Assembly: GCA_963842525.1 (NCBI GenBank)
Contig: CAWJGT010000009.1
Coordinates: forward strand, 32,001-96,000
DNA length: 64,000 bases
From: an uncultured Holophagales bacterium
Lineage (GTDB): Bacteria; Acidobacteriota; Thermoanaerobaculia; Multivoradales; UBA5704
Direction of reading: 5' to 3'
The notes under the pieces are model-generated. The model did no database searches and had not been told where the DNA came from. It saw only the letters and a program-made list of their open reading frames with translations. The position numbers were made by a program, and so were the translations under genes. Below are positions 1 to 64,000 of the stretch, in pieces; positions within the stretch are counted from its first letter, which is position 1, and each line of letters starts with the position of its first letter.

Positions 1-2309
1 CCTGGCGAACCTTCCTCTGATCGGCGGAAGGGATCGAGTCCTCGTCGAGGTCGAGGAGCCAGCGGAGTTTATCGATTAACTGGGCCTCGGCGGCGGGGTC
101 ATTGAACTCTTTATGTATGACCTCGAGCAGGTTCCAAGTGGAGATCGAGGTGGCCGGGTACTCGCTGCCCTTGACGCGCTCGTAGGCCGCCAGGGTCTGC
201 TCGTAGAGTGCCCGGGCACCGGAAAAATCCTTGAGATCACAGAGGACTGCGGCCAGGTTGTTCCTCGAACTCAAGGTGTCGGGGTGATCGTAACCCAACA
301 CGAGCTCGCGGATTTTCAGATTCTCTTCATGGAGTTCCCTCGCTCTGGTGAGATCACCGCAAACTCGGAGAGTTGCGGCGAAGTTGTTCCTCGAACTCAA
401 GGTCTCGGGGTGCTCGCGACCGAGCACGCACTCATAGATCTTCAGATTATCCTCGTGAAGCTTCTTCGCTCCGTCGAGATCACCCAGAGCGCGAAGAGCT
501 TCGGCCAAGTGGTTTCTTGAGCTCAAGGTGCTGGAGTCATCGCCCCCCAGTAAGCGGTCATTGATCATTAGGGAGAAGCTCACCGAAGTGTTTGGCGCCG
601 ATATGATCCCCGCGCTCCCGCGCAAACCAGCAACTCCAGTCGAACAGCCGGCCGGCGGCAGCGGATTCGAGCGTGTGTGCCCCAATCAACTCGGACGCGA
701 GTCTCACGCTCGGCTGCAACTTTTCACAGAGCTGCCAGTTTTCAAATGTGGGCCATGGATATGCTTTTGTCAGCGCTCGAACCACCCGTCCCGCCCAATC
801 CCGCCGGCCCTCCTCGCTCAAGGAATCTTTGACGACCTCCTGCGTCAAACGGTGGACTTTGAAAGCCTCGTCCGCCAAGCGCTCGACGAGCGAGTAGCGC
901 TCCAGAGGCTCGAGTAGCTCCAAGAAGACCAGCGGGGCTTCGTCAGCACCCTTCAGCCCTTGGGCCAGTAGCTCGCCGAGCTCCGAGCCGCCAAGGGTGA
1001 AGATCTCGATTGGAACGAAATCTGGTACCAGGAATGCAGCAGCGGTCAGCAGGTCGGTGGAGGCCTGCGAGGTCTCACGTACGGCAGCGAAGCTCAAACT
1101 CCAGGTCGTCGCGACAGTCTTGGGGTAGTCCGTGCTCGGCTTGCCTTTCGCGAGCAGCGCCACGCCCTCGCGCCGGTATTTGGCGAGGTATTCGCTAAAG
1201 CCACCTCCCACCGTCTCGATATACGCCGCCGCCTGCTCAAGAGCAAGCGGCAGATAGCCCAACTCAGAGGCCAGAGCGGCGGCCGCCTCGGCATCCGCAA
1301 TACCCGTTCTCTCTCTCAGGAACTCAACGGCGTCCTCGGGATCCAAGGTCTCTACCCGGAACGGTTCTCGGATGCCGACTTTGACGAAGGATTTTGCCCT
1401 CGAGGTTAGCAGGACCTTGCCGCCCGTCCGGATCGGCGGCAGAAAGCCGCGCAACAGGGCGGGATTGTCTGCGTTGTCGAAGACGAGCAACCAGGCACCC
1501 TCGCGGGAAAGCCAGGCCTTCACCGCCATGACTGCGGTCTCAAGATCGGCCCTGGTATCAACGAGCCTCAACTCGCGAGCGATAGACAGATAAGCCGACT
1601 GGATCTCCGGCACGGTTTCGGCCATGACCCATAGGACAAAGCGATAGTGCTCACCAAATCGGTGCGCGTACTCGATAGCCGTCTGGGTCTTGCCGATGCC
1701 GCCCAGCCCATAGATCGCGGCTTGGGCGAGTGCGGAGATTCCCTGCGTCTGTAGTTGCTGGTGGAGGCGCGAGAGGAGGTCCTTGCGGCCGGTGAAGTAT
1801 GGGTTGTGATGGGGAACGCCGATCATGGTTGGCCGGAAGGGCGGTCGATTCGAGGCGGAGGGGACTCGGCCAGCCTCTGGGAAAATGCCCTTGATGCCAC
1901 AGATCAGCCGATGCAGCTCGTCATGATCGTCGAGCCCGGCGCGGAAGTCGACCCAGGTCAGGCGCCTCAAGAAACGGGGCAACGCCTTCTCCTCGGGTTG
2001 GGACGCACCTGGCAGCAGGACCGGGATCACCCGGCGGCTCCTGTCCCGGACCCGCGTGTTGAGAGCGTCTCGCATCTCCTCGTTCTGCCACGGTCCGATA
2101 TCGCCGGGCCCGAGGCAAACCGCAACGGTCTGGCTTCGATCCAGGGCCTCTTCGAGCGCTTCCTGCCATGGCTCTCCTGGCACCAGGTGCCACTTGTCGA
2201 GGAAGGCTTTTAGCTTCCTGCGCTTGAGACGGCGGGCCAGCTCTTCCACGGCTGGCTTGTCCTGGCTGGCGTGGCTCAGGAAGACGTCGTAGGTCGCTTT
2301 GGAGGCCAT
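1..2309 (-). CDS. TIR - NB-ARC (STAND NTPase) - TPR protein, NLR-like; frameshift near 560-580; 3' end runs off the window
   Basis: N-terminal TIR (YDVFLSHAS...FLDKW...WQNEEM), Walker A GLGGIGKT, Walker B LLVFDNAD, GYLPLALEQAAAYI. After the ORF stop at 558, another minus frame continues with kinesin-light-chain-type TPRs (LGREHPETLSSRNN, LGYDHPDTLSSRNNLA) to position 1. ATG at 2309. Confidence 0.88.
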
Positions 2310-2681
2310 GGCAGATGGCTTTGAGGATACCACCCACTCTACGCGAAAGGACGAAAAGGACAGCAGGGACAGCAAGGAGTCGCCGAGTGCCCAAAAACGT
2401 GGTTCTGAGCACCGCTGTTTCCGGCCGGCCGGCGTCGCGGAAAAGCCCGTCCGGCTTGGATTTGGCCGCTCTCATCCGTCTTCCAGACCCCCTCTCCTCC
2501 CGCCGCAGCTCCGAAAACGAAACCAGTTCCGTTTTTTCCACAGGGGAAAAGGCCCGCCGGGATTGCGTTTCCGCGACTTTGGCGGGTCAAAAAAGGTGGT
2601 TCTAACCGGCGCAGAAAGGCAACCGCAGGAAGGTGGTTTGGACGGGGGCTGGCGGGGGGTGGGAGGGCGGGGTCGGGCGGT

Positions 2682-4900
2682 GGGCCGAGGCCCCTTGCAG
2701 GGGCCGGAGGGGGATCGGGCGGGGCGGGGTGGTCGAGATAAAACCCGGCAGGTTGGCGGAGTGCTCTTCGAAGGCATGGCTCCAGCGGCCTGCGGAGCCA
2801 ATCTGGCGGACCTTTTTGCGGGGGGAGGGGAGGCCCGGGTAGGTGCCCCCCCTGGTTAACATAGTGCTTCATTATGTTAAGGCGCAGCCCGTAGGCGGGG
2901 AGTGGCGCAGGGCGTTGGTCCGATAATGCAGTTCTTATCGGACGAACGCCCGGTGGGAGGGGGAGCCGCCCCCGCCGGAGCCAGGGGCGGGCAGCTCCCG
3001 GGCCGGAGGGTGGGGGAAATCAAAATGGGGTGGGCGGCCGGGGATTGGGTGGTCGCGCCGGAGGATCGAACGGCTGGCTTTCCACGGCCTCAGGCTCCGG
3101 GGCGGCCACCCGGCCTTGTTGAAACACGGCTGCCATCACCACGAAAAACACGCCGGAGAGAGGGTGGCGGGACGCTGCCGTCGCCGCGGCGGTGCCCGGC
3201 GCGTGGGGCGGCGGGCTTTGCGCCAGCGTCTTGTGGGGGCGCGCCTTCGCGGCAACTCCGGGGACGCGGGTGGGTGGCGGGAGGTTGCCAACGACACGGC
3301 TGGATGGATCTCACGCGGGTGGCGGGACGCTGCCGACACCGCGGCGGCTGCCCGGCGCGCGGGGTGGTGGGTTTTGCGCCAGCGCCTTTGTGGGGGCGCG
3401 CCCTCGCGGGAGCTCCGCATGGAGATGCTGCCCTCCCCCACCTTCGGATGGAACTCGAGCGGGTGGGAGCAGGTTGCGGAGCGCCAGCGGAGTCAAGCTG
3501 CGTGGGCAGGGGGAAATCGAAATGGGCGGGCGGCCGGGAGATTGGGTGGGCGCGCCGGAGGACCGGAGGACGGCTTTTCACGGCCGCAGGCTCTGGCGCG
3601 GCCACCCGGCCTTATGGGCTGAGGCCCCTTGAGGGACCGGAGGTGGATGGGTGGGGCGGGGTGATCGAAGTAAACCCGGCAGGTTGGCGCAGCGGTCTTC
3701 GAAGGCATGGCTCCATCGGCCAGCGGAGCCAATCTGCCGGACCTTGTCTGGTGGGTGGAGCGGGTCGCGCACTGTGCACGTGAGTGGTCGGCCTGGGTGG
3801 TGGTCACGTGCACTGTGCCGATCCCGCGCGCGGGGGAAATCAAAATGGGCGGGCGGCCGGGGAATGGGTGGGCGCACCGGAGGACCGGAGGACGGCAGTT
3901 CACGGCCGCAGGCTCCGGGGCGGCCACCCGGCCTTTTCAAAAGACGGCCGCCGTCACCGCCCACGGATGGAAGCTCGAGCGGGTGGGAGCAGGTTGCGGA
4001 GCGCCCCGCGCGGAGTCAAGCTGCGGGGCGGAAAGCTGAGGGGACCACGATGGCTCTACCGCCGATGGAGCGAGTACGTCCCCGCACGGAGCTGCATCGG
4101 CGGGGCACGGCGGCTCGCAAGCCCTCCCCATCAAATGGGTGGGCGGGTGTGGAATTGGGGTGTGCGTCCTGGAGGACCAGAGGCCGGCTGCTCACGGCCG
4201 CAGGCTCCAGGACGGACACCCCGGCCTTGCAGGATGGAGGCTCCGACTGCGAAGAGGCTGAGCGCAGAGAGGATGGGAGCAGTTCGGCGGAGCGCCCCGC
4301 GCGGAGCTGATCTGCGGGGCGGAAAGCTGGGAGGCCACGATGGCCCTACCGCCGATGGAGCGAGTACGTCCCCGCACGGAGCTGCATCGGCGGGGCACGG
4401 CGGCTCGCAGACCCTTCCCATCAAATGGGTGGGCGGGTGTGGAATTGGGTGGGCGCGCCGGAGGACCGGAGGCCGGCTTTCCACGGCCGCAGGCTTCGGG
4501 GCGGCCACCCGGCCTTTTCAAAAGACGGCCGCCGTCCCCGCCCGCCGATGGAACTCGCGCGGGTGGGTGGATGGCGTCGTCGTCCCCGCCCGGCTGCCTG
4601 GCGCGCGGGGTGGTGGCGTGTGCGTCAGCGAGCTGGTGGGGGCACGCCTTGCAGGGGGACTCCGAGGACGCGGGTGGGTGGCGGGGACGTTGCCGACCCT
4701 GCGGAGGGCTCGACCTCGCGCGGGTGGTCGGCGGGGCGCTGCCGTCCCCGCCCGGCTGCTTGGCGCGCGGGGTGGTGGCGATTGTGCCAACAGCCAGGTG
4801 GGGGCGCGCCTTCGACGGTGCTCCGAGGACGCGGGTGGTCGGCGGGGACGTTACCGTCGCCGCGGCGGGACGGACCTTGCGGGGGTGGCGGATGGGGTCG
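2682..4900 (+). repeat. Modular GC-rich repeat array with five copies of a ~65-nt hairpin
   Basis: Hairpin copies at 3047-3111, 3544-3607, 3866-3929, 4157-4222 and 4447-4510. ~290-bp tandem duplication (about 3985-4270 and 4275-4560). 2682-2815 resembles 3616-3745. Confidence 0.85.
2855..2943. other. Two adjacent dif/Xer-like palindromic sites
   Basis: TTAACATA-N9-TATGTTAA (2856-2880) contains the XerD-arm core TTATGTTAA. GTCCGATAA-N8-TTATCGGAC (2918-2943) has XerC-arm-like halves. Both are AT-rich islands in GC-rich DNA. Confidence 0.45.
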
Positions 4901-5602
4901 CCGTCCCCGCCGGCTGTTTGCCTTGCGTTATGTGACATTTCGTCAACATTCGAGCCGGTCCAGCTCCGCGGGTGGGGGGCTTCTTCTTTTTTCTTTCCTG
5001 CCCCTATCGGCCCGCTCGCCGGGGCTGTGCGTAGCTGTGGTGAATCCCGGCGAGGTGGTGGACGGTGGGCCGGGATTTCCAACGGGTGTGGGAAGGTCCG
5101 GAGGTGGAGGGGTGGCGGTCCGGAGCTTTCCATACCCGGTCAGCTTCCACAGCCCGGGAGGGGGAAAGCTTCAGCTACCACGCGCAGCTTCAAACCTGAG
5201 AGACGGCGGCCACCGCGCTGGATCTGCTGGTCGTCCAGGACCTGCCTGGCCTCCATGGGCTCGGCGGGGACTGCGTGCGGCTCTGCGCGGGCTCTGCCGG
5301 ACCTGCGTGCGGCTTTGCGTGGGGCTCCGCCGGAGCCGCGCGAAGGTCTGCGGGAGGCTCCCGCAGAGCCGCGCGGCTTGCCCGGGCCGAATCCTGCGGC
5401 CCCCACCCCCTTCCTTCCCCTTCGGATCAGCTCTCTCGCGAATGGTGCATATCAGGATTGAAACGAAACCTTGTCTACGGCTTTGCCTGGAGCCGTAATC
5501 TGTGCCATCCGGAAGGTGTCCACTCGCCGGAGGAATTTCTCTAAGTCCATGAAAACAGGAGGCTTATAGTTCGAACTCGGACCCTCTGGGGATACTCTTT
5601 AG

Positions 5603-5615
5603 AATCAACAACTTA
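5603..5615 (+). promoter_or_regulatory. IHF-consensus site
   Basis: AATCAACAACTTA matches WATCAANNNNTTR exactly and lies between the inverted repeat copies. Confidence 0.45.
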
Positions 5616-6148
5616 CGACGGTTTATGTCTCCCTCCGAAGCCCCGGCACACAATAGACAAACAATACAGATTTCAGAGGGTTCTCTGCTCCAGGTAGCCC
5701 TTGCGCCAGGGCGAAAGTAGCCGGTCGCTGAGCTGCTTGCGGCCGGTTCACGGAGCAGGAGCCGGCGGGTCATGAGCCACCTCGTTCCCTGGCAGCTAGC
5801 CACTCTGCGGAAGACTCTGGGTGGCTGGGATTTCGTTCCGCTCATTGCAATTCTCCATCCGCGAGAGAGCTGATGCGAAGGGGTGGAGAGGGGGGTGGGG
5901 GCCGCAGGATTTCGGCCGCGCAGAACCGCACACAGCTCGCGCAGGTCCCGCATGCGACTCCTGGGAGCCACATCCAGGTCTAGAGGCGTGGCCGGAAATC
6001 TGGGAAGGACCGCGAGCCGCAAGCCGTGCTCCGCGGCGCTGTAGAGGCTCTGGGAGGTTCGCTGCGGGGCCGTCTCGCCGCAGCTTGGCCCTCAGCAGCC
6101 GACGATTGTGCGATCAGGGAGAAGCCGGCTTAGGAGCGGCCGGCGGCG

Positions 6149-7017
6149 TCAGCTCGGCTCGTCGAGAACCTCGTTGACCGAAGCGGCAACGACTGCCTTC
6201 TCCAGCCAGCGCTCCAGCCGTTCTGGATCTGCCTCGGCCAGGATGCGCTCGCGGACGCCGTCCGGCACCGTAATGCCGCGGACCCGAAGCACCGACAGCA
6301 GGTTGCGCGCCGCCTCTTGGGTGCGCCCCTGGGTAAGCCCCTCAGCGACGTACTTTTTCGCGAAATCGCTCTGGTATTCGTAGCCCTTCATCGTCTCTAT
6401 CTCCCGGCGGGCCGCCTCATTCAAGAAATTGTACATGAGATCGTAATACAGCCTACCTTTATCATCGTCGAGCTTCAGGATCGCGGGCAGCACTGCGGCG
6501 GCAATCGCCGCTCCCCGTTCGGTCTCGCCGTGCGCCATCACGGAAAGCACACCGAGCTCCGGTCGGCGGATCGCGTCCTCAGTCTCCGTCACGACGGGAA
6601 CGGCGCTGCGGGGCAGCACAGACGGGCGCAGGATGAAGCCAGGGGCGCCGATCGCGATCGGTTCCGCACACCACTCGGCGACACGTGGCTCGGGCGCGAT
6701 GACCAAGATATCAGCCGGGCAATCGTGGATGGCGCGCGAGACGGTGAGATAGACGGGCCAGCTGAGGCGCTTTCTGGGGTCGATCGACACTGGACCTCGA
6801 CGATGATCACCCGGAAGGGGGTGCCGCCGTCGAGAAGGACGACTACGAGATCGGCGCGGTATTCGGCGGGCTGGGTCTCGGTGAAGTCGGTGGAGGCGAG
6901 GCGAGCTTCTTTGTAGGGCGGAAGCGAGACGCCCAGCACCTCCTCCAGGATCTCTGCGGCGAGCGACGGGCGGTTCTTGAACAGATCCACCAAGCTCTCG
7001 TGGGCCATCGAGGGCAT
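6149..7017 (-). CDS. Rpn/YhgA-like (PD-(D/E)XK) putative nuclease/transposase; frameshift near 6790
   Basis: MPSMAHESLVDLFKNRP...EYRADLVV...VIIVEVQ joins SIDPRKRLSWPVY...YEYQSDFAKKY...LRVRGI...LERWLEKA. This is the typical myxobacterial/actinobacterial Rpn-like architecture. Confidence 0.75.
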
Positions 7018-7513
7018 GACGGCGTTGTTTCTCCTTCCGATCCTTCTCTCAACGGGGTACTCAGATCGCTGAGACAGGTGCAAGATACCATCATTCTGCC
7101 TCCGAGGACACGGCGAAAGGGGTAGGTTTCGTTCCGTTGCGAGTATTCCGTCATCCGCGAGAGAGCTGATCCGAAGGGGGCGGAGGGGGGGCCGCAGAAT
7201 CCGGCCGCCCGAAGCCGCACGCAGGTCCGCACGCGGCTCGCGCAGGTCCGCACGCAAGTCCCGCAGTAGCTTTGGGGTGTCGCACGCAGGTCTGCACGCG
7301 AGTCCGCATGTGCCTCTCAGGCCCCACAGCAGCTCCGTTGATCGCCGGGATCATTCCCGACCGGGCCGGGTAGGGTCGCCAGCCACCCACCTCCTAAACT
7401 AAACCTAAACTTCTCAGGCCATGTCAATTTGTATTGTCATTCTGAATTACAAATATATTCCCGCGACGGGTGTGCGCTCCGAATGCTGCGGCCGGCGCCC
7501 CAGTGGGCTCCGA

Positions 7514-7939
7514 TCAGAAGATCTGGGTGTCGTGGAACGGATCGTACACGGGGACACCGAAGCCACGAAAGTGGTCGACGTTCCTGGTTGCGACGCCCAG
7601 GTCCTGAGACTTGGCGATCGCGAGAATCAACAGATCTCTCAGCTCGACCGTTCGCCCCCGGCGACGCGCTTCCGACTCCAAAGCGGCACAAATGAGTCCA
7701 GCAGCACGATCGAACGGCAGCACATCACAGTCTGACGCCAGAAGCTCAGCAAACCAGCCTTCCAGGAACTCTCGCTTCTTCCCTGCTGGAAGTCGCTGGA
7801 TTCCAGACGCGAGCTCATAGACTCCTACGGCTGGCAATTGGAGAGTCGAAAGCTGGCCGAGCCAGCGGATCACGCCAGCGTCCGGTTTCGGGCGCGCCGT
7901 TTCCGAGATGACGTTTGTATCGAGCAGGTAGTGGATCAT
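7514..7939 (-). CDS. vapC: VapC PIN-domain toxin
   Basis: YLLDTNVISE...D.LI.AIA....VATRNVDHF PIN motifs. Start overlaps the antitoxin stop. Confidence 0.92.
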   Translation of the reverse strand: MIHYLLDTNVISETARPKPDAGVIRWLGQLSTLQLPAVGVYELASGIQRLPAGKKREFLEGWFAELLASDCDVLPFDRAAGLICAALESEARRRGRTVELRDLLILAIAKSQDLGVATRNVDHFRGFGVPVYDPFHDTQIF

Positions 7940-8277
7940 CCACGCCCCGTTCGTCTTCGCGCGAAGGGTTCGGCTGGCACGAAATCGAGGCGCGCGGGCT
8001 CGAAGTCACTGACGCCCCCACCATGCCGCTGCTTCAAGGCTTCGACCCGCTGCAAGAAAGCGGCACCACCAGCCCCCGGCAGTTGCTGGTCGGCCGTTAG
8101 GCGCTCGTAGTCTTCGATTGCCAGTACGACGACGAGGTCTTTCCCGCGACTGTGAATGACCGTAGGTCCTTGCGCCGCCTCCCGCAGTACCTCCGACAGC
8201 TTGCTCTTGGCTTCGGCAACCCCCAACCGGCGTGTCCGCGGAGAGAGTGTTTGAATTCCCTTCTTCATGACCATCAT
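7936..8277 (-). CDS. Phd/YefM-family antitoxin
   Basis: GVAEAKSKLSEVL...GPTVIHSRGK...VVLAIEDYERL. Lies directly upstream of vapC. Confidence 0.88.
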   Translation of the reverse strand: MMVMKKGIQTLSPRTRRLGVAEAKSKLSEVLREAAQGPTVIHSRGKDLVVVLAIEDYERLTADQQLPGAGGAAFLQRVEALKQRHGGGVSDFEPARLDFVPAEPFARRRTGRG

Positions 8278-8299
8278 AGTCTACTCGATGGTCATCGAG
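8267..8299. promoter_or_regulatory. Probable TA autorepression operator
   Basis: ATGACCAT-N13-ATGGTCAT and an overlapping CTCGATG-GT-CATCGAG palindrome at the antitoxin start. Confidence 0.5.
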
Positions 8300-8699
8300 G
8301 TCGCAATGCCGCCCGATGACCAACCTTCCGATAGATGTACTTCACAGCGAGCGAGTGCAGATCTGTACGCAGCCCGCCGAGCCCCTGAAACTCAATCAAG
8401 GCCTCCTGGACGAACTGCCGATCGCTAGCCGGCTCCCGCGACCGCCGCGGGGATGGTAGCGCCAGCCCACCACGCGCAAGCAGCGTCCGCGGGACGACCA
8501 CCATCCGCGTACCCGGAGATCCGTGCAGGCACCCCCATTGGATTGTTGACGAAAAGACATCGGCCCTGGACGCCAGGCAGCCTGCGTGAGGATGACCACT
8601 CCCCCCGACCACCTCTCGCGGGCCAGCTCGAGGTGGCAAAGGCAGCCGCCCGGTTTCGTTTCCGGAAACGTTATCCGACTCCCGCGGCCTGGGCGGGGA

Positions 8700-9580
8700 C
8701 GGCAGTGCCCCGCCGACCACTCGCGCGAGGTCGATCCCACCGCGGCGACGGCAACGTCCCCGCCACCCATCCCGCGTCCTCGGAGCACCGCCGAAGGCGC
8801 GCCCCTACCTGACTGTTGACGCAATAGCCGCCACCCCGCGCGCCAAGCAGCCGGGCGGGGACGGCGGCGCCACCCGACCACCCGCGCAAGCTCCATCCGC
8901 GGGTGGGGACGGCAGCGTCTTTCGAAAAGGCCGGGTGGCCGCCCCGAAGCCTGCGGCCGTGAAAGGCCGTCCTCCGGTCCTCCGGCGCGCCCACCCATTC
9001 CCCGGCCGCCCACCCCATTTTGATTTCCCCCGCGCGCGGGATCGGCACAGTGCACGTGACCACCAGCCCGGCCGCCCACTCACGAGCACAGTGCGCGACC
9101 CGCTCCACCCGCGCGAGGTCAATCCGCGGCGGGGACGGCGACCGTCTTTGAAAAGGCCGGGTGGGCGCGCCGAAGCCTGCGGCCGTGAAAAGCCGGCCTC
9201 CGGTCCTCCGGCGCGCCCACCCAATTCCCCGGCCGCCCACCCATTTGATGGACAGGGCCTGCGAGCCGTCTTGCCCCGACAGAGCAGCTCCGGGTCGGCG
9301 AACCACCCCCGCCCGTCCGGTTCGCCGACTCTCCGCTCCTCTGTCGGCTCAGCGATCGTGGCCCCCGCAGCTTTCCGCCCCGCAGATCGGCTCCGCGCAA
9401 GGCGCTCCGCCGAACTGCTCCCACCCTCGCGAGGTCCCTCCTGTCGTGGTGATGGCAGCCGTGTATGAAATAAGGCCGGGTGGCCGCCCCAGAGCCTGCG
9501 GCCGTGAAAAGCCGGCCTCCGGTCCTCTGGCGCGCCCACCCAATCTCCGGCCGCCCGCCCATTTTAATCTCCCCCACCCG
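8700..9580 (-). repeat. Inverted paralog of the 3.0-4.9 kb array, with three more hairpin copies
   Basis: Hairpins at 8933-8996, 9159-9222 and 9478-9541. The reverse complement of ~8760-9110 aligns with 3752-3960 and then 4740-4870. Confidence 0.85.
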
Positions 9581-9699
9581 CGGGTCCCGACAGAAGTGCC
9601 AGCCGAACACTGCGTAGCTCCAGTGAACTGGAGAGATCCTGGCCGAAACGCCCGGCAGCCCTCCGGGCGGCCTCCCGCCGCCGGGCGTGTCGGCTCTCG

Positions 9700-11343
9700 T
9701 CACGGCGCCAGCACCCCGGCGTCCCAAACGGTCTCGCCGCCGACCAGGGTGAGCAGGCTCACGGTCCCCGGCACCGCCGGCGGTGGGATGGTGAAGATGT
9801 CCTGGGAAAGCACCGCCAGGTCTGCGAGGTAGCCAGGCTTGATCGAGCCTTTCTGCCACTCCTGGAACTCGGCCTTGGCCGAGCCGCGGGTATAGGCCGT
9901 CACCGCCTGCTCCATGGTCAGCGCCTCCTCGGGGCGGGACGGATGGACCACCGCGAAGAACAGGTCGACGAAAGGGTTGGGTTGCGGGCTGTCGGAGCCG
10001 AAGGCGAGGTCGACGCCCGCGTCCAGCAGCGAGCGGAGCGGCTGGGCTTCCGCGGCGCGAGCGGGTCCCAACGGGGCCTCGAGCTCGAGGGTCAGATGGG
10101 TGGGATTCTGCACCACGATCACCCCCAGACGCCGCGCTTTGTCGAGGTGCTCGGGTTGGATCATGTCCCCGTGCTCGATACGCGGCCGCAGGAGGCGCCA
10201 GACCAGGTCAGGCGCCGCGCGGTCGAGCTCGCCCAATGCCTTGTCGATGGCCCGGTCGCCGAACGTGTGGACGATGAGCTGGTCACGGACAGGCAGCCCG
10301 AAGAGGCTGCGCCGGACGAGCCGGGTCAGTTGGCTGTTGGTGGCGTTGAAGCGACCCCTGCCGGGATGATCGGCGTAAGGCTCGCGGAGCGCGCCGCTGC
10401 GCTCCACCGGAGTGCCGTCGAGCAGCCACTTGATCCCCGACGAGGTCAGCCGGTCCGCGAGGTCGAAATGCGCCGGCCGGCAGGACTCTTCGAGCTCCAT
10501 CGGCACACACATCGTGCGCAGCCGGACCTTGAGATCGGCGCCGGCGAGAATCCTCTCGCTGCGCTCCTTGATCAACCCGATCGTCATCTCCTGGAGGGAG
10601 GTCACTCCGACCTGGGCGACGAGTGCCGTCAGGGCCTCGAACTGGGCTCGCAGCTCCGCGTCGGAGACACGCGCACGAAACGGGCGGACCAGACGGAAGA
10701 ATCCGTATTCGTGGATGACTCCATTGACGATGTTGGTCCCGGGGAAGCGGTCGTAGGCGCCGCCAAAAGGGTTGGGCTGGTTGGGGGCGATGCCTCCCGC
10801 CTCCATCGCACGGGTGTTGATCACCGCGCTGTGGGACGACCAGGTGAGGAGGATCACCGGATTGTCGGGCGCCACGGGATCGATCGCCAGCCGGGTGGCG
10901 GCCGGGTCGAGAATCAGCGTCTCGCCGACGAACGCCAGGATCCACTCGCCCGGCTCCGCCACCGCCACCGCCTGCGCGACCTGGTCGAGAGCCTCCGCCA
11001 GGGTCGGACCCGGGCCGGGGATGTTGATGGACGGCAGCGTCAGGCGAGGGAATCCCACCCCCAGGTGGGCATGGGAATCGTTGAACCCCGGCACCACCAC
11101 ACGTCCGGCGAGATCGATCGATCGGGTTCCCGGACCGGCCAGAGCCAGCACCGGTCCGTTGTCGCCGACCGCGACGATCCGCGAGCCGCGGATCGCGACC
11201 GCCTGCGCCCAAGGCCGGCCGGAGTCGACAGTGAAGATCTTGCCGTGGTGAAGGATGATGTCGGCCGCAGGGATGGCGAGCGCGGGGCTGGCGAGAAGAA
11301 GCAGGAGGAAGGGAGCGAGCAAAACGAAGGACGTCCGGCGCAT
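9700..11343 (-). CDS. Secreted amidohydrolase family 3 (YtcJ-like)
   Basis: Signal peptide MRRTSFVLL...ALA; PGFNDSHAH, HTFGDRA, RIEHGD, FGSD, GSIKPGYLADLAVL. Confidence 0.9.
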   Translation of the reverse strand: MRRTSFVLLAPFLLLLLASPALAIPAADIILHHGKIFTVDSGRPWAQAVAIRGSRIVAVGDNGPVLALAGPGTRSIDLAGRVVVPGFNDSHAHLGVGFPRLTLPSINIPGPGPTLAEALDQVAQAVAVAEPGEWILAFVGETLILDPAATRLAIDPVAPDNPVILLTWSSHSAVINTRAMEAGGIAPNQPNPFGGAYDRFPGTNIVNGVIHEYGFFRLVRPFRARVSDAELRAQFEALTALVAQVGVTSLQEMTIGLIKERSERILAGADLKVRLRTMCVPMELEESCRPAHFDLADRLTSSGIKWLLDGTPVERSGALREPYADHPGRGRFNATNSQLTRLVRRSLFGLPVRDQLIVHTFGDRAIDKALGELDRAAPDLVWRLLRPRIEHGDMIQPEHLDKARRLGVIVVQNPTHLTLELEAPLGPARAAEAQPLRSLLDAGVDLAFGSDSPQPNPFVDLFFAVVHPSRPEEALTMEQAVTAYTRGSAKAEFQEWQKGSIKPGYLADLAVLSQDIFTIPPPAVPGTVSLLTLVGGETVWDAGVLAP

Positions 11344-11439
11344 GATGCGAGTCTCCTTTCTGTGGCCCTCAACCAGAAAGGTGCGCCTGCGAGCCTGAGC
11401 GGGCCGCCGGAAGAACGGCGAACCACTCACGCCCTCAGG

Positions 11440-11628
11440 AAGGACACCCAGATCCGTCCCATCCTGGAATCCCGCTGCAGTCCCTGCCACTTCGCAGGCG
11501 GCAAGATGTACCAGCAGCTCCCCTTCGACCGGCCGGAGACCATCCGCAAGCTCGGGGACAAGATGTTCACCCGCATCAAGGACCCGAAGGAGCAGGAGCT
11601 GCTGCGGGCCTTTCTGGCGGAACGGTAG
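11440..11628 (+). pseudogene. C-terminal remnant of a small c-type cytochrome-like protein
   Basis: QIRPILESRCSPCHFAGGKMY...LPFDRPETIRKLG contains CxxCH with strong GC3 codon bias. No start codon or signal peptide is evident. Confidence 0.55.
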
Positions 11629-11629
11629 C

Positions 11630-13484
11630 CTACCGCCGGAGCACCTCGATCAAGCTCCCCGCCTCGGCGGCGAGGTCCGAGCCGCCGGGAAAGAAACCGT
11701 TTTCCGTCGTCCACCAATCTGTATAGCGGCGGAGCTGACGCACGGTCGAATCGAGAGGGAAGCAGTCGCCGTTGGCGTGGTCTCTCACGCAGAGCTCCAT
11801 GTCTTCGAGGATCTCGGCCGCCGCGTCCGTGCGCCGGGGTTGGCCGGCCAGCGGCGCGAGCAGGTAGAGCTCGGCGAGCGAGCCGCGAGCCCAGAAATCG
11901 TTCGGCTTCTTGCCGTCGATCTCCGCCGCCGCCAGCGCGGCGTACCAGTGGCCTGGGTTGCGGATCTTTCCTTCGAGCACTGACTCCAGGGAAAGGTGCT
12001 GAACTCCGGTCCAGTGATGGGAGAGGTTGTGCTCGTACCCCCTCTTGTACCAGAGGCGGGAACGGTTGAGGGCGTCCTGCATCTTTTGCCGCCGTTCGTC
12101 GCTGGGGATTCGCGTGCCGCACGTGAAGTGCAGCTCGGCCAGGCGCTTTTCGGCGCTTCCCAGCAGCCCCAGGTTTTCTTCGAGCACTCCTCCTCGCGCG
12201 TGTCCGGCCGTATCGTTCAGGAAGTCTTCGAGTGCCTTGATACATCCTTGCAGGTGGCTCGCGACGTCATCGAACTGCGCCGGATCGGCGCAGGTGCTCG
12301 CCACGAGCGCGTCGGACCAGGCCTGCGCGATTTTCAGCGAGGACAGGACCGCTTCCAGCCGCACCTCCTTCAGGTGCTCCGCATAACCTTCGGGCAGGCG
12401 TACGTAGCCGACGAGGCTGGCCCAGTCGTGACCGGTCCGATGGCGATTCTCGTACAAGGCTGCACGCGCTTCATGGAGCGCCGTCCTGACGTCTCGGCCG
12501 GCGAGCAACGCGCCATAGAAGCGTTCGACCATGAGGTTGGATCCGGACACGGTGAGCGGGAGCTGTGAAGCCACGACGACAGGAAATCCCGAGACATGGA
12601 GCTGGTGCGCGATGCTCTTTTCCGGCGCGAGAGTATTGGTCAGGTTTGCCGCGTCGCACGTCGCCATCGTCACCACGACCGTCCGGCCGCACAGCGGAGC
12701 GAGGGCCTCCGTGAGGGTCTCCGGGGTGACCGCTTGCAGCTCGTTGTTCTCGTCGTGCAGCGCCATGCCGAAACGCTGCCGGTGGGCGCGCCCGACGGGA
12801 TAGCCGTGCGCCAGGATGTGCACGTGAGTGAAAGGTTTTTGCGTCGCAACGGAGTCCGCGCAGGCCTTCTGGAGCGAGGCGATGCCGGTCTGCTCCAGGA
12901 CGGTGAGCGCGTCGGTCGCCACTCCTTGCTGCAGCGGCATCCACGGCTTCAGGGCGGCGCGCAGGGCCTCCTCGTGTGCGCGATATGGCACGTCGACGCC
13001 GGCCCCCGAAGGACAGGCCCAGGCGAACAGGATCCGCGGCCTCGCCGGCCAGCGCACGGCGGTCTCCGCGAAGTCGTGGCGTACGCGGCGCGTGAGCCTC
13101 GACGACGGGCCGCTCCTCCCGGACCAGCAGCGGCTGGCCTGCGCCGTCGGTGACCGTCTCGAACGGGAGGGCAGCCAACTCGGCGGCATTGACGACGAGG
13201 TCCAACTGGAGCGGGGTCTCGCTGTCTTCGAGCTCCTGGAGGCTTCCGACGCCCAGGATGGAGGTGACGACCTCGCCGATCTCCTTCAGGGCGGCCGTGC
13301 GCGCTTCGCCTCCCGCCTGGTATCGCAGGCCGAGCATGTGATCGAGGAGGTCGACCTGATCGAGCGGCATCTTGAATTCGCGAACGGGGTGGGCGGCGGC
13401 GGCGATGAGATAGGGGTCGCCCTTGCGCAAGGCGCCGGTCTCGAGATCGTTGAAGCGATGGAACTCGACGAGCAGGGATTTCAT
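11630..13484 (-). CDS. CHAT (caspase-like) domain protein with C-terminal TPR-S/TRAF-binding-like helical domain; frameshift near 13100
   Basis: ELAALPFE, HVHILAHG (catalytic His), TMATCD (catalytic Cys), VVASQLP, FYGAL..G, DWASLV. C-terminal LGLLGSAEKR...FWARGSLAELYLL. Confidence 0.82.
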
Positions 13485-13494
13485 AAAGCTGTCC

Positions 13495-14566
13495 TCAGCG
13501 CCATTCGAGCGCCATTCCATCTTCGCCGGGAGGCGGGAACACGGTGGTGTAGCCGTAGGCGTCGCGCAGCGGTTTGCTGTCCCAGACGGTGTTGTAGCTC
13601 GTGCGGTAGTTGAACCTCAGCTCGGGCTGCGGCCCTCCAAATTTGATCACGCGCGCCACGGCTTCCTGGTCCGGGTGCTTGAAATACGATCCATTGGTCG
13701 AGATCAGGTACATGTTGCAGTCGAGCGCGCGCAGCATCGCGGGGCTGACGTTCGACTTGCTGCCGTGATGGGAGACCTTGCACGCGTCGAAGGCGACTTT
13801 CGCCCCTCCGCCGAGGCGGTCGAGACCGGCTTTGAGGACGCTCGGGTGGGCGTCGGCGGAGAGGAGAAGGCGGCGGCCCTCGTATTCCGCCAGCAGCGCG
13901 ATGCTGCTCCCGTTCGCCGCCGCCTTGTCTTCGGAGAACGGCACCTGCGCCAGCTCGTCGACGTCGGGAGGGCCGCCGAGCAGCTCGAAGCCTTCGGCGG
14001 ACTCGACCTCCTCCGGCCGCTCCATGTTGGGATCGAGCCCGGCCTTGCGCATCTCGTCCTCCCACTTGGGCTTGAGGTCGGCGAGCCGGTCCGGTGTCGG
14101 GGAAAGCAGTGTCAAGACGAGCCCGCCTTCGAGCTCGACCCGTGGCAGGCTCCCGTGCGCCGGCACCATGGCGGCGGCCTTGTCAAAGGCGCTGTTCCAC
14201 CGGATTCCGGGTTTGACGAGCAGATCGGTCAGCCGTTCCCCGTGGATCGGCCCGAGGGTCTCGGGGGCTTCGTCGGGGAGGTGGCGAAAGCCGTTGAACC
14301 AGATGTCGTTGGCGCGAAACCCCGTCGCCCCGTCTTCGAGGAAGCTCCAGGGCGCCCGCGATGTGATCGGCGTCGATGTGGGTGACCACCAGGAGCTCGA
14401 AGCGGCGCTTGTCGTCGGGCAGCGTCTGGAGCTTCGGGCGCAAGGCTTTCTTGTAGGTCCCCTTGGTCCCTCCGTCGATGAGGACGCGGCGTGGGTTCCC
14501 GGGGTCGCCATACTCGATCCACAGGCAGTCGCCATGTCCCGCGGGCAGCATCTCGAGCTTCAGCAT
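13495..14566 (-). CDS. MBL-fold metallo-hydrolase (ComEC/Rec2-like, Avs1a-like); frameshift near 14350
   Basis: AGHGDC, LIDGG, THIDADHIAG, NGSSIA, KVSHHGS..N, ISTNG..FKHP. Confidence 0.85.
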
Positions 14567-14618
14567 GGACCCTCCTTTTTGAATCGTAGGGTCCACGGTA
14601 CCACGACGCCTGCCGGCG

Positions 14619-15809
14619 CTACTTGACCAGCTCCAGGACCTCGCTGCGCACGGTCTTCACCATGTCCGGCAGCAGGTCGGAGTGATACCGGGCAAGCCGC
14701 CCGTCGCGGCCGATGATCACGAGGCTGGGGAGGCCGGGGTTGTGAAAGGCGGAGAAGGCTTCGTTGCCCTGGTCGAGGAGGACGGGGAGCTCGAGCTTCC
14801 TGGAGCGGAGGAATTCGACGGCCAGGCGGCGCTGCTCCTCGGGGTCCTTGGTGTTCTCCAGCGTGTTCAGGGCGAAGACCTTGACGGGGAGGCCGGACGA
14901 CCTGGCCCAGGCGGCCAGCTCGGCAGTGTGTCCCAGAGCCGTCCAGCAGGGCACGCACCAAGTCGCCCAGAAGTCCAGGATGACGACCGAGCCATGGAGG
15001 TCGCCAGGCCGCACCGTGCCGCCTTCGAGGGCCCGGACGGCCACCTTCGGCGCCGGCTGGCCCAGGGGATAGCTGCTCGCTTCGAGCGCGGCCAGGGTCG
15101 GCACCGCGGTCCGTCCGGCGAGGTCTGGAAACGCGGCAGCGGCGCCCGGATCTCCGGCGGTGAAGATGAAGCGGCCGGAGGCGCGCACCTGCTGTTTCCC
15201 CTCTCCCAGGGCCAGATGGGCTTCTCGCAGGCGGTGGGTTGATGGATCGAGGCCGATCGTGACCTGTCCGTTGGCCGCTCGCAGCGTCACTTGCAGGGGC
15301 TCCGGCTGGAAGGCGACGATCTCCAGGGGAGCCAGGATGCCGAACCGCAGGGCCGCGAGGAAGCCGTCGAAGTCGCCCCCTTGCCCGGCCACGACGGCCG
15401 GCGGCGAAGCCAACTGGGCCTGCTCGCCGCCCATCCGGTGCAAGGCGTCCGCGAAGTCCCCTTGATAGGAGACCTCGGCGTAGCGCCCGTCGACGTTGAA
15501 TTGCGTCCCGATCAAACGCCCCTTCCGGGCGACGAACCGCATGACCTCCTTCCCGCCGGAAAAGATCGACAGGAACGCCTCGCCGTTCTTCCCTACGCCG
15601 TACTCCTGCTTCTTGGGCTCGCGGCGCCCGTCGGGCAGCTCCAGCGCGAAGTCGAAGGCCTCGTGGAAGGCCCCGGCCTGGCGATAGGAAGAGCGCGCCG
15701 TCTCCAGGGCTGCCTTGGCCTGCTCGATGTCGCCTGGAGCGGCAGCCTCCAAAAGGCAGGGGGAGAGCAGGGCGAGGGCAAAGACGGCGAGACGGCGCGG
15801 CACGTTCAT
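14619..15809 (-). CDS. Secreted TlpA/ResA-like thioredoxin-domain protein
   Basis: Signal peptide; C-terminal ILDFWATWCVPC and GLPSLVIIGRDG. Confidence 0.85.
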   Translation of the reverse strand: MNVPRRLAVFALALLSPCLLEAAAPGDIEQAKAALETARSSYRQAGAFHEAFDFALELPDGRREPKKQEYGVGKNGEAFLSIFSGGKEVMRFVARKGRLIGTQFNVDGRYAEVSYQGDFADALHRMGGEQAQLASPPAVVAGQGGDFDGFLAALRFGILAPLEIVAFQPEPLQVTLRAANGQVTIGLDPSTHRLREAHLALGEGKQQVRASGRFIFTAGDPGAAAAFPDLAGRTAVPTLAALEASSYPLGQPAPKVAVRALEGGTVRPGDLHGSVVILDFWATWCVPCWTALGHTAELAAWARSSGLPVKVFALNTLENTKDPEEQRRLAVEFLRSRKLELPVLLDQGNEAFSAFHNPGLPSLVIIGRDGRLARYHSDLLPDMVKTVRSEVLELVK

Positions 15810-15880
15810 AGGCAGCTCCCTTCAAAGGGGTTCTGCCGATCCTACGGGAATACCGAGGTGGAGGTTTCGCCGCGTCCAGC

Positions 15881-17257
15881 TTACAGACCCACCCCCGACC
15901 GTCGGATCAGCTCCGCCAGGCAGCGGCCGGACTCGCGGAGGATCTCTTCGAGGTCCAGCTCCGTGAGCCTGCCGTCTTCCACCAGGAGACGGCCGCCGAC
16001 GATCACGTGGCGGACGGCGGCGCGGGAGGCGCCGAAGGCCACCACGTCGTGCGGATCGGCCTGGGGAGAGGCCCACATTTCGGGGCGGTCAGTTGCCAGG
16101 ACGACGAGGTCGGCGCTTTTGCCAGGCTCGATCGTGCCGATCTCGTCGTCGAGGCCGAGGGCGCGGGCCCCTTCGCTGGTGGCGAGGCGCAGGGCGTCGA
16201 GGCCCGAGAAGGCTTCGGGGCCGTGCTTGAGCTTCTGGAGGAGGGCGGCGAGGCGCAGCTCGTGGAAGTTGTCCAGGTGGTTGCTGCAGGCGGCGCCGTC
16301 GCAGCCGATGCCGACCGGCACGCCGGCGCGGCGGATCGCGAGCAGGTCGGCGATGCCCGAGCCGAGCTTCAGGTTCGAGCTGGGGCAGTGGACGACGCTG
16401 AAGCGACCCTCCCGCTGACCCTGCACCCGTTCGAGGTGCTCGCGGGTGAGCCAGACGCCGTGGGCGAGGCGCAGGTCCGCGGCGAGCACGCCCTGGTCCG
16501 CGAAGTATTCGATCTCGTCCCGGCCGTCCTTGATCTCGCGGACCGCCTGGGTCTCGTCTTGCTGCTCGAGGGCGTGGGTGTGGATCGGCCAGCCGCGGCG
16601 GTGGGCGAGGTCGCGGATCCCCTTCCAGAGCGGATCGGAGCAGGTGAGGATGAAGCGCGGGTTCAGGACATAGCGCAGCCGGCCTTCGGCCGCGCCGTCG
16701 AATCCGTCGCCCATCTCCTCGGCCGTGGCCAGGACCGCGTCGGTCGGCTGGCGCATGGAAGCGGGGAGGGCGTCGCCGGAGTCCATCAGGCAGGGGCCCG
16801 CGAAGGCGCGCAGGCCGGAGTGCTCGATGGCCCGGAGCAGGCCGCGGGCCCCTGGTCCGATGCCGATGTCCTGAATCGTCGTGGTGCCGCTCAGGAGGCA
16901 TTCGGCGGCGCCGAGCAGGCTGCACCAGTATGCGCTCTCGTCGTCGTGGGCGGCTTCGAGCGGCCAGATCCGCTCGCGCAGCCAGGCGAGCAGCCGCCGG
17001 CCTTCGGCAAGGCCGCGGAAGAACGTCTGCCCCAGGTGGAGGTGCCCCTGCACGAGGCCGGGCAGGACGAGGCAGCCGGAGACGTCCAGAACCCGTGTCC
17101 CCGGTGGTGCTTCCGGCCGGCCGAGGGAGGCGATCCGGCCGTCCCGCACCAGGAGGTCGGCTCCCGGCAGGACCGTGGCGCCGGCGTCCAGGGTCAGGAC
17201 CGTGCCTCCGCGCAGGAGGAGCTGGGACGAGGCCGGAGGCGGTTCGGCGAAGATCAT
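15881..17257 (-). CDS. Amidohydrolase-family nucleoside/purine deaminase (MtaD/SsnA-like)
   Basis: PGLVQGHLH, HTHALE, LAHGVW, HCPSSNLKLGSG, GIGCDG..C.N, GTIEPGKSADLV. Confidence 0.88.
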   Translation of the reverse strand: MIFAEPPPASSQLLLRGGTVLTLDAGATVLPGADLLVRDGRIASLGRPEAPPGTRVLDVSGCLVLPGLVQGHLHLGQTFFRGLAEGRRLLAWLRERIWPLEAAHDDESAYWCSLLGAAECLLSGTTTIQDIGIGPGARGLLRAIEHSGLRAFAGPCLMDSGDALPASMRQPTDAVLATAEEMGDGFDGAAEGRLRYVLNPRFILTCSDPLWKGIRDLAHRRGWPIHTHALEQQDETQAVREIKDGRDEIEYFADQGVLAADLRLAHGVWLTREHLERVQGQREGRFSVVHCPSSNLKLGSGIADLLAIRRAGVPVGIGCDGAACSNHLDNFHELRLAALLQKLKHGPEAFSGLDALRLATSEGARALGLDDEIGTIEPGKSADLVVLATDRPEMWASPQADPHDVVAFGASRAAVRHVIVGGRLLVEDGRLTELDLEEILRESGRCLAELIRRSGVGL

Positions 17258-17350
17258 GGCTCTCCCGAAAGGTTTCGAGGCCGCGGAGCATCCTATATCG
17301 GCGACCTCTCGTTGACGCACATCCGTTGACCACCGTAGGGTAGAGCCGCT

Positions 17351-18044
17351 TTGAACGATCTGGAGCAGGAAGGCATTCTCGGGCTGGACAACATCCGTCT
17401 CGAGCTTCCCCATCGCGGGGGTGGGCAGCCGTACGCTCGCCGGGTCCATCGACTACTTCGTGCTGGCCGTCCTCCTCTTCATCTGGCTGATCCTCTGGGG
17501 GTTTCTGTTCGCCCGGCGCGGCACGTGGATGGTGGCCCTCCTCGTCTTCGGTCTGTTCCTGCTCGAATGGGGGTATTTCGCGTTCTCCGAGATCGCCACG
17601 GGCGGGCGGACGCTGGGCAAGATGGCGGTCAAGCTGCGCGTGGTCACGGCCGAAGGCGGGAGCCCGAGCACCGGCGCTCTCCTCGCCCGCAATCTGGTGC
17701 GCAGCCTGGACCTGGTGTTCGGCGTGCCGCTGATGGCGATCGATCCCCTGTCGCGGCGCCTCGGGGACCGGCTGGTCGGCACGCTCGTGGTCCACGACCG
17801 CAAGGTGGCGGCGGCACCGCTCATCGGGCGTGTGCCTCCGGGCTGGGGACCGCGCGAGCTGGCCGCGGTCGAATCCTTTCTGGTCCGGGCGCGGGAGCTG
17901 GAGGCCTCGGGACGCCTGTCGGAGATGGCGGACCACATCCTCGACCGTCTGCGGCGCGACGCTCCCGAGCTCCTGGCCGGCCTCGACACGCGGCGGCATC
18001 CGGTGGAGGTGATCCGCCGGGCCCTCCAGGTGGAGGAGGCCTGA
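17351..18044 (+). CDS. RDD family membrane protein; frameshift near 17415
   Basis: LELP/AGVGSR.LA..ID, GRTLGK...LRVV, RNLVR, RRLGD.LVGTLVV. Confidence 0.85.
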
Positions 18045-19027
18045 TGGACTATGCGCGCTTCATCCGGCTCCGGCGGCCGCTCTGGGAGCGCTTCGAGGCC
18101 CAGCTCGCGGCGGCGCGGCGCAGCCTCCGGCGGTTGAGCCATGCAGGCCTGGAGGAGATGGCGCTCTCCTATCGCCAGGTGCTGCACGATCACGCCCTGG
18201 CGGCCTCCCGCTATCCGGGCACGGCGGCGGCCGGACGGCTGCGCGCCCTCGCCGTCGAGGGGACGCGCCGCCTGGTGGTCGGCCGCACGGACGGCGCAGG
18301 TGGGCTCCGGGCCTTCTTCGGCCGCACGTTTCCGCGGGCCTTCAGGCGGCAGCTCGATCTGCTCGGGGTCACCGTGGCCCTCTTCGTGCTCGCGGCCCTG
18401 TGGGGACTCGCCATCACGGCGATGCGGCCGGGGCTGGGCATCCAGTTCCTCGGCCCGGGCGCTGTGGAGGGGTTGGAGGAGGGGCGGCTGTGGACGGAGT
18501 CGCTGGTGAGCACGGTGCCGCCGTCGCTCTCCTCGTCGGCGATCGCCAGGAACAACATCTCCGTGGCGCTGGGTGCGTGGAGCGGCGGGATCCTGGCCGG
18601 TATCGTGCCGCTCTACATCGTGCTGCTCAACGGCCTTCTCCTGGGCTCGGTCATCGGCCTGACGCTCCACTATTCGATGGCCGGCGAGCTGCTGGAGTTC
18701 GTCTCGGCGCACGGGCCGCTGGAGATGACGCTGATCCTGGTCACCGCGGCGGCGGGCCTCGGCATCGGCCGCGCGCTGGTCGCCGCCGGAGACCGCCCGC
18801 GATCGGCGGCCCTGCGCGAGGCTGCGCGGGACGCCCTGACGGTCCTGCTGGGTTGTCTCCCCTGGTTCGTCGTGCTGGCGCTGGTCGAGGTGCTCGTGTC
18901 GCCCTCGCCCGAGCTGCCGGCTGCCCTGAAACTCGCCGTCGGGATCTCGCTGGAAGCCCTCTTCCTTTCCCTGGCGGCTCTGCCCAGCCGTTCCTTGGAG
19001 GACCATGAGCGAACCGATCCAGCATGA
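18044..19027 (+). CDS. Stage II sporulation protein M (DUF95) family membrane protein
   Basis: MDYARFI...W..FE, NNISVAL, NGLLLG, HGPLE motifs. Coupled to the RDD gene. Confidence 0.87.
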   Translation: MDYARFIRLRRPLWERFEAQLAAARRSLRRLSHAGLEEMALSYRQVLHDHALAASRYPGTAAAGRLRALAVEGTRRLVVGRTDGAGGLRAFFGRTFPRAFRRQLDLLGVTVALFVLAALWGLAITAMRPGLGIQFLGPGAVEGLEEGRLWTESLVSTVPPSLSSSAIARNNISVALGAWSGGILAGIVPLYIVLLNGLLLGSVIGLTLHYSMAGELLEFVSAHGPLEMTLILVTAAAGLGIGRALVAAGDRPRSAALREAARDALTVLLGCLPWFVVLALVEVLVSPSPELPAALKLAVGISLEALFLSLAALPSRSLEDHERTDPA

Positions 19028-19910
19028 GGCGGCACGGACCACCCCGATGCCTTTCCGGATGCTCCTCGACGAGGCGATGCGCCGGACGCGCCGCCATATC
19101 CGCCGGATCTATCCCGCGGTGGCCGTGCCGGTCGCCCTGGCGGCCGTGGTCACCAACATCGTCCAGGTTTTCTGGTTCCAGCGCATCGTGGCCGAGACCG
19201 GAATGGAGCAGCTCAGCTTCTGGAGCCCCGAGAGCATCCTGATGACGCTCGTGAATCTCTTCGTGGTGATCGTCGGCACGACCGCCATGCAGAAAGCCGC
19301 TGTCGATGTGACCGCGGGCCGTCCGGTAGTCATGGGGGAGGCCTGGCGTTTCGCGGTCCGTCCGGTGGTCCTGGTCACGCTCCTCCTGCAGTTCCTGGCC
19401 GTCGCAGCCTCGGCGATTCTCTGCCTCGTGCCGGTCCTCTACGTCGCTCCTCTGCTCTCGTTCACGGCGCCGATCATGGTGGACGAGGGGGTCTTCGGGG
19501 GCCGCGCCCTGTCGCGCAGCGCCGAGCTGACCCGCTACAACCCCGAGCGGCGGTTCTTCGAGATGCCTCTGGTGAAGGTCCTCATCCTCCAGATCGTGGG
19601 GGTCGTGATCAGTTATGCAGTGATTGCGGTGGTGACTCTCCCCTTCCAGATCCCGATGTTGATCGGCATGGTCCGGCAGGCGATGGCCGGTCGGGAGCCC
19701 GACCCGTCGCAGATGGTGTCCTGGATGTGGCTCCAGGTGCCGTCTCAGTTCCTGCAGTCGCTGGTCACCCTCGCGGTCTCCCTCTACGTGTCCTTCGGGT
19801 TGGCCCTGCTTTTCTTCGATACGCGCAACCGCAAGGAGGGCACCGACCTGGCCGCGGAGATCCATGCCGTGTTCGGGCCGGGCGCACCGGCGGGGGAGCC
19901 GGCTCCCTGA
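19005..19910 (+). CDS. Integral membrane protein of the MoxR/DUF58 operon
   Basis: Multiple TM segments, ALSRSAEL, and FFDTRNRKEGTDL, typical of this operon slot. Confidence 0.75.
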   Translation: MSEPIQHEAARTTPMPFRMLLDEAMRRTRRHIRRIYPAVAVPVALAAVVTNIVQVFWFQRIVAETGMEQLSFWSPESILMTLVNLFVVIVGTTAMQKAAVDVTAGRPVVMGEAWRFAVRPVVLVTLLLQFLAVAASAILCLVPVLYVAPLLSFTAPIMVDEGVFGGRALSRSAELTRYNPERRFFEMPLVKVLILQIVGVVISYAVIAVVTLPFQIPMLIGMVRQAMAGREPDPSQMVSWMWLQVPSQFLQSLVTLAVSLYVSFGLALLFFDTRNRKEGTDLAAEIHAVFGPGAPAGEPAP

Positions 19911-20531
19911 TCCGCGCCGTGCCGGCCGACCACGCGCTCGTCGAGCGCCTGCTGGCGCAGACCGGGGTCGAGCGGGACCCGGTGCCGCCGCAGCCCTCGT
20001 ATCTGGCCGAGGTCTACCGGACGTTCCTGCGGGCGCTGATGGAGCTGGTCGAGCGTGGCAGCCGGGCTCTGCGCCTGGACCGGGACGTCCTGCTCTGGAT
20101 CGTCGTGGCTCTCGCGGTGCTTGTCCTGGCCCTGGTGGCTCGCGCGCTGCTGCCCCGTCTCCGCCGCCGGAGCCAGGAGGCTGGCGCGCCGGAGGTCGTC
20201 AGCCGTGACCTCCCGCCGGCAGATTGGGATGCCGCGGCCTGGCGTGCCGAGCTGGAGCGCTGCCTCGCCGAGGAGCGGATCCGTGACGCCTTGCGCGCCG
20301 CCTGGTGGTGGCTGGCCCGCTCGGTCGCCGGAGCCCAGGTGGCGCCGGACTGGACCAGCCGTGAGCCTCCTGGCGCGGACACCGCGGCGTGATCTGCGCC
20401 ATCTTCGCGACATTCTCAGGCGGCTCGACCTCCTCACCTACGGCGCGGACCGCCCCGGCCTCACCGATCTGCGGCACCTTTCCGAGGAGATCGAGCGGAT
20501 CGCGCTGCCGCCGCGGGGAGGCATCGCATGA
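19907..20531 (+). CDS. DUF4129-like membrane protein; frameshift near 20365
   Basis: TM helix, then ALRAAWW...PDWTSRE and LTYG. Conserved position in the operon. Confidence 0.65.
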
Positions 20532-21766
20532 GGCGCGGCCGGAAGGGATGGACGGTGGCGCTGGTCGCGGGGGCCGCCCTGTTCGGGATCGTCCTGGTCG
20601 CCTTGTTCGCCAGACCGGGAGCGGCAGGGGGGCAGCTCCGTCTCGCGCGGAGCCAGCGGCTGGCTGGCGGCGCGCAAGTACCTGGAGGCCCGCGGCGCCC
20701 GGGTCACGCTCTGGCGCGAGCCCCTGGGCCGGTTCTCGGGAGACGGCGTCCTGGTCGTCACCTTTCCCTGGCAGGCCACGCCTTCGCTGGAAGCCGCCGA
20801 AGCGTTGGAAGGCCATCTCCGGCGCGGCGGCGACCTGGTGTTGGCGTACTCCGGCAGCGACGCCGGCCTGGCCGAGCTCCTGGTCCTCACGGGGTTGGGC
20901 CTGCCGCCCGCGGAGGTGCGCAAGGCGCCGCTGAGCCCGTTGGCCTGGCGGAGGTTCGTCCGCGAGGAGTGGGAGCTGCGGCCAGTCGCGAGCCCCTCAC
21001 CCCCGGCCCCTCTCCCATCGCCCCCCCTTCCCCCGGGAGAGGGGAGACCCTCGCCAAAGAGTGCTGACGAGTCAACCTTCCCCCCTCTCCCGGTCGGTGG
21101 GGGGGCGATGGGAGAGGGGGGCCAGGGGGGTGAGGTTCTTGGCCCCGTCCGCGTCTGGGCGCCGCGCTCCGTGCCCGAGCTGCCCAAGAGCGCGGAGGCC
21201 CTCTACCAGGGGCCCACGGGCCGGCCGGTGATCGCCTCGGTCCCGCGGCTCCAGGGCCGGATCTGGCTCCTGCCGGCGGACGCCCTGGCCAATGCCCGGC
21301 TGGGCGGCGCCGGCAATGCCGACCTGCTGGAGAGCCTGCTGGCGTCGCTCGGCCCGGACTGGACGTTCGACGAGTACCATCACGGGCTGGCCATCGTCCA
21401 TGCCGAAGAGCGCGGATCTTTCGAACGGATCCTGGACCTCGTCCTGATCCATCTCGCCGTCCTCTACGGCCTGGCCGTGCTGACCCTGGCGCGGCGCTTC
21501 GGTCCGGCTTGGCGGGAGCCGCCGGTGGTCGCCGGCTCGGCGGGTTCGTTCCTGCTCGGCCTGGGAGCGCTGCACCACCGCCTGGGCCACCACCGCGAGG
21601 CGGCGCGGCGCCTGCTGGACCGCGTCCGCGAGCTGGCGCCGGATGCTGTCGTACCCGAAGATCTGGCCCGCCGGGCCGAGACCGCAGATTCCCGTGGCCT
21701 GGTCGAGGTCGCACGCGCCGTCGTGCGGCTGCGGCGCGGGCGCCCGATCGTTGCAGGAGACCGAGA

Positions 21767-21770
<4 letters not shown>
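20528..21770 (+). CDS. DUF4350-like protein; frameshift near 20640; carries an in-frame repeat insertion
   Basis: N-terminal TM, GWLAARKYLE, LANARL, FDEYHHG, RRFGP. Confidence 0.72.
20993..21136. repeat. BoxC-like palindromic repeat (CCCTCACCCC..CCCCTCTCCC / GGGAGAGGGG) inserted in frame in a CDS
   Basis: Inverted pair translating as SPSPPAPLPSPPLPPGEGR...GGGAMGEGGQGGEV. Related copies lie at 24118-24404, 38255-38310 and 40235-40280. Confidence 0.75.
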
Positions 21771-22762
<992 letters not shown>

Positions 22763-22773
22763 GCGGCGTACCG

Positions 22774-24096
22774 ATGCCCGCCGCCCGCTGCTTCCAGGTC
22801 CTGGGGCTGGTCACGCTGCTGCTGGCCGTGTCCGTGATCGACGTACGGCTGGCCTTCGTGGCCCTGGCGCTGGACGCCGCCGTGGTGGTCGCCACCTGGG
22901 TCGACTTCCGCCGCGCCGCCCGCACACCGCTCCGCGCGTCGCGCCAGAGGCCGCCGCTCCTGGTGCAGGGCGCCAGCGCCGCGCTCGAGGTCGCCGTGGC
23001 CACCGAGGCCCGCCGGCGCGTAACCATCGTCCTACGGGAGGGGCTCGCGTCCACCCTGGCCGAGGCGCCGCTGCGGCGCCAGTTGGAGATCGCGGGTCCG
23101 GGCGAGGTGCGCTGGAGCTACACCCTGGTGCCGCGCCGCCGCGGCGAGCACGCGATCGCGCCGCTCACCGCCCGCGTCCTCGGACCCTGGAAGCTCGCCT
23201 GGGCGCAGCGCGACCTGTTGCCCGCCGAGGCGGCCGTGCGCGTCTATCCCCAGGTACGCTGGGAAGGGCGCGCCGGGCAGCTCCTGGCGCTGGCGCAACG
23301 GCGCCGCCTGGGGCAGATCCCCCTGCGCATCCAGGGCGCCGGCAGCGAGCCCTACGGCCTGCGCGAGTACCTGCCCGGCGATCCCGTGGCCCGCATCCAC
23401 TGGAAAGCCACGGCCCGCCACGGCCGGCCGGTCAGCCGCGAGGACACCTGGGAGCGCGGCGGCCGTCTGATCATCCTTCTGGACTGCGCCCGCGGCATGA
23501 CCTCCATGGACGGCAGCCGCAGCAAGCTCGATTATGGCCTGGCCGCCTGCCTCGCTCTCACCCGGGTGGCGGCGGCGCGAGGCGACCGCGTCACCATCCT
23601 CGCCTTCGCCGACCGCGTGGTCCGCTCGGTGCGCGTGCGTTCCGGCGGACGCGGGGTCTCCCTGGCCTATGCGGCGCTCTTCGACCTGGAGGCCGGGCTG
23701 ACCGAGCCGGCCTACGACGTGGCGGCCGAAGCGGCATTCGAGGTCGAGTCGCGGAGCGCCACGGCGGTCCTCTTCACCTCGGTGGTGGACCTCGCCGCCG
23801 CCGAGCTGCTGCGCGAGTCCATGCTGCGCCTCGGCCGGCGCCACCGGGCGCTTCTGGTCAACCTGGAAGACCCGGAGCTGCGCGCCCTGGCCGAGGACGA
23901 GCCGGAAGACCCCGTCCACGCCTTCGCCCAGGTGGCGAGCCTGGAGATCCAGCTCGCCAACCGCCGCCTGGCCCGCCACCTGCGCCGCGGCGGTGTCCGC
24001 ATCGTCAACAGCTCCGCCGACCGCCTGGCCTTGGAGACGCTGGAGGCCTACCTGGCCCTCTTCCGCGCCGGTGCGGGGATACCGGCTCGTGGGTGA
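22774..24096 (+). CDS. DUF58 (VWA-like) protein
   Basis: LREYLPGD...IHWKATAR and ILLDCARGM, downstream of MoxR. Confidence 0.92.
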   Translation: MPAARCFQVLGLVTLLLAVSVIDVRLAFVALALDAAVVVATWVDFRRAARTPLRASRQRPPLLVQGASAALEVAVATEARRRVTIVLREGLASTLAEAPLRRQLEIAGPGEVRWSYTLVPRRRGEHAIAPLTARVLGPWKLAWAQRDLLPAEAAVRVYPQVRWEGRAGQLLALAQRRRLGQIPLRIQGAGSEPYGLREYLPGDPVARIHWKATARHGRPVSREDTWERGGRLIILLDCARGMTSMDGSRSKLDYGLAACLALTRVAAARGDRVTILAFADRVVRSVRVRSGGRGVSLAYAALFDLEAGLTEPAYDVAAEAAFEVESRSATAVLFTSVVDLAAAELLRESMLRLGRRHRALLVNLEDPELRALAEDEPEDPVHAFAQVASLEIQLANRRLARHLRRGGVRIVNSSADRLALETLEAYLALFRAGAGIPARG

Positions 24097-24117
24097 GAGG
24101 GGGAAAGTCCTGCGCGA

Positions 24118-24404
24118 GCCGTGGGCCCTCACCCCCCTACCCCCCTCTCCCATCCTCACACCCTTCCCCCGGGAGAGGGGGGACGCGGCTCAGGCCACAG
24201 AGACAATGTCGAAGCCCGCCGTTGCTCTGTCATCCTGAGCGAAGCGAAGGATCTGGGGGTTGGGAAGCTCCGTCCGCCCAGATTCTTCGCTGCGCTCAGA
24301 ATGACGGTCGTGGGCTCGCGCTGACCGTCCCGCATGCGTCCCCCCTCTCCCGGGGGAAGGGTGTGAGGATGGGAGAGGGGGGTAGGGGGGTGAGGGCCCA
24401 CGGC
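24118..24404. repeat. Nested palindromic element: ~69-bp perfect inverted repeat enclosing a GTCATCCTGAGCG-type REP-like hairpin
   Basis: 24118-24186 is the reverse complement of 24336-24404. Inner GTCATCCTGAGCGAAGCGAAGGATCTGGG / CCCAGATTCTTCGCTGCGCTCAGAATGAC at 24229-24305. Confidence 0.85.
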
Positions 24405-24450
24405 GACGCCGGCAGCAGAGCTTTCCGAACACCTCTGACAAAATGGGAGC

Positions 24451-25749
24451 ATGGCAGCCTTGGTGATCCGCAGCCAGCGGGTGGTGACCCCCGAGGGGGT
24501 ACATCCCGCCACGGTCCATATCCGGGAGGGCAGGATCGAACGCGTGGGCTCCCCGGACGAGACCGCTTCGATCGACTGCGGCGACTCGGTCCTGATGCCG
24601 GGGATCGTGGACACCCACGTGCACATCAACGAGCCGGGCCGGACCGAGTGGGAAGGGTTCGAGACGGCCACGTCGGCCGCGGCGGCCGGGGGCGTTACCA
24701 CCCTGGTGGACATGCCGCTCAACAGCATCCCGGCCACGACCAGCAGTGAGGCGCTGCGGGCCAAGAGAGCCTCGGCTGCGGGAAAGTGTGCAGTCGACGT
24801 GGAATTCTGGGGCGGCGTGGTACCGGGCAATGCATCTGAGCTGCCGGGATTGCTGACCGACGGTGTTCGCGGCTTCAAATGCTTCCTGGTCCCCTCTGGA
24901 GTGGATGAGTTCCAGCACGTCGGGGAGGCCGACCTGCGGGAGGCCATGCCCATCCTGGCGCGGCACGGGGCCGTGCTCCTCGTCCATGCCGAGCTGCCGG
25001 GACCGATCGACGCGGCGGCACGGGTATGGGACGGCGCGGGGCCGGAGGAGCTGCGGTCCTACGAGCGCTACCTGCGGTCCCGTCCCGACGCGGCCGAGAT
25101 GGAGGCGGTCGAGCTGATGGTGCGCCTCTGCCGGGAGACCGGCTGCCGGGTCCATATCGTCCACGTCGCGTCCGCGGAAGTCTTGCCGGTGCTCCGGCGG
25201 GCGCGGGAGGAAGGGCTGCCGGTCACCGCCGAGACCTGCCCGCACTACCTGACCTTTGCCGCGGAAGAGATCCCCGACGGCGGGGTCGCCTTCAAGTGCG
25301 CGCCGCCGATCCGCTCGCAGGAGAACCGGGAGCGCCTGTGGGATGCCTTGCGGGACGGGCTGCTCGATCTCGTGGCCACGGACCACTCGCCGTGTCCGCC
25401 TGTGCTCAAGAAGATCGAGACCGGCGACTTCCGCGGCGCCTGGGGCGGCATCGCCTCGCTGCAGCTCGCCCTGTCCGCGGTGTGGACCGGAGCCCGGGAG
25501 CGCGGCTTCACGGTGGCCGACCTGGCAGAGTGGATGTGCGCGGCCCCGGCACAGCTTGCCGGCCTCGAAGGGAGGAAAGGAGCCATCGCTCCGGGATACG
25601 ATGCGGACCTGGTGATCTGGGATCCTGAGGCGAGCTTCGTGGTGGACCCCGCGATGCTCCGCCACCGACACCCGATCACACCCTACGTGGGGCGGACGCT
25701 TCATGGCGTGGTTCACCGGACCCTGCTGCGAGGAGAGGATGTCTTCTGA
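24451..25749 (+). CDS. allB: Allantoinase
   Basis: DTHVHINEPGRTEWEGF, DMPLNSIP, ETCPHYL, FKCAPPIR, TDHSP. Confidence 0.95.
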   Translation: MAALVIRSQRVVTPEGVHPATVHIREGRIERVGSPDETASIDCGDSVLMPGIVDTHVHINEPGRTEWEGFETATSAAAAGGVTTLVDMPLNSIPATTSSEALRAKRASAAGKCAVDVEFWGGVVPGNASELPGLLTDGVRGFKCFLVPSGVDEFQHVGEADLREAMPILARHGAVLLVHAELPGPIDAAARVWDGAGPEELRSYERYLRSRPDAAEMEAVELMVRLCRETGCRVHIVHVASAEVLPVLRRAREEGLPVTAETCPHYLTFAAEEIPDGGVAFKCAPPIRSQENRERLWDALRDGLLDLVATDHSPCPPVLKKIETGDFRGAWGGIASLQLALSAVWTGARERGFTVADLAEWMCAAPAQLAGLEGRKGAIAPGYDADLVIWDPEASFVVDPAMLRHRHPITPYVGRTLHGVVHRTLLRGEDVF

Positions 25750-26759
25750 TGACCGATTTCACTGAGCTTGTGGACCTCGCGGCCGAGCGGCTGGGCGGCG
25801 CGGTCCTGGCGGCGAACGACGAATTCTTCGCGCCCAAGGAGAACCTGCTCAAGGCCGCCGAGCCGGTCTGGATCGAGGGCAAGTACACCGACGTCGGCAA
25901 GTGGATGGACGGCTGGGAGACCCGGCGGCGGCGCGAGCCGGGCCACGACTGGTGCGTCGTCCGCCTCGGCCTGCCCGGGGTGCTCCGCGGCGTGATCGTC
26001 GATACCGCCTATTTCCGCGGCAACTACCCCGAGGCCTGCTCGCTCGAAGCCTGCGCGGTGCCGGGCCATCCGGCGCCCGAGGAGCTGACGCCCGACCGGG
26101 TGACGTGGACCGAGGTCCTGCCCCGGTCGCCGCTCCAGGGAAACACGAAGAACCGCTTTCCGATCGAAGCGGACGCCGGACGGGTCACCCACCTCCGCCT
26201 CCTCATCTATCCGGACGGCGGCGTCGCGCGGCTGCGGGCCTATGGAGAGGTCACGGCCGACTGGGCGCGGCTGGCTCGCTTCGGCAGCGAGGTCGACCTG
26301 GCGGCGGTCGAGAACGGCGGCCTCGTGGCCGCGGCGAGCGATATGTTTTTCGGCTCGCGGCACAGCCTGATTCTGCCCGGACCGTCGCGGGGCATGCACG
26401 ACGGCTGGGAGACGCGGCGACGGCGGGGACCGGGCCACGACTGGGCGATCCTGCGGCTGGGGGCGCGCGGCACGGTCCACCGGATCGAGGTGGACACCTC
26501 ACATTTCAAAGGCAACGCACCCGGGTCCTGCTCGATCGAAGGCTGTGATGTTGCCGACGCCCTGCCCGAGCAGCTCGCCCAGCCCACCTTCGGCGGTTGG
26601 CGGGAGATCCTGCCGCGCACGCCTCTGCGGCCCCACACCGTACACCGGTTCGACGAGGTCGCCGCGGCCGGACCGTTCACTCACGCCCGCCTCAACATCT
26701 ACCCGGACGGCGGCGTGGCGCGGCTGCGGCTCTTCGGCCGGCCGGGAGGTGTGCGGTGA
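25749..26759 (+). CDS. alc: Allantoicase
   Basis: Two repeats of DGWETRRRR..GHDW and YPDGGVARLR. Confidence 0.95.
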   Translation: MTDFTELVDLAAERLGGAVLAANDEFFAPKENLLKAAEPVWIEGKYTDVGKWMDGWETRRRREPGHDWCVVRLGLPGVLRGVIVDTAYFRGNYPEACSLEACAVPGHPAPEELTPDRVTWTEVLPRSPLQGNTKNRFPIEADAGRVTHLRLLIYPDGGVARLRAYGEVTADWARLARFGSEVDLAAVENGGLVAAASDMFFGSRHSLILPGPSRGMHDGWETRRRRGPGHDWAILRLGARGTVHRIEVDTSHFKGNAPGSCSIEGCDVADALPEQLAQPTFGGWREILPRTPLRPHTVHRFDEVAAAGPFTHARLNIYPDGGVARLRLFGRPGGVR

Positions 26760-27241
26760 GCCGGGGCCTGGAGCGGTTGAATGCGGCATCGGCCTCGGAC
26801 GCCGAGGCCATGCTCCAGCCGTGCTGCGGCTCCCACGCCTGGATGCGCCGGACGGCGGAGAGCCGGCCCTTCCGCGATCTGGACGACCTCTACGACACCT
26901 CCGACCGGATCTGGCGGAGCCTCGGCCCCGAGGATTGGCTGGAGGCCTTCGCCGCCCATCCGCGGATCGGCGAACGCGGCGGCCGCTGGGCGCGGCAGGA
27001 GCAGGCCGGAGCCGCCAACGCCGCCGAGGAGGTCCTCGCCGAGCTGGCCGCGGGAAACCGCCAGTACGAGGACCGTTTCGGGTACATCTTCATCGTCTGC
27101 GCCACGGGCAAGAGCGCCGAAGAGATGCTCGACCTCCTGCGCGAGAGGCTCGGCAATGATCCGGAGACCGAGCTCCGCGTCGCCGCCGAAGAACAGCGGA
27201 AGATCACGAACCTCCGGCTTGAAAAACTCCTGGGATCATGA
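26756..27241 (+). CDS. uraD: OHCU decarboxylase
   Basis: CCGS..W, AHPRIG, YEDRFGYIFIVCA, EEQRKI..LRL. GTG start overlaps the alc stop. Confidence 0.93.
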   Translation: MSRGLERLNAASASDAEAMLQPCCGSHAWMRRTAESRPFRDLDDLYDTSDRIWRSLGPEDWLEAFAAHPRIGERGGRWARQEQAGAANAAEEVLAELAAGNRQYEDRFGYIFIVCATGKSAEEMLDLLRERLGNDPETELRVAAEEQRKITNLRLEKLLGS

Positions 27242-27579
27242 GCGGAATCACCACCCACGTCCTCGACACCTCGCGCGGCCGGCCGGCGAGCGGCGTCCCC
27301 GTCCTCCTGGAAATGCGATCGGAAGACGGCTGGCGGGAGATCGGCCGCGCCGAGACCGATCCCGACGGCCGTGCCCGGCAGCTCCTGCCCGCGGGCTCGG
27401 TCTTGACGGAGGGCGTCTACCGCCTCACGTTCGGGATCGAAACCTATTTCCAGGCGCAGGGGATCGAGGGCTTCTATCCCGAGGCCTCCATCGTCTTCCA
27501 CGTGCGGGACACGGCCCAGCACTACCACGTGCCGCTCCTGCTGAGCCCGTACGGCTATTCGACCTACCGGGGGAGCTGA
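27238..27579 (+). CDS. uraH: 5-hydroxyisourate hydrolase
   Basis: ITTHVLD...GRPA and HYHVPLLLSPYGYSTYRGS. Confidence 0.96.
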   Translation: MSGITTHVLDTSRGRPASGVPVLLEMRSEDGWREIGRAETDPDGRARQLLPAGSVLTEGVYRLTFGIETYFQAQGIEGFYPEASIVFHVRDTAQHYHVPLLLSPYGYSTYRGS

Positions 27580-27581
27580 GC

Positions 27582-28424
27582 ATGCCCGTCACCCTGAGCG
27601 AAAACAACTATGGGAAACAGGCGGTGCGGCTGGTCACCGTCCGCCGCGGCGCGGAGCGCCACCGGCTCCAGGACGTCACGGTCGCGATCCATTTCTCAGG
27701 GGATTTCACGTCCGCCTACACCGACGGAGACAACCAGGAGGTCCTCCCCACGGACACCATGAAGAACACCGTCTACGCGCTGGCCGCTCAGCATCCGTTC
27801 GAGGACATCGAAGACTTCGGCCTCGCGCTGACCGATCACTTTTTGCAGGAGAGCCCGCGCGCCTCAACCGTCCAGGTCGATCTCGCCGAGCACCTCTGGG
27901 AGCCGATCGAAGCGGGAGGAGCGCCCCATCCGCACGCCTTCCGCAAGGCCGGCAGTGAGAAGCGTACCGCGGTCGTGACGCGCGACCGGGAAGGGGTTCG
28001 GGTGCAGGCCGGCCTCGAAGACCTGGTGGTGATGAAGACCGCGAAATCCGCCTTCGAAGGCTTTCCACGCGACCGCTACACGACACTCAAGGAGACCGCG
28101 GACCGCCTCCTTGCCACAGCAGTGCGAGCCACCTGGCGGTACTCGCGTCCCTACGTCCCCTACGGCGATCTCTGGAGCGAGGTGCGGCGCCTCCTCCTCG
28201 AGACCTTCGCGGAGCACGACAGCCGCTCCGTCCAGCAGACCCTCTACGCCATGGGTGAGGCGGTCCTGGAGACCCTGGACGTCGAAGAGATCCACATCGC
28301 CATGCCCAACCTCCACCACCTGCCGGTCGACCTCACCCCCTTCGACCTGGAGAACCGCAACGAGATTTTCGTGGCGACCGCCGAGCCCTACGGGCTGATC
28401 GAGGGGACGATGCGGCGGGGGTGA
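27582..28424 (+). CDS. pucL: Urate oxidase (factor-independent uricase)
   Basis: NYGK, PTDTMKNTVY, KTAKSAFEGF.RD.YTTL.ET.DR, SVQQTLY, MPN.H. Confidence 0.95.
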   Translation: MPVTLSENNYGKQAVRLVTVRRGAERHRLQDVTVAIHFSGDFTSAYTDGDNQEVLPTDTMKNTVYALAAQHPFEDIEDFGLALTDHFLQESPRASTVQVDLAEHLWEPIEAGGAPHPHAFRKAGSEKRTAVVTRDREGVRVQAGLEDLVVMKTAKSAFEGFPRDRYTTLKETADRLLATAVRATWRYSRPYVPYGDLWSEVRRLLLETFAEHDSRSVQQTLYAMGEAVLETLDVEEIHIAMPNLHHLPVDLTPFDLENRNEIFVATAEPYGLIEGTMRRG

Positions 28425-28492
28425 GGTTCTCGACATGTGTTATCGTAACGACATGACCGAATTTTCCTTGGCCTTTGCCTGAGGAAACCGCG

Positions 28493-28807
28493 GTGAAACA
28501 GGAAGAGTTGCTTCAGCGTGTGAAACAGACGATCCACGAGGGAGAACCCGGGGCAGAGATCATTCTGTACGGGTCACGCGCTCGCCAGGAAGCCAGGTCC
28601 GAGTCCGATTGGGATTTTCTTGTGCTCCTTGATGGGCCAATGAGCGAAGCGCGCGCAGATTCTATTCGACACCGGTTGTACGAAATTGAATGGGAGAGCG
28701 GGGAAATCTTATGTGCCGTCGTGCGGAGCCGCCAGGATTGGCATAGCCCGCGCTACCGTGCCATGCCGTTTCGGCAAAACGTGGAGCGTGAGGGAGTAGC
28801 GTTGTAA
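28493..28807 (+). CDS. Minimal nucleotidyltransferase (MNT), with no HEPN partner
   Basis: ILYGSRAR....ESDWDFLVL and F..NVEREG. Confidence 0.85.
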   Translation: MKQEELLQRVKQTIHEGEPGAEIILYGSRARQEARSESDWDFLVLLDGPMSEARADSIRHRLYEIEWESGEILCAVVRSRQDWHSPRYRAMPFRQNVEREGVAL

Positions 28808-28941
28808 TGGAGGCAGGCGCAGCGGAAGCCGCACGGGCAGGGGCGGGCCTCGGCACCCCAGCCCGCCACGGCTGCCAACCAGCTTCGACCGCACACGAGT
28901 TGGGCAGGAATGGGCTACCATGGAGCATGATGGAGGTCTCG

Positions 28942-29226
28942 ATGGCACGCATCTCGTTCAACATGACCGAGGACATCCACCCAGCCGCTGACCTCGGGTC
29001 CAGGGCCGCGGATCTGCTCAAGCGGGTCCAGGAGACGCGCCGCCCCATTGTCCTTACTCAGGAGGGACGGGGTACGGCGGTTCTCGTCGATTTCGGCAGC
29101 TTCCAGTCCCTACTGGAAGAGCTGGAGCTCCTCCGCGATGTCCACCGGGGGCTCGCCGACGTTGAAGCCGAGCTGGTCGTCCCCCATGACGAGGCCCGTG
29201 CTCGCCTCCTGGCTCGATACGCATAG
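28942..29226 (+). CDS. Phd/YefM-family antitoxin, orphan
   Basis: EDIHP...AADLLKRVQETRRPIVLTQEGR..AVL...RGLADVEA. Confidence 0.8.
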   Translation: MARISFNMTEDIHPAADLGSRAADLLKRVQETRRPIVLTQEGRGTAVLVDFGSFQSLLEELELLRDVHRGLADVEAELVVPHDEARARLLARYA

Positions 29227-29293
29227 ACCGTAACTGGCCGGGTCGAGCGGGCTGTCAAGGCCGGGCGTCGCAGCTACTTCATAGGGTGACTTG

Positions 29294-29800
29294 ATGTCAT
29301 TCGTCGATCCCTACATCGTGCCGCTGACCCTGCTCGCTGCGGTGGGGTGCGGCCTCATGGCCGGGCTATTCTTTGCCTTCTCAAACTTCGTGATGAAGGC
29401 CCTCGTGCGCCTCCCTTCTGAGCAAGGAATAGCCGCCATGCAGCACATCAACGTGACGGTCATCAACCCGGTCTTCCTTTTCATCTTTCTCGGAACTGCG
29501 GTGCTCTCGGTGGTCTTGGGGCTCTACTCGCTCACACATTGGGGAGCGGCGGCTTCGCCATGGCTTGTTGTCGGGAGCGCTTGCTACCTCTTTGGTACCT
29601 TCGGCGTAACGATGGCATTCAACGTGCCTCTGAATAATCTGCTCGCGCGAACCAATCCTTCCGCCTCCACATCTGCCGATACCTGGTCCAGCTATGTATC
29701 GCGTTGGCTGCGTTGGAATCACGTCAGAGCTGTCATGGCCGTCGCAGCTACCGCGTCGCTTGTCTATGGACTGACTCGTCTTGCCGATGCCGGCGTGTAG
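29294..29800 (+). CDS. DUF1772 / anthrone oxygenase family membrane protein
   Basis: GLFFAFSNFVM.AL, MQ.IN, T..FNVPLN..L, W..WNHVR. Confidence 0.9.
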   Translation: MSFVDPYIVPLTLLAAVGCGLMAGLFFAFSNFVMKALVRLPSEQGIAAMQHINVTVINPVFLFIFLGTAVLSVVLGLYSLTHWGAAASPWLVVGSACYLFGTFGVTMAFNVPLNNLLARTNPSASTSADTWSSYVSRWLRWNHVRAVMAVAATASLVYGLTRLADAGV

Positions 29801-29827
29801 GCGCTGGATCGAAACTCACGGTGATGA

Positions 29828-30044
29828 AGAGCCCCGAAGGGGCATGGGCGTAAAGCCTGGGGTTTTCAACCCCAGGACCTCGGTCCAATATTGACCCAAG
29901 CCCCGAAGGGGCGACGGCACGGGCAAGGGGCGCGAGCCCCGATGCGGTGGTGGAAGCACGCAGATCGAGGCTGAAGAATGCCTGCGCCCCTTCGGGGCTC
30001 AGGAGGATTTGGGGCCACCCACCTGGCGCTGAAGCGCCAGGCTT
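29828..30044. repeat. Cluster of REP-like hairpins (AGCCCCGAAGGGGC; CCTGG...CCAGG)
   Basis: Units at 29829-29876, 29899-29915 and 29984-30043. The last is interrupted by the IS110. Confidence 0.7.
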
Positions 30045-30066
30045 CTATGTGGGCCCCCGTTGTCAA

Positions 30067-30420
30067 GCGTTTCGGGTAAGTGGGTCTGCGTTTCGTCTCC
30101 TTCCTGAATGCCGCCTGAGGTTTGTTGCCCGGAGCTCCCCCGGCAGCAAGGTGCTGTTTCTCCTACCTCAAATGCGATCCCGTCTGGGGCTTGCCGATTG
30201 CGCCAGGAACCGTAGTCCCCGTCAAGCTTCTATCCGTGCTGACCTCCCTCAATTTCTTGGAGAGGGCACCAAATGCAGCATGCGCTGCGAGCGACTCGGG
30301 CAAGCAAACGGAGCGGCCCCATCTTTAATGGCGGCTCGAAACCGAACCCAGCCTGGCGCCGGGCACGCTCCTCCCAGCCTGAAATCTCCTATTTTGCGGT
30401 CACACTTTCTGCCTCTTGAT
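30067..30420 (-). ncRNA. Candidate bridge/seekRNA in the IS110 3' non-coding end
   Basis: ~350 nt non-coding with short matches to the target flank (30350-30359 is the reverse complement of 30034-30043) and to the element end (30226-30233 equals 30041-30048). Confidence 0.55.
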
Positions 30421-30422
30421 CC

Positions 30423-31562
30423 TTACCTGGCCTTCAGCTCAGCGCCATCAGGAATGATCCCTTGGTCCAAGTAGCGCCACAGCGCGGTCAGAAGCTTGCG
30501 CGCCAGGGCCACGATCCCTACCCGTCGCGAGCGCCGGTTCCCAGGGCCATAGCGCCCCTGGAACCATAAGCTCAAGCGGCTCTGCGGCTGGAACCGCAAC
30601 CACGCCCAGGCGATCTCGATCGACATCGTACGCACCCGCACATTGCCGGACTTACTGATCCCCTGCTCGTGGTCCACCGTCGTGCCGCTCTTGTAGGGCA
30701 TCGGCGTCAACCCAGCCAAGCTGCCTACCTCACGGCGATTCCGGAACTGCCGCCAGCCAAAAAATTCCAGGACGAACAACCAGGCGCTGTTGTCGCCGAT
30801 GGCCTTGAGCTTTTTCAGCCGCTGCACCATCCCGCCCTCTCTGGACGCGGCTTCGGCCCGCTGCCGAGTTTGCTCCAACTCCTTGATCTGACTCTCCAGA
30901 AGCTCCAGCCGCTCGACTTCCCGACGCAGACGCTCCCGCAAGACTGGCAGCAGCGGCTCGCCGTTCCACTGCCGCAACTGCTCCAACTGCTGCGCAAACC
31001 CCTTGCCTACCTTCACCCGGATTCCAAGGCTCACCAGCAAGGACTTGATCCGATTGGTGTGGGCCGTCCGCTCCTGCTTCAGGCCCTCCAACTCTCGACC
31101 CAGGTGGCGCACATCCTCCTGCTCCGGCGTCGGCGCATGCGCCACACCGAACACTTTTCTTTCACCTGCCGCGTAGCGGATCAGCAGCGACAGCAACTTC
31201 TCAGCGTCAACCCGGTCCGTCTTCGCCCGCCGAGCCCGACGATTCACCTCGATGCTCGAGGAGTCCACCACAACGTTCTCCACACCCTCCAGCAGCAAGA
31301 ACCGGTGAAGCCAGAATCCATCCCGGCCTGCCTCGTAGCAACTCACGACAGGAGTTGTTTCCGGTAAACCGAAACGGTGTTTGGCGCGTCCGATCTCCAA
31401 CATCAGCCCGTTGAGATCCCCGGCCGCCACCGAGCGCAGCCGAGGTTTCGGGCCAGCCTCCGCAGCAAAAGCCAACTTCCACTCGCTACCGCCCAGCTCC
31501 AATGCCACGTGCAATGCTCTCTCCGTTCGCGTAAACTCTGCCTTCTGGGCTGTCTGGTTCAT
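30423..31562 (-). CDS. IS110-family transposase/recombinase
   Basis: ALELG, CYEAG, RAKTDRVDA (DEDD RuvC), AGLTPMPYKSG (catalytic Ser), GISKSGN.RVR, ALARKL. Confidence 0.95.
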   Translation of the reverse strand: MNQTAQKAEFTRTERALHVALELGGSEWKLAFAAEAGPKPRLRSVAAGDLNGLMLEIGRAKHRFGLPETTPVVSCYEAGRDGFWLHRFLLLEGVENVVVDSSSIEVNRRARRAKTDRVDAEKLLSLLIRYAAGERKVFGVAHAPTPEQEDVRHLGRELEGLKQERTAHTNRIKSLLVSLGIRVKVGKGFAQQLEQLRQWNGEPLLPVLRERLRREVERLELLESQIKELEQTRQRAEAASREGGMVQRLKKLKAIGDNSAWLFVLEFFGWRQFRNRREVGSLAGLTPMPYKSGTTVDHEQGISKSGNVRVRTMSIEIAWAWLRFQPQSRLSLWFQGRYGPGNRRSRRVGIVALARKLLTALWRYLDQGIIPDGAELKAR

Positions 31563-31684
31563 CGGGGTTCCCCTTTCAAACGCTAAGTTCCCCGAAACAT
31601 ACAACCAGCGGCCCCGCTCTTGCACCCCCTCGCCCTGCATAGCATCTTTATGCCCGCCCCCCCTCGGGGCTCTTCCCGCGCCGC

Positions 31685-31870
31685 GATCACCTGGCGCGCC
31701 GCTTCGCGGTCGTAGAGGGCTTCCACCGGCACCGGATTGGCCAGGACTCCCGGCGCCTCGAGCTGCTCGCCCGGATGCGCGATGCGCATCTTCCGGTCCG
31801 GCTGGTGCACCTCGATCCGCCGCGGACCGGTCAGGCGCACCGCCCAGATGTGGCGTGAGCCCGCGGCGAA
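31685..31870 (-). pseudogene. C-terminal fragment of a Uma2-family endonuclease-like protein
   Basis: AGSRHIWAVRLTGPRRIEV...PGEQLEAPGVLANPVPVEALYDREAA, with no start. Confidence 0.55.
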
Positions 31871-31871
31871 G

Positions 31872-32114
31872 CTATTCGTGCTCCCGGAGCATCTGCTCGA
31901 GAGGTATGGTGGCCTTCTCCGAGAAGCGTTCCTGCAGGAATCGCATGAACTCCGGGTTGCTGCCGAGGAGATCAGCCTCAACCCGGAGGTCGTCGACCGA
32001 TCCTAGGACGAACTCCTCGCCGGCAGAAGTGCGGATAAGGACAGTCTCGGTGCGCGCGATGGCTAGGATGTCCTGGAGTGACGGTGGCGGCGTTGCTATT
32101 TCGATGGTTTTCAT
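31872..32114 (-). CDS. Putative antitoxin
   Basis: MKTIEI...DDLRVEADLLGSNPEFMRFLQER...IPLEQ. ATGA overlap with the upstream RelE. Confidence 0.7.
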   Translation of the reverse strand: MKTIEIATPPPSLQDILAIARTETVLIRTSAGEEFVLGSVDDLRVEADLLGSNPEFMRFLQERFSEKATIPLEQMLREHE

Positions 32115-32405
32115 ATCTGGAATACCTCTCCACGAATGTAGAGCGTGTTGTGCTCCTTGACGCCTACTGCACCAACTGACACCGTCTGAGCCTCGAGGTC
32201 GGGTGCGTAGAAGACGCGGAAGTTGCCGATTCGGAGCTTCCCAGGGGCCAAGTGGATTGGGGTTCAGACGCTTCCGATTGGTGGTTTCGGTCACCGGTTC
32301 GTGCGTGAGTTGAAGTCGCACGACGTCAAGGATGAGCTTTTGGTCGGCCTTGCGAAAGTAGCGGACATCCTTGGCCGCGCTGGGAGTGAAGGACACGCGA
32401 AACAC
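32111..32405 (-). CDS. RelE/ParE-family toxin (toxin-first order); frameshift near 32237
   Basis: FTPSAAKDV...QLTHEP..ET.NRKRL.PNPLGPWE/LRIGNFRVFY...VGVKEHNTLYIRG. Confidence 0.8.
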
Positions 32406-33402
32406 CAAGTCAGACTAGCACACCCGTCGCTTTCGGTAGCCGCTGGTGCCGAGCAAAGAGGTGTGAAGAGGGAGTGGGTGGCAGCGCACCGCCACCCACG
32501 GGGGTGTGCGGCGGATTGGGCCAACGCGAGCAGACCGGCGCTCGCTGCCGGCTACAGCCGCTGCGCGCTCACGGCGCATCCTTGCGAAGCTCCGCGAGCC
32601 GGGACTCCTCCTGGAGGTCCCACCGCTCGGCGAGCGCGGGCCTCGTCGTGGGGGACAACCCGAGAACCTCCGTGGTCTTCCCGATAATCCGTTTCATACC
32701 CGTCACGGTAGTATTCGGCGCCGCAGCTTGCAAGGACGTGTCGTGTCATGAGATCGATCCTCAGCAGAGACGTGAGAATTTGTACTGCGAAAAGGCCGGT
32801 GCTCGTGAGGCGAAAACCCGCGCAGCCATTCGTCGCACAACGTCGCGATCCTCCTGGTAACGGCGCAATGACTACACTTAGTGCGACATTGACTCCAGTC
32901 AACGTGGCAATGACTCCAGGAAATATAGCATTGCCTCGAGTCAATGCAATATTTCCAGAAGCGACGTGAGAAGCACGCTTGTCTCGGCTTCGGCTCAAGG
33001 AGCTCTTCATCTCAAGGAGAGGAGGCAATGTTGAAAAGGGTAAGCCTGCGTCGCCTCCGCGCCTGCGCATCGCGACGTTTCCCCGACCTTTTATGGCGTT
33101 GGGTTGACATCATATCGAGCTAGGTGCATCAAACGAAGCAATGTGGATCACCTTTGCTACGTTGCGCGGGATTCAGGTAATCCAGACGAGGGGCACAGCT
33201 TTGCGATGCGCGGGAAATGTCGCAATTTGGCTGGACAACGGGAGGGTCTGGACGGTTGACGCCTCTTGCGGTACAATCCCTCTGAAGCAAGGCCGCCGCA
33301 AGGAGACATTCAGTCGGGCTCTTGCGACATTATGGAGAGTCGATGGTCCTCGGAGCGGTCTTCGGAAGGAGCCGAGGCATCGCGACATTGGAGGGAGCTG
33401 CT

Positions 33403-33921
33403 ATGGGTTCAGGACGGTCCGTTGAACAGATGCTGGCGCAGTTGGAGACGAAGATCGCGCACCATCGGACGCAGCAGGCGTTCCACATGCAGCAGGAGGC
33501 GCTCCATCGGGAGCAGAAGGCTCTGCATGAGGCCGAGCTCCAGAGCACGCTCGAGCGCTTCGAGGCGTTCCAGGCCGCTGCTGCGGCCGCCGGCGAGATC
33601 CTGGAGCGCGAAAAGGCCGCCGCGGTGCCGGTTCCAGCCCGGGACAGCGATCTCGACCTGGCCAAGGGGTGGCCGGTGTCGCGGATGATGGCGCTGATCC
33701 TGGAGGGCAAAGCGGCGGACGAGGTGTTCGGGGCCTCCTCGATGGTGCAGGAGATCCACAAACGCTGGGGCCAGAAGCTGCGGCGAAAGGTCAGCCCCCG
33801 GAGCGCCTCGGCGACCCTCCGCCGCTGGGCCCAAGCCGGGCGGATCCACATGGTCCGCGACGGCAAGACCAACTACGAATCGCTCTATACCAAGGTCGCA
33901 CGGCCTGCAGGGGAGCGGTAA
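33403..33921 (+). CDS. Hypothetical coiled-coil plus winged-helix-like protein
   Basis: RBS GGAG; strong codon bias; N-terminal coiled coil and C-terminal SATLRRWA..GRIH.VR.G. Confidence 0.7.
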   Translation: MGSGRSVEQMLAQLETKIAHHRTQQAFHMQQEALHREQKALHEAELQSTLERFEAFQAAAAAAGEILEREKAAAVPVPARDSDLDLAKGWPVSRMMALILEGKAADEVFGASSMVQEIHKRWGQKLRRKVSPRSASATLRRWAQAGRIHMVRDGKTNYESLYTKVARPAGER

Positions 33922-33963
33922 AACTGTTCGGCTACGAAATACCGAACACGGGAAATCACCACG

Positions 33964-34815
33964 ATGACCTTTGAACCACTGATCGCCTTCTTCGCCCTCT
34001 TCGCCGCAAGCCAGCCGCTTGTGGTAACGCTGGCCCCGGATCAGTGCCACTTCTTCGGAGAATTCAACTCCTCGTGGACAGAGTACCTGGGGCTCGATTA
34101 CACGGGTAGGTACGTATCGGTTAACAGCCAGCACCTGTTCGTCGAGGTTCAAGATCAAGGGGCATGGCGGCAACTCCCAACGGGGGTGGTCGAGCTGATC
34201 TCGGACCGACGGCTTCGTGCAGTCGAGGCTCCACCCCTTGAGGTCTTTCTTTGGCATGTATCGCCCGGTGAGCAGACAGTCTATCTGGGTTCCATTTCGT
34301 CGGCGCTGGAGCGCCTTTTGGCCGAACGCAAGCGAGATTCATTCAGCCTGAGAGAGGTCCGCTCCATCTATCGCCGCCCCTCGGTCCTCCCGGGTGAAAC
34401 CATCCCAGCCGTTGATCTCCTGGAAAAATATCCCGATCGTGATCCGCGAATGTCTCGCCGCGACCTCGAGGCGCTGAAGGTCGCTATCGGGAAATATCTC
34501 GCTGCACCAGACCAGAACGTCTTCCGGTTCACTCCTCTCGCCTTTGGCTCCGATACGTTCCTCGAATGGCAGAACACCGGCACGCTCTGGCAACGCGACA
34601 GGTTCCAGCAAATATCCATGCTAAAGGACATGAGGTTCGGCCAGTATCCCGCGATGGTGTTCACTCCCATACCGATTGCTGCATTCGCTGAAGGTGCCGG
34701 CACTACACAGGCTTTCCAGTTCTATCCCGAGATGAACGAACGGCGAGGTCATGATCAACTCCCTCTGGTCGCGCAGGTCACTGCACTGTGTGCAGCCCGT
34801 GGCGAGTCGCCCTGA
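33964..34815 (+). CDS. Hypothetical exported protein
   Basis: 283-aa ORF with a hydrophobic N-terminus; no recognisable motif. Confidence 0.55.
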   Translation: MTFEPLIAFFALFAASQPLVVTLAPDQCHFFGEFNSSWTEYLGLDYTGRYVSVNSQHLFVEVQDQGAWRQLPTGVVELISDRRLRAVEAPPLEVFLWHVSPGEQTVYLGSISSALERLLAERKRDSFSLREVRSIYRRPSVLPGETIPAVDLLEKYPDRDPRMSRRDLEALKVAIGKYLAAPDQNVFRFTPLAFGSDTFLEWQNTGTLWQRDRFQQISMLKDMRFGQYPAMVFTPIPIAAFAEGAGTTQAFQFYPEMNERRGHDQLPLVAQVTALCAARGESP

Positions 34816-34927
34816 CCAACTCCCGGAGTTGGCGGTTGAGGGGCCAGGGAGCAGATGGGATTGGCGGTGAGGCACGCAAGCGGAGCCTTGTTGTGCTAAG
34901 ATCAAAGCTCCTTCGAAAGGAGATTCC

Positions 34928-35074
34928 ATGAAGCGCAAGACCCATCTGAAGACGGTCGATCCGGCGGTATTGAAGAAGATCCTCGGCGGGATTCGGCCGG
35001 TCGAGGGCAGGGACAGGGACGAGAACGTCACAGTCATCGCTCAGCCTGCCTTTAGTTCTTTCTTTCACTCCTGA
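34928..35074 (+). CDS. Double-glycine-leader peptide precursor (48 aa), not in the ORF track
   Basis: AAAGGAG RBS; MKRKTHLKTVDPAVLKKILGG-IRPVEGRDRDENVTVIAQPAFSSFFHS; ends 21 nt before a GT2-TPR gene. Confidence 0.7.
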   Translation: MKRKTHLKTVDPAVLKKILGGIRPVEGRDRDENVTVIAQPAFSSFFHS

Positions 35075-35095
35075 TTCGATTCCACCGCCCCGCCC

Positions 35096-36349
35096 GTGCT
35101 GCTCTCGGTCTGTCTGATCACGAAGAACGAGGAGCAGTTCCTGGCGGGGTGTCTGGATTCCGTCCGCCCGGTGGCCGACGAGATCGTGCTCGTGGACACG
35201 GGCTCCGTGGACCGCACTGTAGAGATCGCTGGAGAGTACGGGTGCCGCGTCCTGCACCGGCCCTGGGACGACGACTTCTCGGCCGCCCGCAACGCGGGGA
35301 TCGCCGTGGCGCAGGGGAGTTGGATCCTCTGCCTCGACGCTGACGAGAGGCTCTCAGACCCTAGGGCCGTGCGCGATGCGATCCTCGCGGCCCTGCCTGA
35401 AATAGGTGGTTTCCTCATCGAACGCCATGACGTCGTCACAGACCCCGAGGAGGGGCAGACCGACGTCCATCCCATCGGGATCCTCCGGCTGTTCCGGAAC
35501 CACGTGGGAATCCGGTACGAGGGCATCGTCCACGAGCGTCCCAACGACACCGTGATCCGGGCCGGGTTTCAGATCGGCACGCTGGCCACCCTGAAGCTGA
35601 CTCACCTGGTGAACCATCTGCCCCAGGACCGGCTGGAGGCCAAGCAAAGGCGCTACCTTCTCCTCCTGGATCAAGAGCTCGGGAAGGACGCGCGAAACTT
35701 CTGGGCCCGGTATTACCGCGGGAAGACCCTGTGGTTCCTCCGCCGGCTGGAGGAGGCCGGGTCGGAATTCCGCGGCCTGGTGGCCAGCGAGGGATGTCCC
35801 CTTTCCTTGCGGGCATCCGCCTGGTGCATGCTGGCGGCCCTGCTTTCCGAGGAAGGTCTCCGGAGCGATGCCGTGGACTGCGTGCAGGAGAGCCTCGCGC
35901 TCATCCCGGACCAGTCCCTGGCATTCTACGTGCTCGCCGAGATCCTGTACGCGGACGGCCATTTCGCCCATGCCCTGGAGGCCTACCGGCGCGTCCGGCG
36001 CAGCATGGACCCGGAGAGCTCTCTGGGCCAGGTTCTGGGAGATCTGTGCATGACCCGCGAAAAGCGCGCCTACAAGCTCGGCTGCTGCTACCTGGCCCTC
36101 GGCCATCTCGCACCGGCCGAAGCCCAGTTCCGGGAGGGCTTGGACGCGGATGCCAACCACGGCGGCTGTCACTACGGTCTGGCCCGTGTCGCCCTGCTCC
36201 GCGACGACCATGCCGGTGCCATCGAGCGACTGGAAGCCACGTTGAAGAATGACCCCGCTTGGAAGACCCCCCGGGAAGCTCCTGACCAGGCTGAGAGCAG
36301 AGGGTGCGAGGGACCGGTTTGTCTTATCGTCCTCCACCAGTCGCGTTGA
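35096..36349 (+). CDS. GT2 glycosyltransferase with TPRs (SunS-like)
   Basis: SVCLITKNEE, VDTGSVDRT, W.DDFSAARN, LDADE, RLFRN..GIRYEG.VHE, followed by TPRs. Confidence 0.9.
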   Translation: MLLSVCLITKNEEQFLAGCLDSVRPVADEIVLVDTGSVDRTVEIAGEYGCRVLHRPWDDDFSAARNAGIAVAQGSWILCLDADERLSDPRAVRDAILAALPEIGGFLIERHDVVTDPEEGQTDVHPIGILRLFRNHVGIRYEGIVHERPNDTVIRAGFQIGTLATLKLTHLVNHLPQDRLEAKQRRYLLLLDQELGKDARNFWARYYRGKTLWFLRRLEEAGSEFRGLVASEGCPLSLRASAWCMLAALLSEEGLRSDAVDCVQESLALIPDQSLAFYVLAEILYADGHFAHALEAYRRVRRSMDPESSLGQVLGDLCMTREKRAYKLGCCYLALGHLAPAEAQFREGLDADANHGGCHYGLARVALLRDDHAGAIERLEATLKNDPAWKTPREAPDQAESRGCEGPVCLIVLHQSR

Positions 36350-36424
36350 CTCTCTCAATGCGAAAGCGTATCATGAGTAGCGAGAACAAGTTACGGGATA
36401 GGATGCGCAGAAAAGGAGCAAAGA

Positions 36425-36796
36425 ATGGAACTGGGCGCGTTTTCAATCAGTTTGGCTGTCAAGGATCTCGAGGCTTCGAGGGCGTTCTACGAGAAGTTCG
36501 GGTTCAAGCCCTTCGCCGGGGATGCCTCGAAAAACTGGCTGATTCTGAAGAACGGCGATCACGTAATCGGGCTTTTTCAAGGGATGTTTGAGAAGAACAT
36601 TCTCACCTTCAATCCCGGCTGGGACAGCAACGCTCAGAAGCTCGACTCTTTCACCGACATCCGCGAGCTGCAGCGCCAGTTGAAGGCGCAGGGCGTGCAG
36701 TTGGAGCAAGAGGCGGACGAGAGCACAACGGGGCCGGCCAGCTTCATCGCTGTGGACCCCGATGGAAATCCGATCCTCGTCGATCAGCATGTTTGA
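36425..36796 (+). CDS. VOC/glyoxalase family protein
   Basis: [48 protein letters not shown]. Confidence 0.92.
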
Positions 36797-36801
36797 GCGT
36801 C

Positions 36802-36873
36802 ATGTCATTCGTCGACCCATACATCGTGCCGTTGATCCTGCTCGCTGCTGTGGGGTGTGCCGGCTTGTAGGCG
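36802..36873 (+). pseudogene. Internally deleted copy of the DUF1772 gene
   Basis: Matches the first ~57 nt of 29294 onward, fused to its last codons (GCCGGC.TGTAGGCG). Confidence 0.7.
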
Positions 36874-36882
36874 CGAAGGGGC

Positions 36883-38232
36883 TCACCCTCTGCGGTTCTT
36901 GAGGATTTTTACGAACGACCGCCCGCGTAGCTCCTCCAGGGTCAGTCCCGAGCGCTCCAATGCCTCCTCCTCGGTGAGGGCGCCGCAGTTGATGGCGCGC
37001 AGGAAGTAGTTGAGGAGACCCTGGCCGGTTGCAGCGTCGTCGAAGACCTCGCCGACGAGGGTGGCCTGGGCGGCTTTCTGGACGAAATTGCGGAGGCGGT
37101 CGGAGGCGGCGTCGAGCCCCTCCAGGAAGAAGGCAAAGAGGGTGGCGTAGCGGGTGACGAGTTGCGCTGGGTGGAGATCCCAGCCCTGGTAGAAGCCGCC
37201 GACCAGGGAGTGCCGGACGTGCTCCGCATGGAGCTTCCAGGCACGGTGGACGACGGCGCGGTTCTCCGCGATCTGGGCCGGGGTGAGCGGCGGGCCGTCC
37301 TGGACGGCGCGGTGCGGCGGCACGGGGAGGACATTGGTGGAGCCATCCGAGATCCAGATCCCGGTGCCGGCGAAGGCGACCTGCATCATGTGCTTGGCGA
37401 AGTCGCAGGCCGGGTGGGTCATGATCTGGTGCTGCGCCGTGATGTTGCAGGAGGCCGTGTAGTCGTAGGTGCCGAAGTGGGCGGCTACGCAGCGGCCCCG
37501 GGCGGCGGCGGCGAGGATCGGCATGGGTGAGCCGCCGCTTTCGTCCAGGATCGCCTGCGGAGTCTCGATCATGATCTCGAGCCGCAGCGAGCCTTTCGAC
37601 AGGCCGAGTGCCGGCTCCAGGAGATCGAAGAGATCGGCCAGGGCTGCAACCTCCTCAGGAATGGTCACCTTGGGAAGGGTGACGACGAAGCCCTCGGGCA
37701 GGCGTCCTCCCGCCTCGCGGACCAGTGTGGTCAGGAAGAGATCGAGCGTGCGCAAGGACCGGGCCCGCAGCTCCTCGGTGAACGGTTTGATGCGGATACC
37801 GACGAAGGCCGGCAGGGTGCCGGCGGTTAAACCCGCGGCCATCTCGCGAGCGGCGGCTTCGGCGTGGCCGTCCTCCTCCGCGTCCGGCCGGTTGCCATAG
37901 CCGTCTTCGAAATCGACCCGGAAGTCCTCGATCGGCTCACGGCGCAGCTTTTCGATCACCCGCGCGTGGATCGTGGGGGCGAGCGCCTCCGGAATGCCTG
38001 CCGCTTCGGCCAGGTCTCCCGGTGTGGGGGCGTATTCCTCCAGGGCGCGCAGGGCGAGCCTGCCCAGCCGGGCGGCGGTGTCGGAGCGGAACAGGTGGGC
38101 GCCACCGTACACGGTGTGGACGGGCTGCCGGTGCCCGGAGTCGCCGGGGTGGAGGCGGTTGAACGAGAGGCTCGCGGCGCTCAGCCGCTCAAAGATCGGG
38201 CGGACCGCATCGGGGGTCAGGGTGGTCGGCAT
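36883..38232 (-). CDS. HpcH/HpaI aldolase / citrate-lyase-beta (CitE)-like protein (DUF6986-like)
   Basis: RQPVHTVYGGAHLF, DFRVDFEDGYG, TLPKV, EIMIETPQ, HFGTYDYTA, QGWDLHPAQL. Confidence 0.8.
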   Translation of the reverse strand: MPTTLTPDAVRPIFERLSAASLSFNRLHPGDSGHRQPVHTVYGGAHLFRSDTAARLGRLALRALEEYAPTPGDLAEAAGIPEALAPTIHARVIEKLRREPIEDFRVDFEDGYGNRPDAEEDGHAEAAAREMAAGLTAGTLPAFVGIRIKPFTEELRARSLRTLDLFLTTLVREAGGRLPEGFVVTLPKVTIPEEVAALADLFDLLEPALGLSKGSLRLEIMIETPQAILDESGGSPMPILAAAARGRCVAAHFGTYDYTASCNITAQHQIMTHPACDFAKHMMQVAFAGTGIWISDGSTNVLPVPPHRAVQDGPPLTPAQIAENRAVVHRAWKLHAEHVRHSLVGGFYQGWDLHPAQLVTRYATLFAFFLEGLDAASDRLRNFVQKAAQATLVGEVFDDAATGQGLLNYFLRAINCGALTEEEALERSGLTLEELRGRSFVKILKNRRG

Positions 38233-38254
38233 CGTGGTGCTCCTCAGAAAAAGA

Positions 38255-38312
38255 ACCTCACCCCCTGGCCCCCTCTCCCATCGCACTCCCCCCGACCGGG
38301 AGAGGGGGAACG
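38255..38312. repeat. BoxC-like palindromic repeat
   Basis: CCTCACCCCCTGGCCCCCTCTCCC...GGGAGAGGGGG, intergenic. Confidence 0.7.
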
Positions 38313-38323
38313 CAGGCGTCGCC

Positions 38324-39166
38324 TCAGTGCCCGATCCCCAGGACCATTCGGCGCACGACACGCTCCAAGGCGAAGCGGCGGTAGTCCGCGGTGGAGCGGA
38401 CGTCGTCGATCGGGGTGACCTCGCGGGCCGCCTCCCGGCCGGCGATGTCGGCTGCCTCGGGACCCGCCTCCAATCCCCGCACCGCTTCTTCGGCGGTTTT
38501 CAGACGGACAGGCGTTGCGGCCACGCTCCCGGCGGCGAGGCGCAGCTCGGCGATCCTCCCTCCGTCCAGCCGGCCGGCCAGGGCGACGACGACCTTGCTG
38601 ATCGCCTGGGCTTCGCGGGTGCCCACCTTGCGGAACGCCTGGAACGAGCCTTCCGGCGGACGAGGAAGGCGGACCCGGACGACGATCTCCCCGGGTTGCA
38701 GCGCAGTCTTGCGATAGCCCGTATGGAAGCCGGCGTAGGGGATCTCCCGCAGGCCCTGCGGACTGGCCGCCACGATCACGGCGTCCAGGGCAAGAAGGAC
38801 AGGAAGCGAGTCGCCGGCCGGGCTGGCGTTCGCGATGTTGCCTCCCAGGGTGGCCCGGTTCTGGATCTGCCAACCGCCGATCCGCGAGGCAGCCTCGGCA
38901 AGCGTCGGGAACGCGGCGCGGACGGCCGGATCGCGGCGGATCTCGGTGAAGGTCGCCGTGGCGCCGATCTCGATCGCGCCGTCGACCTCGCGAATGCCGC
39001 GCAGCTCGGGGATGCCAAGGAGGTCGAGGACCCTGTCCATGCTGTGGAGCGCTTCGGGACCGCGCACCATCAGGTCCGTGCAGCCGGCCGTGGGGACCAG
39101 GGACGGGTCCTCCTCCAGATGGCGGACCGCCTCGTCGAGCGATTGCGGACGGAGCGCGATAGTCAC
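38324..39166 (-). CDS. Xanthine dehydrogenase FAD-binding subunit
   Basis: AGCTDL, IGATAT, QIQNRATLGGNIANASPAGD, FRKVGTREAQAISK, PIDDVRSTADYR. Confidence 0.92.
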   Translation of the reverse strand: MTIALRPQSLDEAVRHLEEDPSLVPTAGCTDLMVRGPEALHSMDRVLDLLGIPELRGIREVDGAIEIGATATFTEIRRDPAVRAAFPTLAEAASRIGGWQIQNRATLGGNIANASPAGDSLPVLLALDAVIVAASPQGLREIPYAGFHTGYRKTALQPGEIVVRVRLPRPPEGSFQAFRKVGTREAQAISKVVVALAGRLDGGRIAELRLAAGSVAATPVRLKTAEEAVRGLEAGPEAADIAGREAAREVTPIDDVRSTADYRRFALERVVRRMVLGIGH

Positions 39167-39181
39167 CAGGTCACCACCGGG

Positions 39182-39634
39182 TCAACGCTCCGGCTCCGGA
39201 GAGAACGCCCGCAGGATGCCTTCGTAGCCTGTGCAGCGGCAGAGATTGCCGGCCAGCGCCTCCCGGATCTCCTCGCGGCCCGGCTCCGGGCTGTGCTGGA
39301 GGAGCGCCCAGGCGGTGACGACGATCCCGGGCGTGCAGGCGCCGCACTGGACGCCGCCGGTGGCGACGAACCGCTCCAGGAATTCGCGCGCCGGACCCTC
39401 GGCGATCCCCTCGACCGTCTCGATCCGCCGCCCTTCGCACTGGAAGAGGGGGACGAGGCAGGAGAGGACCGGCTCCCCGTCCAGCAGCACCGTGCAGGCG
39501 CCGCATTCTCCTTCGCCGCACCCTTCCTTGGTGCCGGTCAGCCCGAGCCCCTCGCGGACCACGTCGAGCAGGCGCTCCATGGGATGGCCGTCGATCTCGG
39601 CGGGATGGCCGTTGAGGGTGAAGGAAGCCTTCAT
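39182..39634 (-). CDS. Xanthine dehydrogenase 2Fe-2S subunit
   Basis: GTKEGCGEGECGACT, QCGACTPG, GNLCRCTGY. Confidence 0.95.
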   Translation of the reverse strand: MKASFTLNGHPAEIDGHPMERLLDVVREGLGLTGTKEGCGEGECGACTVLLDGEPVLSCLVPLFQCEGRRIETVEGIAEGPAREFLERFVATGGVQCGACTPGIVVTAWALLQHSPEPGREEIREALAGNLCRCTGYEGILRAFSPEPER

Positions 39635-41887
39635 GAGGTACCTCCGAGGGTGAGGGCCAACAGGCGTTCCGGTGTGGCCGGGGTCTCGTTCGCCGGCAGC
39701 CCCGTGGCGTTCTCGATCGCCTGCAGGGTTGCCGGAGCGCCGCCGTCCATCGGCAGCTCGCCGACACCCTTGGCGCCGAACGGACCGCCCTCCCAGGATC
39801 GCTCCAGCAGATGGACGTCGATGCGCGGGCTGTCGCGGATCGTCGGGATGATGTAGGTGGCAAGCCGGTCGTTGAGATAGCGGCCGTCCTGGAGCTTCAC
39901 CTCTTCCATCAGGGCCCAGCCGAGGGCCTGCAGGGTGCCGCCCTCGATCTGGCCGGCGCAGAGGGTCGGGTGGATCGCCTTGCCGACCTCACAGACCGCG
40001 GTCGCGTGCACGGCGCGTACGGAGAGGGTGTCGGGGTCGACCTCCACCTCGACGACATCCGCGCCCCAGGCATAGGTGGGGTAGGCGGCTCCGCGGTAGG
40101 TGGACTCGTCGAAGGTCTGCCAGTCCGGCGGCTCGTGGCGCGCCGTGACCTCGACCGGACCGACCTCCTGCCGGTACGCCTTGGCCGCGTCGCGGAAAAG
40201 CTCGATCGGTCCATCAGGGCCGACGATCCAGCCGTCCCTCACCCCTGACCCCTCTCCCGCAGGAGCGGGAGAGGGGAAGCGCCAGGCGAGCACGCGGTTG
40301 CTCAGCTCGGCCACGGCGCGGGCGATGGCGCCGCCAACAATCATCGTGGTGCGCGAGGCGACCGTGGGGCCGGAATCGGGGACCTCGCCCGTATCCGGCT
40401 CGGCGAAGACGAGGTCCTCGGGCCGGACCCCGGCGGCCTCGGCCGCGATCTGGGGGAAAACGACGGCGCACCCCTGGCCCATGTCGGTCATGGCCGTGAG
40501 CACCTCGATCCGGCCGTCCTCCAGGAGACGGGCCGCGACCGGGGACCGCATCTTGCGCTCGCCGTTGCCGGTGAAGCCGGCGCCGTGGAAGTAGAGAGAC
40601 AGGCCGATGCCATGCCGGAGCTCGCCCGTCTCCGGCCTGTTTCCTGGCCTCCTCGTGGGCCTTCCAGCGGGCGCGGAAACCGGTCCGCCGCTCCGCCTCT
40701 TCCAGGCAGAGGCGAGCCGAGGTGCTGGGATCGAGCACCTGGCCGGTGGGCAGCCGGTCTCCCGGCTCGACGACGTTGCGGGCGCGGATCTCGAACGGAT
40801 CGAGCCCGAGATCGCGGGCGATGCGGTCCATCTGGCGCTCGATCGCGAATTCCACTTGCGGCGCGCCGAACCCCCGGAAGGCGCTGTTCGGCGCCGTGTG
40901 CGTGCGGAGCACCCGGCCACGGATGCGGGTTGCCGGCCAGCGGTAGGGGCCGAAGGAGTGGAGGATGGCCCGCGAGAGCACCACCGGCGACAGCGTCGAA
41001 TAGGCGCCGCCGTCGAAGAGGATCTCGGCGTCCATGGCCAGCAGGCGGCCGTCCCGGCCGACCCCGGTCCGGTGGCGGATGACGGCCGGGTGGCGCTTGG
41101 AGGTAGCGACGATGTCCTCGTGCCGGTCGTAGACGATCTTCACCGGCCGGCCGCAGGCGCGGGCGAGCAGCACGGCATGGAGAGCGATCGCGCTGGGAAA
41201 GTCCTCCTTGCCGCCGAAGCCGCCGCCCACCACCGAGGCGCGGACCCGCACCCGGTCCTCGGGCATTCGGAGCGCGTGGACCATGGCCTTGTGAACGTAG
41301 TAGGGGCACTGCATGGAGCCGAGGACGTGCACCGTCTCATCCTCGAACCAGGCAATCATCCCCTGGCACTCGATGTAGATGTGCTCCTGGTATCCGGTCC
41401 GGTACTCCCCCTCGATCACCCGGTCCGCGCCGGCCAGGGCGTCTTCGACGTCGCCGTCCTCCAGGCGCAGCTCGTAGAGCGGCGGCAGCTTTTCCGCGTC
41501 CTCGAGGGTCAGGACTGGATCGAGCGGCTCGTAGTCGACCTGGAACGCCGCCAGCGCCTGCCGCGCCGCGAGCCGCGTGGGCGCCGCCACCAGGGCGACC
41601 GGCTCGCCGACATGGAGGACGGTACCGTCGGCAAGGATCGGCCAGCCGTCATCCAGGAGCTGGATGCCGTTCGGACCTGGAAGGTCCGCGGCGGTCACGC
41701 AGACCGCGCCCGCGGGAGCGAGGGCCGGATCGAAACGGAGCGAACGGATGCGGGCGTGCGGATGCGGGCTGCGGAGCGTGGCGCCATGCCACATCTCCGG
41801 CAGGGAGACGTCGTCGACATAGCGCGCCGCTCCCGAGACCTTGGCGAAGCCGTCAGGGCGGGGAGGGCTCTGTCCGATGCCGCTCAT
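39631..41887 (-). CDS. Xanthine dehydrogenase molybdopterin subunit; frameshift near 40630
   Basis: VGGGFGGKED, KRHP, AFRGFGAPQ, DMGQG, DSGPTVASR, GQIEGG, GAKGVGELP. Confidence 0.92.
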
Positions 41888-44800
41888 GCGCCCGGAGTCT
41901 TGCGCAAGGTGGGTATGTCGCGCAAGGGCTCAGGGGCTTTCGTCGTGGCAGACGCCCGGAACGAGCACAGAGGCGCCTCCATCCACCATGAACACGGCGG
42001 ACACATTGCCGACCACGCCATCCCCAAGATCCCATTCAATGGAGCCGCTCTTGGCCTGTGCGGGCAGCCCAAGGCTCGAGGCCGGGAGTCGGAGGGAGCG
42101 CAAACTGATTGGGACGCTGATGTCGTCTTTTACGAGAGCACCGTCGGCCTCTCTGTATGCGCGGCCCGTGGCCGTAGTCCCAGTGTTGTTCTGTAGGTAA
42201 AAGACAAAGTCCGTCGTTGCATCCGAAGGCTCGCCCTCGAGAAAGCGGACATCCCAGAGCTGACAGAGCTGGGCCGGCGAGCGGCCGGGGCCGGCATCCA
42301 CCAGGGCACCGCCGGCTGCGTCGCCCTTGGAAGGGATGAGCACAAAGTCACCGCTGAGGGTCTGCCCTGTGCGCGTGACCTGTACGTATCCGGTTATCTT
42401 CCCTTGCCCCTGCTGGAAGACATCGCGCAGGTTGACCGTCCGCGTGGCGTGCCCGGCAAGAGCGAGGGTCTCAGGTGGCAAATTGCCTCCGTCTGAGAAG
42501 TACGTGTAAACGACGTCGATCTCGTCATCCGTCTCGTTGCGGACGGCAAAGAGAGTACTGACCCCGGACAGATTCTGTGGATCGACCTCGAAATACGGGA
42601 CGATCAGGGGCGAATCGGAGGATACCGGGATCTCCATCACGACAGAAACCAGGCACGGCCACTGCGTACCTGCCGGCCTTGTAGACGGCGGACACGTTGC
42701 CGACGATCCCTTCCGGGAATTCCCATTCAATGGAGCCGAAATTCGCCAGCAGCTCCACGTTATTGTCGAATTTCTCTTTAGTGGTCTTCCGGAAGGCTTC
42801 TGCGGAATTCTTTATCGAGATCGCCTGGACAAACTGGCCGGCCTCGTTGTACACCCTTCCCTCAACGAAGCTGTCTCCAAGGCTACCGGGCACGAAAAAG
42901 AGGAGCTCGGTGCTGCTGTCCAAAGCCGTGTCGTTCAGAAAACGGACGCTCCAACGCCGGCACAGCTCGGGAGGCAACCGCAAGGTATCAGTGGAGACGA
43001 GGGGCTCGCCGCTGGCAGGGCTATTTGCCGAATGGTATCGAAAGAAGTCGCCGCTCAGATCCGACGGCTCCGGCACAGCGCACCCTGTGCAATCGTCACA
43101 CTTCGTGCAATCGCTTATGGGGGTAATGCCTACGTGGCCACCCACACTGGTGGCAAGGAGCCTCGTGCCGATTGCCCTCGTCCCGATGCATGCGTGCTCT
43201 GAGGTCGATTGTCCCGGGAAATCATAGCGAACACAGACAGGATCTTCTGAGCGGTTCTTCACAGCGAAGAGAGCTTTATCGTCCTCCATCGAGAAGAAAG
43301 GCAAGACGAGCGGGGGAGCCTTGAGGACGCGAGTCTCGATGGTTGCGCTCGTGTTGTTCTCCGTGTAGGGATCGGGGGAACTAGCGGAAACGCTCGCGCT
43401 GTTTTCGAGCGGGGATCCAGCCTCAGGCAAAACCTCAACGGTGAGGGACAGGGTTTTTGGCAGAGTGTCAAGGTCGCAGGTGATGTCTGTGGTTCCGCTG
43501 CATTCATCTGCAGAAAGCTCGCTGACAAAAGTCACCCCTTGAGGCAGAGTATCCTTGACGCTCACTCCTGTAGCAGCCGTGCTCGGCCCGTGGTTGGCCA
43601 CCTCGATGGTGTAGCGGAGAAGGTCGCCTGCCACCACTGCCTCCACCTCGGCTTTCTTGGTCACGGCAAGGTCCGAATCGTTGGCCGTCGCCAGCGTGGT
43701 CGTCGCGTTGTCTTTGTTGTTGTCCGGGTTCGGATCCGTTGTCGTGGCGTTCACAGACGCCTCCGCAGTGGCGCTTCCGCGGCCGCTAGGTGTGCAGATC
43801 TGGACTTCGAAAGTCTTGGCCTTTTCAGCCTCCAGAGGGCCGATTGTGTACTGCACTATATTTACTAGTTCGCCGCTGCAAGCAAGAGAGGGCGTAACGG
43901 ACTAAGCTCCCTTCGGCAACATCAAGCTCGCCGTGACACCTGTGGCATCCGATGGACCCTTATTGGTCACGGTGAGGGTATACGCAACAAGATTGGGGCT
44001 GACCACCGCGTCCGGGGAATCGCTCAGGGTCACCGCGAGGTCCGCTTTTTGCGTCACCATCGTGGAAGCAATGAAGGTCGAGCTGTCGGGATCGTCCCTG
44101 CCTTTTACAGACGCAGTATTCTCGATGGTGCCCATGGCTCCTGCCGCCACCTTTGCGACGAAACTTGCGGTGAAGGTGTGGCGGGTCTCCAAAGGTCGAA
44201 CCGGGCAGCTCACCTTGCTCGGGTCACCGTCGTGTTTCGTACACCCATCTGGTGATGCCACGAACGTGAGTTCGTTGGGCAGCGCGTCGCGGATTGCGCC
44301 GCCCTGGGAGTCGGAGGGGCCGTTGTTCCTGACCTCCAGCTCGTAAAGCAGGTTCTCGCCGGCGTCCACGGAATCGGTGTTGGTTAATCCGAGCTTCGAT
44401 ACCGCCTTGGGGGTTTTCCCAACTAGTTCGAGGTCGGCAACAACCTTCACGCGGGTTTCCACAGGGCCGCTCGTGTTGTTGTCTTGCACGAAATCCGGCG
44501 CTTTACCAGCAACACTCGCTGTGTTAAAGATGATGGTTCCCGACGCCTCTGATGGCTTGACGGGAACCGTACAGGTCACAGTCTCAGATCTTCCCGGAGA
44601 GATAAGACCAAAGCTGCATGTCACAATAGTGGCAGCCCGTGGCTCGGTAGCAGTATTGTGAAGTTTCATTGGATCGAAGGTCAGCGTGCTCGTTACGGTT
44701 CCTTTTGACGATTCAGAAGGACCGTGATTGAAGACGGTGATCTGATACTTAAGATCCGTTCCCGCAACAACGGTTGTTGGATAGAAGTCTATGTTGACGG

Positions 44801-46098
44801 AGAGGTTCGCCCTGCGGAGAACACTGGTCTCGAAGGAAACCGAGTTGGCGCCGAGATCAGGATCGGGTTCAGGTTCGACAGCGGCCACCAGGATGGTGCT
44901 TTTTACAACGCTGTCGTCCTTCGCCGACGGCTCCACTCTCACGGTAAATGAGACCTCGGCGCTTTCATGGGCAGCAATCGTGGCGATTGTGGGGTTTGTG
45001 CAGAGAACTACTCCAACTTGTTGAGACTCGCATCGCGAGTTCGGTTTCACATCGCCCTGCAGTGCGTCGGTCATCACAACCCGCGTGGCGTCGGAGGGGC
45101 CGGCGTTGTGCACTCGGAATTTGTAGGTGAGGACCCTGCCAGCGACGACTGCTTCGGGCAGAGCAAGCGTCTCGATCGACAGATCGCTTATGGCGATGAC
45201 CTCTGTGGTCACTGTGTTGCTATTGTCGTCGGGAATGGGGTCACCCTCGTTGGCTTTCACACTTGCGGTGCTGGGCAGCACGTGTTGCCCTGCTTGGTTC
45301 AACTCGCCGCGGGTTGCCGGGTGCACCTTAACAGTGATCTCTATCGTTTGCGCCGAGGTATCGACCGCCAGGTTGCCGATGCTACACAAGACGGTCCGTC
45401 CACTCCCGGTGCAGTTGGGGCTTGCCGACACAAACTGGACCCCCTCGGGGAGGGTTTGCGTAATCTCCACTCCGGTAGCGTCCAGGGCTCCTCGATTGGT
45501 TACGGTCAGCCTGTACTTCAGGTCCTTGCCTGCCACGACGGTATCCGGAGAGGCGATGTCCAGCATCAGGTCGGGCGTCGGATTGTCGCCGGTGACCGTG
45601 AGCGTGTAAGCGCCACAGTGCTCGTCGCTCGTCGAGTCGACGACGAGGTAATAGATACCGGGATCGGGATCGTAGTGTGCCGCAGGGATCTCCTCGACTT
45701 GCGAGCCGATGAAGTCGGTCGAGTTACTGACGCAATTGCCATTCTCATCACTACATGACTTGATCAAGGCGAGCACGAGGTCGGCTGGTTTCTGAACGTC
45801 CAGGCGGAAGGCGACCCTATTCCCCTCATGCAGCCATACCTTGTAGATGGCGTCTTCGCCTGAGTACGTGACGTTCGGGATGGTGCAGGTCCCTGAGTTG
45901 TAGGAGGTCAAATTGGGCATCAAGCTGCAGGTGTCACTTTCGTGTTTGAAGTCAGGAGCAAGAACTTCGATCTGAGCGGGCGCATTGGGGGCAGGACACT
46001 CGTTCGAACGGTGCCTGGCTCCATGCTGGCGCGGCAAGGGCCGCATTGATCGCGAGTACCGCAAGGCCGAAAGTCCGAGGATTTCTGTGTGTTTCCAT
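41884..46098 (-). CDS. Giant secreted DUF11-repeat protein; frameshifts near 46005, 43900, 42630 and 41940
   Basis: Signal peptide METHRNPRTFGLAVLAINAALAAPAWSQA; six DUF11 repeats (DL...VVAG..L.Y...V.N.GPSDA); two ~190-aa C-terminal repeats. Confidence 0.78.
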
Positions 46099-46109
46099 CG
46101 TTCGCCATC

Positions 46110-47495
46110 CTAGAACCGGAAGCCCGAAGAAAGCGCGATCACGCTGACCCGCTCCGAATGATCGATGGCGGCGTCGATCTGGAGGCGTCGCAGCGCCATG
46201 CCAATGCCGGCCGTGTAGTGCATCTGATCGCCTTGGCGCCGAAACACCGCGCGAAAACCCACGTTGTCACCTTCGAACCGCAGGCTGTGATCCGGTTCGT
46301 ACCAGGCTCCTGCTCGTAACGTGAGGACCGGCCAGTGCCGGAGGAACGCGTATTCCATGCCGAGATGGAGCTCGTCGGCGTCATCGATCTCGAAGCGCTT
46401 CAGGTCCTGCACGAAGCGGTCCAACTCCTGCGGCGGCCCCGAAAAGAAAGTTTCCAGACCGAAGATATCGACGAAACCGTCCGTGAGCTCGGAATAGCGA
46501 ACGCGATCGTAATCGAAGGCCAGGCGGAAGGCGTCGCTGGGCCGGAACGCGAAGCCCACACCATAGACGTCCGGCACGTGGAAAACTGCTTGCTGAGCAC
46601 GTGGCGTAAACGGCAGCAACGCGCCAGGCTCGGATTGGCTGCGCGCCTGGAAGCTGAAGTCCGGCCCCTGCCGGTAGACGCCCCCGGCGCTCCACCTTTT
46701 CTGTGGGCTCTCCCAGAGAACGCCGGCGTTTACTCCCAAATCGTTGTCATCACCTTGTTGTGTCTGGGAGTTCACCAGCGGGTCGGAGGCGAAGTCGGGT
46801 GAGGCGGTCAGGTTTGGTAGATAGCGCAGGGCCGTGGAGTCGATGGCGAAATCGTAATAGGACACCGCCACGCCCAGCGAGAACCCGCCTCCCAGGCGGC
46901 AGGCAGCGGCGCCGCCATAGGCGGCCACCTCGACGTCCATGCGGTTGCGCAAGGCTGCGAGGCGGCCGTCGAGCGTTCCGGGGATGCCCAGCGGGTTGCG
47001 GCCACGGGTCAGGACCAGGTAGGCCCCAAAGGTGGAGAAATTCGCTTCAAAGTTCACCACCTCGTGGCGATACAGGGCGAAGGACCAGTTGCGGTAGGGA
47101 TGGACATACGAGAGGAAGGAAAGGCCCGTCACCTGATCCTCGGCCTGGCCATCGCGCAGGCCGGGGAGGGTGTCCTCACCGATCATTGTGATTGCCTGGC
47201 CCTCGATTCTGCCACGGTCGGTGAATTCATGGGTGAAGGTCCAATGCCGCGTTTCGATCAGGGCCTCGGGCGCGGTGATGGTGGTGAGCCCGGCCGGGTT
47301 GGTATAGGCGGCGCTGGCATCGAAGGCGAGGGCCAGGAAGGCGCCGCCGAGCGCCAGATTGCCGGCACCCGGTGTGGAAAAGTTGAAATAGACCCCGGCG
47401 TTGGTCTCGAGATTCGTCTGCGCTGCGAGCGGATGCTGCCAGAGAATGCAGAGCAGGACCGGCGCCAGGCGGAAGCGCATGCGGCCCGGGCTCAT
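46110..47495 (-). CDS. FadL/TodX-like outer-membrane beta-barrel
   Basis: FNFSTPGA.NLALGGAF.ALA.DASAAYTNPAGL; C-terminal aromatic GFRF. Confidence 0.85.
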   Translation of the reverse strand: MSPGRMRFRLAPVLLCILWQHPLAAQTNLETNAGVYFNFSTPGAGNLALGGAFLALAFDASAAYTNPAGLTTITAPEALIETRHWTFTHEFTDRGRIEGQAITMIGEDTLPGLRDGQAEDQVTGLSFLSYVHPYRNWSFALYRHEVVNFEANFSTFGAYLVLTRGRNPLGIPGTLDGRLAALRNRMDVEVAAYGGAAACRLGGGFSLGVAVSYYDFAIDSTALRYLPNLTASPDFASDPLVNSQTQQGDDNDLGVNAGVLWESPQKRWSAGGVYRQGPDFSFQARSQSEPGALLPFTPRAQQAVFHVPDVYGVGFAFRPSDAFRLAFDYDRVRYSELTDGFVDIFGLETFFSGPPQELDRFVQDLKRFEIDDADELHLGMEYAFLRHWPVLTLRAGAWYEPDHSLRFEGDNVGFRAVFRRQGDQMHYTAGIGMALRRLQIDAAIDHSERVSVIALSSGFRF

Positions 47496-48356
47496 CTAAG
47501 GTCCTTCCTGCTGGAGCCAGCATCGCCACCGCTGGCAGATTTCCTGGTCGGGATAGGGCTGGCGCCGTTTGGCCTCGCAGGCAGGTTTGAGCTTCTCCAT
47601 CCGCTGCCGCTCGGCCTGGACCTCCGGGCCTTGAAGCTGCTTCAACAGCGACTGATCGAGCTGATCACAAGCTTCTTGATAGCAGCCGAGATTGAAGAGG
47701 GCCTCGGCGAGGCGAAAGCGGGGGAGGTAGGGAGCGGGCCATCGGCCGGAGGTAAGGGTCGTCCGGCCGTCTTCTTTCCAGACCTGCAAAGCATCCCACA
47801 TCTTTTCCGCCGCCTTGTCCCACTCCTTCTTTTGAGAGGCCGCGAATCCTGCGCTGAAATAGGGATGCTGCTGTGGCCGCTGCTTGCTCTCGAGCTGCCG
47901 CCGGCACTCGCTGGTCAGCGAGCTGAGCTCCTGCGCCTTCGCCTTGTTTCTGACAGGCTCGTCGGAGCAGCTCGAAAGATAAAAATGCCGCAGCGCCTCC
48001 GGTACATCCTTGAGGTTGAGGTGGCATTTGCCGAGAAAATAGAAGGGCAGGAATGGATACTCGCCGAGGAATTGAACTGTAACGCTCCATGGACCCTTCG
48101 GGGCGGGGCACAGGGCCGCCGCTTCCTCGATCTCGGGAATTGCTTCGCGCCAATGCCTGCGGCCATACTGCTCCATGCCGGATGAATAGACCGTCTCGGC
48201 ACTCTCTTTGTCGCAACGTTCGCCTGGCGGGGCGGCATGGGCATTGCCAGGGAGGACGACCGATGAGAAAGCGAGGAGACACATCGCGAGGAGGATAGGT
48301 GCTACACGATCCTGGTCCGCGGATGTCGTACGTTCCAAGCACCGCATGGGCATCAC
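47496..48356 (-). CDS. Secreted TPR-like, Cys-rich protein
   Basis: Signal-like segment and two repeats of (Y/F)LP.(F/Y).L..(C/A)..NL. Confidence 0.65.
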   Translation of the reverse strand: MMPMRCLERTTSADQDRVAPILLAMCLLAFSSVVLPGNAHAAPPGERCDKESAETVYSSGMEQYGRRHWREAIPEIEEAAALCPAPKGPWSVTVQFLGEYPFLPFYFLGKCHLNLKDVPEALRHFYLSSCSDEPVRNKAKAQELSSLTSECRRQLESKQRPQQHPYFSAGFAASQKKEWDKAAEKMWDALQVWKEDGRTTLTSGRWPAPYLPRFRLAEALFNLGCYQEACDQLDQSLLKQLQGPEVQAERQRMEKLKPACEAKRRQPYPDQEICQRWRCWLQQEGP

Positions 48357-49063
48357 GGCTGAGACCCTCCGAAGAACTTGATGACCGCGGAGGTCGTGGC
48401 CAGGATGATCGCCACGAGGCCGACGGTTTTCGTCAACAACTCAAGGATTGTGGAATACTTCTTCGTGATCTTCTCAAAGATATCTGTTTCCCCGTCTTTC
48501 CGCGGTTTTTTCCCGGAAGGGGAAGACCATCGTTCACGCAAGGAGCCGCCAAGAAGGGCCGCGGTTACAAAGATGAGGGGTTGGCCGAACGCAAAGATCA
48601 AGAGGGCCAGGCCCCATTTGAACGTTGAATCCTCGAAGCTGGTGATCATGAGCCATATCGCAATAAGGTTGAGAAGGCCGAGGGTGACTCCGGAGAGCAG
48701 GTCGGACCGCGGGCTGCGGCGGCTCCAGACCAGGCCGACCAGGAGGCCCAACACGGCGGGAGGGAAGACGATGGCGAGAACCTTCGGCAAGTTGGGGTTG
48801 TCGACCGGCGGAGGCGGGGCGATGGTGATCAACAGATAGCCAGAGGTAAGAATGACGCCGAAGGCAACGGCGACGAACGCGACGAAGGAATAGGAAGGAG
48901 CCTCGGCCAATTTGGGGGCGGGTGCGGCGCTGAACGCCGCGACCTCCTTCTCTAAGGAGATCAGCCGCACCAACAGGGGCTTGACGAGGCTGAAGTCATG
49001 GCCGCAGTGGCGGCAGACGATTGCCTCATCCTTGATCTCTTCGGCGCAATAGGGGCATTTCAT
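48353..49063 (-). CDS. Zinc-ribbon membrane protein
   Basis: MKCPYCAEEIKDEAIVCRHCG followed by several TM helices. Confidence 0.85.
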   Translation of the reverse strand: MKCPYCAEEIKDEAIVCRHCGHDFSLVKPLLVRLISLEKEVAAFSAAPAPKLAEAPSYSFVAFVAVAFGVILTSGYLLITIAPPPPVDNPNLPKVLAIVFPPAVLGLLVGLVWSRRSPRSDLLSGVTLGLLNLIAIWLMITSFEDSTFKWGLALLIFAFGQPLIFVTAALLGGSLRERWSSPSGKKPRKDGETDIFEKITKKYSTILELLTKTVGLVAIILATTSAVIKFFGGSQP

Positions 49064-49176
49064 GGAAACGCCAGGTCCCGCTCACAAGCTTTCGTAATGA
49101 TTCAGTATAGCACGCGAAACGCGTCTCTCGGCCCGGTGCCGAGGAACGCAGGCCGCGAGAGGGGGAAAGGCCGATC

Positions 49177-49980
49177 CTACGCCGGTGGACGTGGCGCGAA
49201 GAGGTCGATCGGCACGCCGGTGCCGGAGCCGAAGTAGGAACGGGAGTTGGCCCTGGGGAGCGCGAAGCCGTTGATCGCGATGCGCCGTGGGGCGCCGCCG
49301 CGGTTTTCGGCGCTTCGGTGGACCACATAGGGGCCGAAGAAGGCGGCGCTTCCCGCTTTCAGCAGCGCAGGGACGCCGGGACGGTCGCAATAGCTGCGCC
49401 GCACCGCGGCGGGATCGAGGTGCCCCTGCTGGCCACTGCGCGGATAGAAGATCAGCGGACCGTTGTCGAGCGTCGAGTCGTCGATCGCGACGACGCTCTG
49501 GATGTAGCTCCCGCGCCCGTCGACATCGTGCCACTCGGGGGTGCCGTAGCGGCGGTGCTCGCTATCCTGATGGGGCTCGAACTCCAGCCCGTCGTTGGGG
49601 TACTTGGCATGGAGCTGGTTGAGCAGGTGGACCGCGCTCTCGGAGCCGAAAAGCTGGCCGACGATCGAGGTGAGCCGCACGTCCCGCCCGCAGTCGAGGA
49701 AGGCCGGCTCGCAACCGCCCGCCCAGACGACCCGTTGCAGCCGGGTCGACCCGTTCGAGCCGCCGAAGACGAACTGGCTCCCCTCGTGCTCGACCTTGCG
49801 CTCGCCCGCCCCGTCGCCGTTCGCGGGGAGCGCCGCAGCCAGCTCTTGCCCGACCGCCCGGAGCCGCTCGGCGGCCGCGGCCATGTCCGCCACCTCCTCG
49901 CGCGAGAAGAGGCCCTCGAGGATGAGGAAACCGTCGTCGTAGAAACGCCGGATGGCGACTGGCGAAATCTGTTGAATCAT
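49177..49980 (-). CDS. Phytanoyl-CoA dioxygenase (PhyH) family Fe/2OG enzyme
   Basis: FYDDGFLILEGLF, PHQD, AIDD...NGPL, VVHRS..N....RR. Confidence 0.9.
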   Translation of the reverse strand: MIQQISPVAIRRFYDDGFLILEGLFSREEVADMAAAAERLRAVGQELAAALPANGDGAGERKVEHEGSQFVFGGSNGSTRLQRVVWAGGCEPAFLDCGRDVRLTSIVGQLFGSESAVHLLNQLHAKYPNDGLEFEPHQDSEHRRYGTPEWHDVDGRGSYIQSVVAIDDSTLDNGPLIFYPRSGQQGHLDPAAVRRSYCDRPGVPALLKAGSAAFFGPYVVHRSAENRGGAPRRIAINGFALPRANSRSYFGSGTGVPIDLFAPRPPA

Positions 49981-50018
49981 AGAATGGCTATATGGTAACA
50001 CAAGCCGCGCGGGCGTGT

Positions 50019-50540
50019 CTACCGCCGGCGGTAGCGGAACTCGAGGGTGCTCGGCTTGCCGTTCTCCACGCGCTCCAGGAGGGCGATCAAATCCTCGCCC
50101 TGCTTGCGGTAGACGATCCGGATCGGGTTGGCCGGATCGCGGTTGTCGAAGACCGCCTCGCCGGGCCGGGAGGAGACGAGATGGAAGAGGATCGCGCCCT
50201 CCTTGTCCTCCCAGGCGACCAGGCCGGGCTTGAAGTGCCGGAGCTGCAGGACGACGCTCTCTCCGGCCGGCTCCAGGGCGAGGAGCTCGTAGACCACGAC
50301 CTTGCCGTCCTTCTTGATCCAGCGGAACGTGCCGAGCATGGCGCCGCCGGCGGGCGGGCTCCACTGCTCGTCGATGAAGTCTCCTCCGATCTCCCCCTGC
50401 CACGCGCCGGCGATCCAGGAGAAATCGGCCACCTTTGCCGCCGGGGGCCCGGCAGGGGGCGGAGTCTGGGGCTCGGCTGCCAGGACCGGGACAGCGGCGA
50501 ACAGGATCAGGGCGAGCAACGGGATGCAGCGGATCTTCAT
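50019..50540 (-). CDS. Secreted DUF6265-like protein
   Basis: Signal peptide; WIAGAWQG...EQWS.P.GG.M.G.FR, LRHF, FDN....P.RIVY. Confidence 0.8.
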   Translation of the reverse strand: MKIRCIPLLALILFAAVPVLAAEPQTPPPAGPPAAKVADFSWIAGAWQGEIGGDFIDEQWSPPAGGAMLGTFRWIKKDGKVVVYELLALEPAGESVVLQLRHFKPGLVAWEDKEGAILFHLVSSRPGEAVFDNRDPANPIRIVYRKQGEDLIALLERVENGKPSTLEFRYRRR

Positions 50541-50682
50541 GGGCTCCTCTCCTCCTCGCTCCGTAGACGAACGAGCCGGCCGGAAATCGACCGAGGCGAT
50601 CTACTTCGCAGCCGGCTTCACCAGCTCTTCGAGCAGGTCGTTCGAAGGCGGGATTCTAGCCGAACACTGGGCGGAAGACGGC

Positions 50683-51282
50683 TCAAGGCCGTGCTGACCA
50701 GGGCGTCACCGTGCCGATGATGAAGCGAGGAACCCTCATCTCTATCGCCGTCATCACGCCTTCGCAGACCTCTCGGTGAGTCAGCCACCGGGAGCCCTCA
50801 GGGCCCTGGACGAATCCGAGGATGACCTCGTGGTACTCGATACGGGGGAACTGTTCGAAGCTCGTGCGCCACCCCCGTTCAGGGCTCGCGGGATCGACGG
50901 CCTGGCTGCTCAGCAGGTGGAAGTACGGGCAGGCTTGGACCGGGGTTGCCACTGCCCCGGCGATGGCGAGAGGTGCCTCCGGGGCGGTGCTGTGGATCCA
51001 GACTACGCATGGCCCGATCGGCCCGAAGCGCTGCCGCGCCTGCAGCAGCGCCTGGAGCAGCCCTCTGGTGTCGCGATAGTCGACCGAGATCGGGTGGATC
51101 CGACAACCCCCACCCGCCCTTGCCTCCTCCTGCAGCGACGAGAGCCTCTCCCGCTTACGCCCCACGACGGAGACCACGTCCGCCCGTAGCGCCAGGGCGA
51201 GAGACACTCCCTTCAACATGCCTGTCCCCCCCACGACCAGAGCATGACTCCCAAGCCGCGGATTTGACTTCATTTCTGCCAT
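50683..51282 (-). CDS. Short-chain dehydrogenase-like protein
   Basis: HALVVGGTGML, VDYRD, VVWIH, VILGF....SRWLTH.EV..GV, IGTV.PW..RP. Confidence 0.82.
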   Translation of the reverse strand: MAEMKSNPRLGSHALVVGGTGMLKGVSLALALRADVVSVVGRKRERLSSLQEEARAGGGCRIHPISVDYRDTRGLLQALLQARQRFGPIGPCVVWIHSTAPEAPLAIAGAVATPVQACPYFHLLSSQAVDPASPERGWRTSFEQFPRIEYHEVILGFVQGPEGSRWLTHREVCEGVMTAIEMRVPRFIIGTVTPWSARP

Positions 51283-51299
51283 AGCCGACAGGGCTCTCC

Positions 51300-51328
51300 T
51301 TGACGAGCTCCAAAGTTTATTATAGAAT
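51300..51328 (+). promoter_or_regulatory. Sigma70-type promoter for the peptide operon
   Basis: TTGACG-N17-TAGAAT in an AT-rich patch about 90 nt upstream of the peptide ATG. Confidence 0.7.
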
Positions 51329-51416
51329 ACTCTTGCAGCCTGTTGAGTATAGCCAATTGGGGAAATCTTTATCTCCGGGCATGGTGCCCGGATGACGCGC
51401 TCGGAAAGGAGCCCAT

Positions 51417-51650
51417 ATGGCTGCCCAAAAGAACCAGTACCAGACCGGGACGGCTCGGCGCCCTCGCTTCTGCGTTGTGGCCGAGAGGTCGCTTGCCGTC
51501 TTCAACGAACGTTCGGAGGATGAGATCGTGCGAGCCCAGGCGCAGTTCAGCGACGACATGGTCAGCGCGCTGGAGTCGATGGTCAAGGCGGCTCGGGCCG
51601 GCCAGCTCGAGGGCCGGGCGGCGCTCGCGCTGGAGGCCGTTGCCTGGTAA
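51417..51650 (+). CDS. 77-aa small protein, putative precursor/scaffold peptide ending in ALEAVAW
   Basis: AAAGGAG RBS at 51405-51411; first gene of the operon; followed by a stem-loop. Confidence 0.75.
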   Translation: MAAQKNQYQTGTARRPRFCVVAERSLAVFNERSEDEIVRAQAQFSDDMVSALESMVKAARAGQLEGRAALALEAVAW

Positions 51651-51672
51651 GTGGACGTCCTGAGCTCTGAAA

Positions 51673-51703
51673 CCGGCCTGCCAGGCGGGCCCTGGCGGGC
51701 CGG
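51673..51703 (+). promoter_or_regulatory. Intergenic stem-loop after the peptide gene
   Basis: CCGGCCTGCCAGG-CGGGC-CCTGGCGGGCCGG, a 13-bp stem with one G-U pair and no U-tract. Confidence 0.55.
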
Positions 51704-51714
51704 CTTGCACGAAA

Positions 51715-53553
51715 ATGGCTTACTCACTCGAACGACAACCTCTTCTTCAGCCGCGATCGGCTCCGGCGCAGCGCATGTGGCGCGTGGGCAGCCGGCCTTG
51801 CGCGCAGGGCCTTGAGCCCTGCGATCTTCGGCTTGCCGTCCGTCCGGACAACCTTGAGACATTCGCCTCTCTCAGGGCGATCTTGGACCAGTTGGCAGGG
51901 TTCGCGCGGCCGGAGCAGCGGCGGCAGCTCGACAAGCTGGAAGACTATCTTCGCGAGGCCTGTCCAGGACCTTCCAGCGACCAGGCTGGCAGCCACGGAC
52001 GGCTGCTCACGGATTCCGTAACTTTCGCGATCATGCGCCGGATCAGCCGGGAGAGCTTCTATACGGCCCGCGTGATCGATCTCAGCGCGAGGTTGATGAA
52101 CGAGATCCTCGGCCGGATCCCTGGCTGCACGCGGGTGCATGTCGAGGATGTGGACCGACTCGACCGGCCGACCCTCAAGGCGCTGGCCCGGGCGGTCCTC
52201 TTGGTGGAACAGAAGCATGGCTTCTCCTGGGTATGGCATTCGATGAGCGATCCGCTCGCCTCTCCGGCAGGGAGCGGCGAAGGCCTCTTCCTCGCTTCCC
52301 GGAAGCAGCTCCTCCGGCAGCTTGCCGAAATCCTCTCGCCGACGCTCTGCCGCGAAGCGGAACCGATACCCCTGAGCGTCGGACACGGCTGCAGCCCGGC
52401 TGCCATCGATCAGGTCAGCGCGGCGCTCGTCCTGCAGAACTACGATGCCTGCTTCCTCTGGCTCGAGCCCCTTCTGCAGAGCTGTGGCGGCCCCGAGCTG
52501 GCGGAGGGCCTGCGCCTCCTCTCGCTCGCCACGGTTAACATCGGCCGCATCCGGGAGGCTCTGGAACAGCTCAGCCTTGCCGAGGAGAAGACGGACCGGG
52601 GTGGGCGCCGGGCTCACCTCTGCTACCTCCAAGGCCTGATCGAGGCAAAGAGGGGCTACGACCTCGCCGCCAGCACGAGCCACTACCAGCGGGGCCTTGC
52701 CGCGCTCGGGCAAGGAGGAGCAGGAGAGGACCTCCCCCTGGAGCAAGGGTGGCTGCTCAACGGCCTGGCCCTCAACGAGGCGATCCTGTGGCGCCGGAAT
52801 GCGGCCGCGGTCGACCACTTCCACCGAGCGTTCTCACTCGAACGCGACGCCTTCGGCCTGGTGGCCGAAGGGAAGGACCCTGCGAGGACATACCTTCGCT
52901 TCAACCTCCTGGCCAATACGACCTTCCTCCTGGAGATCCAGGGCAACTATCCGCTCGCGATCGACACCTTCAAAAAGGTGTTCGAGCTCGAGTTGGAGGA
53001 TGCTTCGGAGAAAAGGGAACGCTGGCGCAGCACTGTCGGTTACCGGATCGGCGTCCTTCATTTTCGGGCTGGAGCCCTGGAGGAAGCACACCGGTGCCTG
53101 TGCGATGCCGCAGAGCAGGACTCCTACACGGAGAGCTGGGCGACCCAAGAGCGCATTCTGCGCGCCCGCGGTCTCGTCGAGCTCGATCTGGGTTCTCCCG
53201 AGCAGGCTGCCGGTACGTTCTCTCAGGGGCTGCAGATCTGCCGGGAGGCGCGCTCTGCCGAGGGGGCACGCGAGCACGGGCGTGGGCTGCTGGCCACACT
53301 GCTTGCGAACGGCAAAATGCGAGAGGCGCGGGACCTGGCGGGATGCCTCGCTTCTGAAGAGGGGGTAGACCTCGTCTCGGAGGGGGAGCTCGACCGCGCG
53401 CGAACCGGCGCGGCCCTGCGGCCGCGCCCTCCCTCGCCCAAGCTGCCTGCTTATTTTCCGGAAATCGACCTCGAAGGGATACCGTGCACCGATCTCAACC
53501 GGTTTCTTGGGAAGGCGCAGGATCGGGACCAGGTGGTCCCTTGGCGGGATTAG
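51715..53553 (+). CDS. Large TPR protein with a degenerate STAND-like N-terminus
   Basis: Walker-B-like HVEDVDRLDRPTL with no Walker A; multiple TPRs; C-terminal PSPKLPAYFPEIDLE..P..DLNRFL. Confidence 0.8.
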   Translation: MAYSLERQPLLQPRSAPAQRMWRVGSRPCAQGLEPCDLRLAVRPDNLETFASLRAILDQLAGFARPEQRRQLDKLEDYLREACPGPSSDQAGSHGRLLTDSVTFAIMRRISRESFYTARVIDLSARLMNEILGRIPGCTRVHVEDVDRLDRPTLKALARAVLLVEQKHGFSWVWHSMSDPLASPAGSGEGLFLASRKQLLRQLAEILSPTLCREAEPIPLSVGHGCSPAAIDQVSAALVLQNYDACFLWLEPLLQSCGGPELAEGLRLLSLATVNIGRIREALEQLSLAEEKTDRGGRRAHLCYLQGLIEAKRGYDLAASTSHYQRGLAALGQGGAGEDLPLEQGWLLNGLALNEAILWRRNAAAVDHFHRAFSLERDAFGLVAEGKDPARTYLRFNLLANTTFLLEIQGNYPLAIDTFKKVFELELEDASEKRERWRSTVGYRIGVLHFRAGALEEAHRCLCDAAEQDSYTESWATQERILRARGLVELDLGSPEQAAGTFSQGLQICREARSAEGAREHGRGLLATLLANGKMREARDLAGCLASEEGVDLVSEGELDRARTGAALRPRPPSPKLPAYFPEIDLEGIPCTDLNRFLGKAQDRDQVVPWRD

Positions 53554-54489
53554 ATGGAGACCGTGCTCTTGCTCGGTGCCGGCCATGTCGGCACTTTTTC
53601 CGCCCGCGCCGTCGCGGAGCAGGGCGCCCGGGTGGTCGCGGCCGACGTGCAGCCGGCCCCTGGATTCTTCTCACGTTTTGGGCCCAGGGAAGCGGCCGAT
53701 CTGATCGCCATTGACATCCTCGATCCGGGCGCGGTGGAACGCCTGATCAGAGCTCGTAGAGTGGATCGCGTCATCCTGGCGGCCGGCCCTACGCGCGAGG
53801 CGAGCGCGCGCGATCCCGAAAGGGTATGGCGGATCCATATCGAAGGCGCCCTCGCCGTCGGACGGGCTGCCCGCGCCACGGGTGTCCGACGCCTCGTTTA
53901 TGTCAGCAGCTTTGCGGTTTACGGCCGGCCGGAAGCCGATCGCATCGACGAGACGATGCCGGCTCGGCCCCGATCTGACTACGGTCGGGCCAAGGTGGCC
54001 GCGGAGGATGTGCTGATCCGGTTTCGTGACCAGGGGTTGGACGTCCGGATCCTACGTCCCTGCGGCCTCTACGGACCTCATCGTCCGGGAGCGGGGAGCC
54101 AGTCGGCCAAGGTGATCGACGATCTGCTCACGCACTCTCTGAGGGGTGAGAGGATGATGATCCAAGAACAGGCATTCGCGGACGAATTCCTCTATGTGAA
54201 AGACCTGGGTCGTGCCATTGCGCTTGCGACGCTCGGCGAGCCCCGTTCTGAGGACTGCGTCTTCAATGTCGGTCCCGGCCAGACGACGAGCGCGGCAGAG
54301 TTGTGCCGGGCCATGCGCCGCGCCGTGCCCGCGGCGCAGCTCGTCCTTCACGAAAGCGGGAACGCAAAACGCTTACCCTGCGCGCCGCTGCGGATCGAAC
54401 GCATCCGCGCCGCTCTCGGCTTCGAGCCGAGCTACAGCCTCTCCCGAGGGCTGTGCGATTACCTCCACGAGACCGGGCTGCGGCCATGA
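53554..54489 (+). CDS. NAD-dependent epimerase/dehydratase
   Basis: LLLGAGHVG, VYVSSFAVYG, YGRAK, FLYVKD, FNVG. Confidence 0.9.
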   Translation: METVLLLGAGHVGTFSARAVAEQGARVVAADVQPAPGFFSRFGPREAADLIAIDILDPGAVERLIRARRVDRVILAAGPTREASARDPERVWRIHIEGALAVGRAARATGVRRLVYVSSFAVYGRPEADRIDETMPARPRSDYGRAKVAAEDVLIRFRDQGLDVRILRPCGLYGPHRPGAGSQSAKVIDDLLTHSLRGERMMIQEQAFADEFLYVKDLGRAIALATLGEPRSEDCVFNVGPGQTTSAAELCRAMRRAVPAAQLVLHESGNAKRLPCAPLRIERIRAALGFEPSYSLSRGLCDYLHETGLRP

Positions 54490-55136
54490 CGGCGCTTTCC
54501 GAGCCGCTCGGCAGGCTCGCCGTGAGCCGGATCGAGGATGTCAGGCCGGCGACCGTGCTGGGCATCTGCGCGAGCCTGAAACCGGCACCGGGACGTCAGG
54601 GGCGGTCCGCGGTGCGCTCGCTCCTTACCTTTGCGCTCGACCACCTGGCCAACGTCTACCCCGAGGTGGCCCTCCTCGACCTGCGGGACCACCCGCCGCC
54701 TTCCTTCGACGGGAGGATGCCCCACGACTACGACGATCCGGTGTTGCAGCTCCTCTGGCCGTGCGTGGACCGGGCAGGAGCGTTGCTGCTCGCCGTCCCC
54801 GCCTACTGGTCGGGGGTCTCCGGAGTCTTCAAGAACTTCGTCGACGTCCTTTGCGGCCCGGCGTATGACCTCGAGTGCCCAAGCGTTACCGTCTTCTCCA
54901 ACAAGCCGGTCGGCCTTCTGGTCGTCGGCGCAGAGGAGGCCAGCACTCGTGCCGGCGCGGACCAGGCCCGGATGACCCTCCTCGCAACGGGAGCCCGGCT
55001 GGTGGGGCAGCCGGTCCTTGTCGCCGATCCACGCTCCCGTCCAATGCAGATCGAGCTCGTCTCCCGCGAGCTCGCAGCGCTCGCCGGAGAGCTCGCCCAG
55101 CACGCCTATGGCCAGGTCGTCCGGGAGGGTCCGTGA
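54486..55136 (+). CDS. NADPH-dependent FMN reductase
   Basis: GICASL, PAYWSGVSGVFKNFVD, KPVGL. Confidence 0.88.
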   Translation: MTALSEPLGRLAVSRIEDVRPATVLGICASLKPAPGRQGRSAVRSLLTFALDHLANVYPEVALLDLRDHPPPSFDGRMPHDYDDPVLQLLWPCVDRAGALLLAVPAYWSGVSGVFKNFVDVLCGPAYDLECPSVTVFSNKPVGLLVVGAEEASTRAGADQARMTLLATGARLVGQPVLVADPRSRPMQIELVSRELAALAGELAQHAYGQVVREGP

Positions 55137-56252
55137 GTCACATTCCCGGCCGGGCGACTGCGGAGGGCACGAGGCGCTTCACCCGCCGGTTTTCTCGGGT
55201 GGCCCCGGAGTTCTTCCGCCTCACCGGGGACCTGACCGTTTCATCGGTGGGGCTGGGTACGTTTCCGGGACGGGCCGACGAAAGTACCGACGCAGGATAT
55301 GCGGCTGCGATCGAGCGGGCGCTGGAGTTGGGATGCAATGTGATCGACACCTCTGTGGCCTATCGCCACCAGCGCAGCGAACGTGTGATCGGGAAGACGC
55401 TGGCACGGCTCATCGGCTGCGGGAAACAGGACCGCGATTCAATGGTGGTCGCTTCGAAGGCCGGTTTCATCCCCTTCGACAGCGAATATCCTGGAAGCCC
55501 CGGGCAGTACTTCGAGGAGACTTTCATACGCACCGGCATCGTCGACCCGGCGGAAGTGGTCGGCCGAGGGCACTGCCTGGCTCCTGGATTCCTGCGGCAT
55601 CAGATCGCGACGAGCCGGCGGAACCTGTGCTGCGCAACGGTCGACATCTACTTTCTCCATAATCCAGAAACACAGCTCCGCGAAGTGGACAGGCTGGGAT
55701 TCCGAACCCGGCTCCTGACCGCTTTCGAAACCCTGGAGCGCGCAGTCGCCGACGGGAGCATCGGCATGTACGGGGTGTCGACCTGGAGCGGCTTTCGTTC
55801 TCTTCCGGAGTCTGGAGACTATCTGCCCCTGTGTGACCTCGTCCGCTGGGCGGCCGAGGTCGGCGGCCCGGATCACCATTTCCGGGTGATCATGGTGCCT
55901 TTCAATCTGGCCATGCCAGAGGCGTTCGCCCTTTCGAACCAGCGGCCCTCCAGGGAGCTCCCCCTGGACCTCCCTGCTTCGGGCGGCGGCCGATCTCGGG
56001 ATCACCGTGCTGGCTGGCGCCTCGCTGCACCAAGCCCGCCTCACTTGCGGCCTGCCCGCGGAGGTCCATGCCACGGTCGGAGGGGAGCTGCCCAGCAACG
56101 CGCAACGGGCCCTGCAATTCGTACGCTCGGCGCCGGGGCTCACGACTGCTCTCGTCGGAATGAGCCGCACCGAGCACGTCGAGGAGAACCTGGCTCTCGC
56201 TGCGGTCCCTCCGCTGTCCGACGGCTGCTTCGACGAGCTCTTCGATCCCTGA
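55133..56252 (+). CDS. Aldo/keto reductase; frameshift near 55960
   Basis: SSVGLGT, IDTSVAYR..RSE, VASKAG, DIYFLHNPE, ALVGMS..EHVEENL. Confidence 0.88.
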
Positions 56253-56277
56253 GGATTTCGATTCCGGAGGTGCTGAC

Positions 56278-57369
56278 ATGACAGAGACGACGACCCAAGC
56301 GCAACCGCGGACCTTCCCGGGTGGGGTGGATCCGTCCGTCCTGCTGAAAGGAGGAGAGGCTCAGGCGTTGCTGGCGAGACACTCCGAAGCGGCGCACAGT
56401 TTCCGGCAGGCCATCGCCAGCGCGGAGGAGGCTCTGCGGGCGGACCCGGAGGACACGGCCGCGCGATGGGCGCAGGCCCGGGCGCTGCTCTGCCTCGGCC
56501 GGCTGCAGAGCGCTCTGACCCAGCGCGACGAAGCGAGGTCCACGTTCAGGCAGGCGATCGGCGTGCATGAAGAGGTTCTTCGCCGGATCCCCGGCGAGAC
56601 CGTTTCGCGCCACGAGCAGATCTTCATGCTGCTCAGCCTGGGCCGGCTCCATGCCGGGATCGGAGAGCCTGAAACGGCAGCCGCTTACTACCAGCGGGCC
56701 GGCGTTCTAGGATGCGACGCGCTGCGGGCAAGCCCTGATGACGAAGGAGCCCGCGGTCACATGGCGAGCACGTTCGCAAGCCTCGGTCGACTGCAGGCGA
56801 AGCTCTCCCAGCCCGGGCAAGCGTCGCAGAGCTATCGCGCGGCCCTCCTTCACTTCGACGAGCTTTTGCGGCGCGCGCCCGAGAATCCGAAAGTGCACTC
56901 CGGACGGGCGAGCACGTGGTTGAGCCTGGGCCGCCTGCAGGCCTCTCTGGCCGAGAAGGACGAGGCGGTCGAGTCCTTTCAGGCCGCTGTCTCCGCATAT
57001 GACGAGGTTTTGCGGCGCGCTCCCGGAGACGTGTCGGCCCTGGTCAACCGGGGGAACGCCCTCGCCCGGCTGGCGGAGATGCAGGCCGAGCTTTCGCGGC
57101 CTGATCAGGCGGAGGAGAGCTGCAAGCGGTCGATCTCCTCATCCGACCTCGCCCTGCAACGAGCACCGGCTTCCGCGGACGCCCACAGCAACAAGGGCAG
57201 TGCGCTGTTAAGCCTCGGCCGTCTGCAGAGCGGCTGGGGAGACAGCGAGGCGGCCGTCAGCACTTTCCGAATGGCTCTCGAGGAATTCGAGCGGTCCCTC
57301 GAGATCGCTCCCGACAATGACGAGGTCCGCAGCCTCCAGGAACGCCTCCGGGCCATCCTGGAGTGGTGA
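56278..57369 (+). CDS. Tetratricopeptide repeat protein
   Basis: About seven repeats of L.SLGRLQ...A...(F/Y)..A...DE.LRRAP. Confidence 0.88.
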   Translation: MTETTTQAQPRTFPGGVDPSVLLKGGEAQALLARHSEAAHSFRQAIASAEEALRADPEDTAARWAQARALLCLGRLQSALTQRDEARSTFRQAIGVHEEVLRRIPGETVSRHEQIFMLLSLGRLHAGIGEPETAAAYYQRAGVLGCDALRASPDDEGARGHMASTFASLGRLQAKLSQPGQASQSYRAALLHFDELLRRAPENPKVHSGRASTWLSLGRLQASLAEKDEAVESFQAAVSAYDEVLRRAPGDVSALVNRGNALARLAEMQAELSRPDQAEESCKRSISSSDLALQRAPASADAHSNKGSALLSLGRLQSGWGDSEAAVSTFRMALEEFERSLEIAPDNDEVRSLQERLRAILEW

Positions 57370-57395
57370 GCTGAGCCCGCCACGCCGGAGGTGCC

Positions 57396-58055
57396 GTGAA
57401 CAAGACCGACTTCGTGCGGCAAGAGGGCTACCTGTCTCCCGCCGTGCAGCAGCTTCTCTTTTCTCTACCCAGGCGCTGCGAGTTCCTGGTCACCCATGCG
57501 GGCCCGCCTGCGAAGCGCATTCTCGACGTGGGCTGCGCCGGCGGGCATATCGCACTCCTGCTGATGAGACTGGGCCACGATGTAACGGGGATCGAGCTGA
57601 ACGCCGAGATGGCCGCGGAGGCCCGCGCCCGCGGCGTCCAGGTCCTGGAACACGACCTGGAGGAGCCGCTGCCGTTGCCGGACGCGTCCATCGAGGTGGT
57701 CCACGCCTGCGAAATTATCGAGCACCTGTTCGACACGGAAGGATTCCTGAAGGAGTTGCATCGCGTTCTGGCGCCCGATGGTGTCCTGATCCTCAGCACA
57801 CCGAACCTCAACAGCCTGAGGAACCGATTCCGCGTCCTGTTCGGGCTGCACCTGCCCATGTGGGGTGCCTTCCCGGAGGACCGGCACGGCTGTCATGTGC
57901 GGGTGCTCAACCGCACCAAGGTCGCCCATCTGCTCGCGCGGACGGGTTTCCGCCTCGAGCTCGTCCTGGGCATGAACCAGTCGCGGTGGCGCTATCTGCT
58001 GGATCACTTTCCGACCTGGAGCGAGATGCTTCTGATCAAGGCACGGAGGGCCTGA
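57396..58055 (+). CDS. Class I SAM-dependent methyltransferase
   Basis: ILDVGCAGG, GIEL, EIIEHL, RVLAPDGVLILSTPN. Confidence 0.92.
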   Translation: MNKTDFVRQEGYLSPAVQQLLFSLPRRCEFLVTHAGPPAKRILDVGCAGGHIALLLMRLGHDVTGIELNAEMAAEARARGVQVLEHDLEEPLPLPDASIEVVHACEIIEHLFDTEGFLKELHRVLAPDGVLILSTPNLNSLRNRFRVLFGLHLPMWGAFPEDRHGCHVRVLNRTKVAHLLARTGFRLELVLGMNQSRWRYLLDHFPTWSEMLLIKARRA

Positions 58056-58060
58056 TCGCG

Positions 58061-58777
58061 ATGACCGCCCCGAGGATCGGCTCACCTGCATGGGAAGAGC
58101 CACCAACCTACGAGGACATCGTCGATGTAGTCATCGGATTCCTCCGGCAGAAGAAAGCGCTGCCCGGCCAGGGGCCACAGACTCCCTGGGACGCCTTCCT
58201 GCGGCTCTCCGACCGGGTCCATGAGACCTACGAGGTCCCTGCGACGACGCTCACCCCCGTGATGCGGCGCCTCCTCTTCGCCTTGGGCTTCGCCGCCCGC
58301 CCGCGATGCCTCGCCGGAATCGGCGTCTACGTTGGATACGCTTGGTCCTGGCTGCTCCGGGACCGCACCGATCTTGCAGCGTCCCCCTTCTTCGAGAGTG
58401 CCGTGGGGGTTGACCTGGATGCCGATGCGGTCTGTTTGGCGGCGCGGAACTGTGCCGTGCTCGGGCATGGCGATCGTCTGCGTTTCCTGAAATCCGACGG
58501 AGTCCGTGCGCTCCGCCACTGGGACGGGGAGGTCGACCTCCTCTATCTGGACATCGACGACGAGCAGAAAGGCAAATCCGGCTATCGTGACGTCGTCTCT
58601 GCTGCTTTACCGTTCATGCGCTCCGGTGCGCTCGTCCTGGCTCATGACCCTTGTGTTCCGCGCTTTCAGGAGGATTTCAAAATCTATCATGATTTCGTAC
58701 GGACCTCGGGGCGCTTCGAGGGCCTGTGGGTGCTTCCGGTCGACCCGTGCGGCCTGTCCGTCGCTCTGGCGCGCTGA
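58061..58777 (+). CDS. O-methyltransferase-like protein
   Basis: GIGVYVGY, GVDLD, DG, DLLYLDID....K..Y, MRSGALVLAHD. Confidence 0.82.
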   Translation: MTAPRIGSPAWEEPPTYEDIVDVVIGFLRQKKALPGQGPQTPWDAFLRLSDRVHETYEVPATTLTPVMRRLLFALGFAARPRCLAGIGVYVGYAWSWLLRDRTDLAASPFFESAVGVDLDADAVCLAARNCAVLGHGDRLRFLKSDGVRALRHWDGEVDLLYLDIDDEQKGKSGYRDVVSAALPFMRSGALVLAHDPCVPRFQEDFKIYHDFVRTSGRFEGLWVLPVDPCGLSVALAR

Positions 58778-58780
58778 GGC

Positions 58781-59825
58781 ATGGAACCTATCGCCGATCT
58801 GGGCCTGGGTCACCTCCGGATCCGCGGGCCGGAGGACATGGAAAGGCCGGCGATCAGCGCGGGCTATGGTCCGGCTGAGGGCCTCCGGGAAGCTCCGCGA
58901 GGCGATCGCGGCATGGGAAGGGGTCTCGGTCGAGGAGGTCTGCGTCACAACGGGAGCCTCCCTCGGTCTCGTGGCAGCCTTGACCGGACTGCCTCGTCCC
59001 TGCTCCGTTCTGTGCCCCCGTCCCTATTATCCTGCGTATCCTTCACTGGCCGAGTTGCTCGGTCTGAAAACCCTGTTCTATGACCTGGAGCCGGAGCTCG
59101 GATGGCAGCCCGATCCGCTGGCCCTCGCGCGCCTTCTGCGTGAAGACTCGCGGGCCCTGCTGTGGAATTTCCCGAGCAATCCAACCGGAACGATCCCGGA
59201 CCCCGCAGTTCTCGCCAAGGTGCGGGAGCTCGTGCAAGAGGCCAACCTGCTGGTGCTCAGCGACGAGGTCTATGCTGATTTCATCTATGACGGCCATGCC
59301 TTTCCGGACATGCGGGCAGCCCTCGGGCACTCTCACGCGATCCGGCTGCGGAGCTTTTCCAAGCTCTTCAGGATGGCGGGGGAGCGTTTGGGTTACGTGA
59401 TCGGCGATCCTGATCGCTTGCGCGGTATCCGCCGCAATCACTGGCTGCTGGCGATGTCGCCGCCCGCAGCGGCACAGGCCCTGGCCCTCGCGGGAATGCG
59501 CCTCGATCTGTCCCGGCAGACCGGGGAGCTGCGCAGAGAGCTCTCCGTTTTGCGCGATCTGGCAGCACGCATTCTGGATGGCTGTGGCAGAGTCCGCTTT
59601 TCCAGGCCGCCGGCCGGCATCTTCTACTGGATCGAGGTCCTGGGTTGCCCGATCGATTCTCGGGCCCTCGTCCGGCTCTGCGCGGAGGAGGCCGGGGTGC
59701 TCGTCCAACCGGGAGCGGTTTTCGGCATCGGAGAGCCTGTCTACCTGCGGGCGTCGTTCGCCGTGGAGCGGGACGAGATGGGCCGCGGTTTCGAGTCACT
59801 GGTGAATCTGTTGGAGCGCCTGTGA
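58781..59825 (+). CDS. PLP-dependent aminotransferase class I/II; frameshift near 58880
   Basis: LREAIA, VTTGA, NFPSNPTG, SDEVY, SFSKLFRMAGERLGY. Confidence 0.9.
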
Positions 59826-59875
59826 GCCGGCGTGCGCGGCCACCATAGAGGATCTGACATATAGGAGGCCGAGAG

Positions 59876-60451
59876 ATGCGTGGACCTGTGCAGATTCTAT
59901 TGATCAGTGGCAGCCTCCGACAGATATCGTACACTCGCGTGCTCGCAAACGAGGCCCAGACGGCTCTGGACCGGCGGGGTGTGAGGACGATCCACTGGAG
60001 CTTGAGCGAGACGGCGCTTCCGATTGCCGATCCGGCCTTCCACGACGATCCGGCGAGTCACCCCGACAGAGCCGTCCGCAGCCTCGTGACCGCCGCGGAC
60101 GAAAGCGATGCGTTCATCCTCGCCTCTCCGATCTACCACAACTCATACTCAGGCGTGCTCAAGAACGCACTGGATCACCTTGCTATTGCACAATTCCGCT
60201 ACAAGCCTGTGGGATTGATGAGCCATGGCGGAAACCGTAGCCCTCAGGCGGTAGATCACCTGCGGATCGTGGTCCGTGGGCTCCTGGGGGTCGCGACTCC
60301 GACACAGGTCTGTACAGCGGCTTCCGACTTTCAGATGGCCTCCGAAGGGTATGCGCTCCAATCCGAAGACATCTTGCAGAGAATCGAACGCTTCGCCCTG
60401 GAGCTGGTCGTCTTCGCAGAGGCCTTCCGCGACCTCCGCAGAGCCGGCTGA
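59876..60451 (+). CDS. NADPH-dependent FMN reductase (azoreductase-like)
   Basis: ISGSLR..SYT, SPIYHNSYSGVLKNALD, KPVGL. Confidence 0.92.
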   Translation: MRGPVQILLISGSLRQISYTRVLANEAQTALDRRGVRTIHWSLSETALPIADPAFHDDPASHPDRAVRSLVTAADESDAFILASPIYHNSYSGVLKNALDHLAIAQFRYKPVGLMSHGGNRSPQAVDHLRIVVRGLLGVATPTQVCTAASDFQMASEGYALQSEDILQRIERFALELVVFAEAFRDLRRAG

Positions 60452-60715
60452 GAAGGAGGCGGCTCCCGGGCGAGGGAACTCGCAGACGAGACCGGGAACC
60501 CCTCCCCTGCGGCTCCGCTCGGGGCCTGTGCAATTTCAGTGCCTTTAAGTGAAGAAACGACGAAGCAGGTGCGCACGGACCCGGGCCGGAGCGCGCGCAG
60601 GGGCACCGAAATGGAACCGCCGGCTCCGTCACCAGGAGATCGAGGAGCGTCCGGCCGATCTGTGCTGTAATAGAGGCCGACCGAATCAACCGACCCGAAC
60701 CGGAGGGACACGCGA

Positions 60716-61606
60716 ATGGGCAAGAGGATCTTCCTCTTTCTGTTGACCAACCTGGCTGTCGTGGTGGTGCTCTCGACGATCCTGAGCCTGCTCGGGGTGG
60801 GGAGCTACATCGGTGCCGACGGCAGCCTCCAGCTCGTGCCGCTGGCGATTTTCTGTTTCGTCTGGGGCATGGGCGGCGCCTTCATCTCCCTGCAGTTGTC
60901 GCGCTGGATCGCCAAGCGGGCCATGGGCATTCAGCTCGTGAACGGCCAGATGGGGCATGCCGAGCTCGACTGGCTCCACACCACGGTGGCGAACCTGGCG
61001 CGGCAGGCGAACCTGCCGATGCCGGAGGTCGGCTATTACGAGTCGGCGGAGGTCAACGCCTTCGCGACCGGTCCCAGCAAGAAGCGCAGCCTGGTGGCGG
61101 TGTCGACCGGGCTGCTGGGGAACATGACCCACCCGGAGGTCGAAGCGGTGCTGGCGCATGAGGTCGGCCACATCGCCAACGGCGACATGGTCACGATGAC
61201 GCTCCTCCAGGGGGTCATCAACGCCTTCGTCCTCTTCTTCGCGCGGGTCGCGGCCTTCGCGGTGCGTCTGGCCGTCCCCGAGAAGCTCGCCTGGATCGCC
61301 GGCTTCGTCACCATGATCGTGCTGCAGATCGTGCTGGGCATCCTCGGCTCGCTGGTGACCGCCTGGTACTCGCGCCAGCGGGAGTTCCGGGCCGACGTCG
61401 CGGGCGCCACCCTGGGCAGCCGGGACGGCATGATCTCGGCCCTGCGCCGGCTGATGACCACGACCGAGCGGATCGACACCTCGAACGCCGCCCTGGCCAC
61501 GATGAAGATCGCAGGCAAGAAGAGCTGGCTCCACGCCTTCTCCACCCACCCGCCGCTCGAAGAGCGCATCGCCGCCCTCGAAACCGGCCGGTACCAGGCT
61601 CGCTGA
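60716..61606 (+). CDS. htpX: Protease HtpX
   Basis: KRIFLFLLTNLAV, NAFATG, AHEVGHIANGDMVTMTLLQG, SRQREFRAD, STHPPLEERI. Confidence 0.96.
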   Translation: MGKRIFLFLLTNLAVVVVLSTILSLLGVGSYIGADGSLQLVPLAIFCFVWGMGGAFISLQLSRWIAKRAMGIQLVNGQMGHAELDWLHTTVANLARQANLPMPEVGYYESAEVNAFATGPSKKRSLVAVSTGLLGNMTHPEVEAVLAHEVGHIANGDMVTMTLLQGVINAFVLFFARVAAFAVRLAVPEKLAWIAGFVTMIVLQIVLGILGSLVTAWYSRQREFRADVAGATLGSRDGMISALRRLMTTTERIDTSNAALATMKIAGKKSWLHAFSTHPPLEERIAALETGRYQAR

Positions 61607-61743
61607 TCCACTTCCATCTGGCTCCTTCCCTCCCTCCTCCCGGTGCCGGGGGGAGGGGGCGTCTCGGCTCACGCCGTCTGCCAATCGGGTACGAACCAGA
61701 CGGGGCCGGGGGGCCCGCGCATCGCGTCTACCGTCCTGCAGAA

Positions 61744-61842
61744 GTGAGTAAGCCCCTCCGTCTCGAGGAGGAGGCCGATGCGGAGGTGGAGGATGCGACC
61801 CGCTGGTACGAGCAAAGACGGCCAGGCCTCGGGCGCGGCTGA
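61744..61842 (+). pseudogene. Truncated ParE-family toxin N-terminus
   Basis: MSKPLRLEEEADAEVEDATRWYEQRRPGLG, then a stop. Confidence 0.6.
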
Positions 61843-61876
61843 GCCGGATCGGATAGCTGCGGCGCCCACCAGTCCC

Positions 61877-64000
61877 TCACCGCCAATCGTGGCTCGGCAC
61901 CGCCGCCACTCTCTTCAGGGACCAGAACCTCTCCCCCTTGACCGAGATCGTGCCGTCCCGCTTCTGGAGGGTGCCTTCGACGACGAGGCCGGGGGAGCCG
62001 ACGATCAGCTTGCGGTGTTTCTGGAGGAGGTCGGGAGAGACGACGGCCTGCGACATGCCGGTCTCGTCTTCCAGAGTGATGAAGAGGAGGCCCTTGGCGG
62101 TGCCGGGACGCTGCCTCACGATCACCGAGCCGGCGGTGCGGACGCGCTGGCCGTCCCGCAGCTTGTCGAGGCCGGCGGCGGTGGTGACTCCCTTCTCCTG
62201 GAGCTGGTCGCGGAAATAGACAAGGGGGTGCGGGCCCAGGGTGAGCTGGATGCCCGCGTAGTCGGCCTGGGTCTCTTCGACCGCGGTCATCTCCGGGAGC
62301 GGTGAGGGCTCCGGGTCTTCCAGATGGTCGAGGAGCGGCCCGGCGGGACGGGCGCTCCGCGCCACCTGCCAGAGGGCGGCGCGGCGGGTCAGGCCGAAGG
62401 AGGCGAGGGCCCCGATCTCGGCCAGGGTGGCGATCTCGTTGGAGTTGAGACGGCAGCGTTCAATCAGGTCGTCCACGCTCTGGAAAGACTGGCGCTTTCT
62501 CTCTTGCTCGATGGTCTTTCCCATCTTGTCGCGCAGGCCGCGTACGAAACGGAAGCCGAGGCAGAGGGCCCCCACCGGCGGCACCTCGCCGGTCCGCCGG
62601 TCCCGCTCGCCTTCACGGATGTCCCGGTCCTCCCAATGGCAGCGGTATCCCGAGACCTGGACGTCCACCGGCCGGATCTCGACGCCGCGGCGCTGCGCAT
62701 CCTTGACCAGGGTGGCCGGATGGTAGAAGCCCATGGGCCAGGCATTCAGGAGCCCCAGGAAGAAGGCCGTGGGATGGTGGGCCTTCAGGTAGGCGCTGGC
62801 ATAGGCGATCAGGGCGAAGCTCGCGGCGTGCGACTCCGGGAAGCCGTAGAGGGCGAAGGAGGTGATGGACTGGACGATCTCGTCCTGCGCCTTGCCCACG
62901 ATCCCCTTTTCGCTCATCCCCCGGCGGAGCTTCTCCACGATCGCGTTCATCCGCTCCACCGATCGTTTGGAGCCCATGGCCCGCCGCAGCTCCTCGGCCT
63001 CGCCGCCGGTGAAGCCGGCTGCCACCATGGCCACCCGCAGGAGCTGCTCCTGGAAGATCGGCACGCCCAGGGTGCGCTTGAGGATCGGTTCCAGGCTCGG
63101 GTGCGCGTAGATCACCGGCTGGCGGCCGTTGCGCCGTTCGAAGTAGGGGCTCGCCATCTTGCCCGCGATCGGACCGGGCCGGATGATCCCTACCTGGATC
63201 ACCAGGTCGTAGAACTTTTCCGGATGGTTGCGCGGCAGCGACGCCATCTGCGCCCGGCTCTCCACCTGGAAGACGCCCACGGTGTCCGCCGCCCGCAGCA
63301 TCCGGTAGACCTTGGGATCGTCCGGCGGCAAGTGAGAGAGGTCGACGTTCACGTTTTCGTGCAGGCGGATGGTCGGCACCATCTCCTCCAGGGCGTTGAG
63401 CATCCCCAGACCCAGGAGGTCGACCTTGATGATGCCCAGGTCGGCGCAGTCGTCTTTATCCCACTGGACGACGACCCGGCCGGGCATGGAGGCGGGCTCC
63501 AGGGGGACGACCTCGTCCAGGCGGCCGGCGGCGATGACCATGCCCCCGGAGTGCTGGCCGAGATGGCGGGGGAGGTTGTGGATGCGCACCCACTGGTCGC
63601 GGAAGAGCTGGATGCGCGGCTCCTCGGGATCGAAGCCGGCGGCGGTCATCTCGTTGTCGAACGACTTCGGATCGCCGCTCGCCACGTCGTAGGTCCAGCT
63701 CCCGAGCTGCTTGGCGAGCCGGTCCACCTGCTCGGGGGAGTAGCCGAAGACCTTGGCCACCTCGCGCGTGGACGACTTGTCGCGATACGTGATGACGTTG
63801 GCAGTCATGGCCGCGCCGCGCGGGCCGTAGCGCTGGTAGACGTACTGGATGACTTTTTCGCGCTGCGTGCCCGATGGCAGGTCGAGATCGATGTCCGGCC
63901 ACTCGCCGCGCTCTTCGGAAAGAAACCTTTCGAAGAGCAGCTCCATCTTGACCGGGTCGACCGCGGTGATCGAGAGGGCATAGCAGACCGCGCTGTTGGC
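61877..64000 (-). CDS. dnaE2: Error-prone DNA polymerase DnaE2, 3' part
   Basis: LLFERFLS.ER.EWPDIDLD, PRHLGQHSGG, QWDKDD, FQVESRAQM, YGFPESHAASFA, RQRPGTAKG. Confidence 0.95.
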   Translation of the reverse strand, partial: ANSAVCYALSITAVDPVKMELLFERFLSEERGEWPDIDLDLPSGTQREKVIQYVYQRYGPRGAAMTANVITYRDKSSTREVAKVFGYSPEQVDRLAKQLGSWTYDVASGDPKSFDNEMTAAGFDPEEPRIQLFRDQWVRIHNLPRHLGQHSGGMVIAAGRLDEVVPLEPASMPGRVVVQWDKDDCADLGIIKVDLLGLGMLNALEEMVPTIRLHENVNVDLSHLPPDDPKVYRMLRAADTVGVFQVESRAQMASLPRNHPEKFYDLVIQVGIIRPGPIAGKMASPYFERRNGRQPVIYAHPSLEPILKRTLGVPIFQEQLLRVAMVAAGFTGGEAEELRRAMGSKRSVERMNAIVEKLRRGMSEKGIVGKAQDEIVQSITSFALYGFPESHAASFALIAYASAYLKAHHPTAFFLGLLNAWPMGFYHPATLVKDAQRRGVEIRPVDVQVSGYRCHWEDRDIREGERDRRTGEVPPVGALCLGFRFVRGLRDKMGKTIEQERKRQSFQSVDDLIERCRLNSNEIATLAEIGALASFGLTRRAALWQVARSARPAGPLLDHLEDPEPSPLPEMTAVEETQADYAGIQLTLGPHPLVYFRDQLQEKGVTTAAGLDKLRDGQRVRTAGSVIVRQRPGTAKGLLFITLEDETGMSQAVVSPDLLQKHRKLIVGSPGLVVEGTLQKRDGTISVKGERFWSLKRVAAVPSHDWR

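Follow-up and report, generated by a model that had tools for sequence, protein, structure and literature searches.

In integrons, attC sites carry AAC...GTT boxes, and the folded strand is opposite to the strand that codes for cargo. In phage P1, cre-loxP lies near pac. BIME/REP elements of enterobacteria and BOX elements of pneumococci are dispersed over many unrelated intergenic sites, and CsrB and RsmZ are multivalent sponge RNAs with repeated hairpin or loop motifs whose copy number depends on the species. GOLLD and ROOL are described in part of PMC12286853 as large structured prophage RNAs of no known function.

The DNA analyzed here (64,000 nucleotides in full, "the window") comes from an uncultured Holophagales bacterium. 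A first-pass annotation had described a repeated hairpin in it, and had proposed selection on a folded strand and an identity other than CRISPR. The first proposal is supported, and the exclusion of CRISPR is right. What the annotation missed is the wider setting: a larger structured region, an Xer-like recombinase upstream, carriage by prophages and an amplification confined to this genome. The hairpin forms a single module within a long (1-3 kb) conserved, folded, noncoding, G-rich region at one end of a prophage of a soil bacterium. A search of Rfam yielded no matching family, GOLLD and ROOL included.

As in integrons, a tyrosine recombinase gene heads an array whose repeats are imperfect palindromes with compensatory changes in their stems, accompanied by interspersed cargo (toxin-antitoxin), one folding strand and a recombinase-proximal boundary site. 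However, this recombinase lacks the IntI signature, the units lack attC boxes, cargo and hairpins are not one-to-one (most segments are ORF-free), recombinase and array share one orientation, it is the coding-sense strand that folds, and the region lies within a prophage that integrates by means of a serine recombinase. Cre-loxP, XerS/difSL and XerH/difH likewise combine a recombinase gene of Xer/Cre size (here, 313 aa) with a nearby short palindrome, and, as with cre-loxP, this pair adjoins packaging genes in a phage. That parallel covers only candidate site A (below), not the hairpins or the structured leader, and the spacer of site A is not constant between loci. Like BIME/REP and BOX elements, the region combines several short repeat families, hairpin modules and a variable number of internal modules, but all 70 matches occur in 11 arrays of one context, with sequence conservation across genera. 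Like CsrB/RsmZ, it has a repeated motif of variable copy number and GGA-rich unpaired bases (GGAGGAMCGGAGG), although its units measure ~100 nt rather than ~10-20 nt. With GOLLD and ROOL, as portrayed in part of PMC12286853, it shares the character of a large, conserved, multi-helix noncoding element in prophages; it differs in being very G-rich, in having a tandemly amplifiable domain, and in lying behind a recombinase gene instead of near tRNA islands.

Hairpin units and their folded strand

All eight annotated copies were recovered at their positions, as repeat families D1 and D3, with a mean column identity of 82% (alignment A1). The units, and a duplicate among them, are as follows.

3018..3118, + strand: hairpin unit 1, first-unit subtype
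3515..3614, + strand: hairpin unit 2 (family D1)
3672-3745: partial duplicate of a leader block after unit 2, 92% to 2741-2814 (family D10)
3838..3936, + strand: hairpin unit 3
4129..4229, + strand: hairpin unit 4, of a sub-lineage with three compensated stem pairs
4419..4517, + strand: hairpin unit 5
8926..9025, - strand: hairpin unit of the - array
9152..9250, - strand: hairpin unit of the - array
9470..9569, - strand: hairpin unit, first of the - array, CCAGAG/CTCTGG variant

The details given for single copies were also correct. The stem of copy 4157 is GGGGTGTGCGTCCTGGAG / CTCCAGGACGGACACCCC, copy 9478 has CCAGAG / CTCTGG, and copy 3544 has CCGGAG / CTCTGG, which creates one G-T(U) pair. 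The inner sequence, reported as nearly invariant, is CACGGCCGCAGG in all copies except copy 3047 (CACGGCCTCAGG), and AAATGG precedes every unit. The proposed size of ~65 nt is accurate for the hairpin itself (65 nt) but not for the conserved unit, which has a core of ~100 nt, from ATC(A)AAATGGG through CCACCCGGCCTT, and reaches 130-140 nt with flanks. The hairpin itself is long, and its internal loops and unpaired bases are conserved. Some units are followed by GGCCTTTTC, and a T run is present in only part of the copies. Inter-unit sequences are repeat families as well (D4-D8, D10, D11); most of these segments contain no ORF, and most units have no neighboring ORF.

A profile built from the eight copies has 70 matches genome-wide (E values from 1e-38 to 3e-4), so the copies are far beyond chance; a covariance model search of the same genome found 67. 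All 70 profile matches are inside 11 arrays on 9 contigs. We therefore rejected a REP/MITE family, an alternative raised in the first-pass annotation: the copies are confined to one conserved context, and Rfam holds no match. Amplification into arrays is particular to this genome, the only one with 3-11 units per array; relatives have 1-2 units per locus. Copy number varies among paralogous loci, where unit order is constant. The unit is present in 8 of 36 other genomes of the family and the leader in 15 of 91 genomes; among 60 metagenome loci, 26 have at least one module downstream of the recombinase.

Across 59 full copies, the hairpin comprises 19 pairs with 98.9% of cells paired, compared with 36-55% for slid partners. 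Compensatory changes occur at six stem pairs, and double-change cells number 28, versus 4.5 +/- 1.8 in shuffles (0 of 500 reach 28), these 28 stemming from few copy sub-lineages and not from as many independent events. Two pairs run from GC to AU; 26 copies have G-U there as the intermediate state, and no copy has A-C. Over all pairs, the G-U:A-C counts are 86:7 in alignment A4 and 145:5 in alignment A8. Because half-changed states on the G-rich strand are G-U and almost never A-C, this is the folded strand. Compensatory pairs together with this strong asymmetry back the claim of selection on secondary structure. The + strand gives the more stable fold in all 59 units and in all 24 leader-plus-unit sequences; G-rich composition alone could favor folding of this strand, and mutational bias could add to the G-U excess. 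Between genera, the hairpin sequence is almost invariant, and helices 10-12 are mostly unvarying or change on one side. A sequence-specific DNA site fits this conservation equally well.

Organization of the region and its prophage

A common order of parts recurs in other genomes and in metagenomes. An Xer-type tyrosine recombinase gene is followed by an optional defense gene, site A, leader blocks, a ~190-nt multi-helix domain and a G-tract linker with the 65-nt hairpin. Next come G-rich GCCGTC modules, then cargo genes where there are any, and lastly a conserved terminal module.

G000:C9:30951-31883, + strand: Xer-like recombinase gene, just upstream of the window (tblastn)
558..2375, - strand: TIR + NB-ARC (STAND) gene (Pfam TIR_2 3.7e-29, NB-ARC 1.4e-09)
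2385..2412: site A palindrome GAGTGCCCAAAA-ACGTGG-TTCTGAGCAC, ~10-bp inverted arms and 6-bp spacer
2385..2700, + strand: leader part 1, conserved sequence blocks (alignment A6; alignment A9 with 22 sequences)
2513-2537: A/T palindrome AAAACGAAACCAGTTCCGTTTT in leader part 1
2832..3004, + strand: leader part 2, nested multi-helix domain (RNAalifold and pair counts, alignment A8)
2854-2882, 2910-2951: inner covarying hairpins of leader part 2, whose outer helix is GGCCCGGG/CCCGGGCC
3171..3404, + strand: G-rich GCCGTC modules, two family D4 copies (D4, D7, D8)
4573..4900, + strand: G-rich GCCGTC modules, 161-nt period (D4, D11)
5250..5470, + strand: terminal module of the + element
5831..6000, - strand: terminal module, second copy of the - element (D16, D19)
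6149..7257, - strand: cargo ORFs 6149-6790 and 6589-7257
7127..7320, - strand: terminal module, first copy of the - element (D16, D19)
7514-7939, - strand: PIN toxin cargo gene (Pfam PIN 3.4e-12)
7936-8277, - strand: Phd/YefM antitoxin cargo gene (Pfam PhdYeFM_antitox 2.3e-11)
8690..8916, - strand: G-rich GCCGTC modules of the - element (I3, I6, I12)

Each array is preceded by a conserved leader of 0.6-0.9 kb, in which a 28-bp lox/dif-like palindrome (site A) is followed by the ~190-nt domain; the - array in the window has no leader and ends abruptly near 9600. Site A is the exact left boundary of the sequence common to the loci. A regular expression for it has nine matches in this genome, all at array loci, eight in a second genome (G010), all at leader loci, and none in the control. 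Its arms covary at pairs 22/47 and 25/44 (alignment A9), its spacer varies from locus to locus, and it is the probable target of the Xer-like recombinase.

The consensus fold of leader part 1 is weak (-10 kcal/mol), and so conservation there is mainly of sequence. Leader part 2 is 97.0% paired in the 24 sequences of alignment A8, versus 43-52% when slid; its double-change cells number 88, a count that none of 500 shuffles reaches (mean 32.7 +/- 5.1). The covariation score of the ~190-nt domain is 0.137 versus 0.066 (0 of 500 shuffles reach 0.137); covariation involves helices 2, 6 and 7, as well as helix 8, which closes around the unit, and it spans three genera. Such a nested multi-helix fold is typical of RNA. 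A consensus promoter scan found no sigma-70-like promoter, and a search of RNA sequencing runs gave none that contains the stretch. The motif YGCCRTCNCC occurs 22 times in the window, against 7.9 +/- 3.1 expected, and 12 of the 22 matches are inside arrays, in the arrays' orientation. The + terminal module consists of short tandem GCGTGCGG repeats and a C-rich tract, then ..CTCTCGCGAATGG..GAAACGAAAC; inter-locus homology ends where this module ends, and it is kept in metagenome contigs L027, L116 and L121.

Three genera within a single bacterial family harbor the region, on temperate tailed phages that form one family and on derivatives lacking the recombinase. At five of the 11 arrays, an Xer-like tyrosine recombinase gene lies upstream in the same orientation, and at four of these five it abuts a cluster of packaging and head genes of a tailed phage; the region adjoins terminase genes. 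By synteny, one array belongs, along with phage genes, recombinase and leader, to an insertion of ~47 kb that adjoins a tRNA gene and has a large serine recombinase at its opposite end. The closest solved relative of the Xer-like recombinase is XerD. Identification as IntI was rejected (TIGR02249 scores 62 bits versus a cut-off of 265, with the match limited to the last ~60 residues), as was a canonical integron. Short CGGAC repeats of roughly helical period follow the recombinase stop, and site A of one locus without the recombinase borders a primase-helicase gene.

The STAND gene is cargo in a slot between the recombinase gene and the leader, where STAND/TIR genes also occur at loci C1 and L030. 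Cargo after arrays includes a toxin-antitoxin pair, a small membrane ORF and a WHH nuclease. In the window, the PIN and Phd/YefM pair (7514..8277) is co-oriented with the - array; ORFs 6149-6790 and 6589-7257, for which a family search gave no match, may be one frameshifted gene. Loci C20 and C4 have the same small-ORF cassette, each time beside a GCCGCCRTCCCC motif. Most internal cargo genes share the orientation of the array, the exceptions being one C8 gene and the STAND genes, and cargo genes are followed by terminal modules, not hairpin units.

Candidate functions

Structured noncoding RNAs and single-stranded DNA sites for recombination or nucleases, the two suggestions made initially, remain the leading readings. 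The observations to be explained are structure, conservation, strand asymmetry, linkage to recombinase and phage genes, and amplification. We tentatively favor, with a probability of roughly 0.45, a putative long structured RNA encoded by the prophage, of which the hairpin is a domain. The region would most likely act as RNA, presumably transcribed in the sense of the recombinase and most cargo, with the lysogen's prophage as the probable template. A protein or a second RNA might bind the hairpin, whose internal-loop bases are invariant, as a recognition module. The number of hairpins per locus would have risen in this genome from 1-2 to 3-11 by unequal recombination, and the amplified hairpins could provide a multivalent scaffold or sponge. 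Counting against an RNA, the region is closely and conservedly linked with a recombinase gene and with a palindromic site, which suggests a function at the DNA level.

The main alternative, which we consider unlikely, is that hairpins of the G-rich strand are folded DNA that the neighboring Xer-like recombinase uses as substrate or accessory site, like integron attC or the folded attP of CTX phage, with an attI-like site A, making the region a phage-borne platform for cargo exchange. Parts of PMC5737381 indicate that covariation picks up single-stranded DNA structures as readily as RNA structures. The recombinase gene is directly upstream and co-oriented not only at 5 of 11 arrays but also in relatives, shared sequence begins exactly at site A, and variable cargo occupies both the slot before that site (STAND/TIR in C1, C9 and L030) and positions after the arrays (the toxin-antitoxin pair, membrane ORF and nuclease, and the cassette that C20 and C4 share beside GCCGCCRTCCCC). 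However, the recombinase is related to XerD and falls far below the IntI cut-off, the units have no AAC...GTT boxes, terminal modules rather than hairpins follow cargo, most inter-unit segments are ORF-free, paralogous loci keep the same unit order, relatives have only 1-2 units, and the folded strand is the cargo-coding one, the opposite of integrons.

An RNA-level role without any free RNA is very doubtful: the hairpins would act in cis between prophage cargo genes in a long mRNA, as REP/BIME-like stabilizers, processing sites or weak terminators or insulators. Strand-specific structure co-oriented with cargo, a mosaic build reminiscent of BIME/BOX elements, GGCCTTTTC after some units and one unit called terminator-like all agree with this, but terminator-like sites are not in excess (6 versus 5.1 +/- 2.4 in shuffles), most units have no adjacent ORF, the internal loops of this long hairpin are conserved and its T run is inconstant, copies are restricted to one genomic context, and the unit is linked on its upstream side to a complex domain that is conserved between genera. 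Least probable is that the palindromes are protein-binding sites in double-stranded DNA, in a centromere-like, replication-origin or packaging region of the phage. The adjoining terminase genes, the flanking repeats of roughly helical period (GCGTGCGG, CGGAC), the iteron-like recurrence of the oriented GCCGTC motif and the primase-helicase gene at site A are in keeping with such sites; swaps of base identity at the same pair (GC, AU, CG, UA) and the excess of G-U over A-C are unexpected for them, and long-range nested helices are hard to account for in a duplex. Functionless, satellite-like amplification that hitchhikes in the accessory end of the prophage, with gene conversion among copies maintaining the palindrome, is quite unlikely. 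Arrays of 3-11 units in this genome alone, unequal copy number among paralogous loci and the few sub-lineages behind the compensatory changes speak for it. Against it, a single-copy unit with invariant loop bases is kept across three genera and metagenomes, which speaks for selection on the unit itself, if not on its extra copies.

Repeat units and layout of the element

The eight hairpin copies are located where the first-pass annotation placed them, five in the + array of the window (3018-4517) and three in the - array (8926-9569). The length of ~65 nt that it gave to the unit is correct for the hairpin, but the conserved core of the unit is ~100 nt. This core consists of ATC(A)AAATGGG, a G-tract linker, the hairpin and a terminal CCACCCGGCCTT; among 59 aligned units, the consensus begins with ATCAAAATGGG. 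Flanks beyond the terminal sequence fall into a few classes among copies. The units are 226-500 nt apart, and the segments between them are repeat families (D4-D8, D10 and D11) rather than ORFs. Coding function was rejected for the units, whose spacings are not multiples of 3 and whose copies are separated by 1-nt indels. Cutting the arrays into cassettes at a GCCGTC-type motif was not robust.

A profile built from the eight copies identified 70 matches in the 9.95-Mb genome, all within 11 arrays of 3-11 units each on nine contigs; a covariance model found 67 matches in the same genome. An assembly artefact, which the first-pass annotation had named as a concern, is unlikely, because the contigs are up to 2 Mb long and other assemblies contain the element too. 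The upstream leader and the downstream modules are common to all arrays. The features are, in order:

Layout of the element
Site A: window 2385-2412; 28-bp palindrome with ~10-bp arms and a 6-bp spacer
Conserved leader blocks: after site A; little consensus fold
Nested multi-helix domain: window 2832-3004; ~190 nt
First hairpin unit: after the multi-helix domain; a distinct subtype in every array
G-rich modules: after the units; oriented GCCGTC motif
Cargo genes: after the G-rich modules, in some loci
Terminal module: window 5250-5470; conserved across genera; homology stops there
Conserved stretch of ~750 nt: after the terminal module in six loci; without ORF

Because the first unit belongs to a distinct subtype in each array, the arrays are paralogous copies of a whole element whose order is conserved. 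On the left, the shared sequence begins exactly at site A, whose arms covary. This genome has nine copies of the site and the related genome G010 has eight, every one at a leader, with no control matches. The palindrome within the leader (2854-2882) was considered as a dif-like two-arm core site and rejected; its "spacer" pairs and covaries, hence it is a hairpin. The - array of the window is without a leader, is cut off near 9600 and lies tail to tail with the + element. The terminal module ends in ..ATTGAAAC.

The ~750-nt stretch (L009:6041-6840 (-) and five paralogues, alignment A7) is 80-85% identical between the six loci, with a 3' end of ~100 nt that hardly varies. It lacks a conserved ORF and has indel lengths not divisible by three, and was therefore rejected as a gene; it was also rejected as the other prophage end, as no copies lie outside the six array loci. 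A further structured non-coding element is a possibility.

Secondary structure and the folded strand

The consensus fold of the hairpin has 19 pairs, in which 98.9% of cells are paired among 59 full copies, versus 36-55% after shifting partners by 1-3 columns. Changes on both sides are seen at six pairs. Doubly changed cells number 28, versus 4.5 +/- 1.8 in shuffles, and none of 500 shuffles reached 28; these cells represent about four to six events, traced to a few copy sub-lineages. The stem covariation claimed previously is thus borne out, as are its examples: three compensated stem positions in copy 4157, CCAGAG/CTCTGG in copy 9478 and a G-T pair in copy 3544.

Two pairs change from G-C to A-U. 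The intermediate G-U occurs in 26 copies and A-C in none, and over all hairpin pairs, G-U and A-C occur in a ratio of 86:7. This asymmetry argues that the G-rich strand is the folded strand. For the left array this is the + strand, with the same sense as the recombinase gene and most internal cargo genes. Composition favors this strand as well, which folds more stably in all 59 units, so part of the G-U asymmetry may be compositional or mutational.

Evidence of structure extends beyond the hairpin. An alignment of the multi-helix domain together with the unit (A8; 24 sequences from three genera and metagenomes) supports 81 pairs, with 97% of cells paired versus 43-52% when slid. Twelve pairs are changed on both sides, doubly changed cells number 88 versus 32.7 +/- 5.1 in shuffles (0/500), and the covariation score was likewise reached by 0/500 shuffles. 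The covariation is located in two inner hairpins and in the helix that closes around the unit. The unit hairpin itself is nearly invariant between genera.

The linker before each hairpin contains conserved G-tracts in all 59 aligned units (GGG.GGGCGG..GGGG..GGGTGGG). A canonical four-tract G-quadruplex pattern is present in 37 of the 59 on the G-rich strand and in none on the other strand. Because the last G-tracts overlap the 5' arm of the stem, the predicted quadruplex and the hairpin would compete.

Recombinase, prophage context and cargo

Upstream of five arrays (contigs C1, C8, C20 and C23, and the window's + array) is a co-oriented gene for a tyrosine recombinase of ~313 amino acids; for the window's + array, this gene ends 117 nt before the window start. 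The paralogues are 58-87% identical (alignment A2). R183, K212, H276, R279, H302 and Y311 do not vary among the four aligned paralogues, and we read this R-K-H-R-H-Y set as the putative catalytic residues. XerC and XerD models score 125-148 bits, and the closest solved relative is XerD; the PDB match to IntI4 spans only 68 residues. The integron-integrase model TIGR02249 scores 57-62 bits versus a cut-off of 265 and matches only the last ~45-60 residues, and no match above its cut-off was found in the whole genome.

A Xer/Cre-type recombinase with a simple core site combines the R-K-H-R-H-Y set with two inverted arms flanking a 6-8-bp spacer near the gene. The residue set and site A, whose inverted arms and 6-bp spacer are found only at leader loci, match this layout. 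Based on its position and layout, site A is the probable target of the Xer-like enzyme.

Three identical 325-aa tyrosine recombinases are encoded elsewhere in this genome (C3:356814-357623, C9:1900160-1900969 and C25:538791-539600). They match the integron-integrase model in two pieces (147 and 93 bits), with model positions 178-235 missing, and are probably part of a repeated mobile element.

A tailed-phage morphogenesis cluster is divergent from the Xer-like recombinase gene. It encodes, in order, a 256-aa protein in the small-terminase position, the large terminase, a Mu-type portal with MuF, a protease, the major head protein, an adaptor and Neck1; terminase, portal, protease, major head protein, adaptor and Neck1 are PHROG matches. 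The packaging end of the cluster adjoins the recombinase at four loci in this genome. Phage P1 similarly carries cre-loxP near its packaging genes. The cluster is complete at C1 and C9; the contigs of C8 and C20 stop within the terminase gene or immediately past it. It recurs in relatives and in metagenome contigs.

Comparison of C1 with same-genus genomes revealed an empty site in the related genome G002, whose right flank lies at most about 240 nt after a tRNA-like gene, in our reading a probable Ala(GGC). The insertion in C1 is about 46.8 kb (C1:551,971-598,805) and carries the phage genes and the recombinase together with a STAND gene, the leader, an array of four units and the terminal module. 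For C1, the idea that leader and array are a pre-existing host attachment site is rejected, since comparison with G002 places both within the insertion. A large serine recombinase gene (L171:133-1644 (-)) abuts the tRNA-like gene (L171:93-171) at the insertion's left end, far from the array. No second site A was found at prophage ends (one site per locus in this genome and G010), nor a direct repeat between the two prophage ends, nor a duplication of the tRNA 3' end at the right prophage end. Integration by the large serine recombinase next to the tRNA gene would account for the missing flanking repeats, and the Xer-like enzyme is therefore probably not the integrase. At two other loci (L024 and L017), a similar serine recombinase is directly upstream of the Xer-like gene.

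Six arrays have no nearby phage genes; five of the six also lack the recombinase, and one ends at a contig end. These arrays look like derivatives or elements of another carrier. For one recombinase-less locus, C19, the empty-site comparison found no synteny in two relatives. At another such locus, a TOTE-type archaeo-eukaryotic primase fused to a helicase (L007:2566-4968 (+)) lies directly against site A, a hint that the same non-coding module may have another kind of mobile carrier. Short CGGAC-type repeats form a low-complexity run after the recombinase stop codon (L065:15905-15990). Loci without a recombinase gene also retain this run on the immediate left of site A (left flanks in C4, C19, C25 and C23).

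The slot between recombinase and site A holds different STAND-type defense genes on the opposite strand in three loci (C1, the window and L030), and looks like a prophage defense-gene hotspot:

Genes in the slot between recombinase and site A
Window 558-2375 (-): TIR+NB-ARC
L001:1845-4550 (-) and L030:10898-13293 (-), extracted loci: AAA_16+TPR; SEFIR/TIR plus NB-ARC+TPR

Cargo after or within arrays includes a PIN/Phd pair, ORFs without family match, an eCIS-core/WHH nuclease and, in two loci, a small membrane ORF, each time beside a GCCGCCRTCCCC motif. Just past the - array, the window encodes a CHAT plus TPR-S protein of the caspase-like conflict-system type (11630-13189 (-)) and an amidohydrolase (9700-11490 (-)).

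Close recombinase homologues (60-87% identity) were found at 24 genome loci, only in Thermoanaerobaculia, Holophagales or Acidobacteriota MAGs, and at 60 metagenome loci. Many contigs with these homologues stop within 0.3-1.5 kb past the recombinase gene; short-read assemblies of these bacteria break there because this repeat region follows. The hairpin unit follows the recombinase in 6 of the 24 genome loci, and at least one module does so, in unchanged order, in 26 of the 60 metagenome loci. Among whole genomes, 8 of 36 others in the family have the unit, as against none of 24 from other families of the order. The leader is present in 15 of 91 other family genomes (genera g1, 4/5; g4, 1/2; g6, 10/11; remaining genera, 0). 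A viral contig collection yielded one matching contig, which ends within the leader. Relatives carry one or two units per locus, including a genome assembled in eight contigs; the arrays therefore arose by amplification in this genome.

Relation to known systems and possible roles

Integrons require an IntI-type integrase with an extra domain, whereas the recombinase here scores below the cut-off. Their attC sites have outer boxes, with ..AAC at the 5' end and GTT.. at the 3' end, and these boxes are absent from the 59 aligned units. An integron cassette comprises one or a few ORFs followed by their own attC; here, the spacings between units lack ORFs, and cargo genes are followed by terminal modules. 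On integrase model, boxes and cassette layout alike, this is not a canonical integron. CRISPR arrays have short (about 23-50 nt) identical repeats, unique spacers and usually cas genes, whereas this unit is ~100 nt or more and its inter-unit segments are themselves repeated, in agreement with the earlier judgment that these arrays are not CRISPR. REP/BIME and MITE families comprise many dispersed intergenic copies, with terminal inverted repeats and target duplications in MITEs. The match to such a family that had been envisaged was not found, as 70 of 70 matches lie behind a leader or its remnant. Type III toxin-antitoxin systems place short tandem RNA repeats (ToxI-like) directly upstream of an endoribonuclease toxin gene. 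This class was rejected for the arrays, given the wide unit spacing, the lack of a conserved gene after them and cargo that differs between loci. At gathering thresholds, Rfam 15 gave no matches in the window and nine paralogous loci, GOLLD, ROOL and Acido-type motifs included; at E<=1, only sub-threshold eukaryotic lncRNA and miRNA hairpin matches appeared. A scan for consensus promoters and terminators found nothing above shuffles, and a search for RNA runs covering window 5400-9000 found none.

The repeat is real, non-random and structured. It is ordinary as part of the accessory end of a mobile element, and unusual in its size, fold, recombinase linkage and lack of a described family. We tentatively favor, at a rough probability of 0.45, a long structured RNA encoded by the prophage; the hairpin would be a recognition module within it, with a valency that tandem duplication would have raised. 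The nested long-range helices, identity-swapping compensatory changes, invariant internal-loop bases, G-U asymmetry and co-orientation with cargo all point to this reading. The nearest known kind, as a kind and not as a family, is the large structured phage RNA represented by GOLLD and ROOL, whose function is described as unknown in a passage of PMC12286853. The region resembles these in its covarying multi-helix fold and in its phage or prophage carriage (four loci with phage genes and the 47-kb insertion holding an array).

The main rival is a role for folded DNA acting with the adjacent recombinase. It has this status because covariation cannot distinguish structures of single-stranded DNA from those of RNA, as stated in part of PMC5737381, although we regard it as unlikely. 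An amplification without function of a functional single unit is improbable, and we place cis-acting hairpins within mRNAs at rather poor odds. Arrays bound as duplex DNA would be quite surprising. A long shot is a cargo-exchange platform independent of IntI and borne by the prophage, in which the Xer-type recombinase would act on the lox-like site A and on hairpins of the G-rich strand, folded as DNA or working through RNA made from that strand, to capture and shuffle defense and toxin genes; its G-tract/hairpin modules might also switch between G-quadruplex and stem. If such a platform existed, it would be an integron-like system made of different parts.

If the favored RNA reading is correct, the very short list of large structured phage RNAs would gain a member from a soil phylum that has been little studied, and the tandemly amplifiable domain of this RNA would offer a natural dosage series. 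If the site instead acts as DNA, it would join integrons as a second arrangement in which a tyrosine recombinase acts together with folded hairpins beside defense cargo. Either way, the region marks the accessory end of a prophage family carrying STAND/TIR and toxin-antitoxin genes.

True CRISPR arrays elsewhere in the genome have repeats unrelated to the hairpin unit. Genuine arrays with 37-nt and 32-nt repeats are located at C14:160286-168052, at C22:91357-91914 and on C3 from ~1741800 onward. The terminal module was rejected as a CRISPR-like repeat, since the real CRISPR repeats of this genome differ and the array in L030 is merely a neighbor. L030, from a related genome, has two CRISPR arrays (16114-16379 and 20373-20835), 1-2 kb downstream of its leader and unit, with two Cas6-domain genes near them (genes 16668-19522 (-)); this looks like neighborhood only. 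On C3, a long array of tandem repeats of ~100 nt each comes before the CRISPR arrays.

Follow-up and report, generated by a model that had tools for sequence, protein, structure and literature searches.

The operon described here probably specifies a pearlin-like pathway in which the terminal Trp of a carrier peptide would be oxidized and tailored to a small quinone-type molecule without the involvement of a PEARL; no such enzyme would be needed, because the Trp is already encoded as the final residue of the 77-aa peptide. The closest known systems are two pearlin pathways of the pyrroloiminoquinone type: amm (ammosamide), of Streptomyces sp. CNR-698, and bha, of Alkalihalobacillus halodurans C-125 (PMC9850906, PMC11117183, PMC12424672). 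Most likely, the operon represents a PEARL-less variant of this ammosamide-type route, to which the preliminary description had already referred, rather than an unrelated pathway, because its 612-aa protein fits what has been published on BhaC1/AmmC1 (PMC9850906) and its FMN reductases parallel BhaH/Amm17, the NADPH:FMN quinone reductase of the bha and amm clusters (PMC11117183). For the same reason, the earlier statement that the operon encodes no known RiPP class-defining enzyme is not supported. The proposal of a peptide-scaffolded pathway acting on the terminal Trp gains from the conserved linkage and the invariant Trp documented below, but the pathway is most likely of the known amm/bha type.

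Within the window, by which we mean the whole 64,000-nucleotide stretch of DNA analysed, the peptide gene is followed by nine closely set genes separated by intergenic gaps of −4 to +50 nt (Table 1). The view of these genes as a compact operon is sound, and the families initially given for the nine genes were borne out by domain matches at all nine. GGAAAGGAG lies directly upstream of the peptide ATG at 51417, where a strong ribosome-binding site had been reported. The two other signals noted at the outset are present but less telling. The TTGACG-17 nt-TAGAAT sequence, taken for a near-consensus promoter, is accompanied by a second promoter-like site facing the divergent gene; because the count of such sites in the 10-kb region (2) is not above that in shuffles (1.0 ± 0.9), the promoter match alone is weak. 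The stem-loop after the peptide gene has a perfect 13-bp stem, but its energy is ordinary for G+C-rich DNA (z −0.93 against dinucleotide and −2.0 against mononucleotide shuffles), and in 6 of 15 loci, the peptide stop is followed, at a distance of 13–39 nt, by a helix with 11 or more base pairs.

Table 1. Features of the operon and its upstream region (positions in the window).
Feature	Position	Strand	Evidence and remarks
up199, 199-aa Rossmann-like protein, divergently transcribed	50683..51282	-	weak adh_short match, residues 13-89, E 0.0017
Divergent promoter-like sites	51300..51346	plus 51300-51328, minus 51346-51319	10/12 consensus positions each
77-aa carrier (scaffold) peptide, C-terminus ...ALEAVAW	51417..51650	+	homologues, dN/dS
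Perfect 13-bp hairpin in the gap between the peptide and 612-aa genes	51673..51703	+	
612-aa protein (degenerate STAND/AAA+ N-domain, TPR domain, invariant tail); candidate BhaC1/AmmC1-type Trp hydroxylase	51715..53553	+	weak TPR matches
Extended SDR, NAD-dependent epimerase/dehydratase family, with YxxxK	53554..54489	+	PF01370, E 1.5e-36
NADPH-dependent FMN reductase 1, azoreductase/quinone-reductase-like	54486..55136	+	FMN_red; core gene
Aldo/keto reductase (AKR), frameshifted near 55960	55133..56261	+	Aldo_ket_red; 3/10 complete loci
363-aa all-TPR protein, accessory	56278..57369	+	seen in window, L002 and L005 only
SAM methyltransferase 1, UbiG-like	57396..58055	+	Methyltransf_11/23; 6/10 complete loci
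SAM methyltransferase 2	58088..58777	+	Methyltransf_24; core, 10/10 complete loci
Class I/II PLP enzyme, SFSK lysine motif, frameshifted near 58870-58885	58781..59825	+	Aminotran_1_2; core gene
NADPH-dependent FMN reductase 2, MsuE/SsuE/ArsH-like	59876..60451	+	FMN_red; core gene

Both frameshifts belong to this assembly, that of the AKR gene falling at a run of five C; the two genes are unbroken in the related locus L002, where the AKR has 371 aa (5146–6261), and contigs from a soil-metagenome run holding 37% of the sampled words span neither site. The top NCBIfam profile for the PLP enzyme is GntC/VioD-like, with a score under the cut-off of that profile; among solved structures, aromatic and aspartate aminotransferases come out as the best relatives of the enzyme.

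The peptide ORF (GC3 0.80) is a real gene, because it evolves under purifying selection (dN/dS 0.15–0.33 over five pairs; 0.155 against L002). Six homologues of the peptide were found among 5.8 billion proteins; five further database homologues end in Trp, and four of these five were judged, from contigs being equal in length, to share a contig with a homologue of the 612-aa protein. Two metagenome scans yielded nothing with the peptide profile and 15 loci with the 612-aa profile. Adjacency to a gene for a helical peptide that ends in Trp, with a hydrophobic and then a small residue ahead of it, is a mark of the BhaC1/AmmC1 class, and a small Trp-bearing ORF adjoins the 612-aa family gene in 17 of the 18 other loci, together with the enzyme genes, so that the co-occurrence check proposed at the start came out in favour of a peptide-scaffolded pathway; the exception, L003, has less than 190 nt of upstream sequence. 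As to the EAVAW tail, the Trp is invariant and is the last residue at 15 of the 17 peptide loci, but in two Rhizobium plasmid peptides it is internal, being followed by five residues, AGA[SA]V; unless the tail is trimmed, a free carboxylate at the C-terminus cannot therefore be a general feature. Ahead of the Trp, position −2 holds V, I or A and position −1 holds A, K, R, S, P or E, giving ends such as ...LEAVAW and ...LRAIAW. The long peptides (67–81 aa) carry no net acidic charge, that of the window having 10 D+E against 10 K+R. Cys19, conserved in the first seven peptides, was considered as a second modification site and rejected, as F, Y or A takes its place in other loci.

The 612-aa protein has only weak TPR matches in Pfam and otherwise gives nothing in Pfam or NCBIfam; in particular, no canonical flavin-binding or oxygenase domain was recognizable with these databases. 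In its predicted structure (pLDDT 86.5), an alpha/beta N-domain precedes a TPR superhelix. The N-domain resembles STAND ATPases, with MalT as the top match (8bob_D, Z 8.6, rmsd 3.6 over 140 residues; 6mfv_A, Z 7.4), and one family member (P0150) has an AAA_16 match, whereas the PDB fold search returned nothing beyond generic TPR and STAND matches. The Walker A P-loop GxxxxGK[ST] is absent from the 612-aa sequence and from the family consensus; an invariant RRISRES motif, placed between helices at residues 94–108 and 115–132, may occupy roughly the position expected of the P-loop. Across 31 family sequences, with identity down to 29%, 36 columns are invariant, mostly polar, and the family shares an invariant C-terminal tail, PSPKLPAYxPEIDLEGIP. 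K312 and K576, 264 residues apart, are the only invariant lysines, and N397, 85 residues past K312, is invariant as well. Judging from these patterns of conservation, the family looks like an enzyme, beyond a mere repeat protein; in one member (P0075), it is naturally fused to an SDR.

BhaC1 and AmmC1 are TPR-containing, FMN-dependent hydroxylases of the C-terminal Trp in pearlin pathways; they act on a Trp at the end of a helical acidic peptide, neither has a recognizable flavin domain, and Lys391/Asn472/Lys654 of BhaC1 and Lys350/Asn432/Lys602 of AmmC1 hold the Trp carboxylate and indole NH (PMC9850906). Like these enzymes, the 612-aa protein falls within about 600–700 aa, contains TPRs and lacks a canonical flavin domain, which is expected, because BhaC1 itself had not been predicted to be a flavoprotein. 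The Lys-Asn-Lys spacings, compared by numbering only, are 85 and 179 in the 612-aa protein, 81 and 182 in BhaC1, 82 and 170 in AmmC1, and 83 and 172 in a Bacillus family member (P0156); on the same basis, the outer lysines are 264, 263 and 252 residues apart in the 612-aa family, BhaC1 and AmmC1, respectively. A family member with its tail lysine at position 654 would have about 686–697 aa, which fits the BhaC1 band of about 80 kDa. From this architecture, residue spacing and genomic context, set against the published description of the enzymes, we infer that the 612-aa protein belongs to the BhaC1/AmmC1 family. Neither Pfam nor NCBIfam has a BhaC1/AmmC1 model; the published residue numbers had no exact counterpart in those of the best 150 profile matches that reach 500 aa, and a profile built from low-G+C members retrieved nine proteins, with neither A. 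halodurans nor Streptomyces sp. CNR-698 among their sources.

The same fold lends itself to another reading, in which the pathway is peptide-scaffolded but relies on no BhaC1-type oxygenase: the 612-aa protein would be a TPR adaptor of STAND origin without catalytic activity, or a wholly new enzyme, and the Trp would undergo other chemistry, for example, methylation or a PLP-type reaction that leaves the indole unoxidized. A STAND/AAA+ fold followed by TPRs is a typical adaptor or sensor architecture, the protein shows no recognizable domain for flavin binding or oxygenation, and its homology to BhaC1 is putative. We nevertheless consider this reading unlikely: the core cassette includes two flavin reductases, yet no other candidate oxygenase; the invariant residues, mostly charged or polar, together with the invariant tail suggest a pocket over a surface; the Lys/Asn/Lys spacing agrees by numbering with the published enzymes; and a missing flavin domain did not reveal BhaC1 as a flavoprotein either. 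Far less probable still is that the peptide and the TPR protein form a signalling pair, akin to an RRNPP or MalT-like receptor and its ligand, beside an ordinary small-molecule redox operon. The Foldseek TPR matches do include the peptide receptors NprR and Rap, and MalT heads the matches of the N-domain, but DNA-binding and output domains are missing from both the peptide and the 612-aa protein, no signal for export was noted in the former, the fusion to an SDR and the persistent linkage of peptide, 612-aa protein and five enzymes across phyla are at odds with such a role, and an invariant terminal Trp is foreign to these systems. A complex prediction for the 612-aa protein with the peptide, run without controls, gave scores of 0.48, 0.27 and 0.17, the mark being 0.32, and speaks neither for binding nor against it.

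In all 10 loci that are long enough, the core comprises the peptide, the 612-aa protein, the SDR, an FMN reductase, the Methyltransf_24 enzyme, the PLP enzyme and a second FMN reductase. Accessory parts are the 363-aa TPR protein and the AKR, each present in 3 of 10 complete loci. The expectation that nearby genes may contribute holds for the SDR-like up199, of which a homologue occupies the same place in L002, lies within the operon between both methyltransferase genes in L004 and L009 and, more weakly (E 1e-9), accompanies the Rhizobium clusters. It does not hold for the PhyH gene next to the operon (49177 to about 49983, minus strand), which, like DUF6265, was dismissed as a cluster member, there being no homologue in any other locus. 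No LanB/PEARL-like gene occurs in the window, all ten operon genes being otherwise assigned, which upholds what had been read from the sequence; a PF04738 search of the genome matched only on contig 3 and on contig 9 at about 1.526 Mb, so that its two Lant_dehydr_N loci are far off, the one on contig 9 being about 1.4 Mb from the window (32–96 kb). The genome holding L002 contains one full-length LanB match, on contig C169, and the large ORFs scanned in the metagenome loci belong to families other than LanB.

The chemistry that we infer from these genes would begin with binding of the helical peptide by the TPR domain of the 612-aa protein and threading of its C-terminal Trp into a pocket that has K312, N397 and K576 as its lining. 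There, the protein would hydroxylate the indole with FMN, as BhaC1/AmmC1 do, and oxidation to a hydroxyquinone would follow. The two NADPH:FMN reductases may, like BhaH, take the product back and forth between quinone and hydroquinone, or they may provide reduced flavin; the methyltransferases would O-methylate the hydroxyls; and the PLP enzyme, the SDR and, if present, the AKR would carry out further tailoring. Possibly, the PLP enzyme brings in nitrogen, the task of a PEARL and glycine oxidase in the known pathways. PLP aminotransferases normally require a free amino acid or keto substrate, and a role of this enzyme on a peptide-bound residue is therefore speculative. A peptidase, cluster-encoded in some variants (L007 and L017), would finally free the modified Trp. 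The window's version of the cluster has no conserved peptidase: the nearby M48 peptidase (60716–61606), a possible releasing protease, is kept in none of the loci, and a DUF5700 peptidase was not found elsewhere in the genome (96% complete).

The product might instead be an intracellular, peptide-derived redox cofactor, a Trp-quinone made from or on the peptide in the manner of mycofactocin and PQQ. In these systems, an oxidoreductase operon turns the C-terminal aromatic residue of a small ribosomal peptide into a redox-active molecule, and what defines each of them is a radical-SAM enzyme together with its RRE partner (MftC/MftB and PqqE/PqqD, respectively), neither of which is among the ten genes of the window. 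The window's version consists almost entirely of redox enzymes and lacks an exporter, an immunity gene and a peptidase, the peptide's helical part, ALE[SE]MV[KN]AAR, is much better conserved than usual leaders, and the BhaC1 product resembles TTQ and TPQ, which are quinone cofactors, according to its authors. We regard a cofactor as improbable, however, given that conserved partner dehydrogenases are missing and that distant variants encode features typical of secreted metabolites, namely exporters of the MatE or ABC type, a condensation domain, an AMP-binding enzyme and tailoring of the carbamoyltransferase type. Together with these exporters, the DUF5700 and M16 peptidases, the amino-acid decarboxylases of two kinds and the arylamine oxygenase of the AurF type in distant variants point to a released and exported amino-acid product. 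The distribution is very patchy as well, the cassette occurring in 1 of the 401 genomes that were sampled in the phylum and on conjugative plasmids with IS elements nearby, and suits an accessory metabolite better. Two name look-ups placed family members of the 612-aa protein in Bacillaceae and Streptomyces, though in neither source strain of BhaC1 and AmmC1, and the ESM Atlas holds matching Bacillota and Actinomycetota clusters of 610–777 aa; the cultured carriers belong to Rhizobium (R. leguminosarum, Vaf10 plasmid), Sphingomonas (S. psychrotolerans), Solirubrobacter (S. taibaiensis), Bacillus and Streptomyces.

If the pearlin-like reading is correct, trihydroxylation of a C-terminal Trp on peptides extends beyond the tRNA-dependent PEARL pathways and would be the hub of a wider group of small, mobile cassettes that occur in Acidobacteriota from soil, Actinomycetota, Alphaproteobacteria and Bacillota. 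It would also provide a mining rule (a small ORF ending in [VIA]xW beside a protein of about 600 aa with RRISRES and KLPAYxPEIDLE), a test case for amination or methylation of indole-quinones without PEARLs, and a first evolutionary origin, from a degenerate STAND ATPase and a TPR domain, for an orphan class of flavoenzymes. The system would be a compact one of seven genes that should reconstitute easily, and culturable carriers exist. Far more tentatively, and with doubt, we suggest a PEARL-independent route to Trp-derived methoxy- and amino-quinones, spread as a mobile cassette, in which a STAND-derived flavoenzyme would hold FMN at the former P-loop (RRISRES) with SsuE/MsuE-type reductases as partners, and the PLP aminotransferase, acting on the quinone, would install the aromatic nitrogen in place of aminoacyl-tRNA chemistry.

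Compared with STAND NTPases bearing TPR sensors (MalT, 8bob; 6mfv), the 612-aa protein has the same succession of an alpha/beta domain of nucleotide-binding type and a TPR array, but lacks the Walker A motif and any effector or DNA-binding domain and adds the invariant C-terminal tail. The closer parallels are with amm and bha. As in these clusters, the window encodes a small helical carrier peptide, in amm and bha with the C-terminal Trp as the sole residue worked on, and beside it a TPR protein of about 600–700 aa without a canonical flavin domain, along with an NADPH:FMN reductase, a methyltransferase and further late tailoring genes; in amm and bha, peptidases release the modified Trp (PMC9850906, PMC11117183, PMC12424672). 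The window peptide is about twice as long as BhaA-Ala-Trp, in which BhaA-Ala ends in ...APLALA ahead of its Trp, and is not net acidic. Whereas in amm and bha a PEARL adds the Trp from Trp-tRNA and nitrogen enters via further PEARLs and an FAD-dependent glycine oxidase, in the window no PEARL is present, no glycine oxidase was seen among the ten genes, the Trp is encoded in the peptide gene itself, and the cassette has three other invariant partners instead, namely a PLP enzyme, an extended SDR and a second FMN reductase.

The operon at 51300–60451 has the layout given in the preliminary description, with a promoter-like site, a 77-aa ORF and a stem followed by nine genes of the families listed in the table, all on the same strand and spaced by −4 to +50 nt. 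GGAAAGGAG lies directly 5′ of the ATG of the ORF. The promoter match is not above chance (2 sites versus 1.0 ± 0.9 in shuffles), and the energy of the hairpin is ordinary for DNA of 66% G+C (z −0.93). In 6 of 15 loci, a helix of 11 bp or more, differing in sequence between loci, starts 13–39 nt past the stop codon of the peptide gene; hence, the hairpin is recurrent but not universal. Frame changes occur in the aldo/keto reductase (AKR) gene near 55960, where there is a tract of five C, and in the PLP gene near 58870–58885, whereas both genes are unbroken in the closest relative, L002. An unrelated LanB-like gene of the same genome (G000, contig 3, 1392860–1394854) is likewise split over several frames, making it plausible that these breaks are indel errors of assembly rather than decay. 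Neither break in the operon is covered by the single public sequencing run in which this DNA occurs.

Features of the operon and other genes in the window (genes 1–9 are numbered from the peptide)
Position	Strand	Feature	Detail
558–2375	−	TIR + NB-ARC protein	
9700–11490		Amidohydrolase family	
11630–13189	−	CHAT + TPR-S protein	
14619–15809		AhpC/redoxin-domain protein	among amidohydrolase-family genes
15881–17449		Amidohydrolase family	
24451–25749		Amidohydrolase family	
36883–38361	−	DUF6986 protein	malate-synthase-like TIM barrel, E 7e-186
40214–41887	−	Molybdopterin xanthine-dehydrogenase-type subunit	
43902–46064	−	DUF11/CARDB repeat surface protein	720 aa; adjoins the channel gene
46110–47495	−	FadL/TodX-type outer-membrane channel	
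49177 to about 49983		PhyH	
50683–51282		up199	divergent, 199 aa, Rossmann-like
51300–51328		Promoter-like site	TTGACG-17-TAGAAT
51417–51650	+	Peptide	77 aa, ends ALEAVAW
51673–51703		Stem	perfect, 13 bp
51715–53553	+	Gene 1, 612-aa protein	weak TPR matches (Pfam)
	+	Gene 2, extended SDR	Pfam Epimerase, E 1.5e-36
54486–55136	+	Gene 3, FMN reductase 1	FMN_red (Pfam)
	+	Gene 4, AKR	Aldo_ket_red (Pfam)
	+	Gene 5, 363-aa TPR protein	TPR (Pfam)
	+	Gene 6, UbiG-like methyltransferase	Methyltransf_11/23 (Pfam)
	+	Gene 7, methyltransferase	Methyltransf_24 (Pfam)
	+	Gene 8, PLP enzyme	Aminotran_1_2 (Pfam)
59876–60451	+	Gene 9, FMN reductase 2	FMN_red (Pfam)
60716–61606	+	M48 peptidase	265 nt past last operon gene
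61877–63946	−	DNA polymerase III alpha subunit	C-terminal two thirds; rest past window end

Elsewhere in the window, TIR + NB-ARC and CHAT + TPR-S are combinations typical of conflict or defence systems, and the three amidohydrolase-family genes fall within a 16-kb span.

A search of 5.8 billion proteins returned only six homologues of the peptide, all with the VAW end and with a strongly conserved helix (ALESMVKAAR) in common; Cys19 is invariant in the first seven peptides but varies beyond them. Eighteen other loci of the 612-aa family were compared, namely, L002 from a Thermoanaerobaculia MAG, 15 metagenome loci and two of five matching Rhizobium plasmid records. A peptide homologue detectable by tblastn lies immediately 5′ of the large gene in 13 of them, and four distant loci (large protein 30%–33% identical) contain a shorter ORF of 34–48 aa ending in ...RAIAW, ...RSISW or ...RAIKW, which is acidic and directly 5′ of the large gene in L015, L016 and L017, and net basic and two genes upstream in L014. 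The proposed co-occurrence of the two genes is thus borne out in 17 of the 18 loci; the sole locus lacking a Trp-bearing small ORF, L003, stops less than 190 nt upstream. As for the EAVAW tail, its Trp is kept in all 17 loci and is the final residue in 15, whereas the preceding residues vary, and in the Rhizobium plasmids (L025 11380–11607 and L026 11458–11685) GAVAW is followed by five extra residues, AGASV or AGAAV. With the near-duplicates L004/L009 and L016/L017 merged, 13 of 15 distinct peptides have a terminal Trp. Judged by this conservation and by dN/dS values of 0.155–0.325 (five pairs), the ORF is a genuine gene that has been conserved.

Gene content can be judged in ten loci, one of them in the window. 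Common to all ten are the peptide, the 612-aa protein and the SDR, together with both FMN reductases, the Methyltransf_24 enzyme and the PLP enzyme. The UbiG-like methyltransferase is present in six, and the AKR and 363-aa TPR protein occur together in just three (the window, L002 and L005). Of the two nearby genes suggested to contribute, the SDR-like up199 belongs to the cluster, given that L002 has it too, that L004 and L009 carry it within the operon, and that weak homologues (E 1e-9) lie beside the two Rhizobium clusters; PhyH, like DUF6265, does not recur in other loci. In P0075 (824 aa), a member of the 612-aa family, the large protein is naturally fused to an NAD-dependent epimerase/SDR domain, implying that the two products are functionally tied. 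Other genes are specific to certain variants: a DUF5700 putative zinc peptidase within the L007 operon; DUF5700, an M16 peptidase and an ABC exporter in L017; a PLP-dependent amino-acid decarboxylase, condensation domain, AMP-binding enzyme, MatE, AurF-type arylamine oxygenase and carbamoyltransferase in L014; and, directly upstream in both Rhizobium clusters, a pyruvoyl-type decarboxylase with 94% identity from one plasmid to the other. The presence of such peptidases, decarboxylases and exporters speaks for release of a modified amino acid in free form and for its further processing. The cassette is rare: among 41 relatives, and again among 401 sampled genomes of the phylum, the window's own genome was the sole carrier. 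Yet it is present in several phyla and, in Rhizobium, on conjugative plasmids, flanked by IS66 and IS6 elements, which indicates horizontal spread.

The 612-aa protein has 58 homologues, itself not counted, and a profile of 31 homologues retrieved 184 cluster representatives at E <= 1e-30 among 1.84 billion; members occur in Bacillus, Pontibacillus, Brevibacillus and Streptomyces. A confident AlphaFold model (pLDDT 86.5, pTM 0.90) comprises an alpha/beta domain (residues ~8–235), a TPR superhelix and an invariant tail, PSPKLPAYxPEIDLEGIPxxDLN. Modelled alone (pLDDT 80.5), the N-terminal domain best matches MalT (8bob_D; Z 8.6, rmsd 3.6, 140 residues) and also the TPR-STAND protein 6mfv_A (Z 7.4), and AAA+ ATPases recur all the way through the 50 best matches; one family protein, P0150, passes the AAA_16 Pfam cut-off (33.8 versus 32.6 bits). 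The Walker A motif is absent from both the sequence and the family consensus. Judged by its position in the model, between helices 94–108 and 115–132, the invariant RRISRES may sit roughly where a P-loop is expected. The 36 columns invariant across 31 sequences (identity down to 29%) are mostly charged or polar, a pattern suggesting a pocket rather than a repeat scaffold.

BhaC1 and AmmC1, the FMN-dependent hydroxylases of C-terminal Trp in the bha and amm (ammosamide) pearlin pathways, likewise have no recognisable flavin domain (PMC9850906, PMC11117183). Their TPR cleft binds the helical carrier peptide, the C-terminus of which enters a tunnel where the carboxylate is gripped by lysines 391/654 (BhaC1) or 350/602 (AmmC1) and the indole NH by Asn 472/432 (PMC9850906); BhaC1 Lys391 was later found cross-linked to product (PMC11117183). 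The sole invariant lysines of the 612-aa family, K312 and K576, are 264 residues apart (263 in BhaC1 and 252 in AmmC1, by published numbering), and the invariant N397 lies 85 residues past K312, against 81 and 82 by the same numbering comparison; in the Bacillus member P0156, the Lys–Asn and Asn–Lys spacings are 83 and 172. The two FMN_red genes parallel the NADPH:FMN quinone reductase BhaH/Amm17 of the bha and amm clusters. The 612-aa protein thus probably belongs to the BhaC1/AmmC1 family, an assignment founded on architecture, residue spacing, substrate and context rather than on alignment, and the view that the operon has no known RiPP class-defining enzyme is probably wrong.

We propose that the peptide helix docks on the TPR domain and inserts its C-terminal Trp into a pocket formed by K312, N397 and the tail that carries K576, where flavin-dependent hydroxylation would yield a hydroxy-indole that oxidises to a hydroxyquinone. 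The FMN reductases would interconvert quinone and hydroquinone, a reaction shown for BhaH (PMC11117183), or provide flavin in its reduced form. Among NCBIfam profiles they come closest, below cut-offs, to MsuE/SsuE (reductase 2) and SsuE (reductase 1), partners of two-component monooxygenases. The Methyltransf_24 and UbiG-like enzymes would O-methylate ring hydroxyls, and the PLP enzyme may either introduce nitrogen or work on the released amino acid; it retains the SFSK lysine motif, its closest solved structures are aromatic and aspartate aminotransferases, and its closest NCBIfam profile, below cut-off, is GntC/VioD. With its arylamine oxygenase, L014 gives a hint that the pathway makes an aromatic amine. 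A peptidase would release the modified Trp, and the clusters of L007 and L017 encode candidates for this step; the window's genome yielded no DUF5700, and the M48 peptidase is not conserved by the cluster in any other locus.

Collectively, the comparative evidence (17 of 18 loci, the retained Trp and the core shared by ten loci) lends good support to the proposed pathway in which the terminal Trp of a carrier peptide would be tailored. As previously noted, no PEARL gene, encoding the LanB-like ligase that extends carrier peptides, is present in the window, and the two LanB-like loci of the genome lie on another contig or ~1.4 Mb away. Among the papers listed by full-text literature searches, none deals with such a PEARL-less cluster; the authors of PMC9850906 may already know such homologues. 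Trp is appended in the amm and bha pathways, whereas here it is encoded in the peptide gene; known pearlin pathways use a glycine oxidase, and none was found among the ten genes here; and the peptide is about twice the length of BhaA-Ala-Trp and not net acidic. The cluster is best labelled a new, PEARL-less form of the pearlin/BhaC1 pathway.
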